DNA of 64,000 nt, taken from the NCBI GenBank assembly GCA_035936995.1, contig DASYVR010000053.1, positions 18,018 through 82,017 of the forward strand, in the 5' to 3' direction. This document shows positions 1-64,000 of the stretch, in pieces. Source of the DNA: Candidatus Dormiibacterota bacterium (lineage in GTDB: Bacteria > Chloroflexota > Dormibacteria > CF-121). The number at the start of each line of letters is the position of its first letter. The first letter of the stretch is position 1. The notes beneath the pieces are model-generated. The model did not search any database. It saw nothing but the letters and a program-made list of their open reading frames with translations, and had not been told where the DNA came from. A program made the position numbers and the translations under genes.

Positions 1-800
1 AGTCCGAAGGGTTCGGACCACAGCAGGGGAAAGATGCCGGCCGCGGCTCGCGAGATCAGCCGCGCCTTCTGGGCACCGGCGACATTCGGGTAATACTCGA
101 TGGTCGGGCTGAGGAAGGGCTCAACCTGCTCCTCGAAGTACCGCATGCCTTCCTCGGAGCGCTCCACCTTGCCCGCCAGGATCAGCTTGCGGCCGGCTCG
201 CTGCGCCACCTGAATGGCCAGGTGCTGGCCTTTGTCAGCTGTGATCCGGGCGACCTCGATCAGGTAGCGCTCATGGGCGACGGTGGGCGGCGTCGTCGGG
301 AGCTCGACGGCATTATGGACGATGCCGGCCAGCTTCAGCGACGGTCCGCTGGCGGCCTGGCTGACGCTGATGGCGCAGAGCCGGGCCCGGGTGTCCACCT
401 CTTTGTAGAAGGTGCACATCGGTTCGACCAGCTCACCGTGAATCGTGTGGACGACCACCGGCGCCACCTGGCTCTGGAGGGCGAGCAGCAGCCCCTCGAA
501 ACCGGTGTGGTCGTGGATGACGTCGAAGCGCTGGCCGGCCATGGCGGCGTAGACCCGGGCGAGGTAGGTAGCCTGGCGTGCGGCCTCGGCCTGCCCACCG
601 AGGTCGTGGCTCCAGGCGGCGTCGGCCAGTATCGTCACTCCGGCCGCCGATCCCTCGGCACCGAACACGGTGACGTCATGTCCCAGGCGGCGAAGCTCCG
701 TGTGGAGCAGGTGGACCACCAGCTCAGTCCCTCCGTAGCCTCTCGGCGGCAACGGGTACCAGGCCGGCGCGACGAGCGCAATCCGAAGGGCGTCGTCCAC
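1..800 (-). CDS. glycosyltransferase family 4, N-terminal ~266 codons (3' end lies beyond window edge)
   Basis: Hand translation of minus strand from GTG at 798-800 (AGGAGGAGG ends 9 nt upstream): VDDALRIALVAPAWYPLPPRGYGGTELVVHLLHTELRRLGHDVTVFG...VARITADKGQHLAIQVAQRAGRKLILAGK...LLWSEPFGL. Typical GT4 pattern. Absent from ORF track because there is no stop inside the window; 222..854(+) is its antisense shadow. Confidence 0.8.
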   Translation of the reverse strand, partial: MDDALRIALVAPAWYPLPPRGYGGTELVVHLLHTELRRLGHDVTVFGAEGSAAGVTILADAAWSHDLGGQAEAARQATYLARVYAAMAGQRFDVIHDHTGFEGLLLALQSQVAPVVVHTIHGELVEPMCTFYKEVDTRARLCAISVSQAASGPSLKLAGIVHNAVELPTTPPTVAHERYLIEVARITADKGQHLAIQVAQRAGRKLILAGKVERSEEGMRYFEEQVEPFLSPTIEYYPNVAGAQKARLISRAAAGIFPLLWSEPFG

Positions 801-883
801 CCCGGCTCACCTCCTCCTGCCCGCGGGGCCAATCCGATGATACCGGTCGGCTGAGGCCCGACTGTTTGCCGGCCCGGTGATCG

Positions 884-1426
884 TTACGTGGCGGCGGCGG
901 CGCGCACCTGGCGAAGCGTTTCGTGCATCTGGTTTAGATGGAAGCGATCGTGCCCAGCAAGCATCCGGAACATCAACTCGTAGCTTTCGGGCCCTCGCTC
1001 GGCGTGCACCGCCACGCGCGCACGGTCATCACCCGATGATCGCCGCCAGAGGCGGAGGTTGGCGGCGCGGAACGCCGAGAAAATCACCAGCAGCTCGCCT
1101 GGCTCGTCGTCGTTGTGATGCAACCGCGCGACCCATTGATCCTGGTCGTAGCCGAGCAGCGGCGGTTGTTCCTGGCTGATCGTCCACCGGTAGCGCCCGG
1201 ACATCACCATCTCGGCGTCGGCGAGATGACCGAGCAGCTCGAGCAGCGACCATTCAACCGCCGCCGGCCGCTGGCGCAGGTCCGAGCCCGCATCTTCCAG
1301 GAGGGCCCGCAGGCTCGCCGGCGTGGCCTCTTGAACCGCAGCCGGGTCGTCTTGACCCAGTAGCGCGAGGAGCTGTTGCTGGTAGGCGCGACCCTCGGTG
1401 AGAGGGTGGGGTGACCGTTTCGCCAT
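884..1426 (-). CDS. DinB-family (DinB_2-like) protein
   Basis: 180 aa. His-containing helices spaced as in DinB fold (LLGHLADAE ... VAVHAERG ... LAGHDRFHLNQM). Starts 10 nt after dxs stop on the same strand. Confidence 0.75.
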   Translation of the reverse strand: MAKRSPHPLTEGRAYQQQLLALLGQDDPAAVQEATPASLRALLEDAGSDLRQRPAAVEWSLLELLGHLADAEMVMSGRYRWTISQEQPPLLGYDQDQWVARLHHNDDEPGELLVIFSAFRAANLRLWRRSSGDDRARVAVHAERGPESYELMFRMLAGHDRFHLNQMHETLRQVRAAAAT

Positions 1427-1436
1427 TGCGGCTGGA

Positions 1437-3356
1437 CTAGCTGCCGGGTTGGGTCGCCGGCTCCGGTATCGATTCGCCGTCGCTGACGACCCGACGGACC
1501 CGAGCCGCGACGCCCGGCGCGTCCAGGCCGAGCTGTTTGAGCAACTCCGCCTGCCCGCCTTGCTCGATGAAGCTGTCCGGGACCGCCATCACGGTGACCG
1601 GGATCCCGAGCGGCGCCAGCGCTTCGGTCACCGCCGACCCGAAGCCACCTGTGGCAACGTTGTCTTCGAGAGTAAGCACCGCCGGATGGCGCCGCGCCCA
1701 GCTCTCCAGCCGGGGATCGAGCGGCTTGATGTAACGGCAGTTGACGACCGTGAGCGGCAGGCCCTCGTTGTCGAGCATGGCGGCGGCCTCCATCGCTACG
1801 GCGACGAGCTTGCCGGTCGCCAGCAGCAACGCGGCGCTCCCCTGCCGTCGCACCTCCCACTCGCCCACCGGGAGGATCTGCGCCCGTTGCGCCTCGCTTT
1901 CGCCGGCTGCGCCCTTGGGGAAGCGGATCGCGAACGGGCCCACGCTCTCGCGCGCGATGGCGGTATGCAGCAGGTCGCGCAGCTCCTGCGGATCGCTGGG
2001 CGCGGCCAGTGTGAGTCCCGGCATCGTCCGAAGGAAGGTCAGGTCGAAGATGCCGTGGTGCGAGGGGCCGTCATCGCCGGTGATTCCCGCCCGATCGAGG
2101 ACGAAGGTGACCGGCAGCTTGTGCAGGCAGACATCCATCATCACCTGGTCGATGGCGCGCTGGATGAACGTCGAGTAGATGACGACCACCGGCCGCATCC
2201 CGGCCATCGCCAGGCCGGCCGCAAACGTGACCGCGTGCTGCTCCGCGATCCCGACGTCGTAGAACCGGTCCGGGTAGCGTTCGGCGAAGGGGCCCAGCCC
2301 GGCACTGCTGCCCATGGCGGCGGTGATCGCGATCAGCCGCGGCTCGCGCTCGGCCTCCGCGAGCAGCGCCTCGCCGAAGACGTCGGTATACGTGACTTTG
2401 CGGCTCAATGGCTTAGCCGTCAACACGTCGAAGGCGCTGACCCCATGGAGGTGGTCGATCTCGTCTTCTTCTGCCGGCCCGTAGCCTCGCCCTTTGGTGG
2501 TGATTACATGCACGACCGCAGGGCCGTTAAGCCGACTGACCTGGCGGAGCGTGCGCTCGATGTCTTCGATGTTGTGGCCGTTGATCGGCCCGGAGTACTT
2601 GATGCCGAGGTACTCGAAGAAGGTGCGCGGCGAGACCAGCTCCTTGAGGCCTTCCTTAATCCGGCGGCCGGCTTCGATCGCCTTATCGCCGGCGGGCACC
2701 GCGCGCAGGATCCGGTCGACGCGGTTCTTGGTCCGGTGGTACGTAGGGTTGAGGACGGTGAGCTGTTGCGCGAGGTGTTGCGCCAGCCCGCCGACGGTCG
2801 GCGCGTAAGACCGGCCGTTGTCGTTGACCACGATGATCACCGGGGTTTTCCGATGGCCGATGTTGTTCAGGGCTTCGTAGGCCATGCCGCCGGTCAAGGC
2901 GCCGTCGCCGACCACCACGATGACGCGGCCGCCATCGGGCTGCCAGCGCAGGGCTTCGGCCATCCCGGAGGCGTAGCTGAGCCCGGTGGACGCGTGGCTG
3001 TTCTCGATGAAGTCGTGCTCGCTCTCCGCACGGTTCGGATAGCCGCTCATGCCGCCCAGCTTCCGGAGCCGCGCAAACCCCTCGCGGGGCCGCGTCAGCA
3101 GCTTGTGCACGTAGGCTTGATGGCCGGTGTCCCAGAGGATCCGGTCCTTCGGGCTCTCGAAAACCCGATGGAGCGCCAGGGTCAGCTCGACCACGCCGAG
3201 GTTGGGGCCGAGGTGGCCGCCCGTCTTGGAGACGGTTGCGACCAGGAACTGGCGGATCTCCTCCGCCAGGGCACGCAACTCCGGCTCGCTGAGCGAGCGA
3301 AGATCCGCCGGACTCGTGATCCGGTCGAGCACTGGCGTGTTGGAAACCTGGTCCAT
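1437..3356 (-). CDS. dxs: 1-deoxy-D-xylulose-5-phosphate synthase
   Basis: 639 aa, full-length Dxs. N-terminus LDRITSPADLRSL...GGHLGPNLGVVELTLALHRVF, TPP motif VVGDGALTGGMAYEALNN, C-terminal transketolase-like domains. TAGACT hexamer (3369-3374) lies 12 nt upstream of the ATG. Confidence 0.97.
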   Translation of the reverse strand: MDQVSNTPVLDRITSPADLRSLSEPELRALAEEIRQFLVATVSKTGGHLGPNLGVVELTLALHRVFESPKDRILWDTGHQAYVHKLLTRPREGFARLRKLGGMSGYPNRAESEHDFIENSHASTGLSYASGMAEALRWQPDGGRVIVVVGDGALTGGMAYEALNNIGHRKTPVIIVVNDNGRSYAPTVGGLAQHLAQQLTVLNPTYHRTKNRVDRILRAVPAGDKAIEAGRRIKEGLKELVSPRTFFEYLGIKYSGPINGHNIEDIERTLRQVSRLNGPAVVHVITTKGRGYGPAEEDEIDHLHGVSAFDVLTAKPLSRKVTYTDVFGEALLAEAEREPRLIAITAAMGSSAGLGPFAERYPDRFYDVGIAEQHAVTFAAGLAMAGMRPVVVIYSTFIQRAIDQVMMDVCLHKLPVTFVLDRAGITGDDGPSHHGIFDLTFLRTMPGLTLAAPSDPQELRDLLHTAIARESVGPFAIRFPKGAAGESEAQRAQILPVGEWEVRRQGSAALLLATGKLVAVAMEAAAMLDNEGLPLTVVNCRYIKPLDPRLESWARRHPAVLTLEDNVATGGFGSAVTEALAPLGIPVTVMAVPDSFIEQGGQAELLKQLGLDAPGVAARVRRVVSDGESIPEPATQPGS

Positions 3357-3455
3357 CTTCGTGTTTCGAGTCTAGCGAACAGCCGGCACTGCCCCGGCTC
3401 GAGATGCAACGGCCCGCCGGCCAATTTGGTTTCGGCCCTGCCCAGCAGAAGTCCG

Positions 3456-5135
3456 CTAGGGGGCGGGGGCCAGGTCGGTGTAGTCGTTGATGATGACCTG
3501 GTGGCTACCGCTTGTGGAGGTATCAAGACCCCAGCTCTTCGAATACGGCGTACTCGTCTGCGAGAGCACATTGCCGGACGCATCCCTGGTGATGAAGGTG
3601 CTCGTTCCCTGCAAGCTGACCCCGACCAGCCGCGACGCCTGGCTGCTGAACTTCGGTAGGAAGAGGTTAAGGCTGACCTTGTCGAAGCTGTAGGTCTTCT
3701 GCATGATCTTTCCGGCGGCAATGTCCTGGTTCACGACGTCGACGAATTCCTTGAGTCCGTCGCCCGTGGCCCCAGTCCCTGCCAGCGTTAAGTCGTGGGC
3801 ACGACGTGCTTCAGATTCGATGATGAGGTCGAACACCACGTCATGTGCCATCGCCGCAGCGGTCCGCGGCGTCGACTGATCAAAGGCGACCACGTTCGAC
3901 GCGACCGTCACCGTCGGAATCGGCGGCAGGATCCACACCTGGGCCGAGGCGGAGGCCGGTCCCGAATTTCTTGGCGGCGGGAGGGCGGCGCCCGCAGAGC
4001 TGGAGACCCAGCCGGCGATGGCCGGCCCGTCACCGACGGTGAGCGCGAGGGTTGGCGTCGACCCATCGGCGAGCCCGGCGGCCGGCTCCGGGCTGTGGGT
4101 GGAAAGATCGGCCGCGACAGGAAGGGTCCCAACAAATATCAGCGCGATCGCGAGTGCAGCCGGCAGGCGCCAGCCCAGGCGACGCCTCCCAGCCCTCTGC
4201 CGGTCCCGGGCTTCGAGTGGGGACAGAAACCGCGCCAGCGCAAAGCGGAGTGCACAGGCGATAACGAGGCTTGCCAGTATCGCGGTCTTGGTCCAGAACT
4301 CAAGTGTGGTCGGGCCGATCAGCAGAACCGCCAGGATGGCCACGACAAGTCCGAACGCCACCCGCGCCACTGCGCCGTCGGGAACCGTCCTCGGGTCCGG
4401 GACCATGAAGAGACCGAACACCAGGAGTTCGGGCGAGGTGACCAGGATCTGCCAGAGTTCACGTCCGCACATTGGGGCCACGTGCCAGCTGGCGACCATG
4501 CAATGGTCGGGCACCAGGGCAAGCGCCACGGCCGTAAATGCCGCAAACCCAGCCATGAAGGCCAGCTCGAGACCGAGCAATCGCAGTTCCCACGCGATCA
4601 ACAGCCCCCCGACGAGCAGGACGGCGTAGGTCACAATCAGCCACGGCCCGGGCGGGATCCACCACAGATCCTGGGGCTCCGTGAGCTTGGGGCCTAGCGC
4701 GACGAAGGCGATGACCAGGCCAAGGTTCGAGGGGTTGAAGATGTGCCGCCCACGCCAGCGGATCAGGTACTTCGATGCCATCGAGATGGCGACCACACCG
4801 ACAAAAATCCAGATGCCATGCGTGCTCCACCATTGGCCGTGAAGGGTGCCGGGAGTTCGCAGGATGAAGGCGGTGCTGTTGCCGGTCAGCAATCCGCTCG
4901 CCGGCCACATAATGGCGCTGTCCTTGAAGAAGACGACGACGAACTCGATCAGGGCACCGGTCGCGAGACAGATGAGGATCTGCGCCACCGAGAGCCGGAA
5001 GCCGAGCACCGTCTGGCCCAGCACCTGGAGCGTCACCAGCACCGCAGCGACGTGCATCCGAGGATCGCGAAGGCTGGGGAAGATGACCGCGTATTCCCGG
5101 CCGAACAAGCGAACCTTCCGGCGCTTGGCGCTCAC
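3456..5135 (-). CDS. polytopic membrane protein, RnfD/NqrB-like N-terminal domain plus ~220-aa unassigned C-terminal domain
   Basis: 559 aa, high GC3. About 9 hydrophobic helices. Motifs HIFNPSNLGLV and FMVPDPRTVP resemble RnfD/NqrB FNPAL and FMATDP.T.P. The C-terminal third is hydrophilic with no recognisable family. Confidence 0.55.
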   Translation of the reverse strand: MSAKRRKVRLFGREYAVIFPSLRDPRMHVAAVLVTLQVLGQTVLGFRLSVAQILICLATGALIEFVVVFFKDSAIMWPASGLLTGNSTAFILRTPGTLHGQWWSTHGIWIFVGVVAISMASKYLIRWRGRHIFNPSNLGLVIAFVALGPKLTEPQDLWWIPPGPWLIVTYAVLLVGGLLIAWELRLLGLELAFMAGFAAFTAVALALVPDHCMVASWHVAPMCGRELWQILVTSPELLVFGLFMVPDPRTVPDGAVARVAFGLVVAILAVLLIGPTTLEFWTKTAILASLVIACALRFALARFLSPLEARDRQRAGRRRLGWRLPAALAIALIFVGTLPVAADLSTHSPEPAAGLADGSTPTLALTVGDGPAIAGWVSSSAGAALPPPRNSGPASASAQVWILPPIPTVTVASNVVAFDQSTPRTAAAMAHDVVFDLIIESEARRAHDLTLAGTGATGDGLKEFVDVVNQDIAAGKIMQKTYSFDKVSLNLFLPKFSSQASRLVGVSLQGTSTFITRDASGNVLSQTSTPYSKSWGLDTSTSGSHQVIINDYTDLAPAP

Positions 5136-5148
5136 CGTTGAGTAACGG

Positions 5149-6198
5149 TTGGAATGCTCAAGCCGTTACACCCTCAGGGCCTTGTTAGCATTTCGCTGCT
5201 TGTCACAGGCGTCGTACCGAGCATGGACCGGGTTGGTCGGAGCCGTTGTCGTCGCCGGCCTCTCGGCCTGTGATCTTCCGTTCGGTCTCGACCTGCCCAC
5301 CACGCGCAGCCTGGAGAGCGGCGCCACCGGCACCCTGGTCGCGGCCGACAGCTTCGAGATCACCGGTTCGTACAGCGAAGGAAGCAACCAGTGGTCGATC
5401 GACCTGCAGCTGAGCCGGCCGGGCGCCGAGCACGTCACTGTCACGACGTCCGATGTCAAGCTCGAGGCGATCACCCTTGGCAACGACGCCTATTTTCGCG
5501 GACAGCAGTTTCTGTCTGCGCACATGGGCAGCGATCTTGTCTCTCGCAGCTTTGTCAAGGCAGCGGGAAATGGTTGGTGGAAGGGCTCGGCCGGCCACGT
5601 CCCCCAGCTGACGGACCTAACCGATGGTAATGCCTTCAGGTCGACGTTCCTCGGGCAGGCGGTCACGCAGCGCACCGACCACGTGTCGGTGGATGGAACC
5701 GATGCGGTCCGCCTGTCGGGTGCACGGGGAGACGTCTTCATCACCGCGCAGGCGCCCTATCGGGTGCTGCGCGTGCGCCTGAAACACGGGGTTGTCGTTG
5801 ACGGCATTCGCGATGCCGACCTTCGGTTCTTCAATTACAACAGCGACTTCAGGATCTCGGCGCCTGCTGATGTGATTGATTTCTCGAATCTCAGCACGCT
5901 GCCGCCCATCTACACGGTCGTGTCGGTCGACGCCTCAGGATGCGGCTCGCCGTGCGTTATCTCGGCCCTGCTCAAGAATCTCGGCGGGCAACTCCATGCG
6001 CAGGCGCCATCCACCATCGCCTTCACCATGACGGACACGGCCTCTCGACAGGTGCTCGGAAGTTGCCAGACGCAGGTCGTGCCGGACGTCACGTACAACG
6101 CGACGACCACCGTGATGTGCTCGATCGATAACGTAACCGCCCAGCAGTCAAACGCGGCCACCGTGACAGCGACGCCGGACAACCCGGGACGCGGCTAG
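5149..6198 (+). CDS. putative lipoprotein, unknown function
   Basis: 349 aa. Signal peptide ending in lipobox VAGLSAC; SGAT motif at 5317-5328 shortly after the lipidated Cys. Start uncertain: TTG at 5149 is only 13 bp from the divergent neighbour, and later in-frame TTGs are possible. Confidence 0.6.
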   Translation: MECSSRYTLRALLAFRCLSQASYRAWTGLVGAVVVAGLSACDLPFGLDLPTTRSLESGATGTLVAADSFEITGSYSEGSNQWSIDLQLSRPGAEHVTVTTSDVKLEAITLGNDAYFRGQQFLSAHMGSDLVSRSFVKAAGNGWWKGSAGHVPQLTDLTDGNAFRSTFLGQAVTQRTDHVSVDGTDAVRLSGARGDVFITAQAPYRVLRVRLKHGVVVDGIRDADLRFFNYNSDFRISAPADVIDFSNLSTLPPIYTVVSVDASGCGSPCVISALLKNLGGQLHAQAPSTIAFTMTDTASRQVLGSCQTQVVPDVTYNATTTVMCSIDNVTAQQSNAATVTATPDNPGRG

Positions 6199-6202
6199 GA
6201 TT

Positions 6203-7060
6203 GTGACAAAGCTCGAGGTGGCCGCATGGGGCCTGACGATCGCTTTGTTAGGCAGCGAAGTCGGGCTCGCCGTGTTCCGGCCCTGGGACCATCACGTCGC
6301 CCTGTCGCTATCAGGCTCACACGCGTTGAGCCTCGGCCAGGCTAACGGCTCCCCGTCGCCGGGCGCGACCAAGCTGGTCACGCCCTCCGCCGGTGGCAAG
6401 TGTCCCGACGTCGTCGTCCGCAGGATCGAACAACCCCATACGATCCCGCGGAGCGCCTGGGTCCATGCCTCGGATGGCGTCAACGTCCGGACCGCCCCCT
6501 CGTCTTCGGCGACCCGCCTGACGACGCTGGCGACTGGAACGCAGTTGAACCTTCAGGGCGAACAGACCAATCCCGATGGCAGCACCTGGTATCGAATTCG
6601 GCTGAGCGACGGCCGGGACGGTTGGTTGAGCGGGCGCTATACGACCAACTACCCAATTGGCCTGGCCTCGACTGGCTCGCTAAAGATCTGGCTGCCTGTT
6701 GGCTATCAGTTCCAGTCGGTGGCATCGGGAAAGGCAGAGGCGCACTACAAGGACGGGCCGCTAGCGTTGTTGTATCTGGACAGTGGCGCCAAGGACCAGG
6801 CGCCGACGGAGACAGTGGTGCCGGCCGGCCTGCCCCGTCGATCCACGTGGACGGCGCGTTCCACCGAGCAGGCGCTTGTCGGCGACCTTCCCGCCACCGA
6901 CCGCGTGTTCAGTATCAGGCTGGCCGGCAGCGGCTGTCCGGCACTCCTCCACGAGGTAAGGATCGCGACGACCGCCAATTACTACGACTTCATCTTCCTG
7001 CTGGATGAGCCGAGCTCGTCAGTCGTTGCCCAGTTGCTGGACAGCGCCACCGTGCAGTAG
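6203..7060 (+). CDS. membrane-anchored SH3b-domain protein
   Basis: 285 aa. N-terminal TM (VAAWGLTIALLGSEVGLAVF), SH3b-like segment VNVRTAPSSSATRLTTLATGTQLNLQGEQTNPDGSTWYRIRLSDGRDGWLSGRY, and a C-terminal domain shared with 22499..23368. Confidence 0.7.
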   Translation: MTKLEVAAWGLTIALLGSEVGLAVFRPWDHHVALSLSGSHALSLGQANGSPSPGATKLVTPSAGGKCPDVVVRRIEQPHTIPRSAWVHASDGVNVRTAPSSSATRLTTLATGTQLNLQGEQTNPDGSTWYRIRLSDGRDGWLSGRYTTNYPIGLASTGSLKIWLPVGYQFQSVASGKAEAHYKDGPLALLYLDSGAKDQAPTETVVPAGLPRRSTWTARSTEQALVGDLPATDRVFSIRLAGSGCPALLHEVRIATTANYYDFIFLLDEPSSSVVAQLLDSATVQ

Positions 7061-7112
7061 AAGCCCGAGCCGCCGACGTCAGGCATCGGCCATTCGGCGA
7101 TACGGAGTACAG

Positions 7113-7706
7113 TCAGTCGCCCTCAGGTCGGCTGAGTACGCCGGGAACGCCGGCCGCATCGAACGACGGGTCGGGATGGATGTCGAAGGCATCGGCAAGG
7201 CGCACGAAGAGGTTGAAAAGCGCGCCGTCGTAGACGGCTTCGGCGATCTGCGCGTCGGTCCACCCGGCCTCGCGCAGCCGCTGGACCTGTTCATCGGTGA
7301 TGCGATACGCGTGCCGGGTTAGCGTTTCGACGAATTCCAAGAGCAGTCGGTGCTTCGGCGTCAGGTTGGCGGCGTTGAGATCCCCGTTACGCAGGGCCGC
7401 CGCAGCATGCGCGTACTCCTCACCCTGCAACTGCAGGAACCAGGCATGGCTGCTGAGTCAATAGTGGCAGCGGTTCAGCGCCGAGACGTAGGACGCGATC
7501 ATTTCGTGCTCGGCCCGGCTGAGCGCCCCGTCCGTGAAGTGCAATCGGCTCGCCTGATCGATGGCACGCAAAAAGTCCGGTCGTAGGCTCATCGTCCGCA
7601 GGATGTCGGGGACGTTTCCCCTCGCCGACGTTTGCTTCAACGCACGGTAAAGGTCGGCGATCTCACCGGTTGCGTCGCCGTCTTCGACCCACGCGATCCG
7701 AGCCAT
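7113..7706 (-). CDS. AhpD/carboxymuconolactone-decarboxylase-family peroxidase-related protein with in-frame TGA (candidate selenocysteine; otherwise a pseudogene)
   Basis: ORF-track pieces 7458..7706 and 7113..7430 are in one frame, separated only by TGA at 7458-7460. Read-through gives ...SYVSALNRCHY-TGA-LSSHAWFLQLQGEEY..., which places the TGA at the second Cys of the family C-x-x-C-x-x-x-H motif. Confidence 0.6.
7424..7437 (-). promoter_or_regulatory. SECIS-like stem-loop candidate
   Basis: mRNA CCUGC-AGUU-GCAGG begins 20 nt after the UGA. G and U in the tetraloop. Extendable by CCU/AGG across a small internal loop. Confidence 0.35.
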
Positions 7707-7736
7707 GATGTCGCAACGCCGTTTTGAAGACCCCGG

Positions 7737-8240
7737 TTACGGTTTGACCAGGCTCCAGCCGGTGTAGTTGCCGTTCGTGTCGCCTGGCTTGGTGTCGTTG
7801 TGGAAGAAATAGAGCGGCAAGCCCTTGTAGGTCACCTGCAGTGTCCCGTCGGTGCGCGTGATGGTCCCCAGTTGCCCGGTCACACCAGGACCGCCGGTTG
7901 GCGTCTGCCCACTGGCGATGGTCAACGCCGGCCATGTGCCACTACAACCGCCATGGCAGTTGCTTACGCCAGGGGTGTCACTGCCGAAGGTGTAGACGGT
8001 GTGGCTGTTTGATGCTGCAACCAGGAGCGTCCCCATCGTGCCCACACTCTGCGCCAGAACGACCGGTGCGGCCGTTGGTGCTGGGGTCGGCGTAGGGGTT
8101 GGGGTTGCCGTTGCCGAGGGTGAGGCCGATAGTGATGCGGTTGCGGCGGGACCACTGGTCTGGCCTCCGCATGCCGCGAGCACAATCGCGGAAAAAGCCA
8201 GGATTGCTGCCGTCCGGACCGCGGGGATAACCGTCGCCAT
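7737..8240 (-). CDS. lipoprotein with COG4315 / secreted-repeat (Lipoprotein_15-like) domain
   Basis: 167 aa. Lipobox LAACGG, TP-rich linker, then TLLVAASNSHTVYTFGSDTPGVSNCHGGCSGTWPAL...LPLYFFHNDTKPGDTNG. GGAGGAGG Shine-Dalgarno upstream. Confidence 0.8.
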   Translation of the reverse strand: MATVIPAVRTAAILAFSAIVLAACGGQTSGPAATASLSASPSATATPTPTPTPAPTAAPVVLAQSVGTMGTLLVAASNSHTVYTFGSDTPGVSNCHGGCSGTWPALTIASGQTPTGGPGVTGQLGTITRTDGTLQVTYKGLPLYFFHNDTKPGDTNGNYTGWSLVKP

Positions 8241-8340
8241 GATGTGAATCCTCCTCCGACAAGTGTCGCTGCTGATGGCTACGGGGGACCGTTACGGGGC
8301 CCACCCTGCCCTCCCCAGGGGGACTGACTCTGGGGCGTCT

Positions 8341-9012
8341 CTAGACCGTGTAGACCTCGACCTGTCCGCGCTCGATCCGCACACTCAATGAGGGCAGCCT
8401 GGGGAGGGGCGAGTTGTACTGGTCGCTTGGTTCCCCGTTCGTTTGGAAGGTGGCCCCATGACACGGGCACTCAAACTGGTTGCGGAACTTGCTGTAATTG
8501 AGGATGCACCCCATGTGGGTGCAGACCGCGGACAGGCCCTTGACGTCCTGTCCTTGCCGGACCAGAAAGCCCTCGATGGCGCCAGACCGGAAGGCAACGG
8601 GCGTGCCCTCGGGGAGGTCGGCGAGCGCCTTGACCGGTTTCCATGTCCCGCTCGACACCAGGGCCTGGTTGCTTCCCGGCGCCGGGCTCTTGGTCAAGCG
8701 GTCGAGACCGATGACTGCCGCCACACCGGCGGCAATGCCGGCCGCGCCCGTCAGCAGCAGCGAGCGGCGGCTCGGACGGACTCCCGGGTGCGGCCGGGCG
8801 GTCTGCTCTTGAACCCATTCCCCGATCGACCCCTGCATGCGCTCGAGGAATTCCTTCGACGGCAGGCCCGCGCCGGGTTTGGCGGCGCGGAGCATGGCGG
8901 CGGTCTGCCGGGCCCGCAGGGCGTCTTCGTCGGGCAATGGCGTCCGCTCGGGCCGGCGGTCCTGCAGCAGGTCCTCGACGTGCTGGTCGAGTTGCTCGGG
9001 ATCGTCGTTCAC
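8341..9012 (-). CDS. Rieske [2Fe-2S] domain membrane protein, sigma-factor-coupled (putative anti-sigma-like)
   Basis: 223 aa. ~80-aa acidic cytoplasmic N-terminus, then SRRSLLLTGAAGIAAGVAAVIG (twin-Arg-like motif plus TM). Rieske motifs CTHMGC and CPCHG. Start overlaps the sigma gene stop by 4 nt. Confidence 0.8.
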   Translation of the reverse strand: MNDDPEQLDQHVEDLLQDRRPERTPLPDEDALRARQTAAMLRAAKPGAGLPSKEFLERMQGSIGEWVQEQTARPHPGVRPSRRSLLLTGAAGIAAGVAAVIGLDRLTKSPAPGSNQALVSSGTWKPVKALADLPEGTPVAFRSGAIEGFLVRQGQDVKGLSAVCTHMGCILNYSKFRNQFECPCHGATFQTNGEPSDQYNSPLPRLPSLSVRIERGQVEVYTV

Positions 9013-9572
9013 GGCGTCCCCCCGCGTTCCCGGCCGGCGCGGTTGAGCGCCCGGAACTGCAACACCTTGACGTTCGTCTCGCTAAGGCTGAGCTCCTGGG
9101 CGGTCTCGCGCACCGAATAGCCGCGCAAGAAGCGGAGCTCGAGCACCCTCCGGTAACTCTCCGGGAGGGTGGCCAGCAGCGAATCGACGCGCTGCACCGC
9201 TTCCGGATTCTCCCGGGGCGCGGGCGGTCGGGTGATATCGTCTTCGAGCTCACTCGCGCCTTCCGCGTAGTACTCGCGCCAGTGATCGGCCAGTGTCGTC
9301 TGCGCCACCCGGTACAACCAGCTGCGCAGCTCGGGGACCGAGACATCGCTGCGCATGCCGTTGATCGCCTTCATGAACACCTGGGCGGTGAGGTCCTCGG
9401 CGTCCGGGCGGTTACCGACTCGGCTGTAGATGTACTGGTAAATGGCTGTGACATGTGTCTGGTAGGCCCAGGTCAGGTGATCCTGGCCATGCGGAGCGTC
9501 GGCGGGAGCCAGCGACACGATCTTCCCGGGGGAAGCGAACACCACGGCGCCGGTCGTCTCATCCTCACGCAT
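9009..9572 (-). CDS. ECF-type RNA polymerase sigma-70 family factor
   Basis: 187 aa. Region 2 (DAEDLTAQVFMKA...WLYRVAQTTLADHWRE) and region 4 HTH (YRRVLELRFLRGYSVRETAQELSLSETNVKVLQFRAL). TATAAC hexamer (9584-9589, minus) lies 11 nt upstream of the ATG. Confidence 0.9.
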   Translation of the reverse strand: MREDETTGAVVFASPGKIVSLAPADAPHGQDHLTWAYQTHVTAIYQYIYSRVGNRPDAEDLTAQVFMKAINGMRSDVSVPELRSWLYRVAQTTLADHWREYYAEGASELEDDITRPPAPRENPEAVQRVDSLLATLPESYRRVLELRFLRGYSVRETAQELSLSETNVKVLQFRALNRAGRERGGTP

Positions 9573-9684
9573 CCGCTTCCGCAGTTATATACCGACGGAG
9601 GTTACGTAGCGCGAACTCAGCGGCACAGCCGTTCAGAGCAGGGCGGATTTGGGAATACTGGAGAAGGTAAAGGGCTTAGATAAC

Positions 9685-10701
9685 ATGGGAGCTTCGCAAA
9701 CGATGGAGAAGGACCGCCGTTACGACGTCGTCATCATCGGCGGTGGGCCGGCCGGGCTGACCGCCGCGTTGTACGCCGGGCGGGCACGCGTCAAGACCCT
9801 GCTACTGGAGCGGGGCGCGCCCGGTGGCCAGCTGCTCAACACCGAGGCGATCGAGGATTATCCGGGCTTCGACCACATCACCGGCCCCGAGCTGGCCCAG
9901 CGCATGGCCGACCAGGCGGTCAAGTTCGGCGTCGAACTCCAGACCAGCCGCGTGACCGCCATCCGCCGCCGGGGCGACAAGAGGGTGGTCCAGACCGAGG
10001 ACGGCGAATATCTCGCGGATTACGTCATCCTCACCGCCGGCGGAGAGCCGTTAAAGCTTGGCATCCCGGGCGAGGGCGAGTTCCAAGGGCACGGCGTGTC
10101 GCAATGCGCGGTCTGTGACGGGGCCTTCTTCAAGCAAGAGGAGGTGGCCGTGGTGGGCGGTGGCGACGCCGCGCTGGAAGAGGGCGTATTCTTGACGCGC
10201 TTCGCGAAGAAGGTCTACATCATCCACCGGCGCGAGCAGTTTCGCGCCCAGGCGATCCTGGTGGAGGCGGCACGCAAGAACCCGCAGGTGGAGCTGATCA
10301 CCAACACCACCGTCACCGAGATCAAGGGCGAAGACGGGCAGGTGAAGGAGATCACGCTCAAGGATGTGCCCAGCGGCCAGACCCGGCCGCTGAAGGTCAC
10401 CGGCGTCTTCATCTTCATCGGCTTCCAGCCCAACGTCCAGTTCTTCGACCACCAGGAGCACGTCGAGCACGATCCACTCGGCTTCCTGATCACGGATTCG
10501 ACGATGCAGACGAGCCTGCCAGGGATCTATGCGGCCGGCGACGTGCGGTCCCAGCTGACGCGGCAGATCACGACCGCGGTCGGGGACGCGACCACCGCCG
10601 CCATCGATGCGGTCAAGAAGCTCGAGGCAAAGAAGCACGAGCTCGCGCCCGTGCCGGTCGATCTCTACGGCCCCACCCGGCCGGACCTCGTCGGCAGCTA
10701 G
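9685..10701 (+). CDS. trxB: thioredoxin-disulfide reductase
   Basis: YDVVIIGGGPAGLTAALYAGRA FAD motif, redox CAVCDG, NADPH motif VAVVGGGDAALEEG. Start ambiguous (TTG 9649, ATG 9685, ATG 9703). About 30-aa C-terminal extension. Confidence 0.93.
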   Translation: MGASQTMEKDRRYDVVIIGGGPAGLTAALYAGRARVKTLLLERGAPGGQLLNTEAIEDYPGFDHITGPELAQRMADQAVKFGVELQTSRVTAIRRRGDKRVVQTEDGEYLADYVILTAGGEPLKLGIPGEGEFQGHGVSQCAVCDGAFFKQEEVAVVGGGDAALEEGVFLTRFAKKVYIIHRREQFRAQAILVEAARKNPQVELITNTTVTEIKGEDGQVKEITLKDVPSGQTRPLKVTGVFIFIGFQPNVQFFDHQEHVEHDPLGFLITDSTMQTSLPGIYAAGDVRSQLTRQITTAVGDATTAAIDAVKKLEAKKHELAPVPVDLYGPTRPDLVGS

Positions 10702-10720
10702 CCCGGTCCGCCCACCCCGC

Positions 10721-12313
10721 TTGGCCGCCGGCGCGGTCGCGGGATTGCTTGTCGTTGCTGCCGGGCTGCGGCTCTGGGGGATCAACTTCGGGCTGCCGGC
10801 CCTCTATCGACCGGACGAAGACGTCACGGTCGGGCGGGCCATGGGCATCTTCCATGGAATCCTCGACCCGCATTTCGCGGACTGGCCGCATCTCTACTTC
10901 TACGTAGCGGCGGCATGGCTGGCACCGTTCCGTCTGATCGGGTTGGTCCAGGACGCGGCGTCGGGATATCTCGGCGTTCGCATCCTTGATGCGCTGCTCG
11001 GCAGTCTGACTGTTCTGCTCGTGTTCGAGTTCGGCCGGCGCGCCTACGGCTGGCTCGCCGGCTTCTTCGGAGCCGCGGCGCTGGCGGTCGCCTTCCTCCA
11101 TGTCCGTGACAGCCACTTCGCCACGCTCGACGTCCCCCTGACCCTGGCCTGTACCGCCGCGCTCTACATCGCCTATCGCACCATCCAGTCCCACGGTCTG
11201 CGACCACTGCTACTCAACGGCGTCGCCTTGGGGATTGCGACCAGCTTGAAGTACAACGGGGCCCTCGTGTTCGCCGGGATCGCGGCAGCACAAACGCTTG
11301 CGGCCCGGGCGGAACGCAGCCGGTGGACGCTGCTCCTCGCGCGGCTGGCGCTGATCGCCCTCGTCGGTGTCGTCGCCCTGGCGCTCACCTCCCCCTTCCT
11401 GGTGCTCGACCCGGGGATGACGCAGCATGGCATCGGCTACATCTTTCAGCACCTGGGAACGGCGACCGCTCCGGCGATCGGCTGGGTGCAGCTGAGCCTC
11501 GCGCTCTGGTACGGCATCGATCCCGCGCTCGTGCTGCTGGCCGTCATCGGCGTCGCCTACGCCGCCTGGCGGCGACAACCGGCCGACTCGATCATTCTGA
11601 CCTTCCTGCTCGTCTACTTCCTGTTGATTGGCGCCGGCCGCTCGGTATTCCTGCGCTACGCCGACCCGATGATTCCGCCCCTGCTCCTGCTCGGCGGTCG
11701 CGCCCTAGCGACGCTGGTCGATCTGACCGCGCGAGGGCAAGCCCGGAGGCTGGCGCTCGCCGCGGCGTTCGTGCTGATCGCGGTGGCGCCGCTCGCCCAC
11801 GACGTTCGCTACGACCTCTTGATCCAGCAGACGGACACCCGCACGCTCGCCTTCGACTGGCTGGCGCAGCACGTACCGGCCGGCACCCGGGCGGCGGTGC
11901 CCTACATGGCAGGCCCAGCCCATGACCAGGCGATGATCGACAGCGGCGAGCACAGCCACGGCGCGACCGATCCCTATGTCGCGTCCTTCCTCGATAGCCG
12001 GCTCGAGACGGAGTACACCATCCGCGAGCTGACCCGCCAGGACCTCCAACTGACCTCGCTCGACAACTTTCGGAAGGAGGGAATTGTCTATGTCGTTGTT
12101 GGCTACGAAACGCCCGGCACGGGCTGCGGGGTGGATAGTCCCCTCGAGCGGACGCTGCGGGCGCAGGGACCACCCCTGGCGAGCTTCGCTCCCACCACTG
12201 GCTGTGCCGACAGCGTCTTCGACTCGATCGATACCTACTATGTGCCCCTCGCCGGTTATTCAGGCTGGGTCCGGCCCGGCCCCTACATCCGCATTTACCG
12301 GCTCGCCGGGTGA
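10721..12313 (+). CDS. GT39/ArnT-like (PMT_2-type) membrane glycosyltransferase
   Basis: Multi-TM protein with the early loop RLWGINFGLPALYRPDEDVTVGRA typical of lipid-carrier-dependent glycosyltransferases. I prefer TTG at 10721 over the track start 10607, which overlaps trxB by 95 nt. Confidence 0.65.
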   Translation: MAAGAVAGLLVVAAGLRLWGINFGLPALYRPDEDVTVGRAMGIFHGILDPHFADWPHLYFYVAAAWLAPFRLIGLVQDAASGYLGVRILDALLGSLTVLLVFEFGRRAYGWLAGFFGAAALAVAFLHVRDSHFATLDVPLTLACTAALYIAYRTIQSHGLRPLLLNGVALGIATSLKYNGALVFAGIAAAQTLAARAERSRWTLLLARLALIALVGVVALALTSPFLVLDPGMTQHGIGYIFQHLGTATAPAIGWVQLSLALWYGIDPALVLLAVIGVAYAAWRRQPADSIILTFLLVYFLLIGAGRSVFLRYADPMIPPLLLLGGRALATLVDLTARGQARRLALAAAFVLIAVAPLAHDVRYDLLIQQTDTRTLAFDWLAQHVPAGTRAAVPYMAGPAHDQAMIDSGEHSHGATDPYVASFLDSRLETEYTIRELTRQDLQLTSLDNFRKEGIVYVVVGYETPGTGCGVDSPLERTLRAQGPPLASFAPTTGCADSVFDSIDTYYVPLAGYSGWVRPGPYIRIYRLAG

Positions 12314-12330
12314 TCGCCTGGATCGGCGGC

Positions 12331-12360
12331 TTGGCTCACGGCCAGAGCGACGTTTATAGT
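12331..12360 (+). promoter_or_regulatory. sigma-70-like promoter candidate (TTGGCT-N18-TATAGT), leaderless start
   Basis: TATAGT at 12355-12360 ends 8 nt before GTG 12369. TTGGCT at 12331-12336. Confidence 0.45.
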
Positions 12361-12368
12361 GGAAATCA

Positions 12369-12695
12369 GTGAACCTGATCGCCCTCATCAAGGAGCGCGC
12401 CAAGTACTACAACTGCCTCGCCTGCATGCAGGCGCTTGCCGATTGCCAGGTGAAGCTGCTCAATGAGGCGGACGGACAATGCACCGTTGAGGTCACCTGC
12501 GCCAACTGCGGCGTCAGCTTCGTCGCGGTGCTCCTGCTCAAAAAGGCGAAGCATCCAGATGGTTTGCCCGCGGCGGCCGGCCAGGGACCGATCAGCATGG
12601 ACGAGCTGCTCGACGTCCACGAGTACATGAAGGCCTTCAACGGCCCGATCAAGGAGCTTGCCCGCTGGCGTCCGTCCCGCCAGCAGACCTCCTAG
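12369..12695 (+). CDS. small Cys-rich (CxxC...CxxC) zinc-ribbon-like protein, unknown function
   Basis: 108 aa, strong GC3 bias in this frame. YNCLAC ... C ... C ... TCANCG. Immediately upstream of the cysteine desulfurase. Confidence 0.7.
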   Translation: MNLIALIKERAKYYNCLACMQALADCQVKLLNEADGQCTVEVTCANCGVSFVAVLLLKKAKHPDGLPAAAGQGPISMDELLDVHEYMKAFNGPIKELARWRPSRQQTS

Positions 12696-12712
12696 CGGCG
12701 CGTTACGCGCCA

Positions 12713-12718
12713 TAGAAT
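12713..12718 (+). promoter_or_regulatory. -10-like TAGAAT, leaderless start candidate
   Basis: TAGAAT ends 8 nt before ATG 12727 (MVYLDHSATTP, a canonical NifS/IscS N-terminus). Preceded by the GC hairpin GGCGCG-TTA-CGCGCC at 12697-12711. Confidence 0.4.
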
Positions 12719-12720
12719 TG

Positions 12721-13884
12721 ATGCCGATGGTGTATCTCGACCACTCGGCAACGACGCCACTCGACCCCGAGGTCCTGCAGGCGATGATGCCCTACCTCAC
12801 CGAAGAGTTCGGCAACGCCTCCAGCGTCTACGGGCTGGGTCAGCGCGCGCGCCAGGCGATCGATCAGGCGCGAGACGACGTGGCCGCCTTCTATGGCGTC
12901 GCGGCGAAGGAGGTGATCTTCACCTCCGGCGGCACCGAGGGCGACAACCTCGCCTTCCGCGGGATCGCCGAACGGAACGCCGACCGCGGCCGCCATGTCA
13001 TCACCTCCACCATCGAGCACGATGCGGTGCTTCGCTCCGCCGCGGCGCTGGAACGGGACGGTTTCCAAGTCACGCGGCTGCGCGTCGACCGTTTCGGCCT
13101 GGTCGATCCGCAGGCGCTCCGCGAAGCGCTGCGGCCCGACACGATCCTGGTCAGCATCATGCACGCCAACAATGAGATCGGCACCATCGAGCCGATCCGT
13201 GAACTGGTCGGGGTGACTCGCGAGCGCAGCGACGCCTACTTCCACACCGACGCCGTGCAGTCGACCGGAAAGATCCCCACCCGCGTCGATGAGCTCGGTG
13301 TCGACCTCCTGTCCATGTCGGCGCACAAGCTCCATGGCCCCAAAGGCGTGGGCGGCCTGATGGTACGCTCCGGCGTGCGACTGGAGCCGCAGCTGCTGGG
13401 CGGCGGGCACGAGCGCAACCGCCGGGCCGGCACGGAAAACGTGGCCGGTATCGTGGGGCTGGCGAAGGCCGTCGGCATCGCCCAGCGCGACATGCAGAAG
13501 AACATGGCGCATCTCACCGGCCTCCGCGATCGCCTGATCGAGGGCGTCCTCGACCGGATCCCTCGCGCGGAGCTCACCGGACATCCGCAACAGCGCCTGC
13601 CACATCACGCCAGCTTTTTGTTCCAGGGCGTTGAAGGCGAGTCGCTGCTGCTCCAGCTCGACATGGAGGGTATCGCGGCGTCATCGGGATCGGCGTGCAC
13701 CTCGGGCTCGTTGGAACCGAGCCATGTCATCCTGGCGCTCGGCTATCCGCGGGAACGGGCGCTGGGCAGCCTGCGACTATCGGTTGGCAAGGGCAACACC
13801 GACGCCGACATCGACCTGGTCCTTGATCGCCTGCCAGCCATGGTGGGCCGGCTGCGTGCGATGGCCCCCATTTCCGCCGCCTGA
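12721..13884 (+). CDS. cysteine desulfurase (NifS/IscS class V aminotransferase)
   Basis: YLDHSATTPLDPEV..., PLP-Lys motif SMSAHKLHGPKGVGGL, active-site loop SSGSACTSG. Start ATG 12721 or, if leaderless, ATG 12727; the track start 12658 is an upstream extension. Confidence 0.93.
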   Translation: MPMVYLDHSATTPLDPEVLQAMMPYLTEEFGNASSVYGLGQRARQAIDQARDDVAAFYGVAAKEVIFTSGGTEGDNLAFRGIAERNADRGRHVITSTIEHDAVLRSAAALERDGFQVTRLRVDRFGLVDPQALREALRPDTILVSIMHANNEIGTIEPIRELVGVTRERSDAYFHTDAVQSTGKIPTRVDELGVDLLSMSAHKLHGPKGVGGLMVRSGVRLEPQLLGGGHERNRRAGTENVAGIVGLAKAVGIAQRDMQKNMAHLTGLRDRLIEGVLDRIPRAELTGHPQQRLPHHASFLFQGVEGESLLLQLDMEGIAASSGSACTSGSLEPSHVILALGYPRERALGSLRLSVGKGNTDADIDLVLDRLPAMVGRLRAMAPISAA

Positions 13885-13893
13885 GGCGTAGTC

Positions 13894-14268
13894 ATGCCGG
13901 AAACGTTCTACAGCGTCGCTGATGCCAACGCGCTCGTCCCCAAGCTCAAGCCCGTGCTGGAGCGCATCCGAAAAACCCAGGAGACACTGGCTCAGGACAA
14001 GACCGTGGCTGCAATGCGGGAAAAGGCCGCGCAGAACGGCGGCGGCCTGCCGGGGCGCCACGTGTCAGAGCTGACGAAAACGCTTGACCGCGACCTGCGC
14101 CAGCTGCAGGAGTGGGGAATCGTGCTTCGCGATCCGAGCATCGGCTTGATCGATTTCTTTCACCAGCGCGAGGGCGAGACCGTGTTCCTCTGTTGGAAGC
14201 TGGGCGAGGCCAGGGTGGAATGGTGGCATCCACTCGAGACGGGCATCGCCGGCCGCCAGCATCTTTAG
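13894..14268 (+). CDS. DUF2203-family protein
   Basis: 124 aa. FYSVADANALVPKLKPVLERIR ... GIVLRDPSIGLIDFFHQREGETVFLCWKLGE ... WWH pattern of DUF2203. Confidence 0.75.
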   Translation: MPETFYSVADANALVPKLKPVLERIRKTQETLAQDKTVAAMREKAAQNGGGLPGRHVSELTKTLDRDLRQLQEWGIVLRDPSIGLIDFFHQREGETVFLCWKLGEARVEWWHPLETGIAGRQHL

Positions 14269-15329
14269 CCGCTCCGAAAGACGAAGCCGACAATGAAGAG
14301 CAGCAGCAGGACCGAGCTGACCGCCAGCCCGATGATGCCCAGCAGCCGACCGGTCTTCGCCCGATCGTCGCCCTGGTAGCGGTTGGGCTCGTTGCGGATC
14401 GCCTTGACCGCGTTGCCGCCAAAGACGATCGAGAGGATTCCGGTGGGGATCGCGATCAAGGGCATCCAGAAGAAGATCAGCGTGGTCACGCCCCAGGTCA
14501 TCGCGCTCGAGGCGCCGTGGTGCATCGGGCGATGGGGCGAAACGCCTTCGCGCTCGGCAAGCTGGTCGAGGGCCGCCAGCGGTCCGGCGGTCGCGACGAC
14601 CTGGGGAAGCGCGCGCCGCAAGGCCGCTTCCGCGCTCTGCGCGAGCGCCTCGCGCCGGGCGATGGGAAGCTCCTCCCGACGTGCGGCGTAGGCGACGACC
14701 AGCCGGCGCAGGCCGGAGTCCAGGGCTTGCGGCTCGGCCATCGGGGCAACGGGCGTGACTGAAGGCGCCGCCCAGATCGAGGAAGGCGTTGCCGGAGCCG
14801 AGGCAGCGCCGGCGGGCGTGCCGGATAGGTCATACAGACTGATGCGCTCCCGGTCACGTACCACCAGCGTGCCGGCGGCGAAATCCCCCAGCCGCTTGCC
14901 GCGGCCATTGATGAACAGCGTCAGCATGCCGATGGCGTAGAAGAAAGGCAGGAAGTCGACGATGCGAACCAGGTTGCGGATGGCTGCCTGCCCCACGGTC
15001 AGCGGCTCACCATGATCGCCGACGACCCGCAGCCGGGCGGCGCGCTTGCCGATCGTCTGCCCGTTCCAGGCCGCCTCGCTGATCAGGAAATAGCCGGCCA
15101 GCAGGATGAAGCCGAGGATGATTTCGACCAGGAGGGCCAGCTCGCCCGAGCTGAAGATGCCCCCCAGCGAGGCAGCGAGGATGGTGATCGCGATCAGGAT
15201 CGCCGTGATGATGAGCGAATCGACGATTTGCGCCAGGAAGCGGCTGCCAATGCCGGCGATCTCGTACTGGAATGCCACCCGCTCCGGCGTCGAGATGATG
15301 AGATCGTCGGAGGCGTCCGGCGGCTGCAC
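14265..15329 (-). CDS. RDD-family membrane protein with C-terminal DUF4190-like TM pair
   Basis: 354 aa. [22 protein letters not shown] ... [14 protein letters not shown] ... RDD-type core. PA-rich linker, then two C-terminal helices. Confidence 0.8.
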
Positions 15330-15335
15330 GCTTCC

Positions 15336-15341
15336 ACTCTA
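15336..15341 (-). promoter_or_regulatory. -10-like TAGAGT, leaderless start candidate
   Basis: Minus-strand TAGAGT ends 6 nt before GTG 15329 (RDD gene). Confidence 0.4.
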
Positions 15342-15351
15342 CCCGCCGGTT

Positions 15352-15380
15352 TTGCGACGGTGCGTCGCAGTCTTGCGACA
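15352..15380. promoter_or_regulatory. TTGCGAC repeat array (inverted pair plus direct copy), candidate operator
   Basis: TTGCGAC(15352-58)-GGTGC-GTCGCAG(15364-70)-TC-TTGCGAC(15373-79) in the 89-bp divergent RDD / SpoIIM-like intergenic region. Confidence 0.35.
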
Positions 15381-15418
15381 GGCCAGGCGGGACCGGTCGG
15401 GTCCGTCATGATGGGGCC

Positions 15419-16429
15419 GTGCGCGCCGACGAATTCGTCAGCCGCCGCCGGCCGGAGTGGGACCGCCTGGAAAAACTGCTGACGCGAGCGGGAACCAGCC
15501 GGGTCGGCGGGCTGCGAGCAACCGAGGTGCTGGCGCTGGCCGCGCTCTATCGCCGGGCGACGGCGGACTTCGCCCGTGCCAAGCGGGACTGGCCGACGGA
15601 GCCGGTGGCCGGCTACCTGAACGGGCTGGTCGCCCGAGGCCACGCGGCGGTCTACCGGCAGGGCGGCAACCTGGGCGAGCGGATCGCCATCTTCTACAAG
15701 CGCACGCTGCCACAGACCTACCGCGAGGCCGCCCCCTACCTGATCGCTTCCGCACTCCTCCTCTTCGGGCCGGCGGTGGTCGCCTTCATCGCCATCACGC
15801 TCGATCCGCAGCTGGCCTACGCGCTGGTGCCGGCGGAGCTGGTGCAGCTGGTCCACAACCACCAGCTCTGGACTCAGATCCCGGCGGACAAGCGGCCGCT
15901 GATGTCCGGCGTGATCATGACCAACAACATCAATGTCTCGATCCTGGCCTTCGGCTTCGGCGCTTTGCTTGGCCTGCCGACCATCTACCTGCTGATGACG
16001 AACGGCATCCAGCTGGGCGGACTGCTCGGCCTCACCAACGCCTACGGCATCGCGCCCGGCCTGCTCGATTTCATCGTCGGCCACGGCGTGCTCGAGCTCT
16101 CGGTGGTTGTGGCGGCGGGGGCCTGCGGCCTGATGATGGGCTGGGCCATCCTGCTACCCGGCGCCTACCGGCGTCGCGACGCGCTCGTGCTCGCGGCGCG
16201 CAAAGCGGTGATCATCCTCGCCGGTTTGGCGCCGTTGCTGATCGTCGCCGGCATCATCGAGGGCAACCTGAGCCCGTCGGATGCGCCAACCGCGATCAAG
16301 GTGGCCGTCGGCCTGACGACCGGCACCCTGCTCTACTCCTACCTGTTGTTCACTGGCCGCCAGCCTCGCCGGACTAAAGAAGCGCCCGCTCCTTCAACTC
16401 CAGGTACCGTTCAACCAACGACGGGCTGA
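15419..16429 (+). CDS. SpoIIM-like (DUF95) membrane protein
   Basis: 336 aa. N-terminal soluble helix bundle ([13 protein letters not shown]...[13 protein letters not shown]), then about 6 TMs with the HGVLELS motif typical of the stage II sporulation M family. Confidence 0.8.
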
Positions 16430-17690
16430 GCCGGCCGGCCTCGACGTCGAGCCCCAGCACGCCACCCTGCCGCAGCTGTTCGAAGCTGGCCCGCCGGGCG
16501 GAGAGGAGCTCTTCGGCGGCCGCCCACTGGTAGGCGCGGGAGACGCGTTCGATGGGCGCGTTGCGGGCCGCCAGGAGCTCGGGGTCGGACATGGCGACCA
16601 CCATCACCAGGTGCCGGTGACTCAAGCGGATGGCGTGGCCGACCAGCTCGCGCGAGGCCTCGGGATCGAGCACGTCGGTGAGCACGACGACCAGCGAGCG
16701 GCGGCTGACTCGAAGCGCGAGATGCGAGAAGGCCTCCGCAAAGTCGGGCTCCGTGTACTCCGGCTTGACGTCGTAGAGCACCTTGTTGAGCTGGGTGACC
16801 TGGGCCGGCCCCCGCTGCGGCGCAACGAAACGACGCACCCCATCGCTGAAGGTCAGCATGCCGACCTTGTCACCGTGGCTCTGCGCGACCCAGGCCAGCA
16901 GCAAGGCGGCGTTCACGGCATGGTCGAGCTTGGTCAGGAGCCCGGCCGGCGCCGTCATCAGCCGGCCGCAGTCAAGCGCGATGATCGCCTGCTGGCCGCG
17001 CTCCGCCTCGACCTCCATCACCACCGGGCTGTCCCGGCGCGACGTCGCCTTCCAGCTGATGCGACGCACGTCGTCGCCCGGTAGGTAGTCGCGCAACCCG
17101 GCAAAGGCGGTGGTGGCCCCCGGAGGGCGGGCCCGCCGCAGCCCGGCCATGATGCGCATCCCTCGGCGCAGCATCAACTCGTAGCGCTTGATGGCGAGGA
17201 CATCGGGATAAACGGCGGCCGCCTCGTCGGCGTTGATCCGCACCTGGCGAACGAGCCAGCCACCCGGCCGCCAGCAGCGGAGGTCGACCGGGCCAAAGTG
17301 GTAGGCACCGCGATGGGGCGGTTCGACCGTGTACTCCACGGTCAGCAGGCCTTCAGGGTCGAAGACCCCGGACAGGACCCGGCGATCGGGCCGCAGGTCG
17401 GCGGGCACATGGTCGGCGACCTCGGCCGGCAGCCCGGCGGCCGTGGCGTGCGCGACCAGCACTTGCACGCTTTGCACCTCCCCCAGCGAGAAGGGCTGGG
17501 GCAGGACCCGGCTGGCGATGAAACCCGACCTCTTCGGCAGTCGGCCGGCCTCGGCCGCGATGGCGCCCGCCATCGCCACGTAATAGATTAGCGGGGCGAT
17601 CACGAACACCGGGCTCAGCAGCAGCAAAAGGAAGAGCACGGATCCGGCGAGCAACGCCGCCAGCAGCCGCCGCTGCGGAAGGAGGGTCAC
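16374..17690 (-). CDS. DUF58-domain protein (MoxR-associated, VWA-like)
   Basis: 438 aa. Two N-terminal TMs. [24 protein letters not shown]58 signature. Follows moxR by 16 nt. Confidence 0.85.
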
Positions 17691-17706
17691 GGGGCAGGCC
17701 GGCGCA

Positions 17707-18654
17707 CTAGCGCGGCGGGGTGACGCGGGCGATCACGGTGTCGAGCAGGCTGTCGGCGGTCTGGCCACCGACCTCGGCCTCGGGCCGCAGCAAGAGCCGA
17801 TGCCGGAAGGTCGGGCGGAGCAGCCCTTTGACGTCGTCCGGGGTCACGTAGTCACGGCCCTCGAACGCCGCGGCCGCCTTGGCCGCCAGCAGCAGCAGCA
17901 CCTCGGCCCGTGGGCTCGCCCCCAGGACCAGCTCGGCTGCCTGACGGGTGGCGACGGCGAGTTCGATGATGTAGCGACGTAGACGCTCATCGACGGTGAC
18001 CTTGCGCGCCTCGGCCTGGCATTCCGCGATCGCCGCGGCATCGAAGATCGGCTCGACCCCGGCTCGCGCCGGGTCCCGCAGCTCGATGCCGGCGTCCCAG
18101 CGCCGAAGCATCTCGAGTTCCTGCTCGGGCGTCGGATAATTCATGAACGCCTTGAACAGGAAGCGGTCCTGCTGCGCTTCGGGCAGCGGGTAGGTGCCCT
18201 CGTACTCGATCGGGTTTTGGGTCGCCAGGACCATGAACGGATCGGGCAGCGGCAGCTGCTGCCCCTCGAGGCTGACCCCATGCTCCTCCATCGCCTCCAG
18301 CAGCGCGGCCTGGACTTTGGCCGGCGCCCGGTTGATCTCGTCGGCCAGCAAGATGTTGGTGAAGACCGGACCCTGCCGGACGCGGAAGGAGCGGGACTGC
18401 AGGTCGTAGACGGAGGTGCCGACGATGTCCGCCGGCATCAGGTCGGGCGTGAACTGGACCCGCCCGTACCGCAAGGAGAGCAGGCGGGCGATGGTCTTCG
18501 CCAGCAGCGTCTTGCCCACACCAGGAACGCCCTCGAGCAAGACGTGGCCCGGCGCGATCAGGGCGAGCGCGCAGAGGCGCACGGCATCGTCCTGCCCGAC
18601 GATCGCCTTCGACGCTTCCGAGCGAAAACGGGCGTAGAAATCGGCGGCCTTCAT
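17707..18654 (-). CDS. moxR: MoxR-family AAA+ ATPase
   Basis: 315 aa. Walker A EGVPGVGKT, Walker B LLADEINRAPAKVQAALLEAMEE, and a C-terminal AAA lid. Confidence 0.95.
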   Translation of the reverse strand: MKAADFYARFRSEASKAIVGQDDAVRLCALALIAPGHVLLEGVPGVGKTLLAKTIARLLSLRYGRVQFTPDLMPADIVGTSVYDLQSRSFRVRQGPVFTNILLADEINRAPAKVQAALLEAMEEHGVSLEGQQLPLPDPFMVLATQNPIEYEGTYPLPEAQQDRFLFKAFMNYPTPEQELEMLRRWDAGIELRDPARAGVEPIFDAAAIAECQAEARKVTVDERLRRYIIELAVATRQAAELVLGASPRAEVLLLLAAKAAAAFEGRDYVTPDDVKGLLRPTFRHRLLLRPEAEVGGQTADSLLDTVIARVTPPR

Positions 18655-19790
18655 GCAGACTCCTTCATGGCCTCGGACTGGGACAACGGATAGGCAAGAT
18701 CGTGCAAGCGGCGAGCCATCTTGAGGACCTCCGCCTCGCTGACGCTGGCGGGTTCGAGCTCGCGCTCGGCGCGGGCGAGCTCGGCGGCAGCCGCCGGCGC
18801 GCGCCGCGAGATCGTGGCATTGAGGCGATCACTGGGAACGTCGCCGCCGAGACCAACCCGTTGGGCGACGGCGCGGCGCGTGGCGGAGAGCAAGGCCTCC
18901 AGCGTAACGCGCCGGGCACCGGTGCGATGCAGGAGGCTTCCCACCGCCACCGCGTACTCCGCCGTCGAGCGGTCATCGCGAGATCGCAACGGGATCGTCG
19001 GGCCGAACGCCCGGCCGCGGAGCGCCAGGCCGGCGAAGATGATCACCACCGCCCAGAGGAGGGCGAAGCCCCAGGCCGTCGTCATCCACGCCGTTTCAGG
19101 CGAGGCGCTCGCCGCCGCGCCGTGATGGAATTCGTCAAACCAGACCCGGCCCCCGGCCGGCGTCATCGCCATCAGGTCAGCGGCGAAGCGACCGTTGTCG
19201 GATTTGCTGAGAAACCCGTTGCAGAGGATGAGGGCATCGGTGAGCGCCACCAGCTGTCCCTGGCCGACGGCCTCGCGCACGCCCAGGACGTCACCGGCGT
19301 CGTTGCGAAGCAGGGGCACCTGGGCTGCGGTCGGCCTGAAGGCGCGGGCGCTATCGGCGCCGGCTACGGCCGCGACCCCGCCGAAGACGGGCGAGGCGGC
19401 ATGGGCCTTCGCCGATACGTCGGTTCCGGAGCGGCGCAACCCGAACTGGGTGTCGAGCTGCGGGTCGCCTCCCTCGGCGGCGTAGACGACCACGCCCCCG
19501 GATTGCATCCAGCTGTTCAGCTGCTGGACTTGATTGGCGCTGAAACCGTTGGTGGGCGTGAAGACAAAGAGCAGGCCCGGCGACGATGACAGGCTGAAAG
19601 CGCCTTCAACCGATCCACTCGGGTGGCCAAGCGCATCGGCGTAGGCCCGTAGCGCGGAGGTTCCGTCGGCGGCGTCGCTGGTCGAGGCGTGGTCTGGGGA
19701 TTGGCCCTGGGTACCGGCGCCTCGCAGCAGCACCAGCAGGAAGACCAGCAGCGCTAACACGCCCAATGCGATCCACCCGCGCCGCTTCAT
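18651..19790 (-). CDS. DUF4350-like membrane protein
   Basis: 379 aa. N-terminal TM plus extracytoplasmic domain plus second TM. 4-nt overlaps with the genes on both sides. Family assigned from architecture and context. Confidence 0.65.
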   Translation of the reverse strand: MKRRGWIALGVLALLVFLLVLLRGAGTQGQSPDHASTSDAADGTSALRAYADALGHPSGSVEGAFSLSSSPGLLFVFTPTNGFSANQVQQLNSWMQSGGVVVYAAEGGDPQLDTQFGLRRSGTDVSAKAHAASPVFGGVAAVAGADSARAFRPTAAQVPLLRNDAGDVLGVREAVGQGQLVALTDALILCNGFLSKSDNGRFAADLMAMTPAGGRVWFDEFHHGAAASASPETAWMTTAWGFALLWAVVIIFAGLALRGRAFGPTIPLRSRDDRSTAEYAVAVGSLLHRTGARRVTLEALLSATRRAVAQRVGLGGDVPSDRLNATISRRAPAAAAELARAERELEPASVSEAEVLKMARRLHDLAYPLSQSEAMKESA

Positions 19791-20683
19791 GCGGCCGTGC
19801 GCCGGTATGGAGCCGCCGCTTCGGCGGCGCGCTCGTAGGTGGCCGCGTCCGGGGTCCGATGGCCATAGCTCGCCTCTTCGAAGGAGAGCAGGAGCGGCCG
19901 CAACGCTTCGGCCCGGTCGGACTGCTGGAACAGCTCGCGCACGGTAAACGGGCTGTGCTCCCAGGCGTGCTCGCCACGGAGATGGACGGAGACGCCGCCG
20001 GCGAGCGCCTTGATGGCCTGCGCGTAGTCGTTGCTGGCGGCCAGCCGGTCGGCGTTACCAAAAAAGTCGACGCGACGGTCCGCCATCAGGGCATCTGTCC
20101 GTACTCTGGCCTCCCTCCCGCCCCGGCTCAGACCGCCGCGGATCGGCCAGGCGATGATCCCGATCACGGCCGCGATGCCGATCGCCAACCAGATCCACAG
20201 CGGGATGTTGAGATGGAGCTTGCTGACCCCCAGCGAGCGGAGGAAGTCGCCGACCCGCCCCACGGTGAAGTCGAAGATCTGCTGGGGCAACGACGGGCCG
20301 GTGCTGAGGCCGGAGTAGCGCGGCTGCGACAGGATGCCTTGCAGCTGACGCTGGGCTTGTGCGGGGTCGGGCGTGTCCACCCGCGCTTGCAACGTGGCAT
20401 AGAGCGCCTGCAGCCGCTGGTCCGCGTCGCCGAGATCCGGCGGGCTCGTCCGAAGGTCTCGCAGGATCTCCGGCTGGCTGCTGCCCGTGCCGCGAACGAA
20501 GACATCGATCGCCTGTTGAACCGATGGCAAATCCCCTCGCTCGGCGAACTGCACCAGCGTGAGCGTGCGATGGACGGCGTTGCTGTAATCGTCGGCGGAG
20601 CTGGCCGCTGCCGCCGCGCCGCCCAGCGCGATCAGCAGCCCGAGGAGGGGCAGCAAGATTGGCGCCGACGCCCCGCGGCGCAA
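19787..20683 (-). CDS. DUF4129-like membrane protein
   Basis: C-terminal ...WEHSPFTVRELF...LLLSFEEASYGHRTPD pattern of DUF4129. The track start 20887 overlaps the upstream gene; TTG 20683 (5 nt after the upstream stop) gives a signal/TM N-terminus LRRGASAPILLPLLGLLIALGG. Confidence 0.6.
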   Translation of the reverse strand: MRRGASAPILLPLLGLLIALGGAAAAASSADDYSNAVHRTLTLVQFAERGDLPSVQQAIDVFVRGTGSSQPEILRDLRTSPPDLGDADQRLQALYATLQARVDTPDPAQAQRQLQGILSQPRYSGLSTGPSLPQQIFDFTVGRVGDFLRSLGVSKLHLNIPLWIWLAIGIAAVIGIIAWPIRGGLSRGGREARVRTDALMADRRVDFFGNADRLAASNDYAQAIKALAGGVSVHLRGEHAWEHSPFTVRELFQQSDRAEALRPLLLSFEEASYGHRTPDAATYERAAEAAAPYRRTAA

Positions 20684-20687
20684 CCGC

Positions 20688-21572
20688 TTACGCCGGCGCC
20701 GTGCCTGGAGCGGCCAGTCGGGCAAGCTGGTCGAGGTCGAGACCTTCCTTGCGAACCCGCAGGTCGAGGTAGAGCATGGTGATGGCGATCGGAGTGATGG
20801 CGCTGACCAGGGCATCGACGAGCGTCGCCACGGTCGTGACCAGACCCGCCCGAAGATCATCGCTGAGACCCGGAACCACGGCCGCAATTCCGGTGAAGAG
20901 CACGCCCAGCGCCGACTGGATCAGGGAGACCATGATGGCGACGATGATCACGATGCCGACCGTGCGCCACCAGTTCTCGCGCACCAGGTTCCAGCTCCGC
21001 CCGACGGCTTTGACCGGGCCAACGCCTTCGGCAAAGAGGGCGGGCGTGGCCACCGACCAGCGGATCAGCACCCAGATCACGACCGGGATCGTCAGGATGC
21101 CGATCGAGCCCAGAGCGACGAGGGCCGCCAGGATCACGATACCGAACACGGCGAAGTAGCGGCGCGCGGTGCCGGCAAGCACGGAGCCGATCGTCTCGAC
21201 GTTGCCGGCGGCCAGCGAGGTGGCCGCCCGATAGAGGGCGCCCACGGTGAAGGGAATCATCAGGATCGCGATCGGAAAGCTCAGCAGATAAAGGGGCGAG
21301 CTGGTGTACTGCGCCTGCCGGGCCTGGATCGCCTGCAGGGCTGCAGGATCGTTCGCATTCTGCAGAACCTGCTGGAGGTAGGAGAACGGATTGGCACGAT
21401 AGGAACCGGAGATCAAGCTCAGGATCAGGTTGGGGAGGATGATGACCAGCGCCACGCCGGCGATCACGGAGAAATGGCGCCGGTAAAGCTTGAAGGTCTC
21501 GTCGAGCAGTTCGCCGAGCGGCAGCGGCCGAAGGCGGACGGGTGTGCCGGCGGTCGCCACGGCCCCAATCAT
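20688..21572 (-). CDS. polytopic membrane protein (GDPD-membrane-domain-like), unknown function
   Basis: 294 aa. LRPLPLGELLDETFKLYRRHF N-terminus followed by about 6 TMs. First gene of the moxR-containing minus-strand run. Confidence 0.6.
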   Translation of the reverse strand: MIGAVATAGTPVRLRPLPLGELLDETFKLYRRHFSVIAGVALVIILPNLILSLISGSYRANPFSYLQQVLQNANDPAALQAIQARQAQYTSSPLYLLSFPIAILMIPFTVGALYRAATSLAAGNVETIGSVLAGTARRYFAVFGIVILAALVALGSIGILTIPVVIWVLIRWSVATPALFAEGVGPVKAVGRSWNLVRENWWRTVGIVIIVAIMVSLIQSALGVLFTGIAAVVPGLSDDLRAGLVTTVATLVDALVSAITPIAITMLYLDLRVRKEGLDLDQLARLAAPGTAPA

Positions 21573-21608
21573 GAGGGAAACGGAGAGGCTGTGTCTACAG
21601 CGGCGCTA

Positions 21609-21827
21609 TCAGTTAGAGCAGGCGCAGCTGCCGCCGCAACCGCAGCCACCTGAGGTCGATGCGCCGGCGGCTTCACCGCGGCCGACCACCGCAAAAGTGG
21701 AGAACATCGCCCTGGTGTTGGTGCTCTCGCACTCGGGGCAGACCTGACGCTCATCGCGGCTGGCGAAGTTGCCAAAGACGTCAAACGTGTGGCGGCAAGT
21801 CAGGCAGGAGAACTCGTAGATCGGCAT
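21609..21827 (-). CDS. FmdB-family zinc-ribbon protein
   Basis: MPIYEFSCLTCRHTFDV...CPECES plus a Gly/Cys tail. Start set at ATG 21827 (MPIYEF) rather than the track start 21854. Confidence 0.85.
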   Translation of the reverse strand: MPIYEFSCLTCRHTFDVFGNFASRDERQVCPECESTNTRAMFSTFAVVGRGEAAGASTSGGCGCGGSCACSN

Positions 21828-21832
21828 GACCA

Positions 21833-21839
21833 TATTGTA
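21833..21839. promoter_or_regulatory. overlapping divergent -10-like boxes (TATTGT on +, TACAAT on -)
   Basis: TATTGT 21833-38 ends 6 nt before rsmG GTG 21845. TACAAT (reverse complement of 21834-39) ends 6 nt before the FmdB ATG 21827. The whole intergenic spacer is 17 bp. Confidence 0.45.
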
Positions 21840-21844
21840 AGGTT

Positions 21845-22474
21845 GTGAGCCCACAAATCCAACGCTACGCCGAGCTGCTGCTCGACTGGAACCGGAGTGT
21901 CAACCTCACCGGCGCGCGCACGCTGGAACAGGCCCTGGCGCAGATCGCGGAGGGCGACCCGTTGCTGGCGGCGGTATGGGCCGGGGTCGGGCGCGTGATC
22001 GACATCGGTAGCGGCGGCGGGCTACCCGCCATTCCGCTGGCGGTTGCCATGCCGGGGGTGCAGTTCACGCTGCTGGAAGCGAATGCCCGGAAATGCGCCT
22101 TCCTCGAGTACGTGGCGGCCACCCTGGGCCTGTCAAACGTGGCCGTGGCCGCCGGGCGAGCCGAGGAATTGGGCCAGCGGCCCGCGCTTCGGGAGCAATT
22201 CGATCGGGCGATCTCGCGGGCCGCCGCGCCGCCGGCGGTGCTGCTGGAGCTGGCCCTTCCCTTCGTTAGACCCGGTGGAGACCTCGTTGCCCAAGTCAGC
22301 CCCCTCGATCCACTTCTGCTCGAGCTTGCGGCGCGCCTCCTCGGCGGCGGGATGCCGAGGCTGGAGCGTCCAGGAGCTGGCGGCGGCGAGCTGCTGGTCG
22401 TCCCAAAGCTGGGCCCGACGCCGTCCAGGTTTCCGCGTCGTACCGGAGTCCCCAACCGCAAGCCACTGGCGTAA
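21845..22474 (+). CDS. rsmG: 16S rRNA (guanine527-N7)-methyltransferase
   Basis: 209 aa. LLLDWNRSVNLTG..., SAM motif VIDIGSGGGLPAIPLA, ...LLEANARKCAFL. Confidence 0.9.
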   Translation: MSPQIQRYAELLLDWNRSVNLTGARTLEQALAQIAEGDPLLAAVWAGVGRVIDIGSGGGLPAIPLAVAMPGVQFTLLEANARKCAFLEYVAATLGLSNVAVAAGRAEELGQRPALREQFDRAISRAAAPPAVLLELALPFVRPGGDLVAQVSPLDPLLLELAARLLGGGMPRLERPGAGGGELLVVPKLGPTPSRFPRRTGVPNRKPLA

Positions 22475-22498
22475 CTCCGATCCCGGCAGGGGCGTTCC

Positions 22499-23368
22499 AT
22501 GAGCATGAGGTCGGCTCTCCGCCTAATTCCCCTGATGGCGATCGGCGCCGTGGCGGCCTTCCTGCTGGCTGGGCCGCTGACGTCCCTCTACAAGACCCAC
22601 GCCGTGGCGAGCCGGCCTCTACCATCCCCCTCGGCCACGATCGATCCGCACCCCTCACCGACGTCGTGTCCCGCGTCGCTGCCCACCCCGAAATCGGCAC
22701 CGACGGTGACGACACCCCCGCCGGCGCTGCCCTTTCCCGTTTGGGTCAACGATCCGCTCGGTGTACACCTCCGATCTGCAGCGAGCACATCGAGTGCGGT
22801 GCTGGCGACGCTTTCGCAAGGCACGCAGGTCACCGCCGATGGAAGGGCCCCCGATGCCTCTGGCAACGTCTGGTATCACGTCAAGTCGAGCAGCCAGGCG
22901 GGCTGGGTGCGGTCCGACTTCGTCGCCGCCACGCCGCTCCATGCGGCGAGTGGCTTCGGCTGGAGCCTGATGCTGCCGCAGGGGTACTCGGTTGCCGCCT
23001 CGTCGGATGCGTCGCTGACCACCGTCAGTAAGACCGGCGATGACCTGCCCTTCCTCGTTGTGCAGACGACCACGTTAGACACGCTCGCAGTGCAACTGCC
23101 GGCGCAGCTGCGCGCCGACCTGGCGCCGGTGGCCGATCACAGCGCCACGATCCAGGTCTGGAACTACACCGTCAACGAGCGCGTGTCGCGAGTCGCGCTC
23201 GACACCTGCAAGGTCAGCTCGGCCTGGGCGCGCCCCGACCAGGGCTGGCCGTACATGACCGCCGTCTATGTCCACACCAGCGGGCGAAACTACCAGTTCT
23301 CCTTCTTTAGCCCTGATGCCAACTCGACACTGGTCAAGCAAATCCTGGATAGCGTCGCCTTAAGCTGA
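22499..23368 (+). CDS. membrane-anchored SH3b-domain protein (paralogue of 6203..7060)
   Basis: 289 aa. TM, Pro-rich linker, SH3b segment VHLRSAASTSSAVLATLSQGTQVTADGRAPDASGNVWYHVKSSSQAGWVRSDF. C-terminal domain aligns with the 6203 protein (LPQGYSV / LPVGYQF; NYQFSFFSPDANSTLVKQILDSV / NYYDFIFLLDEPSSSVVAQLLDSA). Confidence 0.7.
   Translation: MSMRSALRLIPLMAIGAVAAFLLAGPLTSLYKTHAVASRPLPSPSATIDPHPSPTSCPASLPTPKSAPTVTTPPPALPFPVWVNDPLGVHLRSAASTSSAVLATLSQGTQVTADGRAPDASGNVWYHVKSSSQAGWVRSDFVAATPLHAASGFGWSLMLPQGYSVAASSDASLTTVSKTGDDLPFLVVQTTTLDTLAVQLPAQLRADLAPVADHSATIQVWNYTVNERVSRVALDTCKVSSAWARPDQGWPYMTAVYVHTSGRNYQFSFFSPDANSTLVKQILDSVALS
23361..23366 (+). promoter_or_regulatory. -10-like TAAGCT, leaderless start candidate
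   Basis: TAAGCT ends 6 nt before GTG 23373. Overlaps the stop codon of the upstream gene. Confidence 0.35.
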
Positions 23369-23372
23369 TCGC

Positions 23373-24128
23373 GTGAGCGGTGGCGGGACGCGCTGGGAGA
23401 AGGCCGCCGAGGCCTACGCGACGGGCGAGCACAAGTCGGGCCGCGAGCTGGAACTGGTCGTCGAGTTCGCCGCCCCGACCGGCAGGGAACGGGTGCTGGA
23501 CATCGGCACCGGCGCCGGCCACACGGCACTGGCGCTCGCGCCCCGCGTGTCCAGCGTCGTCGTGACCGATCCGGTTGACGCCATGCTGGCGACCGCGCGC
23601 CGCCTCTTCCAGGAGGCCGGCCTCAGTAACGCGGAGTTCGTCCGGGCCAGCGCGGAGCGACTGCCGTTTGCCGTAGCAAGTTTCGACATCGTCACCACCC
23701 GGCTGGCCGCGCATCACTTCGATGACGTCGCCCTGGCGATGCGCGAGGTAGCACGCGTCCTGAGGCCGGGCGGGATCTTCATCTTCATCGACTCGCTCGC
23801 GCCCGAAGATCCGCAGAGCGCGGCCTACCAGGACGAGGTCGAAACGCTGCGCGACCCGACCCACCGCCGGATCTACACACAGCGAGAATGGATCGCGTTT
23901 TGCGAACAGGCCCGCTTTCGCACGGAGAAGACGGAGGTGGTACGCAAGGCCCACGACTTCGAGCCGTGGCTGGAGCGCGGCGGCGAGGACGCGGCGACGC
24001 AGCAGCGAGTCCGTGCCCGATTCCTCGAGGCTCCCGCGTCCGCCGTGCGCGACCTCGAGATCGTGGTTGCAGACGGGCAAGTGAAGTCGTTTACTGACCG
24101 CAAGCTGGTGCTTGCCGCTCGGCGCTGA
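23373..24128 (+). CDS. class I SAM-dependent methyltransferase (Methyltransf_11-like)
   Basis: 251 aa. VLDIGTGAGHTALALA motif I ... FDIVTTRLAAHHF ... LRPGGIFIFID. Confidence 0.85.
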   Translation: MSGGGTRWEKAAEAYATGEHKSGRELELVVEFAAPTGRERVLDIGTGAGHTALALAPRVSSVVVTDPVDAMLATARRLFQEAGLSNAEFVRASAERLPFAVASFDIVTTRLAAHHFDDVALAMREVARVLRPGGIFIFIDSLAPEDPQSAAYQDEVETLRDPTHRRIYTQREWIAFCEQARFRTEKTEVVRKAHDFEPWLERGGEDAATQQRVRARFLEAPASAVRDLEIVVADGQVKSFTDRKLVLAARR

Positions 24129-24217
24129 ATTGGCTGGACCCTCCCTTGACATTGAGCTGGAGCCGCATACGATTCGAATCAGGCTTCGGGTCGATCGTTC
24201 AGTGGGAGGGTAGTGCC

Positions 24218-24625
24218 GTGGCTAAACCGACGCAAGAGGACGCGAAGATCATTCTCGAGCTCGCCAAGATGGGAATGCAGCCGCAACTGGCGGACGCCTT
24301 CACCTGGCTCCTCGCGGAGCCGCCCCCGGCCGACTATGGCCGCTTCAAGGAGAAGTATCCCCCAGGAAGCCGGGAGCACCGGTGGGCGGACCAGATTTGT
24401 GGATTTTTCGAAACCATGGGCGCCCTCTGGAAGCACGGGCTCATCAACGAAGAGCTTCTCTTCGACTGGATCTGGGTTGGCGGACCGTGGGAGCGGATCA
24501 AGGGATACGCGCTGGGACTGCGTAAGGAATTCGACAACCCGAGGCTCTATGAGCTGTTCGAGGCGCTCGCCGCAGCGGAGGCTCGCGCCGAGGCAAAGGT
24601 GCCAGCGGGCGCGAGTCAGCGCTAG
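24218..24625 (+). CDS. hypothetical protein
   Basis: Start moved to GTG 24218 (GGGAGGG 8 nt upstream). 135 aa, helical, no family recognised (WADQICGFFETMGALWKHGLINEELLFDWIW). Confidence 0.5.
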   Translation: MAKPTQEDAKIILELAKMGMQPQLADAFTWLLAEPPPADYGRFKEKYPPGSREHRWADQICGFFETMGALWKHGLINEELLFDWIWVGGPWERIKGYALGLRKEFDNPRLYELFEALAAAEARAEAKVPAGASQR

Positions 24626-24704
24626 ATTCGCCCGTCCCGCGAGGTGCCGACCGCTTTCACGATGCGGACCGCTGGTCGCTTGCTCGATCCCAGCTTGTTG
24701 ACGA

Positions 24705-24733
24705 CCGCTGCCGGCACCTGATGCCGGTAGCGG
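24705..24733. terminator. 12-bp GC-rich hairpin between convergent genes
   Basis: CCGCTGCCGGCA-CCTGA-TGCCGGTAGCGG (one G.U pair), followed on + by TCTTCCCCCC. No clean U-tract. Confidence 0.4.
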
Positions 24734-24766
24734 TCTTCCCCCCGAGCTCGATTCTGGCGCGAAACC

Positions 24767-25213
24767 TCATCGATTGCCCTTCGTGGCGCCTGACACTGAA
24801 GTGGCGACGGGGAGTGGCTGCGAGAAACGGATGTGGTTGCCGAACGGGTCCCGCAGGCCACAGTCGATGCCGTACGGTCGCTCGGTGGGCTCCTCAGTGA
24901 ACTCAACGCCCTTCGCCCGAAGCTCGTTGTAGGTCTTCCGGCAGTCGATGGTCGTGAAGAACAGGTGGCCGCCGGTGGCGCCCTTGGAAACCAGCTCGCG
25001 GACCTGCTCGGCGGTCTTAACGTCGAGCGCCGGCGCGCCCGGCTTCTCCAGCAGGATCTGGCGGGTATCGCCTGGAACGTTAACGGTCAGCCAGCGCATG
25101 AACCCCAGGTCCTGGTCGGTATTGACCTCGAGACCGAGCTTGCCGACATAGAAGGCGAGCGCCTGGTCCTGGTCGAGAACGTAGATCGATGAGATCAAAA
25201 GAGCGTTGAACAT
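24767..25213 (-). CDS. VOC/glyoxalase-family protein
   Basis: Start at ATG 25213 (MFNALLISSIYVLDQDQALAFYVGKLGLEV...), GGAGGTGG Shine-Dalgarno upstream. Two beta-alpha-beta-beta-beta modules, ...GLRDPFGNHIRFSQ. Confidence 0.85.
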   Translation of the reverse strand: MFNALLISSIYVLDQDQALAFYVGKLGLEVNTDQDLGFMRWLTVNVPGDTRQILLEKPGAPALDVKTAEQVRELVSKGATGGHLFFTTIDCRKTYNELRAKGVEFTEEPTERPYGIDCGLRDPFGNHIRFSQPLPVATSVSGATKGNR

Positions 25214-25256
25214 TGGATCCACCTCCGTGGTAGCGCGATTGATGTCGTGTCCCACG

Positions 25257-25679
25257 CTAGACGATGTCTCGCGCGCTGGCTTCTCCAAAACTGCTCGGTC
25301 GTGTCCAGGCCATCGCGAAGCAGGTCGGGACGGCCACGATCGGCCCGTGCTCGCGGTAGGCGGTCGGTGCCTCGCCGACGATGTCGTGAAAGCTACGGCT
25401 GAAGGTGCCCAGGCTGGTGAAGCCGACGTCGAGGCAGATCTCCGTCACGCTGCGGTCGGTCGCGCGCAGCAGGAACATGGCGCGCTCGACCCGGCGACGC
25501 TGCAGGTACCGGTGCGGCGTCTCGCCAAACGTCGCGCGGAATGTTCGGATGAAGTGCGCCTCCGAGACATGGGCGATCCGGGCGAGGGTCGAGAGGTCGA
25601 GCGGCTCAGCGTAGGCGCGGTCCATCGCGTCGCGGGCGCGGAGCATCCGGCGGTTGATCTCCTCCACCGCGCGGCTCAT
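25257..25679 (-). CDS. AraC-family transcriptional regulator (HTH-only, short)
   Basis: Start at ATG 25679 (MSRAVEEINRRM...). LSTLARIAHVSEAHFIRTFRATFGETPHRYLQRRRVERAMFLL...ICLDVGFTSLGTFSRSF. Confidence 0.85.
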   Translation of the reverse strand: MSRAVEEINRRMLRARDAMDRAYAEPLDLSTLARIAHVSEAHFIRTFRATFGETPHRYLQRRRVERAMFLLRATDRSVTEICLDVGFTSLGTFSRSFHDIVGEAPTAYREHGPIVAVPTCFAMAWTRPSSFGEASARDIV

Positions 25680-25695
25680 CGGCGAATCACGCGTC

Positions 25696-27192
25696 TCAAG
25701 CGGGGAGCCCGCGGATGGCCGCCTCAGCGGCGGCTCGTTCGTCCCACGGCTCCTTGCCACGACCGATGAGGATGCTTCGCTCGTGCCCCTTGCCGGCGAG
25801 CAGGATCGTGTCGCCCGCACCGGCACGGCGGACAGCATGCGCGATCCCTTGCCGGCGGTCCTCGATCCGGGCGTACTGTTCGCCCTCCGTCCATCCGACC
25901 TCCTCAGCCCCGGCGGCGATCTCGCTGAGGATGGTCATCGCGTCCTCTTCCCGCGGATCCTCGTTGGTGAAGACGGCATAATCGCTGAGCCGAGCCGCGA
26001 TCTCGCCCATCCAGGGCCGCTTCTCACGATCGCGGTCACCGGCGCTGCCGAAGACCGCGATCAGCTTGCCCCGGGTGATTGGGCGCAGCTCCCGAAGGAC
26101 CTTCTCCAGACTCTGCGGCGTGTGCGCGTAATCGATGATCACGGCGAACGGCTGACCGAGGTCGACGCGCTCCATACGACCGCTGACTCCGCTGTAACTT
26201 TCCAGCCCCAGCCGGATCTCGTCGAGTGTCAGGCGGATAGCGACGCCGGCGGCAGCGGCGGCCAACGCATTCGCGGCGTTCCACCGGCCGCTCAACTTCA
26301 ACCGCAATGACAGAGGTCCGAGGGGCGTCGAGGCTTCCACGCGCAAACCCTCGGGTGTCGCCTCGACGCGGTTGGCCTTGAAATCGGCGTCGAGCTGGAT
26401 GCCGTAGGTGATCTGGCGGGCAATCGGCCGCTTGACCAGGTAGGCGTAGCTCGGGTCGTCCTGGTTGAGGACGGCCGTCTTTTCGATGTCCTTGCGAGCG
26501 CTGGCAGCGGTCAAATCGATCAGCTGGGCCTTCGCTTCGCGGTAGGCCTCGATCGTCTTGTGGAAATCGAGGTGCTCGTGGGCGATGTTGGTGAAGACAG
26601 CGACGTCGTAGTCCACGCCGACCACGCGTTGTTGAGCGAGCCCGTGCGAGCTGGTCTCGATGACGGCGTATTTCAGCCCGCCATCGCGCATGCGCGCCAG
26701 CTGCTGCTGGATCTCGAGCGCCTCGAGGGTGGTCTGGCGCGAGTCGTTCGGATCGACGGTGTCGCCCAAGCGGATGTCCACCGTGCTCATCGAGCCGGCA
26801 CGCCGTCCCGCCCTCAGCAGCACCTGGTGGATCATCGTCGTGGTGGTCGTCTTGCCATCGGTTCCGGTCACCCCGATGACGACCATGTCGCGGCTGGGAT
26901 GCCCATAAAAAGCGCTCGACATCAGCGCCAGCGCCCGGCGGGTGTCGGGGACCACCACCTGAGGCCAGGCCGTGCCGGCCCGGCGTTGCACCACCGCGGC
27001 CACGGCGCCATCTCGTAAAGCGGTCTCGACAAAGCGGTGCCCGTCGGTGTGCGTCCCCAGGATGGCGACGAAGCAGTCACCCGCCTTCAGCCGGCGCGAG
27101 TCGTAGCAGAGGCCGGTGACCTCGGGGTCGGTCGGGGGTGCTTCGAGCACCTCGACGCCCTCGAGGAGGCGGCTCAATTTGATGGCAGTCAC
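25696..27192 (-). CDS. murE: UDP-MurNAc-L-Ala-D-Glu:diamino-acid ligase MurE (DNPR motif replaced by EDPR)
   Basis: 498 aa. ATP loop GVTGTDGKTTT, ...FGSAGDRDREKRP. The specificity motif reads TNEDPREE (25951-25962). Confidence 0.95.
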   Translation of the reverse strand: MTAIKLSRLLEGVEVLEAPPTDPEVTGLCYDSRRLKAGDCFVAILGTHTDGHRFVETALRDGAVAAVVQRRAGTAWPQVVVPDTRRALALMSSAFYGHPSRDMVVIGVTGTDGKTTTTTMIHQVLLRAGRRAGSMSTVDIRLGDTVDPNDSRQTTLEALEIQQQLARMRDGGLKYAVIETSSHGLAQQRVVGVDYDVAVFTNIAHEHLDFHKTIEAYREAKAQLIDLTAASARKDIEKTAVLNQDDPSYAYLVKRPIARQITYGIQLDADFKANRVEATPEGLRVEASTPLGPLSLRLKLSGRWNAANALAAAAAGVAIRLTLDEIRLGLESYSGVSGRMERVDLGQPFAVIIDYAHTPQSLEKVLRELRPITRGKLIAVFGSAGDRDREKRPWMGEIAARLSDYAVFTNEDPREEDAMTILSEIAAGAEEVGWTEGEQYARIEDRRQGIAHAVRRAGAGDTILLAGKGHERSILIGRGKEPWDERAAAEAAIRGLPA

Positions 27193-27204
27193 CGAAACGA
27201 CATG

Positions 27205-27214
27205 ATGCTACGCT
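27205..27214. promoter_or_regulatory. overlapping divergent -10-like boxes (TAGCAT on -, TACGCT on +)
   Basis: TACGCT 27209-14 ends 7 nt before folP ATG 27222. TAGCAT (reverse complement of 27205-10) ends 12 nt before murE GTG 27192. The intergenic spacer is 29 bp. Confidence 0.35.
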
Positions 27215-27221
27215 CAGACCG

Positions 27222-28055
27222 ATGGCCGCTACGATGCGCACGGCCCGCATCGGCGACCGCGAATTCCGCTGGGGTTCGCGCACCTACGTGATGGGGATCG
27301 TGAACGTGACGCCCGACTCCTTCTCGGGCGACGGCGTGACTGATCTCGAGGCGGCGGTCGCCCACGCGAGGGAGATGGAGCAGGATGGCGCCGACCTGAT
27401 CGACATCGGCGGCGAGTCCACCCGTCCCGAGACCTGGGCGGGTCCGGGCCTCAGCTCGGCGGAGGAACTGGCGCGCGTGATTCCGGTGGTGGCGCAGGTG
27501 GCGGCCGCCGTGGCGGTGCCGGTCTCGATCGACACCTACAAGGCCGAGGTCGCGGAGCGTGCCATCGCGGCGGGCGCGGCCATGGTCAATGACGTCTGGG
27601 GACTCAGGCGAGACCCGCAGATGGCGGGGGCCGTCTTTCGCGCGGGCGTGCCGGTGGTGCTGATGCACAACAAGCCCGGCGGCGGCTATCGCGACCTGAT
27701 CGGCGAGATTGCCGCAAGCTTGCGCGAGAGCCTCGAGTTGGGGCGAGTTGCCGGCATCCCGGAGGATCACATCTTCCTGGACCCCGGTATCGGTTTCGGG
27801 AAGACGCGCGAAGAGAACCTGGAAATCATCCGGCGCCTGCCCGAGTTGCGCCGGCTCGGGTTTCCCCTGCTGATCGGCCCCTCCCGCAAGTCGTTCATCG
27901 GCAAGACGCTCGACCTGCCGGCCGGCGAGCGGCTGGAAGGCACGGCCGCGGCGGTGGCGCTCAGCATCGCCGGCGGCGCCGATATCATCCGAGTTCATGA
28001 CGTCAAGGCGATGGTTCGGGTGGCACGGATGGCGGACGCCATCCTGCACCCGTGA
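27222..28055 (+). CDS. folP: dihydropteroate synthase
   Basis: 277 aa. IMGIVNVTPDSFSGDG..., DIGGESTRP, ...SIDTYKAEVA, GPSRKSFIG. Confidence 0.95.
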   Translation: MAATMRTARIGDREFRWGSRTYVMGIVNVTPDSFSGDGVTDLEAAVAHAREMEQDGADLIDIGGESTRPETWAGPGLSSAEELARVIPVVAQVAAAVAVPVSIDTYKAEVAERAIAAGAAMVNDVWGLRRDPQMAGAVFRAGVPVVLMHNKPGGGYRDLIGEIAASLRESLELGRVAGIPEDHIFLDPGIGFGKTREENLEIIRRLPELRRLGFPLLIGPSRKSFIGKTLDLPAGERLEGTAAAVALSIAGGADIIRVHDVKAMVRVARMADAILHP

Positions 28056-28453
28056 CCCGAGTGTGGCTGGCCCTGGGCAGCAATCTCGCTAACCGCGCCG
28101 GCTACCTCGAGGCGGCACGGGAGGCCTTGCCGGAAGCCGGAATCACGCTGGTGCGCGCCTCGCGGGTGGCCGAGACGGAGCCGGTCGGCGTAAAAGACCA
28201 GCCGCGCTTCTTGAACCAGGTACTCGAGGTCGAGACGTCGCTCGAGCCCCGACTCCTCCTGGAGGCGGTCAAGCACATCGAGCACCAGCTCGGCCGTACG
28301 GCCCACCAGCGCTGGGGCCCGCGCGAAATCGACATCGACATCCTTCGCTACGACGGACGCACCGTCGACGAGCCCGGCCTGCACATCCCGCACGCCGAAC
28401 TGCAGAACCGCCCCTTCCTCCTCGACCTTCTTAAGGACCTCAACATCCCATGA
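28052..28453 (+). CDS. folK: 2-amino-4-hydroxy-6-hydroxymethyldihydropteridine diphosphokinase
   Basis: 133 aa. VWLALGSNL..., ...FLNQVLEVET, GPREIDIDIL, ...LHIPHAELQNRPF. 4-nt overlap with folP. Confidence 0.93.
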   Translation: MTRVWLALGSNLANRAGYLEAAREALPEAGITLVRASRVAETEPVGVKDQPRFLNQVLEVETSLEPRLLLEAVKHIEHQLGRTAHQRWGPREIDIDILRYDGRTVDEPGLHIPHAELQNRPFLLDLLKDLNIP

Positions 28454-29586
28454 ACGAGCCGCTGCGGGTTGCCTGGCTGGGCCACCAGAGCGGCCGCGCC
28501 GGCGACGGCCTGTTGACCTATTCACGGGAGACGGTCGCCGGGCTTCGGGCGCGCGGCGTCAAGGTGTTCTTCGTCCATCACGGCACGCTGCCCGCGGTGA
28601 CCGACGACACGCTGACGCTGCGATCCCTGACAGGCAGCCACCGCTACATCATCTCCTCGCCAAGGACGAAGCGCACCATCACCGACCTTCTCCGCCGCGA
28701 GCGGGTCGACCTGGTCCATGTCTCGCTGAGCTTCTCGACGCTGATCGACTTCGGACTCCCGGAGCTCTGCCACGAGCTCGGCCTGCCGGTCGTCGCCACC
28801 TTCCATGTCCCCTACGACTCCCGCTTCGGGCTCTGGCAGGGCATTAGCACCGCGGTCTACCGGATCTATGCTCAGTCGCTGGCCAGCTTCGACCGGGTGA
28901 TCATCTTTTCCGAGCAGCAGAAGAGTCTGCTCGAGCACTACGGCGTGCCGCCCGACAACGTCGCCGTGATTCCCAACGGCGTCGATGTCGACAAGTACGC
29001 GCCGGGAGGATCGGATTTCAAAGAGACGCTGAAGGCCCGCGCGCTGGTCGGTTACCTGGGCCGCGTCGATCCCGAGAAGAACGTCGATGTGCTGGTGCGC
29101 GCCTTCCAGGATGTCGATGCCGCAGAGGACGTCAAGCTCGTCATCGTCGGAAGTGGCAGTGAGAGGCGCCGCCTCGAGCGAAGGTACGGAAACGCCCGCG
29201 TCGTCTTCACCGGCCAGGTCCTCGAAGAAACGGAACGGATCACGATGCTGCGCGCGATGGACATCTTCGTGCTGCCATCCATGGTCGAAGGGCTATCGCT
29301 ATCGTTGCTCGAGGCGATGGCCTGCGGCATCGCGCCGGTGGCCACCGACGTCGGCTCGGACGGCGAAGCCCTGCGTGGCGCAGGCATCGTCGTCGATACC
29401 AAGGATCTCGATGGGCAGCTACGGCTGGCGCTGCGCACGCTGATCGAATTTCCCGACTTCCGTGGCGAGCTCGGCAGGCGAGCCCGGGCGCGCGCCGTCG
29501 AGCGCTTTAGCCTTTCAGACAACCTCGATCGACTGCTGGCGGTCTACCGCGAGCTGCGGCCGGCCACCGGTGCCGCAGCCTCATAG
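28450..29586 (+). CDS. glycosyltransferase family 4
   Basis: 378 aa. C-terminal EX7E region VLPSMVEGLSLSLLEAMACGIAPVATDVG. ATGA overlap with folK. Confidence 0.85.
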   Translation: MNEPLRVAWLGHQSGRAGDGLLTYSRETVAGLRARGVKVFFVHHGTLPAVTDDTLTLRSLTGSHRYIISSPRTKRTITDLLRRERVDLVHVSLSFSTLIDFGLPELCHELGLPVVATFHVPYDSRFGLWQGISTAVYRIYAQSLASFDRVIIFSEQQKSLLEHYGVPPDNVAVIPNGVDVDKYAPGGSDFKETLKARALVGYLGRVDPEKNVDVLVRAFQDVDAAEDVKLVIVGSGSERRRLERRYGNARVVFTGQVLEETERITMLRAMDIFVLPSMVEGLSLSLLEAMACGIAPVATDVGSDGEALRGAGIVVDTKDLDGQLRLALRTLIEFPDFRGELGRRARARAVERFSLSDNLDRLLAVYRELRPATGAAAS

Positions 29587-29643
29587 ACGCGCGTAGGGCG
29601 GAATCACCCTCACCCCGAGCCCCCGCAAGAGGTGGGAAGAGAA

Positions 29644-30354
29644 TTACCCGAGCTTGCCCGCGCTGGTGAAACGGTAGCCGATGCCCGGCACCGCCAGGAT
29701 GAAGAATGGGTGGGAGGGATCCTGCTCGATCTTCCGACGCAGGTTGCGGATGTGGACGTCGATGACCCGGGTCTCGATCGGGTACTCGTAGCCCCAGACG
29801 TGATTCAGAATTTTTTCCCGGGAGAGCACCTTGCCGGCATTCGTAGCCAGAAAGGCGAGCAGGTCGAACTCGGTGTGGGTCAGCATCACCTCGCTCGAGT
29901 CATGAAAGACCCGGCGCTCGTTGAGGTCGATGACGAGGTCCTTGAACTCCAGCCGCCCCTGGTTCACGGCCTCCTCCTCCTGGCGCGCCTTGCGCAGGTG
30001 GGCAGCGATGCGGGCCAGCAGCTCGCGGGTGCGGAAGGGCTTGGTGATGTAATCGTCGGCGCCGATTTCCAGTCCGACCACGACATCGATCTCTTCAGTC
30101 TTGGCGCTGAGGATGATGATCGGCACCCGCAGCCCGGCTTTGCGGATGTCGCGGCAGACATCGAATCCCGAAACGTCGGGCAGCATGATGTCCAGCAGGA
30201 TCAGGTCGGGTTTGCTCAGCTCGATCCGGCGGATGGCCTCGCCGCCAGTTTCCGCCTCCACCACCTCGTAGCCCTCCTTCTCCAGGGCGAGGTGGATCGC
30301 CTTACGGATCAGGGCCTCGTCGTCGACGATCAGGATCTTCTTCGTGGGCGGCAT
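29644..30354 (-). CDS. OmpR/PhoB-family response regulator
   Basis: 236 aa. Receiver ILIVDDE...LILLDIMLPDVSG...SAK plus a winged-helix output domain (LTHTEFDLLAFLATNAGKVLSREKIL...VDVHIRNLRRKIE). Confidence 0.95.
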   Translation of the reverse strand: MPPTKKILIVDDEALIRKAIHLALEKEGYEVVEAETGGEAIRRIELSKPDLILLDIMLPDVSGFDVCRDIRKAGLRVPIIILSAKTEEIDVVVGLEIGADDYITKPFRTRELLARIAAHLRKARQEEEAVNQGRLEFKDLVIDLNERRVFHDSSEVMLTHTEFDLLAFLATNAGKVLSREKILNHVWGYEYPIETRVIDVHIRNLRRKIEQDPSHPFFILAVPGIGYRFTSAGKLG

Positions 30355-31466
30355 CAGTGTGCCACCGCGGCCACCCGAGGACGCGGCCGGGCGGTCGCTT
30401 CCGCTCGCGGCAGCGTGACGATGAACACAGAGCCCTTGCCGTGGCGGCTACGCACGTGGACCTGGCCGCCCAGCATCGTTACCAGGCTACGGACGATATA
30501 GAGGCCGAGCCCGGTGCCGGAGGTGCGCCGAACCGCCGGGTCGTCGGCGCGGTAAAACTTTTCGAAGAGGCGGGGCATATGTTCCCTGCGGATTCCGACC
30601 CCCTGGTCTGAGACCTCGAACCTCACGGCCGACTGGTCGCTGCGCGCGCTGAGGGTGATCTGGGTACCGACCTCCGAATATTTTATGGCATTGGTCAGGA
30701 GGTTCACCAGGATCTGGTGCAGCTTGCGCGCCTCCCCCATGACCGCCGGCAGGTTTTCGGGGATCCGGCACTTGAGGGTCCGTCCCTTCAGCATCGCGCG
30801 CACCTCGTCGCAGACATGCTCGACGACGTCGACGACATCCACACGCGAGAAATCGACGGAGATCCGACCGGAGTCGATCCGGCTGACTGCCAGGATGTCT
30901 CCGATCAACCGCTCCATCCGGTCGGCCTGGCCGTGCAGGTCCTGCAGCAGCTCGCGGCGCTGCGCTTCGGTCAGGTCGAAGTCGAGCAGGAGCTCACTCA
31001 ACCCCTTGAGGGTAGTCAGTGGTGTCTTGAGCTCGTGCGAGGCGGCCAGCATCAAGGCGTCGCGGGCCTCGATCGTCTCCAGCTCGGGCGTCACGTCATG
31101 GATGGCGATCACCGCACCGTCCGGCGTCTTGCCTTTGAGCCGCAGCGGCGACACCGAGTAGGAGACTCGCACTGGATCGTCGCTGGTCCGCAGCCGAAAC
31201 AGGTAGGCGAAGTGGGTGTTGATGCGGGTGCCCAGGCGGAGGGCGCGCCGCAGCGCTCCATTCGGCGCGCAGAGGTTGACCCCGGTCTCGGTGCGCACCT
31301 CGAGGATGTCAGCCGCCGGCCGGCCCAGCGCGTCCCCACGTGCCCACCCGGTCAGGCGCTCGGCGACCTGGTTCAACGAGAGCACGGTCGCTTCGCGATC
31401 GACGATGATCAGGGCCTGGGGGAACTGCTCAAACGCTTGCTCGGAGAGCGTTCGCTCCCTCGCCAT
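30354..31466 (-). CDS. cytoplasmic PAS-domain sensor histidine kinase
   Basis: 370 aa, no TM. PAS (ALIIVDREATVLSLNQVAERLTGW), H-box SHELKTPLTTL, N/G boxes LTNAIKYS, DQGVGI, GTGLGLYIV. TGATG stop/start overlap with the response regulator. Confidence 0.9.
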   Translation of the reverse strand: MARERTLSEQAFEQFPQALIIVDREATVLSLNQVAERLTGWARGDALGRPAADILEVRTETGVNLCAPNGALRRALRLGTRINTHFAYLFRLRTSDDPVRVSYSVSPLRLKGKTPDGAVIAIHDVTPELETIEARDALMLAASHELKTPLTTLKGLSELLLDFDLTEAQRRELLQDLHGQADRMERLIGDILAVSRIDSGRISVDFSRVDVVDVVEHVCDEVRAMLKGRTLKCRIPENLPAVMGEARKLHQILVNLLTNAIKYSEVGTQITLSARSDQSAVRFEVSDQGVGIRREHMPRLFEKFYRADDPAVRRTSGTGLGLYIVRSLVTMLGGQVHVRSRHGKGSVFIVTLPRAEATARPRPRVAAVAH

Positions 31467-32493
31467 GTCCCCGAAGTATAGGCGCGCGTACTCGCGCCTT
31501 CAATTGCTGCAGCCGTCGCTCCAGCTTCAGGGGGCCCGGCCGCAGGATGTGCTCATAGAGGCCGACGTAGCGGACGGTCTCTCCGCCGAAGCCGGTCTTG
31601 AAGCGATAGAGCCCGAACCAAGGGTGATCCGGGGCCGGCTCTTCCGGGATCCCCCACCAGTCATAGGTGTCACACCCCATCGCGCGGAAGTCGAGCATCG
31701 CCTGCCAGTGCAGCAGGTAATTCGGCATCAGCTCCCGCTTGCGATCGCTGGAGCCGCCGAACAGGTAGTAGGCGGTCTTCCCAAAACGGAAGACCATGAC
31801 CCCTCCGATGGTCTCGCCCTCGTGGTCGGCGAGGTAGAGCCGCACCTCGTCGGATGGGCCGAAGAGCTCAAGGGCGGCCTGGTAGTAGGCAACCCCGGGA
31901 AGGTGAATGCCCTGCCGTTTGCCGGTCTCGGCCGCCAGCCGGCCGAAGGTGGCGACCTCGTGGGAGACGCGGACTCGTACGCCCTTCTTTTCCGCCAGGT
32001 TCAGGTTGTAGCGCGTCTTGGGCTTGAAGCCGGCCTTCAGCGACCCCGGCTCGACATCGATGCGCAGCAGACGCGTCGCTTCCGGCTGGACGGCTTTGCC
32101 CTTGACGAAGCCGCGCCCTTCGAAGAAGGCGGGCCACTCATCGCCCACGCCGGCATTCGGCTCGACGCGGAGGACGAGCCCGCCACCGGCCGCCGCCCGC
32201 CGCTCCAGCGCATCGAGGACCAGTAACCGCTCCCGTTCGGCGACCGCCGGCCCACGTGGCACGTAATATGCCGCCCCGCCCGGGAAGAGCGTGGCGCTGC
32301 GCTGCAGCGAGCAAACGCCGGAGCGACCCTCGTGAAAGGCGAGACGTTCGACGCTCCACCCGAAGCGCGACTGCAGCTCGCCCCACTTCCAGCTCTGGAG
32401 CAGGTTGCCCTCCGGCTGCGCCAGCACGAGCTTGTCCCAGCTCTCCGCGCCGAGCCGCTCTCCCGACGTGACAGCGAGGACGGCCTCAGACAA
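31429..32493 (-). CDS. FemAB-family peptidoglycan bridge-forming aminoacyltransferase
   Basis: 354 aa. LLQSWKWGELQSRFGW ... TRYNLNLAEKKGV ... YYLFGGSSD...ELMPNYLLHWQAM ... YDWWGI ... LYRFKTGFGG. Confidence 0.85.
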   Translation of the reverse strand: MSEAVLAVTSGERLGAESWDKLVLAQPEGNLLQSWKWGELQSRFGWSVERLAFHEGRSGVCSLQRSATLFPGGAAYYVPRGPAVAERERLLVLDALERRAAAGGGLVLRVEPNAGVGDEWPAFFEGRGFVKGKAVQPEATRLLRIDVEPGSLKAGFKPKTRYNLNLAEKKGVRVRVSHEVATFGRLAAETGKRQGIHLPGVAYYQAALELFGPSDEVRLYLADHEGETIGGVMVFRFGKTAYYLFGGSSDRKRELMPNYLLHWQAMLDFRAMGCDTYDWWGIPEEPAPDHPWFGLYRFKTGFGGETVRYVGLYEHILRPGPLKLERRLQQLKARVRAPILRGHGEGANALRASV

Positions 32494-33505
32494 ACTCGGG
32501 CTGGCCGGCCCGCGCGAATCGCTCCGCCAGGCGGATGGTCAGGGTGGCCGCGCGATTGACCGGGAGATCGTAAAGGCCGATGAACCGCACCATCCGGCCG
32601 TTGAAGCGCGACTTGAAGACGTAGTAGCCGTAGCCGCGCTGGCCCTCCTGGGGGTTCAGCGGGACACCCCACATGTCGTAGGTGGTGCACCCGCGCCGCT
32701 GGGCGTCCTCGATCGCCCGCCAGTGCAGCAGGTAGCCGGGCTTGAGGTCCTTCGCCTCGGTTCGCGTGCCACCGTAGAGGTAGACCAGCTTGGAGCCGAA
32801 GAACAGCATGACCGCGCCCGCCAGTAACCGATCCTGCTGCCGAGCCAGGTAGACGGCGACCTGGCCGCGCTCGCGGAAGAGGCTCAGCAGGTCCTGGTAG
32901 TAAGCGCGGCTGCGGATGGTGAACTGCTCGCGGGCGGCGGTTTGCTGGAGCAGCTCGTAAAAGCTGTCCATCGCGGCCGACGCCTCCGAGGCCTCGACCG
33001 TGATGCCCTGCTTGATGCCTGCCCGGATGTTGCGCCGGGTCGATTCTTTGAGCCGCATCATTGCCTCATCGCCGCCGCTGATATCGACCAGCATGGTGGC
33101 CTGGTGCTGGATCGGATGCCGGCCCGGCAGCGCGCCGGTCTCGTGGAGCACCGCACGCTCGGCATCGGTCGTCCACTCCGGATCGACTTTCAAGACCGTT
33201 CCGCCGTCCTGGGCCAGGCGCTCGCGAAGCGCCTGCCAGAACGCCGGCCACTGGTCGAGACGGCCATCGAGGATAGGCCCGCGCGGCGCGTAGTTCAGGG
33301 CCAGTCCGCCGGGTAGGCTCCGCCGAAGCACGGCGGCAGCCGCGATGGGCGTCCCGCCTTCGACCCAGAAGTAGCGCGCAACCCGCCAGCCGTAGCGGGA
33401 TTTGAGGCTGCCCCACGCCCAGGCTTGTAGCAGCGAGGCGTCGCGCGCCTGCGAGACGAACGCGTCCCAGGTGGACGCATCCTCGCAGGTCGTCAATTCG
33501 GGCAT
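32486..33505 (-). CDS. FemAB-family peptidoglycan bridge-forming aminoacyltransferase (second copy)
   Basis: Start set at ATG 33505 (MPELTTCEDASTWDAFV...). LLQAWAWGSLKSRYGW ... VYLYGGTRTEAKDLKPGYLLHWRAI ... YDMWGV ... YVFKSRFNG. 8-nt overlap with the downstream paralogue. Confidence 0.85.
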   Translation of the reverse strand: MPELTTCEDASTWDAFVSQARDASLLQAWAWGSLKSRYGWRVARYFWVEGGTPIAAAAVLRRSLPGGLALNYAPRGPILDGRLDQWPAFWQALRERLAQDGGTVLKVDPEWTTDAERAVLHETGALPGRHPIQHQATMLVDISGGDEAMMRLKESTRRNIRAGIKQGITVEASEASAAMDSFYELLQQTAAREQFTIRSRAYYQDLLSLFRERGQVAVYLARQQDRLLAGAVMLFFGSKLVYLYGGTRTEAKDLKPGYLLHWRAIEDAQRRGCTTYDMWGVPLNPQEGQRGYGYYVFKSRFNGRMVRFIGLYDLPVNRAATLTIRLAERFARAGQPEFV

Positions 33506-33513
33506 GCCTTGAC

Positions 33514-33519
33514 AGCTTA
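33514..33519 (-). promoter_or_regulatory. -10-like TAAGCT, leaderless start candidate
   Basis: Minus-strand TAAGCT ends 8 nt before ATG 33505. Confidence 0.35.
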
Positions 33520-33629
33520 GCGGGAGGCTCCCCGGCATGGGCCGCCACCCCGCGTCGCTGACAGTTCCGGTATCGTATTTGGCCTGTGCTAGCATTGGAG
33601 AGAAATCTCGGGGCGGTGGGAGGCTTTTT

Positions 33630-35117
33630 GTGAGTTCCATCGAGCAGGCGCCGAGACTTGTGGACTACAAGGGAGCGTTAGACCAGACCCCCCTGCTATC
33701 TCTCTTGCAGTCGATGCAAGCCCAGCGCGCCACAGGGACCCTTCAGGTTCGAAACGGCGGCGAGGCCTTCTCGCTGTTTTTTCTCTTCGGCCACCTCTTT
33801 CACGCCTACGGCAACGGGAGCCAGGGTGAGGAGGCGGTCTTCGAGCCCCTCGCCTGGCGGCAGGGCGACTACACCTTTGACCCCAAGTCGAAGCTCCCGA
33901 CCGAAGAGACGATCACCGCCCCGACCGCCGACATCCTCGCCGAGGCCAAGCGACGGGGTGTGCCCGGAGCGGACAACGGTCCGGTGGCCGCGGCCCGTCC
34001 CGCGCCCGCGCCTTCCCCGGCGGCTCCGGCAGCGCCGCCGGCACCCCCGGTCGGTGAGCGACCGGCCGTGAGCCAACCGCCGACGGCCGCGCAAGCGGAG
34101 CCCGCGCCGGACGAGGGACCGCCCGCCACCGAGCTCTACCCGCTGCCGGTCGGCAAGCTCGTCTACGAGTCGCTCAAGACGGCGTTCGTCGACTTCCCCA
34201 AACTGCTGCGCTCGCTGAGTACCGATCGCCTGACGGGCTATCTCCGGCTGACCGGCCAGGCCTCCCGCGGGATGATCCTTTTCTACCAGGGCAGCTTGAT
34301 CGAGAGCTTCTACGATGGCGGCGCGGTGGTCTCCACCGGGCGGACCGCCTTCTCGCTGTTCAAAAACGACGTCGACCGTGGCGAGGGCAGCATGGACGTC
34401 ATCGAGCTGTCGGCTGAGGTCGTCACCGCCATTTACCAGTTGCTGACGGCGCCGACCATCCTCCAGGGACTGCTGGCGCGCTTCGTCGACGTGCGCGCGC
34501 TGCTCCAGTACCTGCAGGAGGAGAAAATCCACGGAAGCCTGCTGGTCCGGGCGCCCGACGAGATGGGGATTATCCTGCTCCGCGACGGCCAGCTGCTCGG
34601 CGCCTTCACCCGGGGCCAGCCGCAACTGGTGCAGGACCCCGAGGTCGTGACGCGGCTGTGCGCGGATTCCAAGACCCGGATTGAGGTCAAAGCCGTGGCC
34701 GACCTCGAAGAGCCGGCGTCGGTGAGCCTGGAAGAGATGCTGGCGACGACGCCGTCCGTGCAGGCCACCGTCTACCGGCCGGCGGCGTCGCAACCGGCGG
34801 CCGCCACGGCAGCGGCCGCGCCCGCCGCCCCGCGCGGCCAGAACTACCAGCCCGCGCCGCCAGGAGACGCCCCGGCGAGTCCCGAACCCGACATCGATTG
34901 GCCGGCGCTGATGAGCCAGCTGAACCAGATGGCGGACGCCGCCCTCCAGAACCGCTCGAAGAAGGTCAAGGAGATGCTCGCCTCCACCGAGCACAACGCC
35001 GACGGGCTCGACCGGACGATTGACCGGATCTCGCAGACCTCGATCATGTTCGTCGATCCGGCCCGCCTCACCAACCTGGCGAACGAGATGCGTCAGCTGG
35101 TCGAAGAGCAGCGGTAG
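33630..35117 (+). CDS. DUF4388 (PATAN-associated) domain protein with three related modules and a PA-rich linker
   Basis: Start at GTG 33630 (GGGAGG 7 nt upstream). LLSLLQSMQAQRATGTLQVRNGGEAFSLFFLFGHLFHAY is DUF4388-like. Two further degenerate copies (LTGYLRLTGQASRGMILFYQGSLIESF; IHGSLLVRAPDEMGIILLRDGQLLGAF). Confidence 0.7.
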   Translation: MSSIEQAPRLVDYKGALDQTPLLSLLQSMQAQRATGTLQVRNGGEAFSLFFLFGHLFHAYGNGSQGEEAVFEPLAWRQGDYTFDPKSKLPTEETITAPTADILAEAKRRGVPGADNGPVAAARPAPAPSPAAPAAPPAPPVGERPAVSQPPTAAQAEPAPDEGPPATELYPLPVGKLVYESLKTAFVDFPKLLRSLSTDRLTGYLRLTGQASRGMILFYQGSLIESFYDGGAVVSTGRTAFSLFKNDVDRGEGSMDVIELSAEVVTAIYQLLTAPTILQGLLARFVDVRALLQYLQEEKIHGSLLVRAPDEMGIILLRDGQLLGAFTRGQPQLVQDPEVVTRLCADSKTRIEVKAVADLEEPASVSLEEMLATTPSVQATVYRPAASQPAAATAAAAPAAPRGQNYQPAPPGDAPASPEPDIDWPALMSQLNQMADAALQNRSKKVKEMLASTEHNADGLDRTIDRISQTSIMFVDPARLTNLANEMRQLVEEQR

Positions 35118-35149
35118 ACGGCTCGCGCCGGCGAAGCCGGCGCGCTCGC

Positions 35150-35155
35150 TAATCT
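35150..35155 (+). promoter_or_regulatory. -10-like TAATCT, leaderless start candidate
   Basis: TAATCT ends 8 nt before ATG 35164. Confidence 0.35.
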
Positions 35156-35163
35156 TCTCGGGC

Positions 35164-36855
35164 ATGCGGCGCGGCATCCTTCTCCTGGTAGTGGTGTTCG
35201 TCCCTCTGCTCAACGCGTGTGCGCTCAATCCACCGCGCATCGTCAGCATTTCCCCGAGCCGTGAGGTCACGGACGTACCGGCGAACCAGATGATCAGCGT
35301 CAGCTTCGACCGGCCGATGAACCACGACTCCGTCGAGCGGCGGTTCGATCTCTCGCCGGCCATCAGCGGCTGCCGCGGGTCCAGGAACTGCCGGTTTGCC
35401 TGGACCGGCAACACCCTGATGTTCATCCACACCCACGTCAACTTCGCCCTCTCGACCGAGTACACGGTCTCGATGCACTCCGGGTACGCGGACGCCAGCG
35501 GGCAGCAGAACACCCTCGACCATTCTTGGCGTTTCAAGACCGAAGGACCGCCGACACTGACGGCGGTCGACCCGTCCGATAACGCCTCCTCGGTCGCGCC
35601 CGATCGCAACATCGTCCTCACCTTCAGCCGGCCGATGCGCGCCGACTCGATGCAAGCGGCCGTCCAGCTGAGCCCGGACGTCCCCTTCTTGCTCCGATCA
35701 CGGCCGGGCGGCGACGGCTCCCAGTTCGAAGTCATTCCGACCGCCGTTCTCCAACCAAACCAGAGCTACACCGTCACGGTCAACGGGCCGCTGGACGTCC
35801 ACGACAACGCGATCGTCGGTCGGGTGCAGTCGCGCTTTCGAACGGGTACGCTTTCAATCTCCCGCAAGATCGGGTACCTGGTCGGCCAGCCGGCCGAGCC
35901 CGCCTTCGCCGTCGGCATCGTCGATCCGCACGCCGACGCGTTCCTCGGCCGGTCGACGCCGAAGCTGATCTATCGGCTCAGTGCCCAGAGCCAACTCACT
36001 GACGCCATCCTGTCCTTCGACTGGTCGCCGGACGGACAACGATTGGTCGTGGTCGAGGCGCCCCGCAACGCCGTCGGTGGGCCGATCCAGATCGTCGACC
36101 TCGCCTCCGGCACGGTGATTCGCCCGGGGATCAGCGGCTCGGATGTCTACTGGTCGTCGGACGGGACCATCATCTACCTGGCCAACGGGAGCCTGCGCCG
36201 GTTCCGCCCGACGACCCTCGAAGACGTCGCGCTTACGGACCTCGCCGACGGTCGCGTCATCGGCCCGGTCGCGCTCAGCCCTGATGGCAAATCGATCGCC
36301 TACAGCACGGCTGACGCGCAGGGGACCGATCACCTGTGGATCTTGAACCTGGACCTGCGCACGCGCTACCGGCCGATCGGGCTCGACGACCCGGCCGACC
36401 ACCCCGCGTGGTCGCCGAACGGGACCAAGCTGGCCTTTCGACGGCTGACCGCAACCGGTCCGGAGCTCTGGGTCTATGACCTATCAGCGAGCGGCAGCAG
36501 CGCCTACCGGCGCGGCGGCACGCTCGACATTACCGGGGCGGCCTGGCTGAACGACAACAGCACCCTGTTTGCGGCCACCGGCAGCGGCACCTCGGCGGTG
36601 CTCTATCGGGTCAACATCTTTTCCGCCAGTGAGGCCGGAGGCGTGGTCAAGGTCACCGGCAGCAAGGATGCGCCCAATGGGTCGACGCCGACGGCGCCGG
36701 CCTACGACCGGCGGGTTGGCTTCGTCGGCCTGGTGGACCAGCTGCCGCAGATCTATGTCATGAACGGCGACGGCTCCCGGCCGCAGCCGCTGACTGAGTG
36801 GGAGGCCGACTATCCGTACACCGGCCAGGCGCCGAACTGGACGCCCACCGGCTAG
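35164..36855 (+). CDS. lipoprotein with two SbsA/Big_5-like Ig domains and a TolB-like PD40 beta-propeller
   Basis: Start at ATG 35164 (MRRGILLLVVVFVPLLNAC lipobox). Two ~100-aa repeats (ISPSREVTDVPANQMISVSFDRPM... / VDPSDNASSVAPDRNIVLTFSRPM...). PD40-like repeats (WSPDGQRL, LSPDGKSIAY, WSPNGTKLAF). Confidence 0.75.
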   Translation: MRRGILLLVVVFVPLLNACALNPPRIVSISPSREVTDVPANQMISVSFDRPMNHDSVERRFDLSPAISGCRGSRNCRFAWTGNTLMFIHTHVNFALSTEYTVSMHSGYADASGQQNTLDHSWRFKTEGPPTLTAVDPSDNASSVAPDRNIVLTFSRPMRADSMQAAVQLSPDVPFLLRSRPGGDGSQFEVIPTAVLQPNQSYTVTVNGPLDVHDNAIVGRVQSRFRTGTLSISRKIGYLVGQPAEPAFAVGIVDPHADAFLGRSTPKLIYRLSAQSQLTDAILSFDWSPDGQRLVVVEAPRNAVGGPIQIVDLASGTVIRPGISGSDVYWSSDGTIIYLANGSLRRFRPTTLEDVALTDLADGRVIGPVALSPDGKSIAYSTADAQGTDHLWILNLDLRTRYRPIGLDDPADHPAWSPNGTKLAFRRLTATGPELWVYDLSASGSSAYRRGGTLDITGAAWLNDNSTLFAATGSGTSAVLYRVNIFSASEAGGVVKVTGSKDAPNGSTPTAPAYDRRVGFVGLVDQLPQIYVMNGDGSRPQPLTEWEADYPYTGQAPNWTPTG

Positions 36856-38066
36856 GCCGCCTTGCGGAGTGCGTCGTCCCCGACGATATCGACCTGGGGC
36901 GGCTTGAGGTAGTTGGCGTGGAAGTAGGCGCGCACCCCGAGCGTGACCAGCATGGCGAATCCCATCAGGACGGCTGAGGTCCAGAACGGCATCCCGGGCT
37001 GATGGCCGTACATCCAGCCACCGATCGGGTAGGCGCCGATCACGACCGCGCCGGTGACGAGCGCGAAGAGGCCGTAACCCCTGGCCATGGCGTGGTCGGG
37101 CAGCACCTCGCCGATGACCGCGGTCATCACCTGGCGGAACGACCAGAAGGCGCCGCGTAGGAAAAAGGCGAAACCGACAAGCGGCAGCGCCATGGAGGCG
37201 AGCAGCAGGATCGCCGACACCAGGTAGGCCGCCTCGAAACAAAGGACGATGGCGACGCTGCCGAGCGACCGGCGCAGGCGGCCCAGGCTGAGACCGATCA
37301 GAACCGAGCCGAGGTAGAGGCCGGCCATCAGCCCGCCGATCCAGAAATTGTCGACGTGGGCCACCTCGCGGGCATAGAGCGCGGTGAAGGTCCACGGGAT
37401 GAAGATGATGGCGGTGACGAGGGCGAAGAGCGCGAGCAGCACGCGGTAGGCGGGGAACTTCATCAGATCCCGGTAGCGCAGCCGAGGGGCGGTGACTTGG
37501 CGCGGCGTCTTGTTCGGGAGGAAGGCGATGCAGACGGTCGCCAGGCAGAAGAAGGCAAAGGACATCCAGAAGAGCGCGCTGAGGGGCAGGCGCTGGGCGA
37601 GCCAGCCGGTCAGCAGGTTGGACGCGATCAGCCCGAGCGAGTAGGCCGAGAACACCGTGGTCATGACCGCAGCGATCCGGTCGCGTGGCACGCCAAGCGT
37701 CAGATAGACGCTGATCGCCGGCGTGTTGACGACCGACGCTTGCAAAAACAAGATGCCGGCGGCCGTCCATGTCCAGTGCGGCGCGACGGCGTAGCAAAGG
37801 GGAGCCGGAATGGCGATCATCCAGCCGGCGACGATCGTCTTGCGCAGGTCACGGCGCTCCGCCAGTCGGGTACCGGGCAGCATCACCAGGGTCGCGACCA
37901 GCATGCCGACGGCAGCCAGCACACCGATCTCGAAGGCGCTGGCACCCAGTTCGCGCTGGTAGATCGCACCGAAGGCGATGAAGGGTCCGGCGCCGAGGCC
38001 GGACAGCCCGTGGGCGAAGAACAGCAGCCAGCCGCCGCGGCCGATCCGGATGCGAGTCTCCGGCAT
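36852..38066 (-). CDS. MFS transporter
   Basis: 12-TM pattern. Start moved to ATG 38066 (GAGGTGGG Shine-Dalgarno 8 nt upstream); the track start is 38117. Confidence 0.85.
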   Translation of the reverse strand: MPETRIRIGRGGWLLFFAHGLSGLGAGPFIAFGAIYQRELGASAFEIGVLAAVGMLVATLVMLPGTRLAERRDLRKTIVAGWMIAIPAPLCYAVAPHWTWTAAGILFLQASVVNTPAISVYLTLGVPRDRIAAVMTTVFSAYSLGLIASNLLTGWLAQRLPLSALFWMSFAFFCLATVCIAFLPNKTPRQVTAPRLRYRDLMKFPAYRVLLALFALVTAIIFIPWTFTALYAREVAHVDNFWIGGLMAGLYLGSVLIGLSLGRLRRSLGSVAIVLCFEAAYLVSAILLLASMALPLVGFAFFLRGAFWSFRQVMTAVIGEVLPDHAMARGYGLFALVTGAVVIGAYPIGGWMYGHQPGMPFWTSAVLMGFAMLVTLGVRAYFHANYLKPPQVDIVGDDALRKAA

Positions 38067-38201
38067 ATGGCCGCCCACCTCGGCGGGCCGGAAGCGATGG
38101 GCGCGGGCGGGCAGCACACGGATATATCGTGCCGGCTGCGTCGACCCATCGGGATCGATGGCGACGAACCGGTGAAGCCGGGTCGGTGGCCGCCTGCGGC
38201 G

Positions 38202-40424
38202 CTAAGCCGCTAGCTGTTCGCCCGGAGTGATTCGCCGATGCAGGCGCGCGAGACTCCGGGGCGCCCACCAGTTGGCTCGTCCCAGCAGCCGCATCACCGC
38301 CGGGACGACCAGCGCGCGTACGAGCGTCGCGTCGATGGCAACCGCCAGAGCCAGCCCCAGACCGATCGACTTGATCAGGACCACGTCCGCCAGGCCAAAG
38401 GCGAGGAAGACGGCGACCATGATGGCAGCGGCGCCGGTAATCAGCCGGCCGCTCTTCTCCAGCCCGTTGGCGACGGCCTGCGTCGTGTCCCCAGTCTTTC
38501 GGTATTCCTCCTGGATCCGGCTGATCAGGAGCACCTCATAGTCCATGGATAGGCCGAAGACGATGCAGAAGAGCAGCACCGGGACGGAGGGATCGAGCGG
38601 GGCAGCCGTGAAGTTCAACAACGAACTGAGGTGGCCCAACTGGAAGACCCAGACCAGTGCCCCGAAGGAGGCGCCGATCGACAGGACGTTCATGATCACC
38701 GCCTTGAGCGGGAGCACCAGGGATCCGGTCAGCAGGAAGAGCACAAGATAGGTGACGATCATCACGTAGGCGACCGCCAGGGGAATGCGCTGCAGGATGA
38801 AGTCGGTGAAGTCGATCGAGAAGGCGGCGACCAGCGTGCTGCTGCCGGCGGGTGGAGCCATGCTGCGCAGCGCGTGGACGATGGCCCGCGAGGCATCGCT
38901 TTCCTGACCCTGCTTGGTCACGACCGAGAGCACCGCGATCTGCGAGCCGGTTGTCCCATGGACGATCGTCTGGACCCGGGCCGGCTGGGCTGAGGCCGGC
39001 TGGGTCAGCAGCGCCTGGTAGTCGGAACGCTGGAGCGACGGATCGAAACTGACCATGCTCTCGACGCTTTCGACCCCCGGGATCTGCTTGATCTGCTGGG
39101 CGAGGTCGTAAAGGTCTCCGACCCGCTGGGTGGTGAGCGGGCCCCCGCTCGGATAGCTGACGACAACGTTGAAGCGGGTCTGACCCTGCCCGGGAAACTT
39201 CTGTAACTGGTCGTAACCGCGCCGAGTCTCGGCGCTCGGCGGCAGCATCCCGACATCGCCGTTCGCGATCTTGATCTGCAAGAAGGGCGACGCCATCAGC
39301 AGCAGCAGCCCGACGACCGGCAGCAGCACCAGCAGCGGCCGTCGCATGACGCGCATGGCGAGGCCGTGCCAGAAGCCGCCGCCCGCGGCCCGGCGCGGCA
39401 GCGGCAGGCGGGCCCAGTTGACGCGGCGACCCAGGATCGCGAGCAGCGAGGCGAGGAAAGTCAGCGCGTAGAGCACCGCGATCGCGACCACGATGGCGCC
39501 GGCGAAACCCATCGATGCCAAAAAGGAACCTTGGAAGAAGAGCATGGCGCTCAGGCCGATCGCGACCGTGATCCCGGAGAAGGTTACCGCCCGACCGGAA
39601 GTCCGCATGCTGGCGATCAGCGCCTGCTCCGGGGTCCCCCCGGCAGACAGTTCTTCGCGGAAGCGGTTCACGATGAAGAGCGAGTAGTCAATCGCCACAC
39701 CGAGGCCGATCAGGGTGACGATGTTGGTGGAATAGGTCGAGACATCGGTAAAGCGCGCGAGCACACCGACGCCGGCAAGACCGCCAACCACCGCCAGGCC
39801 GCCCACGCCCAGGGGCAGCAGCGTGCTGATGACGGTCCCGAAGACGATCAACAGCAAGGGCACGATGATGACCAGCGAGACCAGTTCGGCGCGCTGCAGG
39901 TCAGATTGCAGGTACTTGTCGAAGTCGGAGCCGATGGCGACGTTGCCGGTGCCCAGCACTTGGAGATGGTCGGATTGCACCTTGGCCCGAAGCTGTGTGT
40001 AGTACTGGCGGGCGGTTGAGTAGTCGTCGTTCAAGGTGACGAGGGCGAAGACATGGTGGCCGTCGGTCGAGGTCATCGCTTTGGCTTGCTCAGCCGAGAC
40101 ATCGAAGGGGGTCTCGATGCTCTTCACCCTCGAGTCAGTCTTCAGCGGCTGCAGGGCGCTGAGCACCGCCTGCTTGAAGGCAGGGTCGCTGACCCCCATC
40201 GCCTGACTGCCAAAGACCAGGACAAACGATGACCCGGCTCCGCTCTGCGGAAGCTGATGGTTCATCAGGGCGAGCGCCCGCCCCGACTCGGTATTTTCGC
40301 CGCCGCTGTTCTTCAGGGTGCCGCCGTTTACGAGCGCGACAATCGACCCCGCGAGCATGACGGCGGACACACCGAGCACCGCCCAGCGGAACCGGTAGAC
40401 GAATTGACCCCACCAGGCAAACAT
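38202..40424 (-). CDS. MMPL-family (RND superfamily) transporter
   Basis: 740 aa. Two 6-TM bundles, each preceded by a large extracytoplasmic loop. GIDYSLFIVNRFREE and GLSMDYEVLLISRIQEEY motifs. Confidence 0.93.
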   Translation of the reverse strand: MFAWWGQFVYRFRWAVLGVSAVMLAGSIVALVNGGTLKNSGGENTESGRALALMNHQLPQSGAGSSFVLVFGSQAMGVSDPAFKQAVLSALQPLKTDSRVKSIETPFDVSAEQAKAMTSTDGHHVFALVTLNDDYSTARQYYTQLRAKVQSDHLQVLGTGNVAIGSDFDKYLQSDLQRAELVSLVIIVPLLLIVFGTVISTLLPLGVGGLAVVGGLAGVGVLARFTDVSTYSTNIVTLIGLGVAIDYSLFIVNRFREELSAGGTPEQALIASMRTSGRAVTFSGITVAIGLSAMLFFQGSFLASMGFAGAIVVAIAVLYALTFLASLLAILGRRVNWARLPLPRRAAGGGFWHGLAMRVMRRPLLVLLPVVGLLLLMASPFLQIKIANGDVGMLPPSAETRRGYDQLQKFPGQGQTRFNVVVSYPSGGPLTTQRVGDLYDLAQQIKQIPGVESVESMVSFDPSLQRSDYQALLTQPASAQPARVQTIVHGTTGSQIAVLSVVTKQGQESDASRAIVHALRSMAPPAGSSTLVAAFSIDFTDFILQRIPLAVAYVMIVTYLVLFLLTGSLVLPLKAVIMNVLSIGASFGALVWVFQLGHLSSLLNFTAAPLDPSVPVLLFCIVFGLSMDYEVLLISRIQEEYRKTGDTTQAVANGLEKSGRLITGAAAIMVAVFLAFGLADVVLIKSIGLGLALAVAIDATLVRALVVPAVMRLLGRANWWAPRSLARLHRRITPGEQLAA

Positions 40425-40426
40425 GG

Positions 40427-41053
40427 TCAGCGCCCCACCCCGGATGTCATTCGCGGTCGGGTCGCAAAGGCCATCGTCATCTCGCTCAGCGCGTCGATGG
40501 CAGCCTCGGCGTCAAACTCAGGATTCATCACCTTCTGGAGGTAGATGCCATGCAGGCTTCCCCAGATCGCCCCAGCGATCGCGTCGGCCGACGCCTCCGG
40601 TGGCTCAGACATGCCGGCGATGACGCCCCGGGTGATGCGGGCGATGAAGGTCCGCCGCTCGTCGATGAAGGCGCGTACCGCCGACGCGATTTTGGGGTTA
40701 TGCAGGCCGACGCCAAACATGTCGAACGTCAAGAGGAACAGGCCACCGTACGTTTTGAGCTCCGCCTTGGCCAGCTCGAAGCCCATGCGGGCGAACGCCA
40801 TCGGGTCGGCGTCCTCCGGCAGCGGCCCGCCGAGGCTGATCCCCGCCTGTTCCCAGGCGCGCATCACCGGCTCGCAGCCATGTTCGATCGCCGCGACCAG
40901 CAGGTCCTCCTTGGTCTCGAAGTAGTAGTGTGCCAGCCCCGGGGCCACCCCGGCTTCGGCCGCAATGTCCTTCATCGAGGTCTCGTGGTAGCCGCGCTTC
41001 ACAAGCGTGCGATAGGCGGCATCGACGATGCGTTCCTTGGTCTGATCGGACAC
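40427..41053 (-). CDS. TetR/AcrR-family transcriptional regulator
   Basis: 208 aa. HTH IVDAAYRTLVKRGYHETSMKDIAAEAGVAPGLAHYYFETKEDLL. Stop lies 2 nt before the MMPL start. Confidence 0.93.
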   Translation of the reverse strand: MSDQTKERIVDAAYRTLVKRGYHETSMKDIAAEAGVAPGLAHYYFETKEDLLVAAIEHGCEPVMRAWEQAGISLGGPLPEDADPMAFARMGFELAKAELKTYGGLFLLTFDMFGVGLHNPKIASAVRAFIDERRTFIARITRGVIAGMSEPPEASADAIAGAIWGSLHGIYLQKVMNPEFDAEAAIDALSEMTMAFATRPRMTSGVGR

Positions 41054-41072
41054 TTAGCTCGCTCCCGGTCTG

Positions 41073-41131
41073 GTTTGGTCAGTCACCCAATTAGTTTGGT
41101 CATTCAACCAAACGTCGGGGGGAAATGTCAA
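41073..41131 (-). promoter_or_regulatory. tetR-mmpL promoter/operator candidate
   Basis: Minus-strand TTGACA (41126-31), N18, TTGAAT (41102-07). Perfect palindrome GTTTGGT-CATTCA-ACCAAAC (41094-41113) overlaps the -10. Second GTTTGGTCA copy at 41073-81. GGGAG Shine-Dalgarno before GTG 41053. Confidence 0.45.
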
Positions 41132-41205
41132 GCCTGAAGCGGCAGGTTGGGAGGTTAGCCTGTCCTGTCTCCGAGACGGTGAGACACGCGGCGGCTCGTC
41201 CGAGA

Positions 41206-41523
41206 CTACGCTCGCCGATCGTCTTGAGACGCGCGGCGGGCCATGTCAAGGATAAGAGGAGAGTAGCGCTCGTGCGCCGCCTGGCGACTGATGCCCAGCC
41301 ATCCGCCGACGTCAGCCCAACTGTGACCTCCTTCGATCGCGTCGCGCACGAAGAGAACGACCCACCGATCGGCCTCGTCCCTGAGGTCGCAGAGTAGGTG
41401 CAGGGGACGGCCCGGCTCGGACAGCTGCACCCCGCTTCGTTGGGCAAGATGTTTCATGGCCACGGTCAGCGCAAAGCGCGCATCAGAACTTGGATGGGTA
41501 CACCGGGCGCTCCGCCGAAACAT
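41206..41523 (-). CDS. small helix-turn-helix protein, unknown function
   Basis: 105 aa from ATG 41523 (MFRRSARC...). C-terminal HTH-like GGHSWADVGGWLGISRQAAHERY. Start chosen because of the perfect TTGACA-N18-TATCTT-N6-ATG arrangement; the longer track ORF (to 41751) overlaps the GT4 gene. Confidence 0.55.
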   Translation of the reverse strand: MFRRSARCTHPSSDARFALTVAMKHLAQRSGVQLSEPGRPLHLLCDLRDEADRWVVLFVRDAIEGGHSWADVGGWLGISRQAAHERYSPLILDMARRASQDDRRA

Positions 41524-41529
41524 GGCGTC

Positions 41530-41559
41530 AAGATAGCCTGACGTGGCGCGATATGTCAA
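41530..41559 (-). promoter_or_regulatory. sigma-70-like promoter (TTGACA-N18-TATCTT), leaderless start
   Basis: Minus-strand TTGACA 41554-59 and TATCTT 41530-35. TATCTT ends 6 nt before ATG 41523. Confidence 0.5.
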
Positions 41560-41627
41560 GAGCTCCTGACGATACGTGGGTGCGAAAGAGCAGGTCGAGT
41601 ATCTCGCCAACTCGAGGATAGGACAGG

Positions 41628-42932
41628 TCAGCCGGCGATGGCTGGCCGGAGCTCTGGCAGTCGAGGCGCCGCGTACTCGGCGACCAACCGGTCGACCGTC
41701 TCCTTCCAGGTGAACTGGGTGGCGACCAGCCGGCTGCGACGGCTGAAGCACCGGCGCAGCTCGTCGTCGGCCAGCAGACGGCCGATGCGCTCCGCGTACT
41801 GATCAGGATCGTGGGAAGTCAGGGTGAAGCCGGTCAGGCCGTCTTTCACGATGGTCGGGAGGCCGCCAACGCGAGCCGCCACGACCGGCGTCCCACACGC
41901 GGCCGCCTCGAGCGCCACCAACCCAAAAGATTCGCTATAGGAGGGGACGACGCACACCGCCGCAAGACTCAGGTAGCCGGCCAGCTCTGGCTGATCGACC
42001 GATCCCATGAATCGGACCTGCTCGCGGATACCGAGCGACGCCGCGAGCGCTTCGAGCCGGGACCGCTCGCCGCCGCTCGTCGCGCTCTCGCTGGCCCCAT
42101 TGTGGCTGTCATCACCGATCACCAGCAGGATCGGCGGTTCCGGCTGGGCCGGATCGGCAGCGAGGATTGCCATCGCCCGGATTACGGTTTCGGCGCCCTT
42201 GAGGCGCTCGAGCCGTCCAGCGAAGACGACGACCTTGGCGTCGCCGAGGCCGAGGCGCTTGCGGAGCGCCCCGGTCGGCCGTTCGTTAAAGACCTGCAGG
42301 TCCACGCCTGGCGCGACCACGCTCAGCCGGGTGCGCGATGCGCCGTAGAGGCGAACGAGGTCATCGGCCTCCTGGGCGCTCGAGGCGATCAGCTGGTCAC
42401 AATTCCGCACGATCGCCTGCTCGACGGCGATGCGGTGGTCCGGCTCCGTCGTCGCGCCCTCGGCGGCCCGCTCGTTCTTGACCCGGGCCAGCGTGTGGAA
42501 GGTGTGGAACCAAGGCAGGCTCCATTCATCGCGAAGCCGGGCAGCCACCCAGCCGGACAACCAGTAATGGCTGTGCACCAGGCTGTATCCCGTCTGGCGG
42601 CGCTGTTGCTCACTGAGGATCGCCTCAGTGAAATCCGGGAGCAGATCGAACAAGCGCCCCTTTTCGATGTCTTCGGCGGGCCCGACAAGCAGCCGGGTGA
42701 CCCAACTCCGGTCGGCGAGTCGGACTCGGTCCGGACCGTCAGGGCTCGAGCGCCGGGTGAAGACCTCGGTCGGGATGCCACGCCGGCCGAGCTCTGCGCA
42801 GACCGCGCGCACGTAGACGTTCATCCCGCCGTTCTCGCCCGCCCCCAGGGCGGCGACCGGCGAGGCATGCAGACTGACAATCGCGAGCGGTTTCAGCGCC
42901 GTGCCTCCTTCCTTGATCCGATCGATCGCCAC
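41628..42932 (-). CDS. GT4 glycosyltransferase, MshA-like (D-inositol-3-phosphate glycosyltransferase-like)
   Basis: 434 aa. LAIVSLHASPVAALGAGENGGMNVYV N-terminal signature of MshA-type GT4. C-terminal ESFGLVALEAAACGTPVVA. Confidence 0.8.
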   Translation of the reverse strand: MAIDRIKEGGTALKPLAIVSLHASPVAALGAGENGGMNVYVRAVCAELGRRGIPTEVFTRRSSPDGPDRVRLADRSWVTRLLVGPAEDIEKGRLFDLLPDFTEAILSEQQRRQTGYSLVHSHYWLSGWVAARLRDEWSLPWFHTFHTLARVKNERAAEGATTEPDHRIAVEQAIVRNCDQLIASSAQEADDLVRLYGASRTRLSVVAPGVDLQVFNERPTGALRKRLGLGDAKVVVFAGRLERLKGAETVIRAMAILAADPAQPEPPILLVIGDDSHNGASESATSGGERSRLEALAASLGIREQVRFMGSVDQPELAGYLSLAAVCVVPSYSESFGLVALEAAACGTPVVAARVGGLPTIVKDGLTGFTLTSHDPDQYAERIGRLLADDELRRCFSRRSRLVATQFTWKETVDRLVAEYAAPRLPELRPAIAG

Positions 42933-43175
42933 TCCATCGTCGCCGTTCGGTCACCGCGCGGTCAACTTCAAATCAGAACGAGGAGGCCGCGAACCGGCAG
43001 CAAAGCGGCTGCGACCGCTTGACGGGTTGTCGGTGAGGGCGCCCTGTGCTACGGTTGTCCAGAATCTTAGCCACCCTGGCCTGAACCCAAACTTACGATC
43101 CAGCCAAAGCCAGTCAACCCGCTGAAGCGCTTCCAGCTTCCCCTGATTGTCCTCACCCTCGTCTTCTGTTACGGG

Positions 43176-44102
43176 GTGATCGGCTACATGGTGCTGCTGC
43201 ACTGGAACTTCCTCGACTCCTTGTTCATGGTGCTCATCACCGTGACCACCATCGGCTATGAGGAGGTTCACCCGCTCGGCAACCTCGGGCGGGTCTTCAC
43301 CATGACGGTCATCGTCCTGGGCGTTGGCACCATGCTCTACACGCTCGGCATCTTCGCGGAAACGTTGATCGAAGGACATCTCGGCCGGTACGCTAGGATG
43401 CGCGGCATGGAACGCCGGATCGCCGGCCTCAACGATCACTTCATCGTCTGCGGGTACGGCCGGATGGGGACGCGGGTCGCCCAGGAGTTTCGGCAGCTGG
43501 ACACGCCCTTCGTGATCGTCGAGAGTAACCCGGAGCCGCTCGAGCGGTTGCGCTCGTCCGACCTGCTGTACGTGGAGGGCGACGCCGCCTCGGACGAGTC
43601 CTTGCTCAAAGCCGGCATCCTGCGCGCCAAAGGGTTGGTCACCGCTGTCGACTCCGACGAGCGCAACGTCTTCATCACTCTGACGGCGCGGTCTTTGAAT
43701 CCGGCGCTCTTGATCGTCGCCCGGTCCTCCTACCAGGACTCGACCGAGAAGCTTCGTCGCGCCGGCGCCAACCAGGTGGTCTCCCCTTACCTCATGGGCG
43801 CCCACCGGATGGCAGCGCTGGCGGTTCGACCGGTGGCGGTCGACGTCCTCGACACCGTGCTCCACGGCGAGAACATCGACCTCGTCGTCGAGGAGTTGCT
43901 GGTTTTGCCCAGCTCCAAGGTGCTGGGTCGGACACTGGCCGACTCGGGGATCCGGGAGGCCGGCGCCAACGTCCTGGCCATCCGCAAGCGGAGCGGGCAG
44001 CTTCGGATCAACCCGCCCGAGACCCAGGTGCTGGAAAGCGACGACCTGCTGGTCGCCATTGGAACGCGCCAGCAAATGAGCGCCGCCGAACGGCTGCTCT
44101 GA
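43176..44102 (+). CDS. two-TM K+-channel-like protein with RCK (TrkA-N/TrkA-C) domains; atypical TTIGYEE filter; true start probably upstream
   Basis: Pore helix plus filter LFMVLITVTTIGYEEVHP; TrkA-N IVCGYGRMGTRVAQEF. The frame is open back to 43071 and encodes the missing half of TM1 (KRFQLPLIVLTLVFCYG), but contains no ATG/GTG/TTG before 43176. Confidence 0.8.
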   Translation: MIGYMVLLHWNFLDSLFMVLITVTTIGYEEVHPLGNLGRVFTMTVIVLGVGTMLYTLGIFAETLIEGHLGRYARMRGMERRIAGLNDHFIVCGYGRMGTRVAQEFRQLDTPFVIVESNPEPLERLRSSDLLYVEGDAASDESLLKAGILRAKGLVTAVDSDERNVFITLTARSLNPALLIVARSSYQDSTEKLRRAGANQVVSPYLMGAHRMAALAVRPVAVDVLDTVLHGENIDLVVEELLVLPSSKVLGRTLADSGIREAGANVLAIRKRSGQLRINPPETQVLESDDLLVAIGTRQQMSAAERLL

Positions 44103-44117
44103 GGCGCGTTCGGGTCG

Positions 44118-45242
44118 GTGGTGTCCGCCCCTAAGCGCCTCCTCTTTCTCTTCTCCGACACCGGCGCGGGCCATCGCGCCGCCACCGAGGCCGTCGCGGA
44201 AGCCCTGCGACGGCGTTATCCCAACCGGTTTGCGGTGGACTGCTACGACCCGATGGGTGATCAGCGCGTCATCGCCGGACGCCTGACGGCGCTTTACGGA
44301 CCGGTCACCCGGCGGGTCCCGTTCTTGTGGGGGGCCGCGTACCGAGTTACCAACTTGCGGCCGACCGTCCGCCTGTTCCAGCACGCCATCGGCCGAGGGC
44401 TCAGGCGCAAGCTACGCGCCGCGCTCGAACCGCCTCCTGCGCTAGTGGCGAGCTTTCATCCACTGCTCAACCACGTCGCGGCTGACGTCGTCCCCCATGG
44501 GGTGCCGCGTGTGACGGTGATCACGGACTGGATCGACTTTCACCAGGCATGGACCGACCTCGAGGCCGATTGCATCATCTGTCCCTCGGACGCGGCGTAT
44601 GCGCTCTGCCGCCGCCGTGGGGTGCCGGCCGATCACCTCGTCAAGGCTGGGCTGCCGATTCATCCGCGATTCCAGGACGCCATCCGCGCGTTCACCGATA
44701 AGAAGTCGATGCGGCTGAAGCTGCGCCTGCGGCCGCATGCACCAACCGTGTTGCTGGCGGGCGGCGGTGACGGAACGGAGCCGCTCCGCAAGTATGCGGC
44801 GGCGCTCGCCCAGTCCCCGCTCGACGTCCAGGTTCTCGCCGTCTGCGGCCGCAACCAGGCGCTTGCCGAGCGGATCCGTGAGGATAACCATGCTGGCGTT
44901 CACGTCTTCGGCTTCGTCGACAACATGCCGGAATTGTTGCTGGCCTCCGACCTGCTGGTGACGCGCGCGGGGCCGGGCATGATCGCGGAGGGGCTCGCCT
45001 GTGGCTGCCCACTGCTGTTGACCGGATACCTCCCCGGCCAGGAAGAAGGCAATGTCAAGGAAGTGGTGAGCCGTGGCCTGGGCCGCTACGTGCCGAAGCC
45101 GAGCGATCTGGTCGGGGCCGTGACGGCGTGGTTTGCCAAGCCGGAGGCGGACCGGCTGGAGGACGTGGAGCGTGTCCGCGCCGCCGCCAATCCGGCGGCC
45201 GCGTTTACCAGCGCTGACGTCATTGCCCGGATGGCTTCTTGA
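44118..45242 (+). CDS. MGDG-synthase-family (GT28) diacylglycerol glycosyltransferase-like protein
   Basis: 374 aa. LLFLFSDTGAGHRAATEAVAEAL N-terminal MGDG_synth motif plus a C-terminal Glyco_tran_28_C-like half (LVTRAGPGMIAEGLACGCPLLL). Confidence 0.85.
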   Translation: MVSAPKRLLFLFSDTGAGHRAATEAVAEALRRRYPNRFAVDCYDPMGDQRVIAGRLTALYGPVTRRVPFLWGAAYRVTNLRPTVRLFQHAIGRGLRRKLRAALEPPPALVASFHPLLNHVAADVVPHGVPRVTVITDWIDFHQAWTDLEADCIICPSDAAYALCRRRGVPADHLVKAGLPIHPRFQDAIRAFTDKKSMRLKLRLRPHAPTVLLAGGGDGTEPLRKYAAALAQSPLDVQVLAVCGRNQALAERIREDNHAGVHVFGFVDNMPELLLASDLLVTRAGPGMIAEGLACGCPLLLTGYLPGQEEGNVKEVVSRGLGRYVPKPSDLVGAVTAWFAKPEADRLEDVERVRAAANPAAAFTSADVIARMAS

Positions 45243-45247
45243 CTAGA
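45242..45247. repeat. target-site duplication ACTAGA (left copy)
   Basis: Identical hexamer at 46244-46249. Fits the NCTAGN target of IS481-type elements. Its first base is the last base of the GT28 TGA stop. Confidence 0.85.
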
Positions 45248-46158
45248 TGTAGTTCCCACAGAGGTTGTTGACGCGGTCGATGGGTGGAAGCCCTCCGAGC
45301 GCGGTGTGGGCACGGTGATAGTTGTACCGGTGAAGCCACTCAGCGAGCAAGTCCACGCGTTCAGCGTTGCTGGCATAGGGGCGGAGGTAGGCCCATTCCT
45401 CGAGCAGGGTGCGGTTGAAGCGCTCGACCTTGCCATTCGGCTGCGGCCGGCGTGGAGGGGTCAGCCGATGCTGGATCCCCAGCTCCGCCAAGGTTGCCTG
45501 GAAGGGGCGAGACAAGCGATAGGCGAACGCGTTGTCGGTCATCAGCCGCTGCAACCGGATCCCGTGCGCCGCGAAGAAACCGGTCGCCCGGCGCAGGAAG
45601 CTCGCGCTGGTGGTGCCCTGCTCGTCGGGCAGGACTTCGCAGTAGGCCAGGCGGGAATGGTCGTCCACCAGCGCGTGAATGTAGTCATAGCCCTGGCCGC
45701 GATTGCGCCCCGACAGGCCGAGCCGGCCGTGAACCCGATGGCCACCTCCCGGCGGGATCCGACCAAGCTTCTTCACATCGAGATGGCCGAGGTCACCGGG
45801 GTGCGCCCATTCATACCGGCGCACCACCAGGCCGGTCGGGCGATCCAGCCAATCCAGGCGATGCAGCCCATGCCGGCGCAAGACCGCGTAGCAGGTCGAC
45901 CGTGGGCACCCGGTCAAGGGGGCCAGCCGATGCGGCCTCCTGCATCGCGCTGATCCGGCGGGGACTCCGATGCGGGCGACTGCTGCGGTCCAGCAAGCCC
46001 GCGCTGCCTTCTTGGCGGAACCGGCGCAGCCACTTGTATGCCGTGGCTCGCGAGACGCCCGAAGCCTCGGCGGCCGTCGCCGGCATCCATCCGGCCTGCA
46101 CCCGATCGACAAGCAGCTGACGGGCGAACAGGTTCAAGCGCGGTCTACCATGCTGCAT
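45243..46158 (-). pseudogene. IS481-family transposase, interrupted by a frameshift
   Basis: N-terminal frame from ATG 46158 (AGGAGG upstream): MQHGRPRLNLFARQLLVDRV...ATAYKWLRRFRQEGSAGLLDRSSRPHRSPRR. The rest is in the +1 frame: PHRLAPLTGCPRSTCYAVLRRHGL...HLDVKKLGRI...YIHALVDDHSRLAY...NGKVERFNRTLLEEW...CGNYI. The switch is near 45930-45960, where about 7-10 residues seem to be missing. The TAG stop (45243-45) lies in the target duplication, outside the IR. Confidence 0.8.
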
Positions 46159-46243
46159 AGGAGCCTCCTGTCGGCTTGGATTTGGACACCCAAAACCGTG
46201 CAGAGAGGCTCTGCATTTGTCAACAAGGTCCGTGGGAACTACA
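45248..46243 (-). mobile_element. IS481-family insertion sequence (996 bp)
   Basis: 25-bp imperfect terminal inverted repeats, 22/25 identical: TGTAGTTCCCACAGAGGTTGTTGAC (45248-72) versus the reverse complement of 46219-43, TGTAGTTCCCACGGACCTTGTTGAC. Encodes an HTH plus DDE (rve) transposase. Flanked by the ACTAGA duplication. Confidence 0.9.
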
Positions 46244-46249
46244 ACTAGA
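46244..46249. repeat. target-site duplication ACTAGA (right copy)
   Basis: Contains the CTA (TAG on the minus strand) stop codon of the helicase-nuclease gene. Confidence 0.85.
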
Positions 46250-49064
46250 CGGCGGAGCTGGGGCAGAGCAACCGGAAGTCGCAGCCCGAGCACTTCATCC
46301 GGTCCGGCTTCGCCGGGAACAGCTCGGCACGGATGCCCTCCGCCACCTTGACGATCGCCTGCCGGTCTTCCTCGAGGCTTTCCGCCGGCTTGTCCACGGT
46401 GACCCGCTCGCTGGTCTCGAGGTAGTAGTAGGAGAGGCTGAGCGGGTCGAAGCGGAAGACCTCGCGAGCGGCCAACGCATAGACGCCGAGCTGCAGGTCC
46501 CGTTGGAGCTCCGCCGCGCGCTTCGCCGATCCGGTTTTGTAATCGATGACTTCATAGCTGCCGTCGGGATGGCGGTCCACCCGGTCGATGCGGCCGGTCA
46601 ATCGCAGACCATCGACCCGCAGGCTGAAGGGCTGCTCGAGCAGCAGCGGCTTGCTCAGATCGCCGGCGTCGAACGCCCGGCGCAGGTAGGTCCGGCCAAG
46701 ATCCTGCAAGGAGGGCGCCTGCTCTGGCGCGCAAAACCGCTCCCTGGCCCAGGCCGACACGTACGCCGAGTCCACCATCTCCCAGGTCAGCGGGTTGTCG
46801 CGTTCGATGCTGCCCAGCGCGTCCTTGAGCGCCTCGTGCATGATGCGTCCGAACTGCATCTGCGGCCGCGGGCGCGTCGGTAGCCGGAAGACGAAACGGT
46901 ACTGGTACATCTGCGGACAGCGCAGGTAGGTATCCACCTCGGTGTAAGACAGCGCCGCGATTGGTGGAGCGTCGTTGAGCGGCAGCTCGATCTGGCGGGC
47001 CACTTCGACGACGCCGCCAACCGGGGGCACGAGCAGCGACACGGCGGCCAGCACGAGCAGCGACACGGCGGCCAGCTCGCGCGCCTCCTCGCCCCGGATC
47101 GGGGTCAGGAATCGGGAGGGCCGCCAATCTTTCACGCCCTCGTAGCGGCTGGCGAGACTGCAGACGAGTTCCTCACGAGCCCGGGTGACCGCGACATAGG
47201 CGAGGCGGCGCTCTTCGGCGAGATGCAGCTCGGCCGCCGGGAGTTCTTCCTTCAAGAGCTCATTCGGCAGGGTCAGCCCCTCGCCCCGGCGGCTCGCGGG
47301 AAACCGGCCCTCCACCAGGTGGGGGACGATGACCAGGCCGAACTCGAGCCCTTTCGCCTGGTGGACCGTCATCAGGTGGACCGCGTTGACGGTCTCATCC
47401 AGGGGCGCAATCTCCTCGTCCGCCTGCGCCGCTTCGGTGGCGTCAAGGTGCTTGAGATAAGCGGAGAGATGGTGGTCCGCATGCTCGTCGCAATAGGCGG
47501 CGACCAGCTCGGCGAGTTTTTGCACGTTGGCACTAACTTGCAGCCGCTCGATCGGTCCCTGGAACCGCTCTAAGTCGAGGTAGCGGGTTTGTTCCATCAC
47601 TTCATAGAAGAGGTCGTCCACCCCCAGCCGGAGCGCGTGGCCGGCGAACTGTCGCAGGTCCGTGGTCAGACGAACGGCGCCGTCGTCGGCCGCCTCCTGG
47701 AGGATGTCGAAGAAGCGCCTGCCATCATCCCTCGCCCGCCGCGCCCAGCGGCCGGCCTGCACCGGGTCGACGGCGTAGCGTGGCAGGCTCAACAGTCGCA
47801 TCAGGCAGACGGTGTCGTCCGGGCCGTCGATGGCGCGCAAATACGCCAGGCAGTCCTTGATCTCGGGCTGCTGATAGAAGCCGCGGCCGCCGCTGACCTG
47901 ATAGGCAACGCCGCTGCGCTGCAGCGCCCGGGCGAAATTGTGGAGGTGTGCGTTCGCGCGCAGCAGGATGGCGATGGTGCTGGGCCGGTGACGCCCCTCG
48001 TCGATCGCGGTCTTGACGAAGGCGGCGACCGCGTCTGCCTCCTCAGTCACACTGCTGGCGTTCAGTACGCTGACCGCCGTCCCCTCGCCGCGGGTTGCCT
48101 TGAGCCGCTTCTCGAGCCGGTCCGGGTCTTCGGCGATGAGGCGGGCGGCGGCTCGGAGGATGGGGCCGCGACTTCGGTAGTTCTCTTCCAGACGAACGAC
48201 GGCAGCGTCGGGGAAGACGGCGCGGAACCGCCGTAGGTTGGCTACCGAAGCGCCCCGGAATTTGTAGATGCTCTGGTCGTCATCGCCGACGACACAAAGG
48301 TTGCGGTCCACGCCGGCCAGCAGCTCGAGGAGCCGACTCTGGGCAAAGTTCGTGTCCTGGAACTCGTCGACCATCAAATGGGCAAACCGCTGCGCCTGCC
48401 GCGCCGCGACCGACGGTTCCCCAGCGAGCAGCTGCACGCTGTGGTAGATGGTGTCGTCGAAGTCGAGGAGGTCTTCGGCGAGCAGCCGCTCCTGGTATGC
48501 CTCGTACACCCGCGCCGCCTCCCGCTGGGCTGCGACCACCGGATCGTCCACGGCCGAGTTGGTCTCGGCCCAGACCCGGAATTCCGCGGGTGAGATGAGC
48601 TCCTGTTTCGCGCGCTCAACCAGCTTGAGGAGCTCACCGATCCGCTCGTGGGGCCGCTGGGCATGGAAGAGGTGCGGCGGGCGCTGCGCCAGCAGGATGT
48701 CTCGCATCAGCTCCCACTTCCGCACCTCCGACACGAGGCGAAATGCCTTTGGGATACCGCCGAGCCAGCCCTCTTCCTGGAGGAACCGCTGGGCGAAGGC
48801 ATGGTAGGTGAGGACGAATCGTTCCCCCGCCGGGAGATAGTCCTCTTGCTCAACCCGGTCCAATACCTCGCGGGCCGCCTTCTCGGTGAAGGTCAGGAGG
48901 AGGATGCGCTCGGCGGGCACGCCCTCCTGGCGAAGCCGGCGGTAGCGCTCGACCAGGACCCGTGTTTTGCCGGTTCCCGCGCCGGCCACGATCAGCAGCG
49001 GTCCTCGGATGTGGTCGACTGCGGCCCGCTGGCCGTCGGTCAGGGCAGCGCCGGTCGCTATCAA
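46245..49064 (-). CDS. UvrD/PcrA-type SF1 helicase fused to a C-terminal PD-(D/E)XK Cas4/AddB-like Fe-S nuclease
   Basis: 939 aa. LTDGQRAAVDHIRGPLLIVAGAGTGKT Walker A, ...MVDEFQDTN, ...TVHQAKGLEF. C-terminal YLRCPQMYQY ... IDRVDR ... VIDYKTG ... KCSGCDFRLLCP (C-Xn-C-X2-C-X5-C cluster). TTGA overlap with dciA. Confidence 0.9.
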   Translation of the reverse strand: MIATGAALTDGQRAAVDHIRGPLLIVAGAGTGKTRVLVERYRRLRQEGVPAERILLLTFTEKAAREVLDRVEQEDYLPAGERFVLTYHAFAQRFLQEEGWLGGIPKAFRLVSEVRKWELMRDILLAQRPPHLFHAQRPHERIGELLKLVERAKQELISPAEFRVWAETNSAVDDPVVAAQREAARVYEAYQERLLAEDLLDFDDTIYHSVQLLAGEPSVAARQAQRFAHLMVDEFQDTNFAQSRLLELLAGVDRNLCVVGDDDQSIYKFRGASVANLRRFRAVFPDAAVVRLEENYRSRGPILRAAARLIAEDPDRLEKRLKATRGEGTAVSVLNASSVTEEADAVAAFVKTAIDEGRHRPSTIAILLRANAHLHNFARALQRSGVAYQVSGGRGFYQQPEIKDCLAYLRAIDGPDDTVCLMRLLSLPRYAVDPVQAGRWARRARDDGRRFFDILQEAADDGAVRLTTDLRQFAGHALRLGVDDLFYEVMEQTRYLDLERFQGPIERLQVSANVQKLAELVAAYCDEHADHHLSAYLKHLDATEAAQADEEIAPLDETVNAVHLMTVHQAKGLEFGLVIVPHLVEGRFPASRRGEGLTLPNELLKEELPAAELHLAEERRLAYVAVTRAREELVCSLASRYEGVKDWRPSRFLTPIRGEEARELAAVSLLVLAAVSLLVPPVGGVVEVARQIELPLNDAPPIAALSYTEVDTYLRCPQMYQYRFVFRLPTRPRPQMQFGRIMHEALKDALGSIERDNPLTWEMVDSAYVSAWARERFCAPEQAPSLQDLGRTYLRRAFDAGDLSKPLLLEQPFSLRVDGLRLTGRIDRVDRHPDGSYEVIDYKTGSAKRAAELQRDLQLGVYALAAREVFRFDPLSLSYYYLETSERVTVDKPAESLEEDRQAIVKVAEGIRAELFPAKPDRMKCSGCDFRLLCPSSAV
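47028..47075. repeat. perfect 24-bp tandem duplication inside the helicase-nuclease gene
   Basis: CACGAGCAGCGACACGGCGGCCAG x2 (47028-51, 47052-75). In frame; duplicates LAAVSLLV in the linker between the helicase and nuclease parts. Confidence 0.95.
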
Positions 49065-49402
49065 CGGGAGGGCCGCCTCCCCGACCCTGAGCCTCCCCCA
49101 GAGGGAGAGGGAACTCCAGGCCCCGCCTGGCGGAAGCGGATCTCACGCACCGCGGGGACGCCAATCCCCTCGTTCAGCCGGTCGATCAGCATGCCCCGCT
49201 CAAGATGGAGTTGATGCGCCAGCGCCGGGCTGGTGGCGGTCACCCACAGGGTGCCGCCGGTCAGCTTGAGCGCGCTGGTCTCGCGGGCGAGGTGGGGCCC
49301 GACCACCTGCGGCCACAGCCAAAGCGCCTGCGCCTCGCGCGTCCGGCGGGAGATGCCGAGCGACTTCAGCGCGCGCGGCAGCGCCGCCCCGATGCTACGC
49401 AT
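49061..49402 (-). CDS. dciA: DUF721/DciA-family protein (putative replicative-helicase loader)
   Basis: 113 aa. ALPRALKSLGISRRTREAQALWLWPQVVGPHLARETSALKLTGGTLWVTATSPALAHQLHLERGMLIDRLNE...VREIRFRQ matches the DUF721 pattern. 8-nt overlap with recF. Confidence 0.8.
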   Translation of the reverse strand: MRSIGAALPRALKSLGISRRTREAQALWLWPQVVGPHLARETSALKLTGGTLWVTATSPALAHQLHLERGMLIDRLNEGIGVPAVREIRFRQAGPGVPSPSGGGSGSGRRPSR

Positions 49403-50540
49403 GAATCGCTCCCTCCTCGACGTGGAAGACCGCGGCCCGTTCCAGGATGCTCTTGGGCAGGTCGTTCAGGTCGGCGGCCGTGATCAGCGCCTGTGGCCCG
49501 GGCTCGAGGGCGGCCAGGAGACGCTCGCGGCGAGCGGGGTCGAGCTCGGACATCACGTCATCGAGTAAGAGGACCGGTTGCTCGCCGGTCACCTCGGCGA
49601 GGTAGTGCAGTTCCGCCAGCTTCAGGCTCAGCACCGCGCTGCGCTGCTGCCCCTGGCTGGCGAAGAGCCTGGCCTCGTGGTCATCGAGCCACACTTCAAC
49701 ATCGTCACGCTGCGGTCCGACAGCTGTCTGTCCACGTCCGATCTCCTCGTCGCGGGCGTCGCGCATGGCCGCTTTGAGCTGCTCGGTAACGAGCTCCTGC
49801 GGCGCCTCGCCGATCCGGGCGCCGGCCGGGCGGTAGCGCAGTTCCAGCCGCTCGCGGTCGTCGCTCAGCTCCCGATGGAAGGCGGCGGCGATCGGCTGTA
49901 AGTCGAGCAGGCGGCGCTGCCGTTCGACCATGATGGACGCCCCCGACTCGGCCAGGGCGGTGGTCCAGTAGTCCAGGCCACCGATGGGCTGGCGGCCTTC
50001 GCGAATCGCCCGCAGCAGAGCATTGCGCTGCTCCAGCAGATGGCCGTAGCGGGTCAACTCCCGAGCATGCCCGGCATCGATCTGCGAGAGCAGGGTATTG
50101 AGAAAACGGCGCCGGCCCTCGCCCGACCCTTTGACCAGCTGAAGGTCATCGGGCCAGAAGAGGACAACCCGAAGTGACCCGATCATGTCCGTCGATCGTC
50201 GCTGGATGCCGTTGAGCGTGAATCGGCGGGATGTCCGCGAGCTGTTGCCACCGGCGCCGTTTCCCCCGGGAGCGACGGCGATCCGCACCTCGAGCTGGTC
50301 GCGGCCGGTCTCGGTCTGGACCCCGCAGGTCACGCGGGCCGCCAGTTGGCCGAAGCGCACCAATTCCGTCGCTTGTTGCGTCCGCGGCGACCGAGTCAGC
50401 GCTAACAGGGCGACCGCCTCGAGGAGGTTGGTCTTCCCCTGCGCGTTGCCACCGAAGAAGACGGTGGCCGAACGCTCCAGCGCCAACTCGAGCTCGGGGT
50501 AATTTCGAAAATCGAAGAGTGAGACGTCAGCCAGGAACAC
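49395..50540 (-). CDS. recF: DNA replication and repair protein RecF
   Basis: 381 aa. FRNY...FFGGNAQGKTNLLEAV Walker A, ...SQGQQRSAVLSLKLAE signature, LLLDDVMSELD Walker B. Confidence 0.95.
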   Translation of the reverse strand: MFLADVSLFDFRNYPELELALERSATVFFGGNAQGKTNLLEAVALLALTRSPRTQQATELVRFGQLAARVTCGVQTETGRDQLEVRIAVAPGGNGAGGNSSRTSRRFTLNGIQRRSTDMIGSLRVVLFWPDDLQLVKGSGEGRRRFLNTLLSQIDAGHARELTRYGHLLEQRNALLRAIREGRQPIGGLDYWTTALAESGASIMVERQRRLLDLQPIAAAFHRELSDDRERLELRYRPAGARIGEAPQELVTEQLKAAMRDARDEEIGRGQTAVGPQRDDVEVWLDDHEARLFASQGQQRSAVLSLKLAELHYLAEVTGEQPVLLLDDVMSELDPARRERLLAALEPGPQALITAADLNDLPKSILERAAVFHVEEGAIHA

Positions 50541-50558
50541 GCCGTTATGGGCGACGGA

Positions 50559-51674
50559 CTACATCGCCACTCTGACCGGCATGATGATGTAGAGGTAGTT
50601 GTCCTTTCCCACCGGCTTGATCAGGCCAGGATTGAGAGGACCGGTGAAGCCAAGCTGCACCTCTTCGCTCCCGATGATGGCGAGCACTTCGAGGAGATAT
50701 TTAGAGTTGAAGGCCACCTGGAGGTCCTGGCCGTCGATCTTGGCGTCCACGCCGGCGACGTTCTGCCCAACCTCACTGGTGTTAGCCGTGAGCGTTAACT
50801 TGCCGCCCTCCGCCTTGAACTTGATGACATTGGCGGCATCCTTCGAGAAGAGCGACACCATCTTGGTCGTGAAGAGCAGTTCTTGTGTCTTGGCCGTGAT
50901 GGTGGTCGTGCTCTGCGCGGGAATGACCTGCTGGTAATTGGGATAGGTGCCTTCGATCAACCGGCTCATCAGCTCGACATCCCGGGTTTTGAAAAAGACC
51001 TGGTTCTTCTGCGAGCCTACGGTAACTTCAATGCCGTCGTCACCTGTCTTGAGGATACGGCTGAGCTCGCTGAGCGCCCGCGCCGGGATGACGATCGTCT
51101 CGCCCTCGCCTGGCTCAGCCTCGACCGCCAGGGTTTTGACCGCCAGCCGATGGCCATCCGTGGCGGCGAAGGTCGCCTTGCCGCCGTTCAAATGGACATA
51201 GACGCCGGTGAGCACCGGCCGGCCCTCATCGCTTGAGGCCGCGATCACGGTCTGCTCGATCGCATCCTTGAGCTCGGCCGAGTCGACTCTGACCTTGCGG
51301 CCGTCGACGCCAGAGGGGACCGGGGGGAAATCGGCCGGGTCGATGCCCCGGATGTTGGCGTCGAACCGATTGCTCTTGACCGCCAGGGATTGCGTCTTCT
51401 TGTCGAGCGTCATGGAGAGCGGCTCGTCCGGGTGGGAGGTAACGAAGTCCGTCAGCAGGCGCGCCGGTACGGTGATCCCGCCTTCTTCCTGGACCTCGGC
51501 GGGGATGACCTGACGAATCCCGATCTCGAGGTTGGTCGCGGTTAGCTGCAAGCCGGTGTCGGCTGTCTGCAGCAGGACATTGTTGAGGATGGGCAAGGTG
51601 GTCCGGGATGAGACAGCGCGCGATACAACCTGCAACCCCTGACCGAGGTTTCCGGCGGTGACTGTGACCTTCAT
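50559..51674 (-). CDS. dnaN: DNA polymerase III subunit beta
   Basis: 371 aa. Three-domain sliding clamp (MKVTVTAGNLGQGLQVVSRAVSSRTTLPILNNVLL...). AAGGAG Shine-Dalgarno. Confidence 0.97.
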   Translation of the reverse strand: MKVTVTAGNLGQGLQVVSRAVSSRTTLPILNNVLLQTADTGLQLTATNLEIGIRQVIPAEVQEEGGITVPARLLTDFVTSHPDEPLSMTLDKKTQSLAVKSNRFDANIRGIDPADFPPVPSGVDGRKVRVDSAELKDAIEQTVIAASSDEGRPVLTGVYVHLNGGKATFAATDGHRLAVKTLAVEAEPGEGETIVIPARALSELSRILKTGDDGIEVTVGSQKNQVFFKTRDVELMSRLIEGTYPNYQQVIPAQSTTTITAKTQELLFTTKMVSLFSKDAANVIKFKAEGGKLTLTANTSEVGQNVAGVDAKIDGQDLQVAFNSKYLLEVLAIIGSEEVQLGFTGPLNPGLIKPVGKDNYLYIIMPVRVAM

Positions 51675-51887
51675 GATGCTCCTTGTCTACACGACCCCGT
51701 TAATAAGAAGGCCTAATTGAAAGAACAGACGAAGTCGTAGGGCGGTGCACAACAGGGAAAACCCCCTTCCTCTCGTTCGATTCGGCCCAATTATAGCTTT
51801 CAAAAACTGTGTGTTCCGCAGACCCGTATCCCCAGTCAACGGCCATTCCAACAGCATCCACGTCCCTACCGTCAGTCTTCCACAGGT
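51675..51887. other. dnaA-dnaN intergenic region with the most AT-rich tracts of the window (possible DUE / second oriC module)
   Basis: GTTAATAAGAAGGCCTAATTGAAAGAACAGA (51699-) and CAATTATAGCTTTCAAAAACTGTGTG (51788-). Only degenerate DnaA-box-like sites (TCTTCCACA, GCATCCACG). Confidence 0.4.
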
Positions 51888-53243
51888 CTAGTGGGAATAA
51901 AGGAGCTCGCGGATTTTCCGCAGGTCGGACTGCAGCCTCTGGTCCTCGCGCGACTCGGTGTTGATCTTCTCGTAGGAGTGAAGGACGGTGGTATGGTCTC
52001 TCCCCCCGAAGGCCTGGCCGATCGCCGGCAGTGACGACGCCGTCTCCTCGCGGATCAAGAACATCGCCACCTGCCGCGGAAAGACAATGTGCTTATCCCG
52101 GCGCTTGCCCTTCATCTCCTCAAGGCTGATGTGATAGAAGTTCGCGACGGCGCGCGAGATCGTATCAATGGAAAGGGTTCGCGTGTCGGCCGAGGGAATG
52201 ACGTCCTGCAGCAGCTTCGCCGCCATGTCGACGTTGACCGCGCTGCGGTTCAGCGAAGCATGCGCGATCACCCGGATCAGCGCACCCTCCAGCTCGCGGA
52301 TGTTCCTCTGAATCTTGTGAGCGATGAAGGAAAGCACGTCCTCCGGCACCAGCCGCGCATAGGGCCCCACCTTTGACTTCAAGATAGCGACCCTGGTTTC
52401 AAAGTCGGCCGGCTGAATATCGGCGATCAGCCCCCACTGGAACCGTGAGCGCAACCGATCTTCGAGCGTAGGTATTTCTTTGGGTGGCCGGTCGGACGAA
52501 ATCACAATTTGCCGATTGAGCTCGTGGAGCGAGTTGAAGGTATGGAAGAACTCCTCCTGGGTCCGATCCTTGCCGGCGAGGAACTGGATGTCGTCGACCA
52601 GCAAGACATCGACCGTCCGGTACCGGGTGCGGAAGTCATTCATCCGCCCTTCCTGGATCGAGGAGATCATCTCGTTCATGAACTTCTCGCTGGTCACGTA
52701 GGCGACCCGCCGGCGGTGGTGCTTTTCCAGCACGGCGTGGCCGATGGCATGCATCAGATGAGTCTTGCCCAAGCCGACGCCTCCATAAAGGAACAGCGGA
52801 TTGTAGGCCTTGGCGGGTGTTTCCGCCACCGCCCGGCAGGCGGCATGGGCGAAGCGCGAATTGTTGCCCACCACGAAATGCTGGAACTGGAATTTCGGAT
52901 TGAGCTGCGAGGCCTCGTGGAGGACCGGATCCTCCTCCTCCGGAGGCGGCTCTTCGGCGACCGCCACGGCGGCGCCTCCGCGCTGGACCTCGGGCTGGCC
53001 CGGCACCACTTCGAAGGCAACGCTGACATCGCCGGAGACGATCGCCGATAGCGTTTCCTTGATCATGGCGGAGTAGCGATCCTCGAGCCAGTCCTTGGCA
53101 AGCTTGGTCGGCACACCGATTTTGAAGGCATTCTTCTCGCGGCCGACGAGCGACGCATTCTTCAGCCAGGTCTCGTAGCTCGGCTTACTGAGCTGGAACC
53201 GAAGTTCCTCCTGCGCCGCCTGCCAGATCTGCTCTCCGTTCAT
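51888..53243 (-). CDS. dnaA: chromosomal replication initiator protein DnaA
   Basis: Start at ATG 53243 (MNGEQIWQAAQEELR..., GGAGGAG Shine-Dalgarno) rather than the track start 53327. AAA+ GGVGLGKTHLMHAIG, ...LLVDDIQFL. C-terminal DNA-binding domain ...HTTVLHSYEKI. Confidence 0.97.
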   Translation of the reverse strand: MNGEQIWQAAQEELRFQLSKPSYETWLKNASLVGREKNAFKIGVPTKLAKDWLEDRYSAMIKETLSAIVSGDVSVAFEVVPGQPEVQRGGAAVAVAEEPPPEEEDPVLHEASQLNPKFQFQHFVVGNNSRFAHAACRAVAETPAKAYNPLFLYGGVGLGKTHLMHAIGHAVLEKHHRRRVAYVTSEKFMNEMISSIQEGRMNDFRTRYRTVDVLLVDDIQFLAGKDRTQEEFFHTFNSLHELNRQIVISSDRPPKEIPTLEDRLRSRFQWGLIADIQPADFETRVAILKSKVGPYARLVPEDVLSFIAHKIQRNIRELEGALIRVIAHASLNRSAVNVDMAAKLLQDVIPSADTRTLSIDTISRAVANFYHISLEEMKGKRRDKHIVFPRQVAMFLIREETASSLPAIGQAFGGRDHTTVLHSYEKINTESREDQRLQSDLRKIRELLYSH

Positions 53244-53352
53244 ACGCTCCTCCACACGCGCGACTGTTTCGTTGGAGAGCAGAGCCGGTACTGCGCGGGC
53301 GGCCGCGCGGACGGAAACGAGGCCCATGGACGGCGTTTAGCGAGGACGGGAC

Positions 53353-53428
53353 TTATGCACAAGCTTCCCACAAAGGTGGAGAAGTCTATCGAGGTCTCCC
53401 CAGCCTCGTGTGCATAAGTTGTGGATGA
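53353..53428. promoter_or_regulatory. DnaA-box cluster in the rpmH-dnaA intergenic region (oriC candidate)
   Basis: TTATGCACA (53353-61, +); TGTGCATAA, the same box inverted (53409-17); TGTGGATGA, i.e. TCATCCACA (53420-28). Each has 1 mismatch to TTATCCACA. The region is relatively AT-rich. Confidence 0.55.
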
Positions 53429-53554
53429 TAACTTGCCGAGCTCTCCAGGGCAGCGGAATAATAGCAAACGGCCTCTGCCCGCGCAATCCGAAACTACGTA
53501 CGAACGGCGGAGCCCGCATGTTATGGTTAGGCGCCGAAAAACGTTGAGGTCTCA

Positions 53555-53710
53555 ATGAAACGTACCCACCAACCGAAGAAGCGCCAACGGGTCAAGGTCC
53601 ATGGCTTCCGCGCCCGGATGTCGACCACAGGCGGCGTCAAGGTGATCAAGGCCCGCCGCCTCAAGGGCCGCCGCCGCCTGACGCCAACGGCCAGCCGGCG
53701 CTACCGGTAA
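53555..53710 (+). CDS. rpmH: 50S ribosomal protein L34
   Basis: Hand-translated, too short for the ORF track: [56 protein letters not shown] upstream. Confidence 0.95.
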
Positions 53711-53729
53711 CCCTCGCCTTCTTGGGCGG

Positions 53730-54062
53730 GTGAAGCGGCGCTCCCGGCTGCTTCGCTCGGCCGACTTCGACCGGACGCTGCGGTCCGGCCGGCGGGCCGC
53801 CTCGGACTACTTCGCCCTGTTCGTAAGCGATAATGAGGTTGGCCGGCCTCGCGTCGGCCTGGCTGTCAGCCGGAAGCTGGGCAACGCCGTGGCCCGGAAT
53901 AGAATCAAGCGGCGCCTGCGCGAGCTGGTCCGGCCGTTGTTGACACAGACGGAGGGCGGCCGCGACGTTGTAATCGTGGCACGGGCGCGGGCCGTCGACG
54001 CGAAATTTGCGCGGCTGCGCCAGGAGATTGAGATGTTGTGGGCGAAGGGGTGGGGGCGGTGA
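53730..54062 (+). CDS. rnpA: ribonuclease P protein component
   Basis: 110 aa, basic. [17 protein letters not shown]...[20 protein letters not shown]. Position directly after rpmH. Confidence 0.9.
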
Positions 54063-54274
54063 CGGCGGTGTCGCTTGCCTTCATCAGGATCTACCGGGTG
54101 ACGCTGGGCCCCATTTTCGGGGTCATTTCTGGTTGCCGCTACACGCCAACTTGCTCTCAATACGGCTATGAGGCCATCCAACGCTACGGTTGGTGGCGTG
54201 GCTGGGGCATGGCGCTCCGTCGGATCGCGCGCTGCCACCCGTTCCGTGCCGGTGGCTGGGACCCGGTGCCATGA
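54059..54274 (+). CDS. yidD: membrane protein insertion efficiency factor YidD
   Basis: ...[55 protein letters not shown]. Several in-frame GTGs (54038-54068); GTG 54059 overlaps the rnpA TGA. Confidence 0.9.
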
Positions 54275-55077
54275 CCGAGTTTTTCCATTCGATCGGCATC
54301 CTTTGGCATCCGATCTGGCTGCTCTGGTGGACGGTGATCGGCGTCCCGATTCATGCGGTCCTCAAAACGATCCTGGAATTCCTGAGCGGGAATCCGCTGG
54401 CGGAATCGATCGGGCCGTTCGGGATCGCGATCGTGTTCCTGACGATCCTCATCAAGCTGATCATCTCGCCCATCTTCCAGTACCAGCTGACGACCTCGCG
54501 CCGTGTCCAGGCGGAGCAGCGGCGGATCGCGCCCCAGCTGGCGGCCGTCCGGAAAAAGTACAAGAAGGATCCGCAGCGCCTCAACCAGGAGACGATGGCG
54601 CTCTACAAGGAGCACAATATCAATCCGTTGGCGCAGATGAGCGGGTGTTTGCCGGCGCTGGTGCAGTCCCCCATCCTGATCGCGCTCTTCTACGTGATCC
54701 GGGATGCCCACAAGACGCTCCCCATCCACGATTTCAAGTTCCTGGGGATCTCCCTGGACCACACCGCCCTGCAGCCGGGACAGTTCGTCGCGCTCGCCGT
54801 CCTGCTGCCGCTCCTGGCCGGACTCACGACGTTCGTGCAGACGAAGATGATGACGCCGCCCGGCGGGATGGGGGCCCAGGACCCGACCCAGGCGGCGATG
54901 ACGCAGAACATGACGCTGATCATGCCGGTCTTCATCGGCTTCATCTCGCTGCAATTCGCCGCCGCCCTCGCGCTCTACTGGGTGGTGAGCAATCTCTTCA
55001 GCATCGGCCAGCAATACTTCATTACTGGCTGGGGATCGCTCTCCCCACCGCGCCTGGGTAGGGGGAAAGCCGCATGA
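54271..55077 (+). CDS. yidC: membrane protein insertase YidC (short form)
   Basis: Start at ATG 54271 (ATGA overlap with yidD). [16 protein letters not shown]...[42 protein letters not shown]. Confidence 0.93.
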
Positions 55078-55859
55078 GCAGTACGAGCAGCAGCGTCGAG
55101 ACCACCGGCAAGACCGTCGACGAAGCCGTCGAGCAGGCGCTCGAAGACCTCGACGAGGCCCGCGAAAACGTCGACGTCGAGGTCCTCGACGAGTCCCCGC
55201 AGGGGGCCCGGGTCCGCGTCACCTTGCGAGAGACGTATGCAATCAAGGCCCGGCAGGTGGTGGCCGAGCTCCTCTACAAGATGGACATCAGCGCCCGGGT
55301 CACCATCAAGAAGGCCGACGACCCGGTGATGATCGATGTCGCCGGCGACAACCTGGGCCTTCTGATCGGCTGGCGTGGCGAGACGCTCCGGGCCTTCCAA
55401 ACCGTGGTCAACCTGATCCTCAACGAAGGCCGTGCCGACCGCCGCCGCCTTGTGGTCGACGTCGAGCACTATCGCAACCGGCGCGAGGAAACGGTGCGGG
55501 AGATGGCGTTGCGCCTTGCCGACCGCGTCCGGCGGACCGGGGACCGTGTCATGATGGACCCGATGCAATCCTACGAGCGGCGGATCGTGCATATCACGCT
55601 CGAGAAGGAGCCAGGCATCCGGACCGAGAGTTCGGGTGAAGAGCCGAACCGGCGGGTCGCGATCCTACCCGACGGTGTGGCTGCCAGCCGGCGGCCGGCG
55701 GAACGCCCGGTGCCAGCCCCGTCGCCGCCGCTGACCCGCCCGGGCACCGGCTACGGGGACCGTCCGAGTTACGGCGACCGGCCCCGATTCGGGGAGCGGC
55801 CGCGCTTTGGCGAGCGGCGCCCGGGTTACCGCGAAGGCGAGGGCGGCGGGGACGCCTGA
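55074..55859 (+). CDS. jag: Jag/KhpB-like RNA-binding protein (Jag_N, KH, R3H) with an Arg/Gly-rich repeat tail
   Basis: 261 aa. GKTVDEAVEQALEDL, KH-like LLIGWRGETLRAFQ, R3H PMQSYERRIVHITL. Tail has [YF]G[DE]RP[SR] x4. ATGA overlap with yidC. Confidence 0.9.
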   Translation: MSSTSSSVETTGKTVDEAVEQALEDLDEARENVDVEVLDESPQGARVRVTLRETYAIKARQVVAELLYKMDISARVTIKKADDPVMIDVAGDNLGLLIGWRGETLRAFQTVVNLILNEGRADRRRLVVDVEHYRNRREETVREMALRLADRVRRTGDRVMMDPMQSYERRIVHITLEKEPGIRTESSGEEPNRRVAILPDGVAASRRPAERPVPAPSPPLTRPGTGYGDRPSYGDRPRFGERPRFGERRPGYREGEGGGDA

Positions 55860-56119
55860 GGCCCTTTAAGAAAATCGGCACGAACCCCGTATAGCGCGCC
55901 AGCGACCGCCTCCGCCGATAGGCCATCGTCGAGCGCATCCTGGGCGTGGCGGACGCCGTCTCTAAGAGCTGGGGAGGGCGCACCCGAGGCGAGGCGCTTG
56001 AGTTCGCGGGCGACCTCCTGGGGCAGGCCCGCCCCCGCGTCCGAGTCCGCGTAACTCCAGGCCTCGACGCGGCTGATCAACCGCTCCAGGCGGTCGCCGA
56101 ATTCAGGATTGGCCTTCAT
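55826..56119 (-). CDS. hypothetical small protein
   Basis: 97 aa with good GC3 bias. Leaderless-type TAACCT-N6-ATG start. Its 3' end overlaps the jag 3' end by 34 nt (convergent). No family recognised. Confidence 0.45.
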   Translation of the reverse strand: MKANPEFGDRLERLISRVEAWSYADSDAGAGLPQEVARELKRLASGAPSPALRDGVRHAQDALDDGLSAEAVAGALYGVRADFLKGPQASPPPSPSR

Positions 56120-56125
56120 GTATAC

Positions 56126-56131
56126 AGGTTA
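56126..56131 (-). promoter_or_regulatory. -10-like TAACCT, leaderless start candidate
   Basis: Minus-strand TAACCT ends 6 nt before ATG 56119. Confidence 0.3.
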
Positions 56132-56203
56132 CTTGACATCATGTCGCTCATGCTTCGATCCGACCCGCTCTTGAAATTCGGAGATCGGCAAGCACCCCTA
56201 CGA

Positions 56204-56209
56204 TATACT
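56204..56209 (+). promoter_or_regulatory. -10-like TATACT, leaderless start candidate
   Basis: TATACT ends 6 nt before GTG 56216, which gives a typical M16 N-terminus (PLSSSPYRLSTLPTGARVV). Confidence 0.4.
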
Positions 56210-56215
56210 CAGGTG

Positions 56216-57496
56216 GTGCCCCTGTCTTCGTCCCCCTACCGTCTTTCCACCTTGCCAACCGGGGCCCGGGTGGTGTCGACCGAGCTGGCGGACCGCCCCT
56301 CGACCACCATGGCGATCATGTTCAAGGTCGGCTCGCGCTACGAGTCGGACCGGGAAGCGGGCATCAGCCATTTCCTCGAACATATGTTCTTCAAAGGCTC
56401 GGCGCGCTACGGCGGTGCCAAGGAAATCGCCGAGGCGATCGAGGGCGTCGGCGGGGTGTTGAATGCCGGGACCGACAAGGAGCTGACGATGTACTGGGCC
56501 CGCGTGCCCAAGAACAAGGCGAAGCTCGCGATCGACGTCCTCGGCGACATGCTGTTCCAGCCACTGCTCGACCCGGCGGAGCTGGAGAAAGAGCGGCTGG
56601 TCGTCCTGGAGGAGCTGCGGATGTATCAGGACTCACCGCAGGAATACGTCCACAGTCTCTTCGAGCAGATCAGCTGGCCGAATCATCCACTCGGCCGCGA
56701 CGTTGGCGGGACCGAGGCGTCGGTGCGGGCGCTAACTCGTGATGACCTGCTGCGCTACCTCGACGAGCATTATCTGCTGCGCAACCTCGTGGTCACGATC
56801 GCGGGCCCGGTGACGCATGAGGAGGCGATCGGGCTGATCGAGCCCTATCTGAAGCCCCGGGGCAACGGTGCGGCGCCGCCATCATTCTTGCCTTCGGTGG
56901 GGAATGGACTCAAGCCCCGCGTCTTGCTCAAGTCGAAGAAGACCGAGCAGGCGCACGTGACCCTCGGCGTGCGCGCGCCCTCCTACATGGACCGTGACCG
57001 CCACGCGATCGACATCCTCAACTGTGTGCTTGGCGAGGGGATGAGCTCGCGCCTGTTCCTCGAGGTGCGCGAGAAGCTCGGGCTCGCCTACGACGTCCAC
57101 TCCTATGTCAACAAGATGTACGACACCGGCGTGCTCGGTGTGTACGCGGGGACCGAGCCGCGGCAGGCAGCGCGTGCCGTCGGCGCCATCGTCGGCCAGC
57201 TCCGCCGGCTCTGCGAGGAGCCGGTCAACCGGGCGGAGCTCACGAAAGCGAAGGAGTTCTACAAGGGCCGCCTGCTGCTGCAGATGGAAAGCACCAACTC
57301 GGTGGCCACCTGGTATGGCGGCCAGGAGGCGCTGACCGGGCGGATCGAGGATGTCGACGAGACGGTCGCGGCGATCGACGCCGTCACCGCCGACGACCTG
57401 ACACGCATCGCGAAAGACCTCTTCGGCCAGGCGTTGCAGCTGGCGGTGATCGGCCCCTTCCGCAGTGAGGCGCCCTTCCTGAAACAAATCGCCTGA
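56216..57496 (+). CDS. M16-family (pitrilysin/insulinase-like) zinc peptidase
   Basis: HxxEH motif HFLEHMFFKG, ...ELRMYQDSP, two M16 halves. Start GTG 56216 preferred; ATG 56141 is possible. The track start 55946 is an antisense-overlapping extension. Confidence 0.9.
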   Translation: MPLSSSPYRLSTLPTGARVVSTELADRPSTTMAIMFKVGSRYESDREAGISHFLEHMFFKGSARYGGAKEIAEAIEGVGGVLNAGTDKELTMYWARVPKNKAKLAIDVLGDMLFQPLLDPAELEKERLVVLEELRMYQDSPQEYVHSLFEQISWPNHPLGRDVGGTEASVRALTRDDLLRYLDEHYLLRNLVVTIAGPVTHEEAIGLIEPYLKPRGNGAAPPSFLPSVGNGLKPRVLLKSKKTEQAHVTLGVRAPSYMDRDRHAIDILNCVLGEGMSSRLFLEVREKLGLAYDVHSYVNKMYDTGVLGVYAGTEPRQAARAVGAIVGQLRRLCEEPVNRAELTKAKEFYKGRLLLQMESTNSVATWYGGQEALTGRIEDVDETVAAIDAVTADDLTRIAKDLFGQALQLAVIGPFRSEAPFLKQIA

Positions 57497-57528
57497 CGCG
57501 GTCCGGGCGAACCCGGCGGACGGGACGG

Positions 57529-57534
57529 TAGAAT
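57529..57534 (+). promoter_or_regulatory. -10-like TAGAAT upstream of lepB (leadered)
   Basis: TAGAAT lies 34 nt before ATG 57569. AAAGGA Shine-Dalgarno in between. Confidence 0.35.
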
Positions 57535-57568
57535 GAATCGCCCTCGGATGAAGTTGAACAGCTAAAGG

Positions 57569-58168
57569 ATGGCGCAGCCGCAGATGGCGCAACCGCCGGC
57601 GCCCGCGCAGTCCCCGCGCCAGAAGTCTTTTCTCAGGGACACGCTGGAGATCGTGTTCCTCGCGCTCGTTCTTTACGTCGTCATTCAGTACGCGGTGCAG
57701 ACCGTGCACGTGTTGGGCTCGAGCATGTATGGAACGCTGCACGATAACGATCTGTTGGTCGCGTCAAAGATTTCCTACAAGCTCCATCCGCCGCAGCGCG
57801 GCGACATCATCGTCTTCAAGCCACCCGATGAAGCGAGCCGCGACTTCATCAAGCGGGTGATCGCGCTGCCCGGCGAGCGCCTTCATATAACCAATGGGGT
57901 GGTCTACATCAACGGACAGGTGCTGCACGAGCCCTACCTGCCGGAGAAGTGGACCTACAACAACAACTGGCCGGCGACGGGGCAGGACCAGCTGATGCCG
58001 CCCGCCCAGTACTTCGTGATGGGGGATAACCGCAACCACTCGAGCGACTCGCGGGCGTTTGGTGCAATCGAACTCGGCTCCATTCTCGGGAAGGCCGAAA
58101 TCCGGATCTGGCCGTTGGGCCAGGTGGGCTTCTTTGGCGCCAAGCCGACCCTCGCCGCGAGTCCGTAA
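57569..58168 (+). CDS. lepB: signal peptidase I
   Basis: 199 aa. TM, then GSSMYGTL (catalytic Ser), GDIIVFKPP, IKRVIALPGE (Lys), YFVMGDNRNHSSDSR. Confidence 0.93.
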   Translation: MAQPQMAQPPAPAQSPRQKSFLRDTLEIVFLALVLYVVIQYAVQTVHVLGSSMYGTLHDNDLLVASKISYKLHPPQRGDIIVFKPPDEASRDFIKRVIALPGERLHITNGVVYINGQVLHEPYLPEKWTYNNNWPATGQDQLMPPAQYFVMGDNRNHSSDSRAFGAIELGSILGKAEIRIWPLGQVGFFGAKPTLAASP

Positions 58169-58171
58169 ACA

Positions 58172-58627
58172 ATGGCACCACAGCGGACGCTGGTTCTGGT
58201 CAAGCCCGATGGCGTGCAGCGCGGGCTCGTGGGTGAAATTGTGCGACGGCTGGAGGGTCGCGGCCTCAAACTGATCGCCTTGAAGATGATGCAAATCTCC
58301 AAAGAGGTGGCGGCGCGGCACTACGCCGAGCACCAGGGCAAGCCGTTCTACGACGGGTTGCTTGCGTTCATTTGTTCGGGCCCGGTGGTCGCCATGATCT
58401 GGGAGGGCCGCGAGGCGGTCAGCGTCGTGCGCAGCCTGATCGGCACGACCGATCCACTGAAGGCCGCGCCCGGGACCATTCGCGGGGACCTCGCACTGGA
58501 CCTCGGCATGAACCTGATCCATGGATCCGATTCGCCGGCCCGTGCCGAGACCGAGATCGCCCTATTCTTCAGCGACGGCGAGTTGCACGACTACGATCGC
58601 ACAGTCGACCGCTGGATCCGCGACTAG
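58172..58627 (+). CDS. ndk: nucleoside-diphosphate kinase
   Basis: 151 aa. [19 protein letters not shown]...[21 protein letters not shown]...NLIHGSDS. Confidence 0.97.
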
Positions 58628-58643
58628 GGTTACACGTCGAACG

Positions 58644-59528
58644 CTACCGCGTCAGGCGGCGCCTGAGCGCCTCGAATTCCTCGTTGCTGTAGAACTCGAT
58701 CGTCAACCGTCCGCCGTGCTTGAGCCTGGTGAGGATGACTTTCGTGCCCAGCGCCCGGCGAAATTCCTCCTCGAGCGCCTGGGACTCTGGATCGGCCACG
58801 GCCGGCCGCCGCCGCTGCCTGGTGCCCGCCTCGGTGGCGCGTGCTCGCACCCAGTCTTCCGTCTGACGGACGCTCCAGTGCTCGCGGACGACTCGCTCGA
58901 GACCGACCAGTTGCTGGGCCGCTGTTGCCAGGCCGAGCAGGGCGATCCCGTGCCCGGCCGTCATCGCATTGGACTCGATCGCTTTCACGGCCGGCTCGGG
59001 CAACCCCAAGAGCCGCACGCTCTGCGCGATCGTGACGCGATTCTTGCCGATCCGTTCACCCAGCGCCTCCTGGGTCAGCCCGAAGTCGCGAAGCAGCCGC
59101 TGAATCGCGCGCGCTTCCTCGATGGCGTTGAGATCCGTGCGCTGCAGGTTCTCGACGAGCGCCAGCTCGAGACGCTCCTCGAGACGTCCGCCGCTGCCAG
59201 GGTGCACGATAACCGGCACCTCGGCGAGGCCGGCAATCTCGGCGGCGCGCAGCCGGCGCTCGCCGGCGATCAGCTCGTAACCGGCGAGGCCCTCGCGGAC
59301 CAGCAACGGCTGCAGGATGCCGTGCATCCGGATCGAGTCGGCCAGCTCCTGGAGGGCCGTGGGATCGAACATGCGGCGCGGCTGCTCCGGGTTCGGCTTG
59401 ATGTCGGCGATCGGGATCTGAAGAGCGTAGCGTCGCCGAGCACCGCTTTCGGTCCCCAGCTCCTCGACGTACTCACCCGAGGGGATCAGGGCCTCGAGGC
59501 CCCGCCCCAGTCCCCGCCGTTTGTTCAT
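58644..59528 (-). CDS. parB: chromosome partitioning protein ParB/Spo0J
   Basis: 294 aa. RGLGRGLEALIP, ...NPEQPRRMFD, ...LIAGERRLRAAEIAGL, HTH region. Confidence 0.95.
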   Translation of the reverse strand: MNKRRGLGRGLEALIPSGEYVEELGTESGARRRYALQIPIADIKPNPEQPRRMFDPTALQELADSIRMHGILQPLLVREGLAGYELIAGERRLRAAEIAGLAEVPVIVHPGSGGRLEERLELALVENLQRTDLNAIEEARAIQRLLRDFGLTQEALGERIGKNRVTIAQSVRLLGLPEPAVKAIESNAMTAGHGIALLGLATAAQQLVGLERVVREHWSVRQTEDWVRARATEAGTRQRRRPAVADPESQALEEEFRRALGTKVILTRLKHGGRLTIEFYSNEEFEALRRRLTR

Positions 59529-60283
59529 CTGGCGATCAACTCCTTCGTGAGTTCCTGGTAGGCGACGCCACCGCGCGACGTCGGGTCGTATTGGGTGATC
59601 GGCATACCGTGACTGGGCGCCTCGCTGAGGCGCACATTACGCGGGATCACGGTGCGGAAGGTCTTTTCCGGATATTGGGCCCGGACCTGCTCAGCGACCT
59701 GGATCGCGAGCGTGGTCCGTGGATCGAACAGCGTCAGCACGATGCCGCCGATCTTCAGTCGCGGGTTGAGCTCGCGCTGGATCAGCTGTGTCGTATGGGT
59801 GAGCGCGCCAAGGCCTTCGAGCGCGTAGTACTCACATTGGATCGGGATCAGCATGTACTCCGCGGCAACCAGGCAGTTCACGGTGAGCAAGCCCAGCGAC
59901 GGCGGGCAGTCGATGATGATGTAGTCGTAGCTGACGCGCAGCGCCTCGAGCGCATATAAGAGACGCCGTTCGCGGCGTGGCAGGTTGGTGAGCTCGATCT
60001 CGGCACCGGCGAGCGATCGGTGCGAGGGAAGGATGTCGAGGCCGGGCACCGCGGTCGGGCGGATGACCTCATTGATGTCGTGGGCGTCGACGATGACGTC
60101 ATAAATGCTACGGCTGAGCTCGCTTCGTACGATCCCGAGCCCGCTGGTGGTGTTGCCCTGGGGATCCATGTCGACGATGAGGCCGCTCAAGCCGAGCTCT
60201 GGAAGGTTGGCCGCCACGTTGATGGCGGTGGTGGTCTTTCCGACACCGCCCTTCTGGTTGACGACTGCGTAGACTCTTGGCAA
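59525..60283 (-). CDS. parA: chromosome partitioning ATPase ParA/Soj
   Basis: 252 aa, TTG start. Deviant Walker A VVNQKGGVGKTTTAINVA, ...YIIIDCPPSLG. 4-nt overlap with parB. Confidence 0.95.
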   Translation of the reverse strand: MPRVYAVVNQKGGVGKTTTAINVAANLPELGLSGLIVDMDPQGNTTSGLGIVRSELSRSIYDVIVDAHDINEVIRPTAVPGLDILPSHRSLAGAEIELTNLPRRERRLLYALEALRVSYDYIIIDCPPSLGLLTVNCLVAAEYMLIPIQCEYYALEGLGALTHTTQLIQRELNPRLKIGGIVLTLFDPRTTLAIQVAEQVRAQYPEKTFRTVIPRNVRLSEAPSHGMPITQYDPTSRGGVAYQELTKELIAR

Positions 60284-60317
60284 TTTGCTGGCTGGGACGT
60301 GGACGGATGCTGCCCGG

Positions 60318-60323
60318 ATTATA
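60318..60323 (-). promoter_or_regulatory. perfect TATAAT -10 hexamer upstream of parA
   Basis: Minus-strand TATAAT lies 34 nt upstream of the parA TTG. A perfect TTGACA (60349-54) sits 25 nt further upstream, too far to act as a single sigma-70 promoter with it. Confidence 0.4.
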
Positions 60324-60366
60324 CGGTCCGCGGTCGCGAACGCACGTTTGTCAAAGGGCGAGCGCT

Positions 60367-60375
60367 TGTGGATAA
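60367..60375. promoter_or_regulatory. perfect consensus DnaA box (TGTGGATAA = TTATCCACA)
   Basis: Exact 9-mer in the parA upstream region, just beyond the TTGACA hexamer. Confidence 0.5.
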
Positions 60376-60397
60376 GTGTCGGAGAAACGCGGAAGCG

Positions 60398-61318
60398 CTA
60401 TTTCGCCATGAGCGAGAGGAAGCCCACCGCGATGTCATAGCCGGCGTGCGTCACCATGCAGGGAAGGGTGCCGCCGCGCGTACGCAGCCATCCCAGGCCA
60501 AGGCCGAGCGTAAAGACCTCGAGCGTCGCGAAGCTGACCGCGTATTGCGTGTGCAGCGCCGCGAACAGGATGGCGGTGACGACGATGCCCAGCCGCGGCA
60601 GCAACGCGCCCCGGAAAAGGGTTTCCTCGACGACAGCGGCCAGCACGCCGAGGAAGACGATCGCCGCCGGGTTATTGAAATGACTGAAGAGGACGGTTGT
60701 GACGTTGGTGACCTGCTTCTGCTGACTCGGCGCGACCGCGTTGGCGAGCGCCTCAATCGAAAACGCAACGGCCAGGAAGAGGCCGATGCCGAGGATCGCC
60801 ACCAGCCACCATCGCTTCTGACGCGGCGGCAGGAGCCCGAGCCGTTCGATCGCTTCCCGTGGGGTGCGGCGCACGAAGAGCCCGACCCCGACGAAAGAAA
60901 GAATGAGCAAGGGGATGTCCTGGGACAGCAGGTCGGCGATCGTCAGCGGCTGGCCGGACTGCACCTGGGCGCCGACCTGCTGCGCGACCAACAGCAGGCC
61001 GAGCACGACGGTTAGGTAGACGACTGGCGATCCGGGCCGGACCGGGATGATGCGGGCCACGGCCCGCTGCACCGGTGACCACAGGTAGACGAGGCCAAGC
61101 AGGCCCGCCACCGCAAGCGGAATCCCGAGCCCCTCGACGGTCCGCAACTGGTCGGGCCGGAGAACGCCGCTCGAGGATTCAAACAGCGCAACACCGACAA
61201 CGAGCGCGCTGCCGACGAGGGCGATCCCGCCAAGGATGCCACCCGCGACCAGGGCCACGACCCGCGCGGTGCGATCGCGCTCGCCGAGATTGGCGACGGC
61301 ATAGAGACCGATCAGCAC
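60398..61318 (-). CDS. CPBP-family intramembrane glutamic endopeptidase (CAAX protease-like)
   Basis: 306 aa. VVEETLFRGALLPRLG, ...FAALH, ...MVTHAGYD motifs. The frame is open upstream of GTG 61318 and would complete a TM helix (DLTTIAILT-VLIGLY) but has no canonical start there. Confidence 0.85.
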   Translation of the reverse strand: MLIGLYAVANLGERDRTARVVALVAGGILGGIALVGSALVVGVALFESSSGVLRPDQLRTVEGLGIPLAVAGLLGLVYLWSPVQRAVARIIPVRPGSPVVYLTVVLGLLLVAQQVGAQVQSGQPLTIADLLSQDIPLLILSFVGVGLFVRRTPREAIERLGLLPPRQKRWWLVAILGIGLFLAVAFSIEALANAVAPSQQKQVTNVTTVLFSHFNNPAAIVFLGVLAAVVEETLFRGALLPRLGIVVTAILFAALHTQYAVSFATLEVFTLGLGLGWLRTRGGTLPCMVTHAGYDIAVGFLSLMAK

Positions 61319-61377
61319 GGTGAGGATCGCAATCGTGGTCAGATCGACCGCGCTGCTGCCGAAGACGGTGACGCGAG

Positions 61378-62175
61378 TCAGTTCTTTGCCGGAGTCTTCG
61401 GCGTGCTCTTGTTTGTCTCGCGCAGCTCGATGAGCTGCTGGACGAGGTCGATCGGCACCGGGAAGACGATGACGGTGTTCCGTTCGACCCCGATCTCGGT
61501 CAGGGTCTGCAAATAGCGCAGTTGAAGCGCACTGGGTTGGGTCGCGATGACGGTGGCGGCATCGGTCAGCTTCTGGGCCGCCTCGAACTCGCCCTCCGCA
61601 TGGATGATCTTGGCTCGCTTCTCTCGTTCGGCCTCGGCCTGCTTGGCCATCGCCCGCTGCATCGTGGAGGGGAGCTCCACGTCCTTGATCTCGACCGTCG
61701 ACACTTTGATGCCCCAGGGCTCCGTTTGCTCATCGATGATCTGCTGAAGCCTCGTGTTGATCTTCTCTCGGTTGGCCAGGAGCTCATCCAGCGACGACTG
61801 GCCGAGCACGCTCCGTAGTGTTGTCTGCGCGATTTGTGAAGTTGCGTTGATGAAGTTGGCGACTTTGTTGACCGCATGGTTGGGGTCGACCACCAGGAAA
61901 TAGATGACGGCGTTCACCTTGATGGTCACGTTGTCGTGGGTGATGACCTCCTGTGGTGGCACCTCCAGGGTGACGGTGCGCAGGTCGATCTTCACCAGCC
62001 GGTCGATGCCGAACGGGATGATCAGGCGCAGCCCGGGACCCTTGAGCTCCATCAGCCGGCCCAGCCGGAACAGAACGCCGCGTTCGTACTCGTTGATGAT
62101 CCGCACCGCCGAACTCAAGCCGATCAGGACGACCAGAACGATGATGCCAAGGACGATCAGCGCGAATATGCCCAC
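61378..62175 (-). CDS. SPFH/Band-7 (stomatin-like) protein
   Basis: 265 aa. TM plus [18 protein letters not shown]...[21 protein letters not shown]...[27 protein letters not shown] Shine-Dalgarno. Confidence 0.93.
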
Positions 62176-62221
62176 GGATCCCTCCTCACGAAGTCAGTAG
62201 TCCCATGTTACGGCCGCTGAG

Positions 62222-63607
62222 CTACGAGGACGCCGCCTGCGGCCCCGGGATATTGGTCGGCTCCTCGCGGCTCAGCGCTTCGACCTCGAGTCGGAGGCCC
62301 TCAACCGCGATCACGCGGACCTTCGTCCCCGCCGGGATCGTTCCGGAGCGGGAGCTTGCTCGCCACAGCGCGCCCTGCACGAACACCATGCCGGTCGGGT
62401 CTAGCGGCTCCCGGACGCTCCCGATGCTGCCTACCATCGACTCCTCGCCGGCCGCATAAGGACGCCGCCGGGCGACGATTACTTTTTGCAGGATGAAAAG
62501 GAAGATCCCGGCGATAACGAGCACCGTAATCAGCAATAGCGCGATGTTGATGCCCTCTGAGAGAAAGCCGGTGTCGATCAGGAGCAAGCCCCCGAGTGTC
62601 ATCGCGATGATGCCGCCGGTCGTCAATACGCCGTGCGTCACCGCTTTCAGGTCGATGATGAAGAGGAGGAAGGCGAGCAGGATGAGGAGCACGCCGGCGA
62701 TGTTGATCGGGAGGTTGAAGAGCGAGAGCGCCGCCAGCAGGCCCGCGATCACGCCCACCACGCCCGGCAGGACCAGACCCGGGTGCGTCACCCAGAAGGC
62801 GATCCCGATGATCGCGAGCAGGAAGAGCAGGTAGACCAGGTTGGGGTCGGCGATGGCCTGTAGTAGCTGATCGAAGCCGCTCAAGTCGTAGCGCTCGATC
62901 CCGGCATGCGCCGTCTGGAGGGTGTAGGTGTGACCGCCCTTGATGACCTGCCGGCCGTCGAGGTCAGCGAGCAAGGTGTCGAGGTCGCGGCTTTCGAAGT
63001 CGACTACGCCCAGCTTGACGGCATCGTCGGCGGGAGCGTTGATGCTCTGGCGGACCGCCTTCTCGACCCAGTCGGCGTTGTGGTGGTGCAGCGTCGCCAG
63101 AGCTCGGGCGTAAGCCGCGGCATCGTTCTCGATCTTGATGCTTTCGATGTCAGGTGCCGCTGTGGCGGCGGTACCCGGACTCCCGCTGGGGTTCGGGGCG
63201 GGGTTCGAGCCGCCGATGCTGACCGGGTGGGCAGACCCGATATTCGTTCCTGGCGCCATCACCGCGATGTCGGCTGCCTCGGTGATGTACATCCCGGCCG
63301 ATGCGGCCCGGGCGCCCGACGGCGAGACGAAGATCACGACCGGGACCCGGGCGCCCAACATCTTCTTGATGATGTCGCGCATCGACGTGTCGAGGCCACC
63401 GGGGGTATCCATCTGGATGATCAGGGCATTTGACCCGTCGGCAACCGCCTTGTCCACGGCGTTGGAGATGTAATTGTCGGTGATCGGGTTGATGACCCCG
63501 TTCAGGGTTGCCAGCAGGACGTGCGGCTCGGCGGCGCGGGCTGGGACAGCTGGCACGAAAGCGGCCAGCATGACGGCCGCGAGAAAGAGCCGACCGGCCC
63601 TCTTCAC
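62222..63607 (-). CDS. NfeD-family membrane-bound ClpP-class serine protease
   Basis: ClpP-like N-domain (IQMDTPGGLDTSMRDI...FVSPSGARAASAGMYI), TM bundle, C-terminal OB (NfeD) domain. Start moved to GTG 63607 (MKRAGRLFLAAVMLAAFVPAVPARA signal; TATGAT-N6-GTG); the track start is 63631. Confidence 0.9.
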   Translation of the reverse strand: MKRAGRLFLAAVMLAAFVPAVPARAAEPHVLLATLNGVINPITDNYISNAVDKAVADGSNALIIQMDTPGGLDTSMRDIIKKMLGARVPVVIFVSPSGARAASAGMYITEAADIAVMAPGTNIGSAHPVSIGGSNPAPNPSGSPGTAATAAPDIESIKIENDAAAYARALATLHHHNADWVEKAVRQSINAPADDAVKLGVVDFESRDLDTLLADLDGRQVIKGGHTYTLQTAHAGIERYDLSGFDQLLQAIADPNLVYLLFLLAIIGIAFWVTHPGLVLPGVVGVIAGLLAALSLFNLPINIAGVLLILLAFLLFIIDLKAVTHGVLTTGGIIAMTLGGLLLIDTGFLSEGINIALLLITVLVIAGIFLFILQKVIVARRRPYAAGEESMVGSIGSVREPLDPTGMVFVQGALWRASSRSGTIPAGTKVRVIAVEGLRLEVEALSREEPTNIPGPQAASS

Positions 63608-63613
63608 GACCTG

Positions 63614-63619
63614 ATCATA
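63614..63619 (-). promoter_or_regulatory. -10-like TATGAT, leaderless start candidate
   Basis: Minus-strand TATGAT ends 6 nt before GTG 63607. Confidence 0.4.
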
Positions 63620-63645
63620 GCTCCAGTTCAAAGACCCGTCGTTCG

Positions 63646-63651
63646 TAGAAT
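63646..63651 (+). promoter_or_regulatory. -10-like TAGAAT, leaderless start candidate
   Basis: TAGAAT ends 6 nt before GTG 63658. Confidence 0.4.
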
Positions 63652-63657
63652 GGGAAC

Positions 63658-64000
63658 GTGGCCCAACGCCTCGAGCAGCGACATGCGGACGATGAGGAGG
63701 ACGACTATCGGGCGCAGGTCGCGCGCTACCCTCGCTTGTCCAGCCAGGAAGAGCGCCGGCTCCTTTCGACGCAAGGAGCCGACCGCGATGCGGCCAACCG
63801 CATCCTGATCGAGCACAACCTCTACCTGGTGCTGGAGGCCGCCCTTGCCCGCGAGGACCGCGGGGTGCCGGTTGGCGACCTCTTCCAGGAAGGCACGGTG
63901 GGCCTGATCTCGGCGGTCGAGCACTACAAGCTGGCCCATGGGGCCTTCCATGCCCGCCTGGTTCACGTCATCAACATCACCATGGACGATGTCCTCGACC
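63658..64000 (+). CDS. sigma-70 family RNA polymerase sigma factor (5' part; continues beyond window)
   Basis: Hand translation from GTG 63658: VAQRLEQRHADDEEDDYRAQVARYPRLSQEEERRLL...ILIEHNLYLVLEAALAREDRGVPVGDLFQEGTVGLISAVEHYK... (region 1.2/2 pattern). Not in the ORF track because there is no stop in the window. Confidence 0.8.
   Translation, partial: MAQRLEQRHADDEEDDYRAQVARYPRLSSQEERRLLSTQGADRDAANRILIEHNLYLVLEAALAREDRGVPVGDLFQEGTVGLISAVEHYKLAHGAFHARLVHVINITMDDVLD

What the first reader, a model, noticed from the sequence alone, without database searches (positions are those of the whole stretch)
7113..7706. In-frame TGA at the CxxC redox site of an AhpD/CMD-family gene: candidate selenocysteine (C-H-Y-U) with a SECIS-like hairpin
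The ORF track splits one gene into 7458..7706 and 7113..7430. Both pieces are in the same frame, separated only by TGA at 7458-7460 (minus strand). The apparent M at 7430 is an internal TTG Leu. Read-through gives ...EMIASYVSALNRCHY-[TGA]-LSSHAWFLQLQGEEYAHAAAALRNG.... The TGA therefore sits exactly where the carboxymuconolactone-decarboxylase/AhpD family has the second Cys of its C-x-x-C-x-x-x-H motif. Twenty nt downstream the mRNA can form CCUGC-AGUU-GCAGG (7424-7437) with G and U in the loop, extendable by CCU/AGG. That distance range fits a bacterial SECIS. AhpD-like proteins are a recognised bacterial selenoprotein family. Automated annotation would call this locus two fragments or a pseudogene.
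Basis: partly seen in the sequence, partly recalled or inferred. Interest (0 to 1): 0.7.

Follow-up and report, generated by a model that had tools for sequence, protein, structure and literature searches.

The report
Selenocysteine codon in AhpD-like peroxidase gene

Summary

- **The gene.** A single minus-strand gene (7706..7113, 197 codons) carries an in-frame TGA at 7460..7458, inside the motif C-H-Y-[TGA]-L-S-S-H.
- **Family.** The read-through protein matches TIGR01926 (peroxidase-related AhpD-like enzyme) above its curated cutoff.
- **Comparative evidence.** 54 related genomic loci could be read at this column. 49 carry TGA there, never TAA or TAG, and 5 carry TGC (Cys).
- **Translation across the TGA.** dN/dS is about 0.05-0.2 on both sides of the TGA, so the downstream half is translated in frame.
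- **The hairpin.** Nineteen nt after the TGA lies a 6-bp hairpin, UCCUGC-AGUU-GCAGGG (7438..7423). Its codons show almost no synonymous change, against a mean codon entropy of 1.17 bits elsewhere in the gene. It shows compensatory changes, it decays in Cys forms, and it meets every published criterion for a bacterial selenocysteine insertion (SECIS) element.
- **Prior knowledge.** AhpD-like CxxU selenoproteins (COG2128/TIGR01926) have been catalogued since 2005, so this is a correctly recognised member of a known family, here in a Dormibacterota-like genome.
- **Not testable here.** The selenocysteine machinery (selA/B/D, tRNA-Sec) could not be checked. It is absent from the 64-kb window, and the rest of the genome was not available.

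The parts
7113..7706 (-). Complete AhpD-like (TIGR01926, CMD-fold) selenoprotein gene. It has 197 codons, counting the Sec codon and excluding the terminal stop. ATG start at 7706..7704; terminal stop TGA at 7115..7113.
   Evidence: Translation. TIGR01926 scores 104.1 bits against a cutoff of 81.8. PF02627 scores 48 bits against a cutoff of 23. dN/dS is 0.05-0.2 on both halves.
7458..7460 (-). In-frame UGA, codon 83, inferred to encode selenocysteine (U83).
   Evidence: TGA in the window and in 49 of 54 readable related loci; TGC (Cys) in the other 5; never TAA or TAG. The column is Cys in all full-length database homologues and in PDB relatives.
7446..7469 (-). Redox motif C80-H-Y-U83-L-S-S-H87 (CxxUxxxH).
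   Evidence: C80 is invariant in 43 Sec forms. H87 is invariant. The motif aligns with CxxCxxxH of 3c1l and 2prr.
7423..7438 (-). SECIS hairpin inside the coding sequence: 6-bp stem UCCUGC/GCAGGG with apical loop AGUU (7432..7429). There are 19 nt between the UGA and the stem, and 25 nt between the UGA and the loop.
   Evidence: RNAalifold consensus. 95.6% of cells paired, and 2 pairs with compensatory change. Energy is -8.4 kcal/mol. Codon entropy is about 0 at codons +7..+11, against a mean of 1.17 bits in 78 other conserved columns. The hairpin meets the criteria quoted.
7737..9572 (-). Upstream co-directional genes, a possible operon (context only): ECF sigma factor 9572..9009, Rieske-domain protein 9012..8341, Lipoprotein_15-repeat protein 8240..7737. 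The gap to the AhpD-like gene is 30 nt.
   Evidence: Pfam. The order is conserved in the closest relatives L001, L004, L006, L007, L011, L048 and L049; L005 has it without the Lipoprotein_15 match. It is absent from L002, L003, L009 and L013.
9649..10701 (+). Divergently transcribed thioredoxin-reductase-like flavoprotein with a CAVC motif. It is a candidate source of reducing power (inference only).
   Evidence: Pyr_redox_2, E = 6.5e-55. The sequence contains ...SQCAVCDG.... Conserved next to the sigma factor gene in the closest relatives.

Best explanation
The locus is one gene for an AhpD-like (TIGR01926, carboxymuconolactone-decarboxylase fold) thiol/selenol oxidoreductase.

Codon 83, UGA, is decoded as selenocysteine, giving a C80-x-x-U83-x-x-x-H87 redox centre.

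**Inferred decoding.** While the ribosome sits at the UGA, the 6-bp/AGUU hairpin 19 nt downstream, which lies inside the coding sequence, recruits SelB-GTP-Sec-tRNA(Sec). Sec is then inserted instead of termination.

**Inferred chemistry, by analogy with AhpD-type proteins.** The selenolate of U83 is the attacking nucleophile on a peroxide or on an oxidised peroxiredoxin-type partner. C80 resolves the intermediate as a selenenylsulfide. A thioredoxin-type or other reductant then regenerates the centre.

**Shown here:** a single reading frame, Sec/Cys pairing at the column, translation of the downstream half, RNA-level constraint on the hairpin, and family membership.

**Inferred:** actual selenium insertion, dependence on SelB, and the substrate and reductant.
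For: 1. **Sec/Cys pairing.** TGA sits at the identical column in the window and in 49 of 54 readable loci. These loci carry labels from many phyla: Dormibacterota, Chloroflexota, Acidobacteriota, Latescibacterota, Actinomycetota, Planctomycetota, Armatimonadota and Rokubacteria. The other 5 have TGC, and none has TAA or TAG. All full-length database homologues have Cys there.
2. **Translation through the TGA.** Codons +1..+4 (L-S-S-H) and the whole C-terminal half keep their amino acids while their codons vary. dN/dS against 17 relatives is 0.05-0.16 upstream and 0.06-0.20 downstream.
3. **SECIS conservation.** Codons +7..+11 (TTC CTG CAG TTG CAG) have codon entropies of 0, 0.16, 0, 0 and 0.16 bits. 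The mean in 78 other conserved columns is 1.17 bits. The rare Leu codon TTG is used in 43 of 43 sequences.
4. **Compensatory change.** The only two substitutions in the hairpin codons lie in one sequence (L031). They are compensatory, C-G to U-A.
5. **Independent structure prediction.** RNAalifold predicts exactly this hairpin.
6. **Link to the UGA.** Sec forms that share only 41-51% protein identity keep the hairpin nucleotides unchanged. Cys forms break a pair (L041, L044, L045), lack the hairpin (L055), or vary the LQLQ peptide.
7. **Fit to the bacterial SECIS model.** The loop is 4 nt with G at position 2 followed by U. The stem is 6 bp. The spacing is 25 nt. The energy is -8.4 kcal/mol.
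8. **Family.** The protein passes the TIGR01926 cutoff. A 2026 review lists 'AhpD-like protein, TIGR01926, CxxU' as a selenoprotein family, first reported in 2005.
9. **TGA is otherwise an ordinary stop in this genome.** Many Pfam-confirmed genes in the window end in TGA, including this gene itself.
Against: - No selA, selB, selD or tRNA-Sec is present in the 64-kb window or in the flanks of the 56 related loci. The rest of the genome could not be searched.
- No Rfam family matches the hairpin.
- The hairpin is short, and the 71-nt region as a whole is not more stable than shuffled sequence (z = +0.97).
- Column-wise covariation rests on few sequences, because the hairpin is nearly invariant.
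- No experimental evidence of selenium incorporation exists for this protein.
Confidence: 0.9

Rival explanations
1. Pseudogene or sequencing error: a nonsense mutation, or a miscalled base, has turned a Cys codon (TGC/TGT) into TGA, and the gene is dead or mis-sequenced.
For: TGC to TGA is a single-base change. One relative (L049) has a 125-nt frameshifting deletion in its copy. The Sec machinery was not found in the window.
Against: The same TGA is present in 49 independently assembled genomes. dN/dS downstream of the TGA is 0.06-0.20, the same as upstream. The downstream frame is intact to a normal stop.
Confidence: 0.02
2. Split gene: the two ORFs are translated separately, as an 82-aa N-terminal piece and a C-terminal piece of about 105 aa started at an internal codon, and they assemble into one enzyme.
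For: Gene callers produce exactly these two products. A TTG lies 10 codons after the TGA.
Against: Codons +1..+9 (LSSHAWFLQ), which include the invariant His of the CxxCxxxH motif, lie between the TGA and the first possible start. They are conserved at the amino-acid level with synonymous variation. The TTG is an internal Leu in full-length Cys homologues. The catalytic residue itself would be missing.
Confidence: 0.02
3. UGA is read through without selenocysteine, either by genome-wide reassignment (UGA = Trp or Gly) or by SECIS-independent near-cognate suppression that inserts Cys or Trp.
For: The UGA is followed by C in all but three Sec forms. From general knowledge, not tested here, UGA-C is a weak termination context. 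The Sec machinery is unverified.
Against: TGA ends a large share of the confirmed genes in the window, so it is not reassigned. The hairpin's nucleotide-level conservation is tied to the presence of TGA and relaxes in Cys forms. That is what a SECIS predicts and what plain leakiness does not. The family is a documented selenoprotein family.
Confidence: 0.04
4. The hairpin is only a by-product of a conserved L-Q-L-Q peptide and codon bias, not a functional RNA element. Under this rival the gene could still be a selenoprotein using another signal.
For: CTG and CAG are the preferred codons in this GC-rich genome. The stem is short. The region is not unusually stable.
Against: The second Leu is TTG in 43 of 43 sequences, although TTG is rare at other Leu columns (1-3 of about 41). 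The peptide varies freely in Cys forms: FLQSQ, FLELE, LLREQ, LLARL. One sequence shows a compensatory double change (L031). L053 and L056 carry hairpins of different sequence in the same region.
Confidence: 0.03

Closest known systems
AhpD-like protein selenoprotein family (COG2128 / TIGR01926, CxxU motif), first reported from the Sargasso Sea metagenome in 2005 and listed in later selenoproteome surveys
   Same: Same HMM family: TIGR01926 passes its cutoff. Same CxxU motif with Sec at the second position. Cys homologues are widespread. A bacterial SECIS with G in the apical loop lies downstream of the UGA.
   Different: Nothing in kind. This copy sits in a Dormibacterota-like soil genome. No paper in the searchable library links that phylum with selenocysteine. 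In the sampled clade the Sec form is the majority, 49 of 54 loci.
DR1765, the AhpD-like protein of Deinococcus radiodurans (PDB 6k40), and the structural-genomics relatives 3c1l, 2prr and 2oyo
   Same: Clear sequence homologues, E = 5.5e-20 to 6.6e-17 over nearly full length, with the CxxCxxxH motif at the same column. Loss of DR1765 increases H2O2 sensitivity, and the CxxC cysteines matter (PMC8945050).
   Different: These proteins have Cys, not Sec, at the second position. Identity is modest. No partner or substrate is known for either protein.
Mycobacterium tuberculosis AhpD (TIGR00777), which reduces AhpC
   Same: Same CMD/AhpD core fold and CxxC-type redox motif: TIGR00778 core domain, 40.2 bits against a cutoff of 27.8.
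   Different: It fails the TIGR00777 model, 20.4 bits against a cutoff of 191.95. No ahpC is seen next to it. It carries Sec instead of Cys.
Escherichia coli fdhF-type bacterial SECIS (SelB-binding hairpin immediately downstream of UGA)
   Same: An in-ORF hairpin, G-U in a small apical loop, and spacing within the 16-37 nt window of the consensus model.
   Different: A different sequence, a shorter stem (6 bp), and no conserved lower stem enclosing the UGA. No Rfam model matches.

Membership tests
AhpD-like selenoprotein family (TIGR01926 / COG2128, CxxU) | Protein matches the TIGR01926 peroxidase-related model above its curated cutoff | tested here: met
   104.1 bits against a cutoff of 81.8, residues 4-180 on profile positions 3-177 of 178, with Cys substituted at position 83.
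AhpD-like selenoprotein family (TIGR01926 / COG2128, CxxU) | CMD/AhpD core domain (PF02627, TIGR00778) | tested here: met
   PF02627 scores 48 bits against 23. TIGR00778 scores 40.2 against 27.8. PDB relatives 3c1l, 2prr, 2oyo and 6k40 match.
AhpD-like selenoprotein family (TIGR01926 / COG2128, CxxU) | In-frame UGA at the second position of the CxxC(xxxH) redox motif | tested here: met
   C80-H-Y-TGA-L-S-S-H87. The column aligns with Cys in homologues.
AhpD-like selenoprotein family (TIGR01926 / COG2128, CxxU) | Cys-containing homologues at the Sec column, with conservation on both sides of the UGA | tested here: met
   5 TGC loci and more than 20 full-length Cys proteins. dN/dS is 0.05-0.2 on both sides.
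AhpD-like selenoprotein family (TIGR01926 / COG2128, CxxU) | Bacterial SECIS downstream of the UGA: loop of 3-9 nt with G in its first two positions, stem of 4-16 bp, 16-37 nt spacing, MFE of -7.5 kcal/mol or lower | tested here: met
   Loop AGUU, 6-bp stem, 25-nt spacing, -8.4 kcal/mol. Criteria are quoted. Synonymous-site freezing and compensatory change support it.
AhpD-like selenoprotein family (TIGR01926 / COG2128, CxxU) | Sec-decoding machinery (selA, selB, selD, tRNA-Sec) in the same genome | not testable with these tools
   None in the 64-kb window or in the 56 related loci.
AhpD-like selenoprotein family (TIGR01926 / COG2128, CxxU) | Selenium actually incorporated at the UGA | not testable with these tools
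   Needs 75Se labelling or mass spectrometry.
NF041238 AhpD_rel_CFYUT (alkylhydroperoxidase-related selenoprotein) | Match above the curated cutoff | tested here: not met
   71.1 bits against a cutoff of 175. Only the C-terminal half of that 357-position profile is matched.
Canonical AhpD (TIGR00777) | Match above the curated cutoff | tested here: not met
   20.4 bits against a cutoff of 191.95.
Rfam RNA families (any curated SECIS model) | Covariance-model match at the hairpin | tested here: not met
   No match at gathering score in the window. Only chance-level hits at E up to 10 in 7350..7500.

The most novel reading that the evidence does not exclude
The most novel reading the evidence leaves open has three linked parts.

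- Dormibacterota, a soil phylum for which I found no literature link to selenocysteine, would be a Sec-decoding phylum.
- In this AhpD-like clade the Sec form would be the ancestral and dominant state.
- The gene and its SECIS, identical at the nucleotide level in genomes labelled as several different phyla, would have spread laterally as one cassette. Pseudonocardiaceae would then have converted Sec to Cys secondarily, leaving a relic hairpin.
Probability: 0.4. Interest if true: 0.3.

Novelty: new member of a known kind. Interest (0 to 1): 0.22.

Why it matters
**Annotation.** This gene and dozens of relatives are recorded in public databases as two fragments or as hypothetical proteins. Joining them restores an active-site residue.

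**Physiology.** The call implies that this Dormibacterota-like lineage needs selenium and carries the Sec machinery. That is a testable prediction for a phylum known mostly from metagenomes.

**The RNA element.** The family offers a very clean, minimal SECIS (6 bp, AGUU loop) with natural Sec-to-Cys revertants. These could serve SECIS modelling.

None of this changes what is known about selenoproteins in general.

Tried and rejected
- **Exact look-up of the 82-aa N-terminal product** in the assembly index: not on record. The source contig could therefore not be identified.
- **tRNA-Sec:** ARAGORN found no tRNA at all in the window, and only one tRNA-His in the 56 loci.
- **selA/selB/selD:** tblastn with the E. 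coli proteins against the window and all loci found nothing. Pfam on 40 window genes also found none.
- **A second selenoprotein gene in the window**, which would have shown the Sec trait. A scan for TGA flanked by coding-like sequence on both sides returned only this gene, antisense shadows, and neighbouring gene pairs that merely share a frame.
- **Rfam:** no hit at gathering threshold or at permissive thresholds.
It is not conserved in the alignment, and the 71-nt fold is no better than shuffled sequence. Rejected.
- **Promoter and terminator scan** around the gene: nothing above chance.
- **Literature** linking Dormibacterota to selenocysteine: none found.

Full report
**Observation.** Reading the minus strand of 6900..7900 and translating 7706..7113 gives one frame of 197 codons, interrupted once:

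MARIAWVEDG...EMIASYVSALNRCHY*LSSHAWFLQLQGEEYAHAAAALRNG...SRPEGD*

The internal stop is TGA at 7460..7458. Both pieces have coding-type composition, with GC3 of 0.78 and 0.80. The hairpin CCUGC-AGUU-GCAGG lies at 7437..7424 and extends by a U.G pair to 7438..7423.

**Family.** With Cys substituted at position 83, the protein matches three models above their cutoffs:

- Pfam PF02627 (CMD): 48 bits against a cutoff of 23.
- NCBIfam TIGR01926 'peroxidase-related enzyme': 104.1 bits against a cutoff of 81.8, over essentially the whole profile.
- The AhpD core domain TIGR00778.

It fails canonical AhpD (TIGR00777) and the CFYUT selenoprotein model NF041238. Against PDB sequences it matches 3c1l, 2prr, 2oyo and 6k40 (DR1765 of Deinococcus radiodurans), with E from 5.5e-20 to 6.6e-17. 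In the two best alignments (3c1l and 2prr), the Cys substituted at position 83 is matched to the second Cys of N-x-C-x-Y-C-x-x-H.

**Comparative evidence that the TGA is decoded.**

A protein-database search returned about 25 full-length homologues, all with Cys at this column. It also returned a much larger number of 108-113-aa C-terminal fragments that begin just after it. This is what gene callers produce when they stop at a conserved TGA. One such contig shows an 82-aa call directly followed by a 108-aa call.

A scan of one genome per species gave 56 loci. Their records carry labels from Dormibacterota, Chloroflexota (including Thermomicrobiales), Acidobacteriota, Latescibacterota, Actinomycetota, Planctomycetota, Armatimonadota and Rokubacteria. 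Of these, 54 could be read in frame at this column:

| Codon at the column | Loci | Which |
|---|---|---|
| TGA | 49 | most lineages |
| TGC (Cys) | 5 | four Pseudonocardiaceae, one Phycisphaerae |
| TAA or TAG | 0 | none |

Downstream of the TGA the amino acids stay conserved while codons vary. Codons +1 to +4 (L-S-S-H) use 3, 4, 5 and 2 different codons. Nei-Gojobori dN/dS between the window and 17 relatives is 0.05-0.16 for codons 1-82 and 0.06-0.20 for codons 84-180. The C-terminal half is therefore translated in this frame, starting before any possible internal start codon. This excludes a pseudogene and a split gene.

TGA is otherwise a normal stop in this genome. Many Pfam-confirmed genes in the window end in TGA, as does this gene itself. 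This excludes codon reassignment.

**The SECIS.**

- *Frozen codons.* In 43 Sec-form sequences, codons +7 to +11 (TTC CTG CAG TTG CAG) have codon entropies of 0, 0.16, 0, 0 and 0.16 bits. In 78 other columns with conserved amino acids the mean is 1.17 bits, and only one column is at zero.
- *Rare codon.* The Leu at +10 is TTG in 43 of 43 sequences. Other Leu columns use TTG in 1-3 of about 41 sequences.
- *Compensatory change.* The only two substitutions in the hairpin codons occur together in L031. They convert a C-G pair to U-A.
- *Independent prediction.* RNAalifold on 19 diverse sequences predicts exactly one structure, the 6-bp stem with a 4-nt loop. In it, 95.6% of cells are paired, against 32-65% when the partner is slid.
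- *Distant relatives.* Sec forms at 41-51% protein identity (L050-L052) keep the 14 core nucleotides unchanged. L053 and L056 have hairpins of different sequence in the same region.
- *Cys forms.* L041, L044 and L045 break one pair. L055 has no hairpin. The LQLQ peptide varies freely (FLQSQ, FLELE, LLREQ, LLARL) in Cys-form proteins. The constraint is therefore tied to the UGA.

The element satisfies each criterion of the published bacterial SECIS model, as quoted from PMC13188914:

| Criterion | Model | This hairpin |
|---|---|---|
| Apical loop length | 3-9 nt | 4 nt (AGUU) |
| G in first two loop positions | required | G at position 2, followed by U |
| Stem | 4-16 bp | 6 bp |
| Spacing, UGA to loop | 16-37 nt | 25 nt |
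| Energy | -7.5 kcal/mol or lower | -8.4 kcal/mol |

No Rfam model matches.

**What could not be shown.**

- The window holds no tRNA.
- It holds no selA, selB or selD, by Pfam on 40 genes or by tblastn with the E. coli proteins.
- The flanks of the 56 loci contain none either.
- The window holds no second TGA-interrupted coding candidate.
Whether this organism has the Sec machinery therefore remains an inference from the comparative pattern.

**Organism and context.** Flanking proteins are 73-97% identical and syntenic with contigs labelled Candidatus Dormiibacterota (L001 and others).

The gene lies 30 nt downstream of a co-directional run of three genes: an ECF sigma factor, a Rieske-domain protein and a Lipoprotein_15-repeat protein. 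A thioredoxin-reductase-like gene is transcribed divergently. This arrangement is kept in the closest relatives, though not in all of them. It is compatible with a stress-regulated redox module but does not prove one.

**Mechanism.** The steps below are inferred from established knowledge of SelB-dependent decoding and of AhpD-type CxxC proteins.

1. The hairpin recruits SelB with Sec-tRNA(Sec) to the UGA.
2. U83 acts as the nucleophile.
3. C80 resolves the intermediate as a selenenylsulfide.
4. A thioredoxin-type system recycles the centre.

Two observations fit U83 being the essential residue. The second position of the motif is conserved in all homologues. The first position is Thr, Asn or Tyr in several Cys-form homologues.

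The nearest studied relative is DR1765. It protects against H2O2 in a manner that depends on its CxxC cysteines (PMC8945050).

**Comparison with what is known.**

- AhpD-like proteins with a CxxU motif were reported as a new selenoprotein family from the Sargasso Sea in 2005: COG2128, 27 sequences, with predicted SECIS (PMC1088965).
- They were among the most abundant selenoprotein families in the GOS survey (PMC2398784).
- They occur in sequenced genomes (PMC1794560).
- A 2026 review lists 'AhpD-like protein, TIGR01926, CxxU' (PMC13188914).
- A 2026 database has a page for the family (PMC13326102).

The present gene meets every sequence-level criterion of that family. It is a new member of a known kind. 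I found no paper that connects Dormibacterota with selenocysteine, which is the only modestly new point.

**Verdict.** Confidence that this is a genuine Sec codon with a functional SECIS is about 0.9. Interest is low, because the family, the motif and the mechanism are already catalogued. The value lies in correcting annotation and in predicting Sec use in this lineage.

Noticed in passing
L049:3001-3480: One relative (MAG CF_152) has a 125-nt frameshifting deletion in the N-terminal half of its AhpD-like gene. It keeps the TGA and the hairpin. It is either a recent pseudogene or an assembly artefact.
   Followed up: partly
L033, L041, L044, L045 (Pseudonocardiaceae), about 25 nt after the TGC codon: Cys-form genes still carry the hairpin nucleotides, including the rare TTG Leu codon. 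L033 has an intact stem with loop AGUC. The others have a single broken pair. This looks like a relic SECIS left by a Sec-to-Cys conversion.
   Followed up: partly
Proteins P0005, P0010, P0013, P0014, P0017, P0018, P0023, P0043 (alignment A1): Several full-length Cys-form homologues lack the first Cys of the CxxC motif, having T, N or Y instead. They always keep the second Cys, the one replaced by Sec here. This suggests a one-cysteine mechanism is viable in this clade.
   Followed up: no
window 7457 and the equivalent base in the related loci: The base after the Sec UGA is C in all but three Sec-form loci (A in L050 and L051, G in L056).
   Followed up: no
window 49395-53327 (minus strand): dnaA (51888..53327), dnaN (50559..51674) and a recF-like gene (49395..50540) lie in a row. 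The window probably includes the chromosomal replication origin region.
   Followed up: no
window 45243-46112 (minus strand): A gene with an integrase core domain (rve, rve_3). It is probably an insertion-sequence transposase and lies next to a UvrD/PD-(D/E)XK helicase-nuclease gene.
   Followed up: no
window 3456-5135 (minus strand) and 5149-6198 (plus strand): A 559-aa predicted membrane protein and a 349-aa protein have no Pfam match. Both stay near the AhpD-like gene across Dormibacterota loci. Weaker matches to the membrane protein (43-45% identity) also occur in two Actinomycetota loci (L038, L043). Orientation varies, so an operon is unlikely.
   Followed up: partly
window 12658-14268 and 43071-45242 (plus strand): Two pairs of neighbouring genes share a frame and are separated only by TGA: cysteine desulfurase with a small protein, and a TrkA-type channel with a glycosyltransferase-like protein. 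They resemble the finding superficially. They are ordinary adjacent genes, each with its own start and unrelated content.
   Followed up: yes
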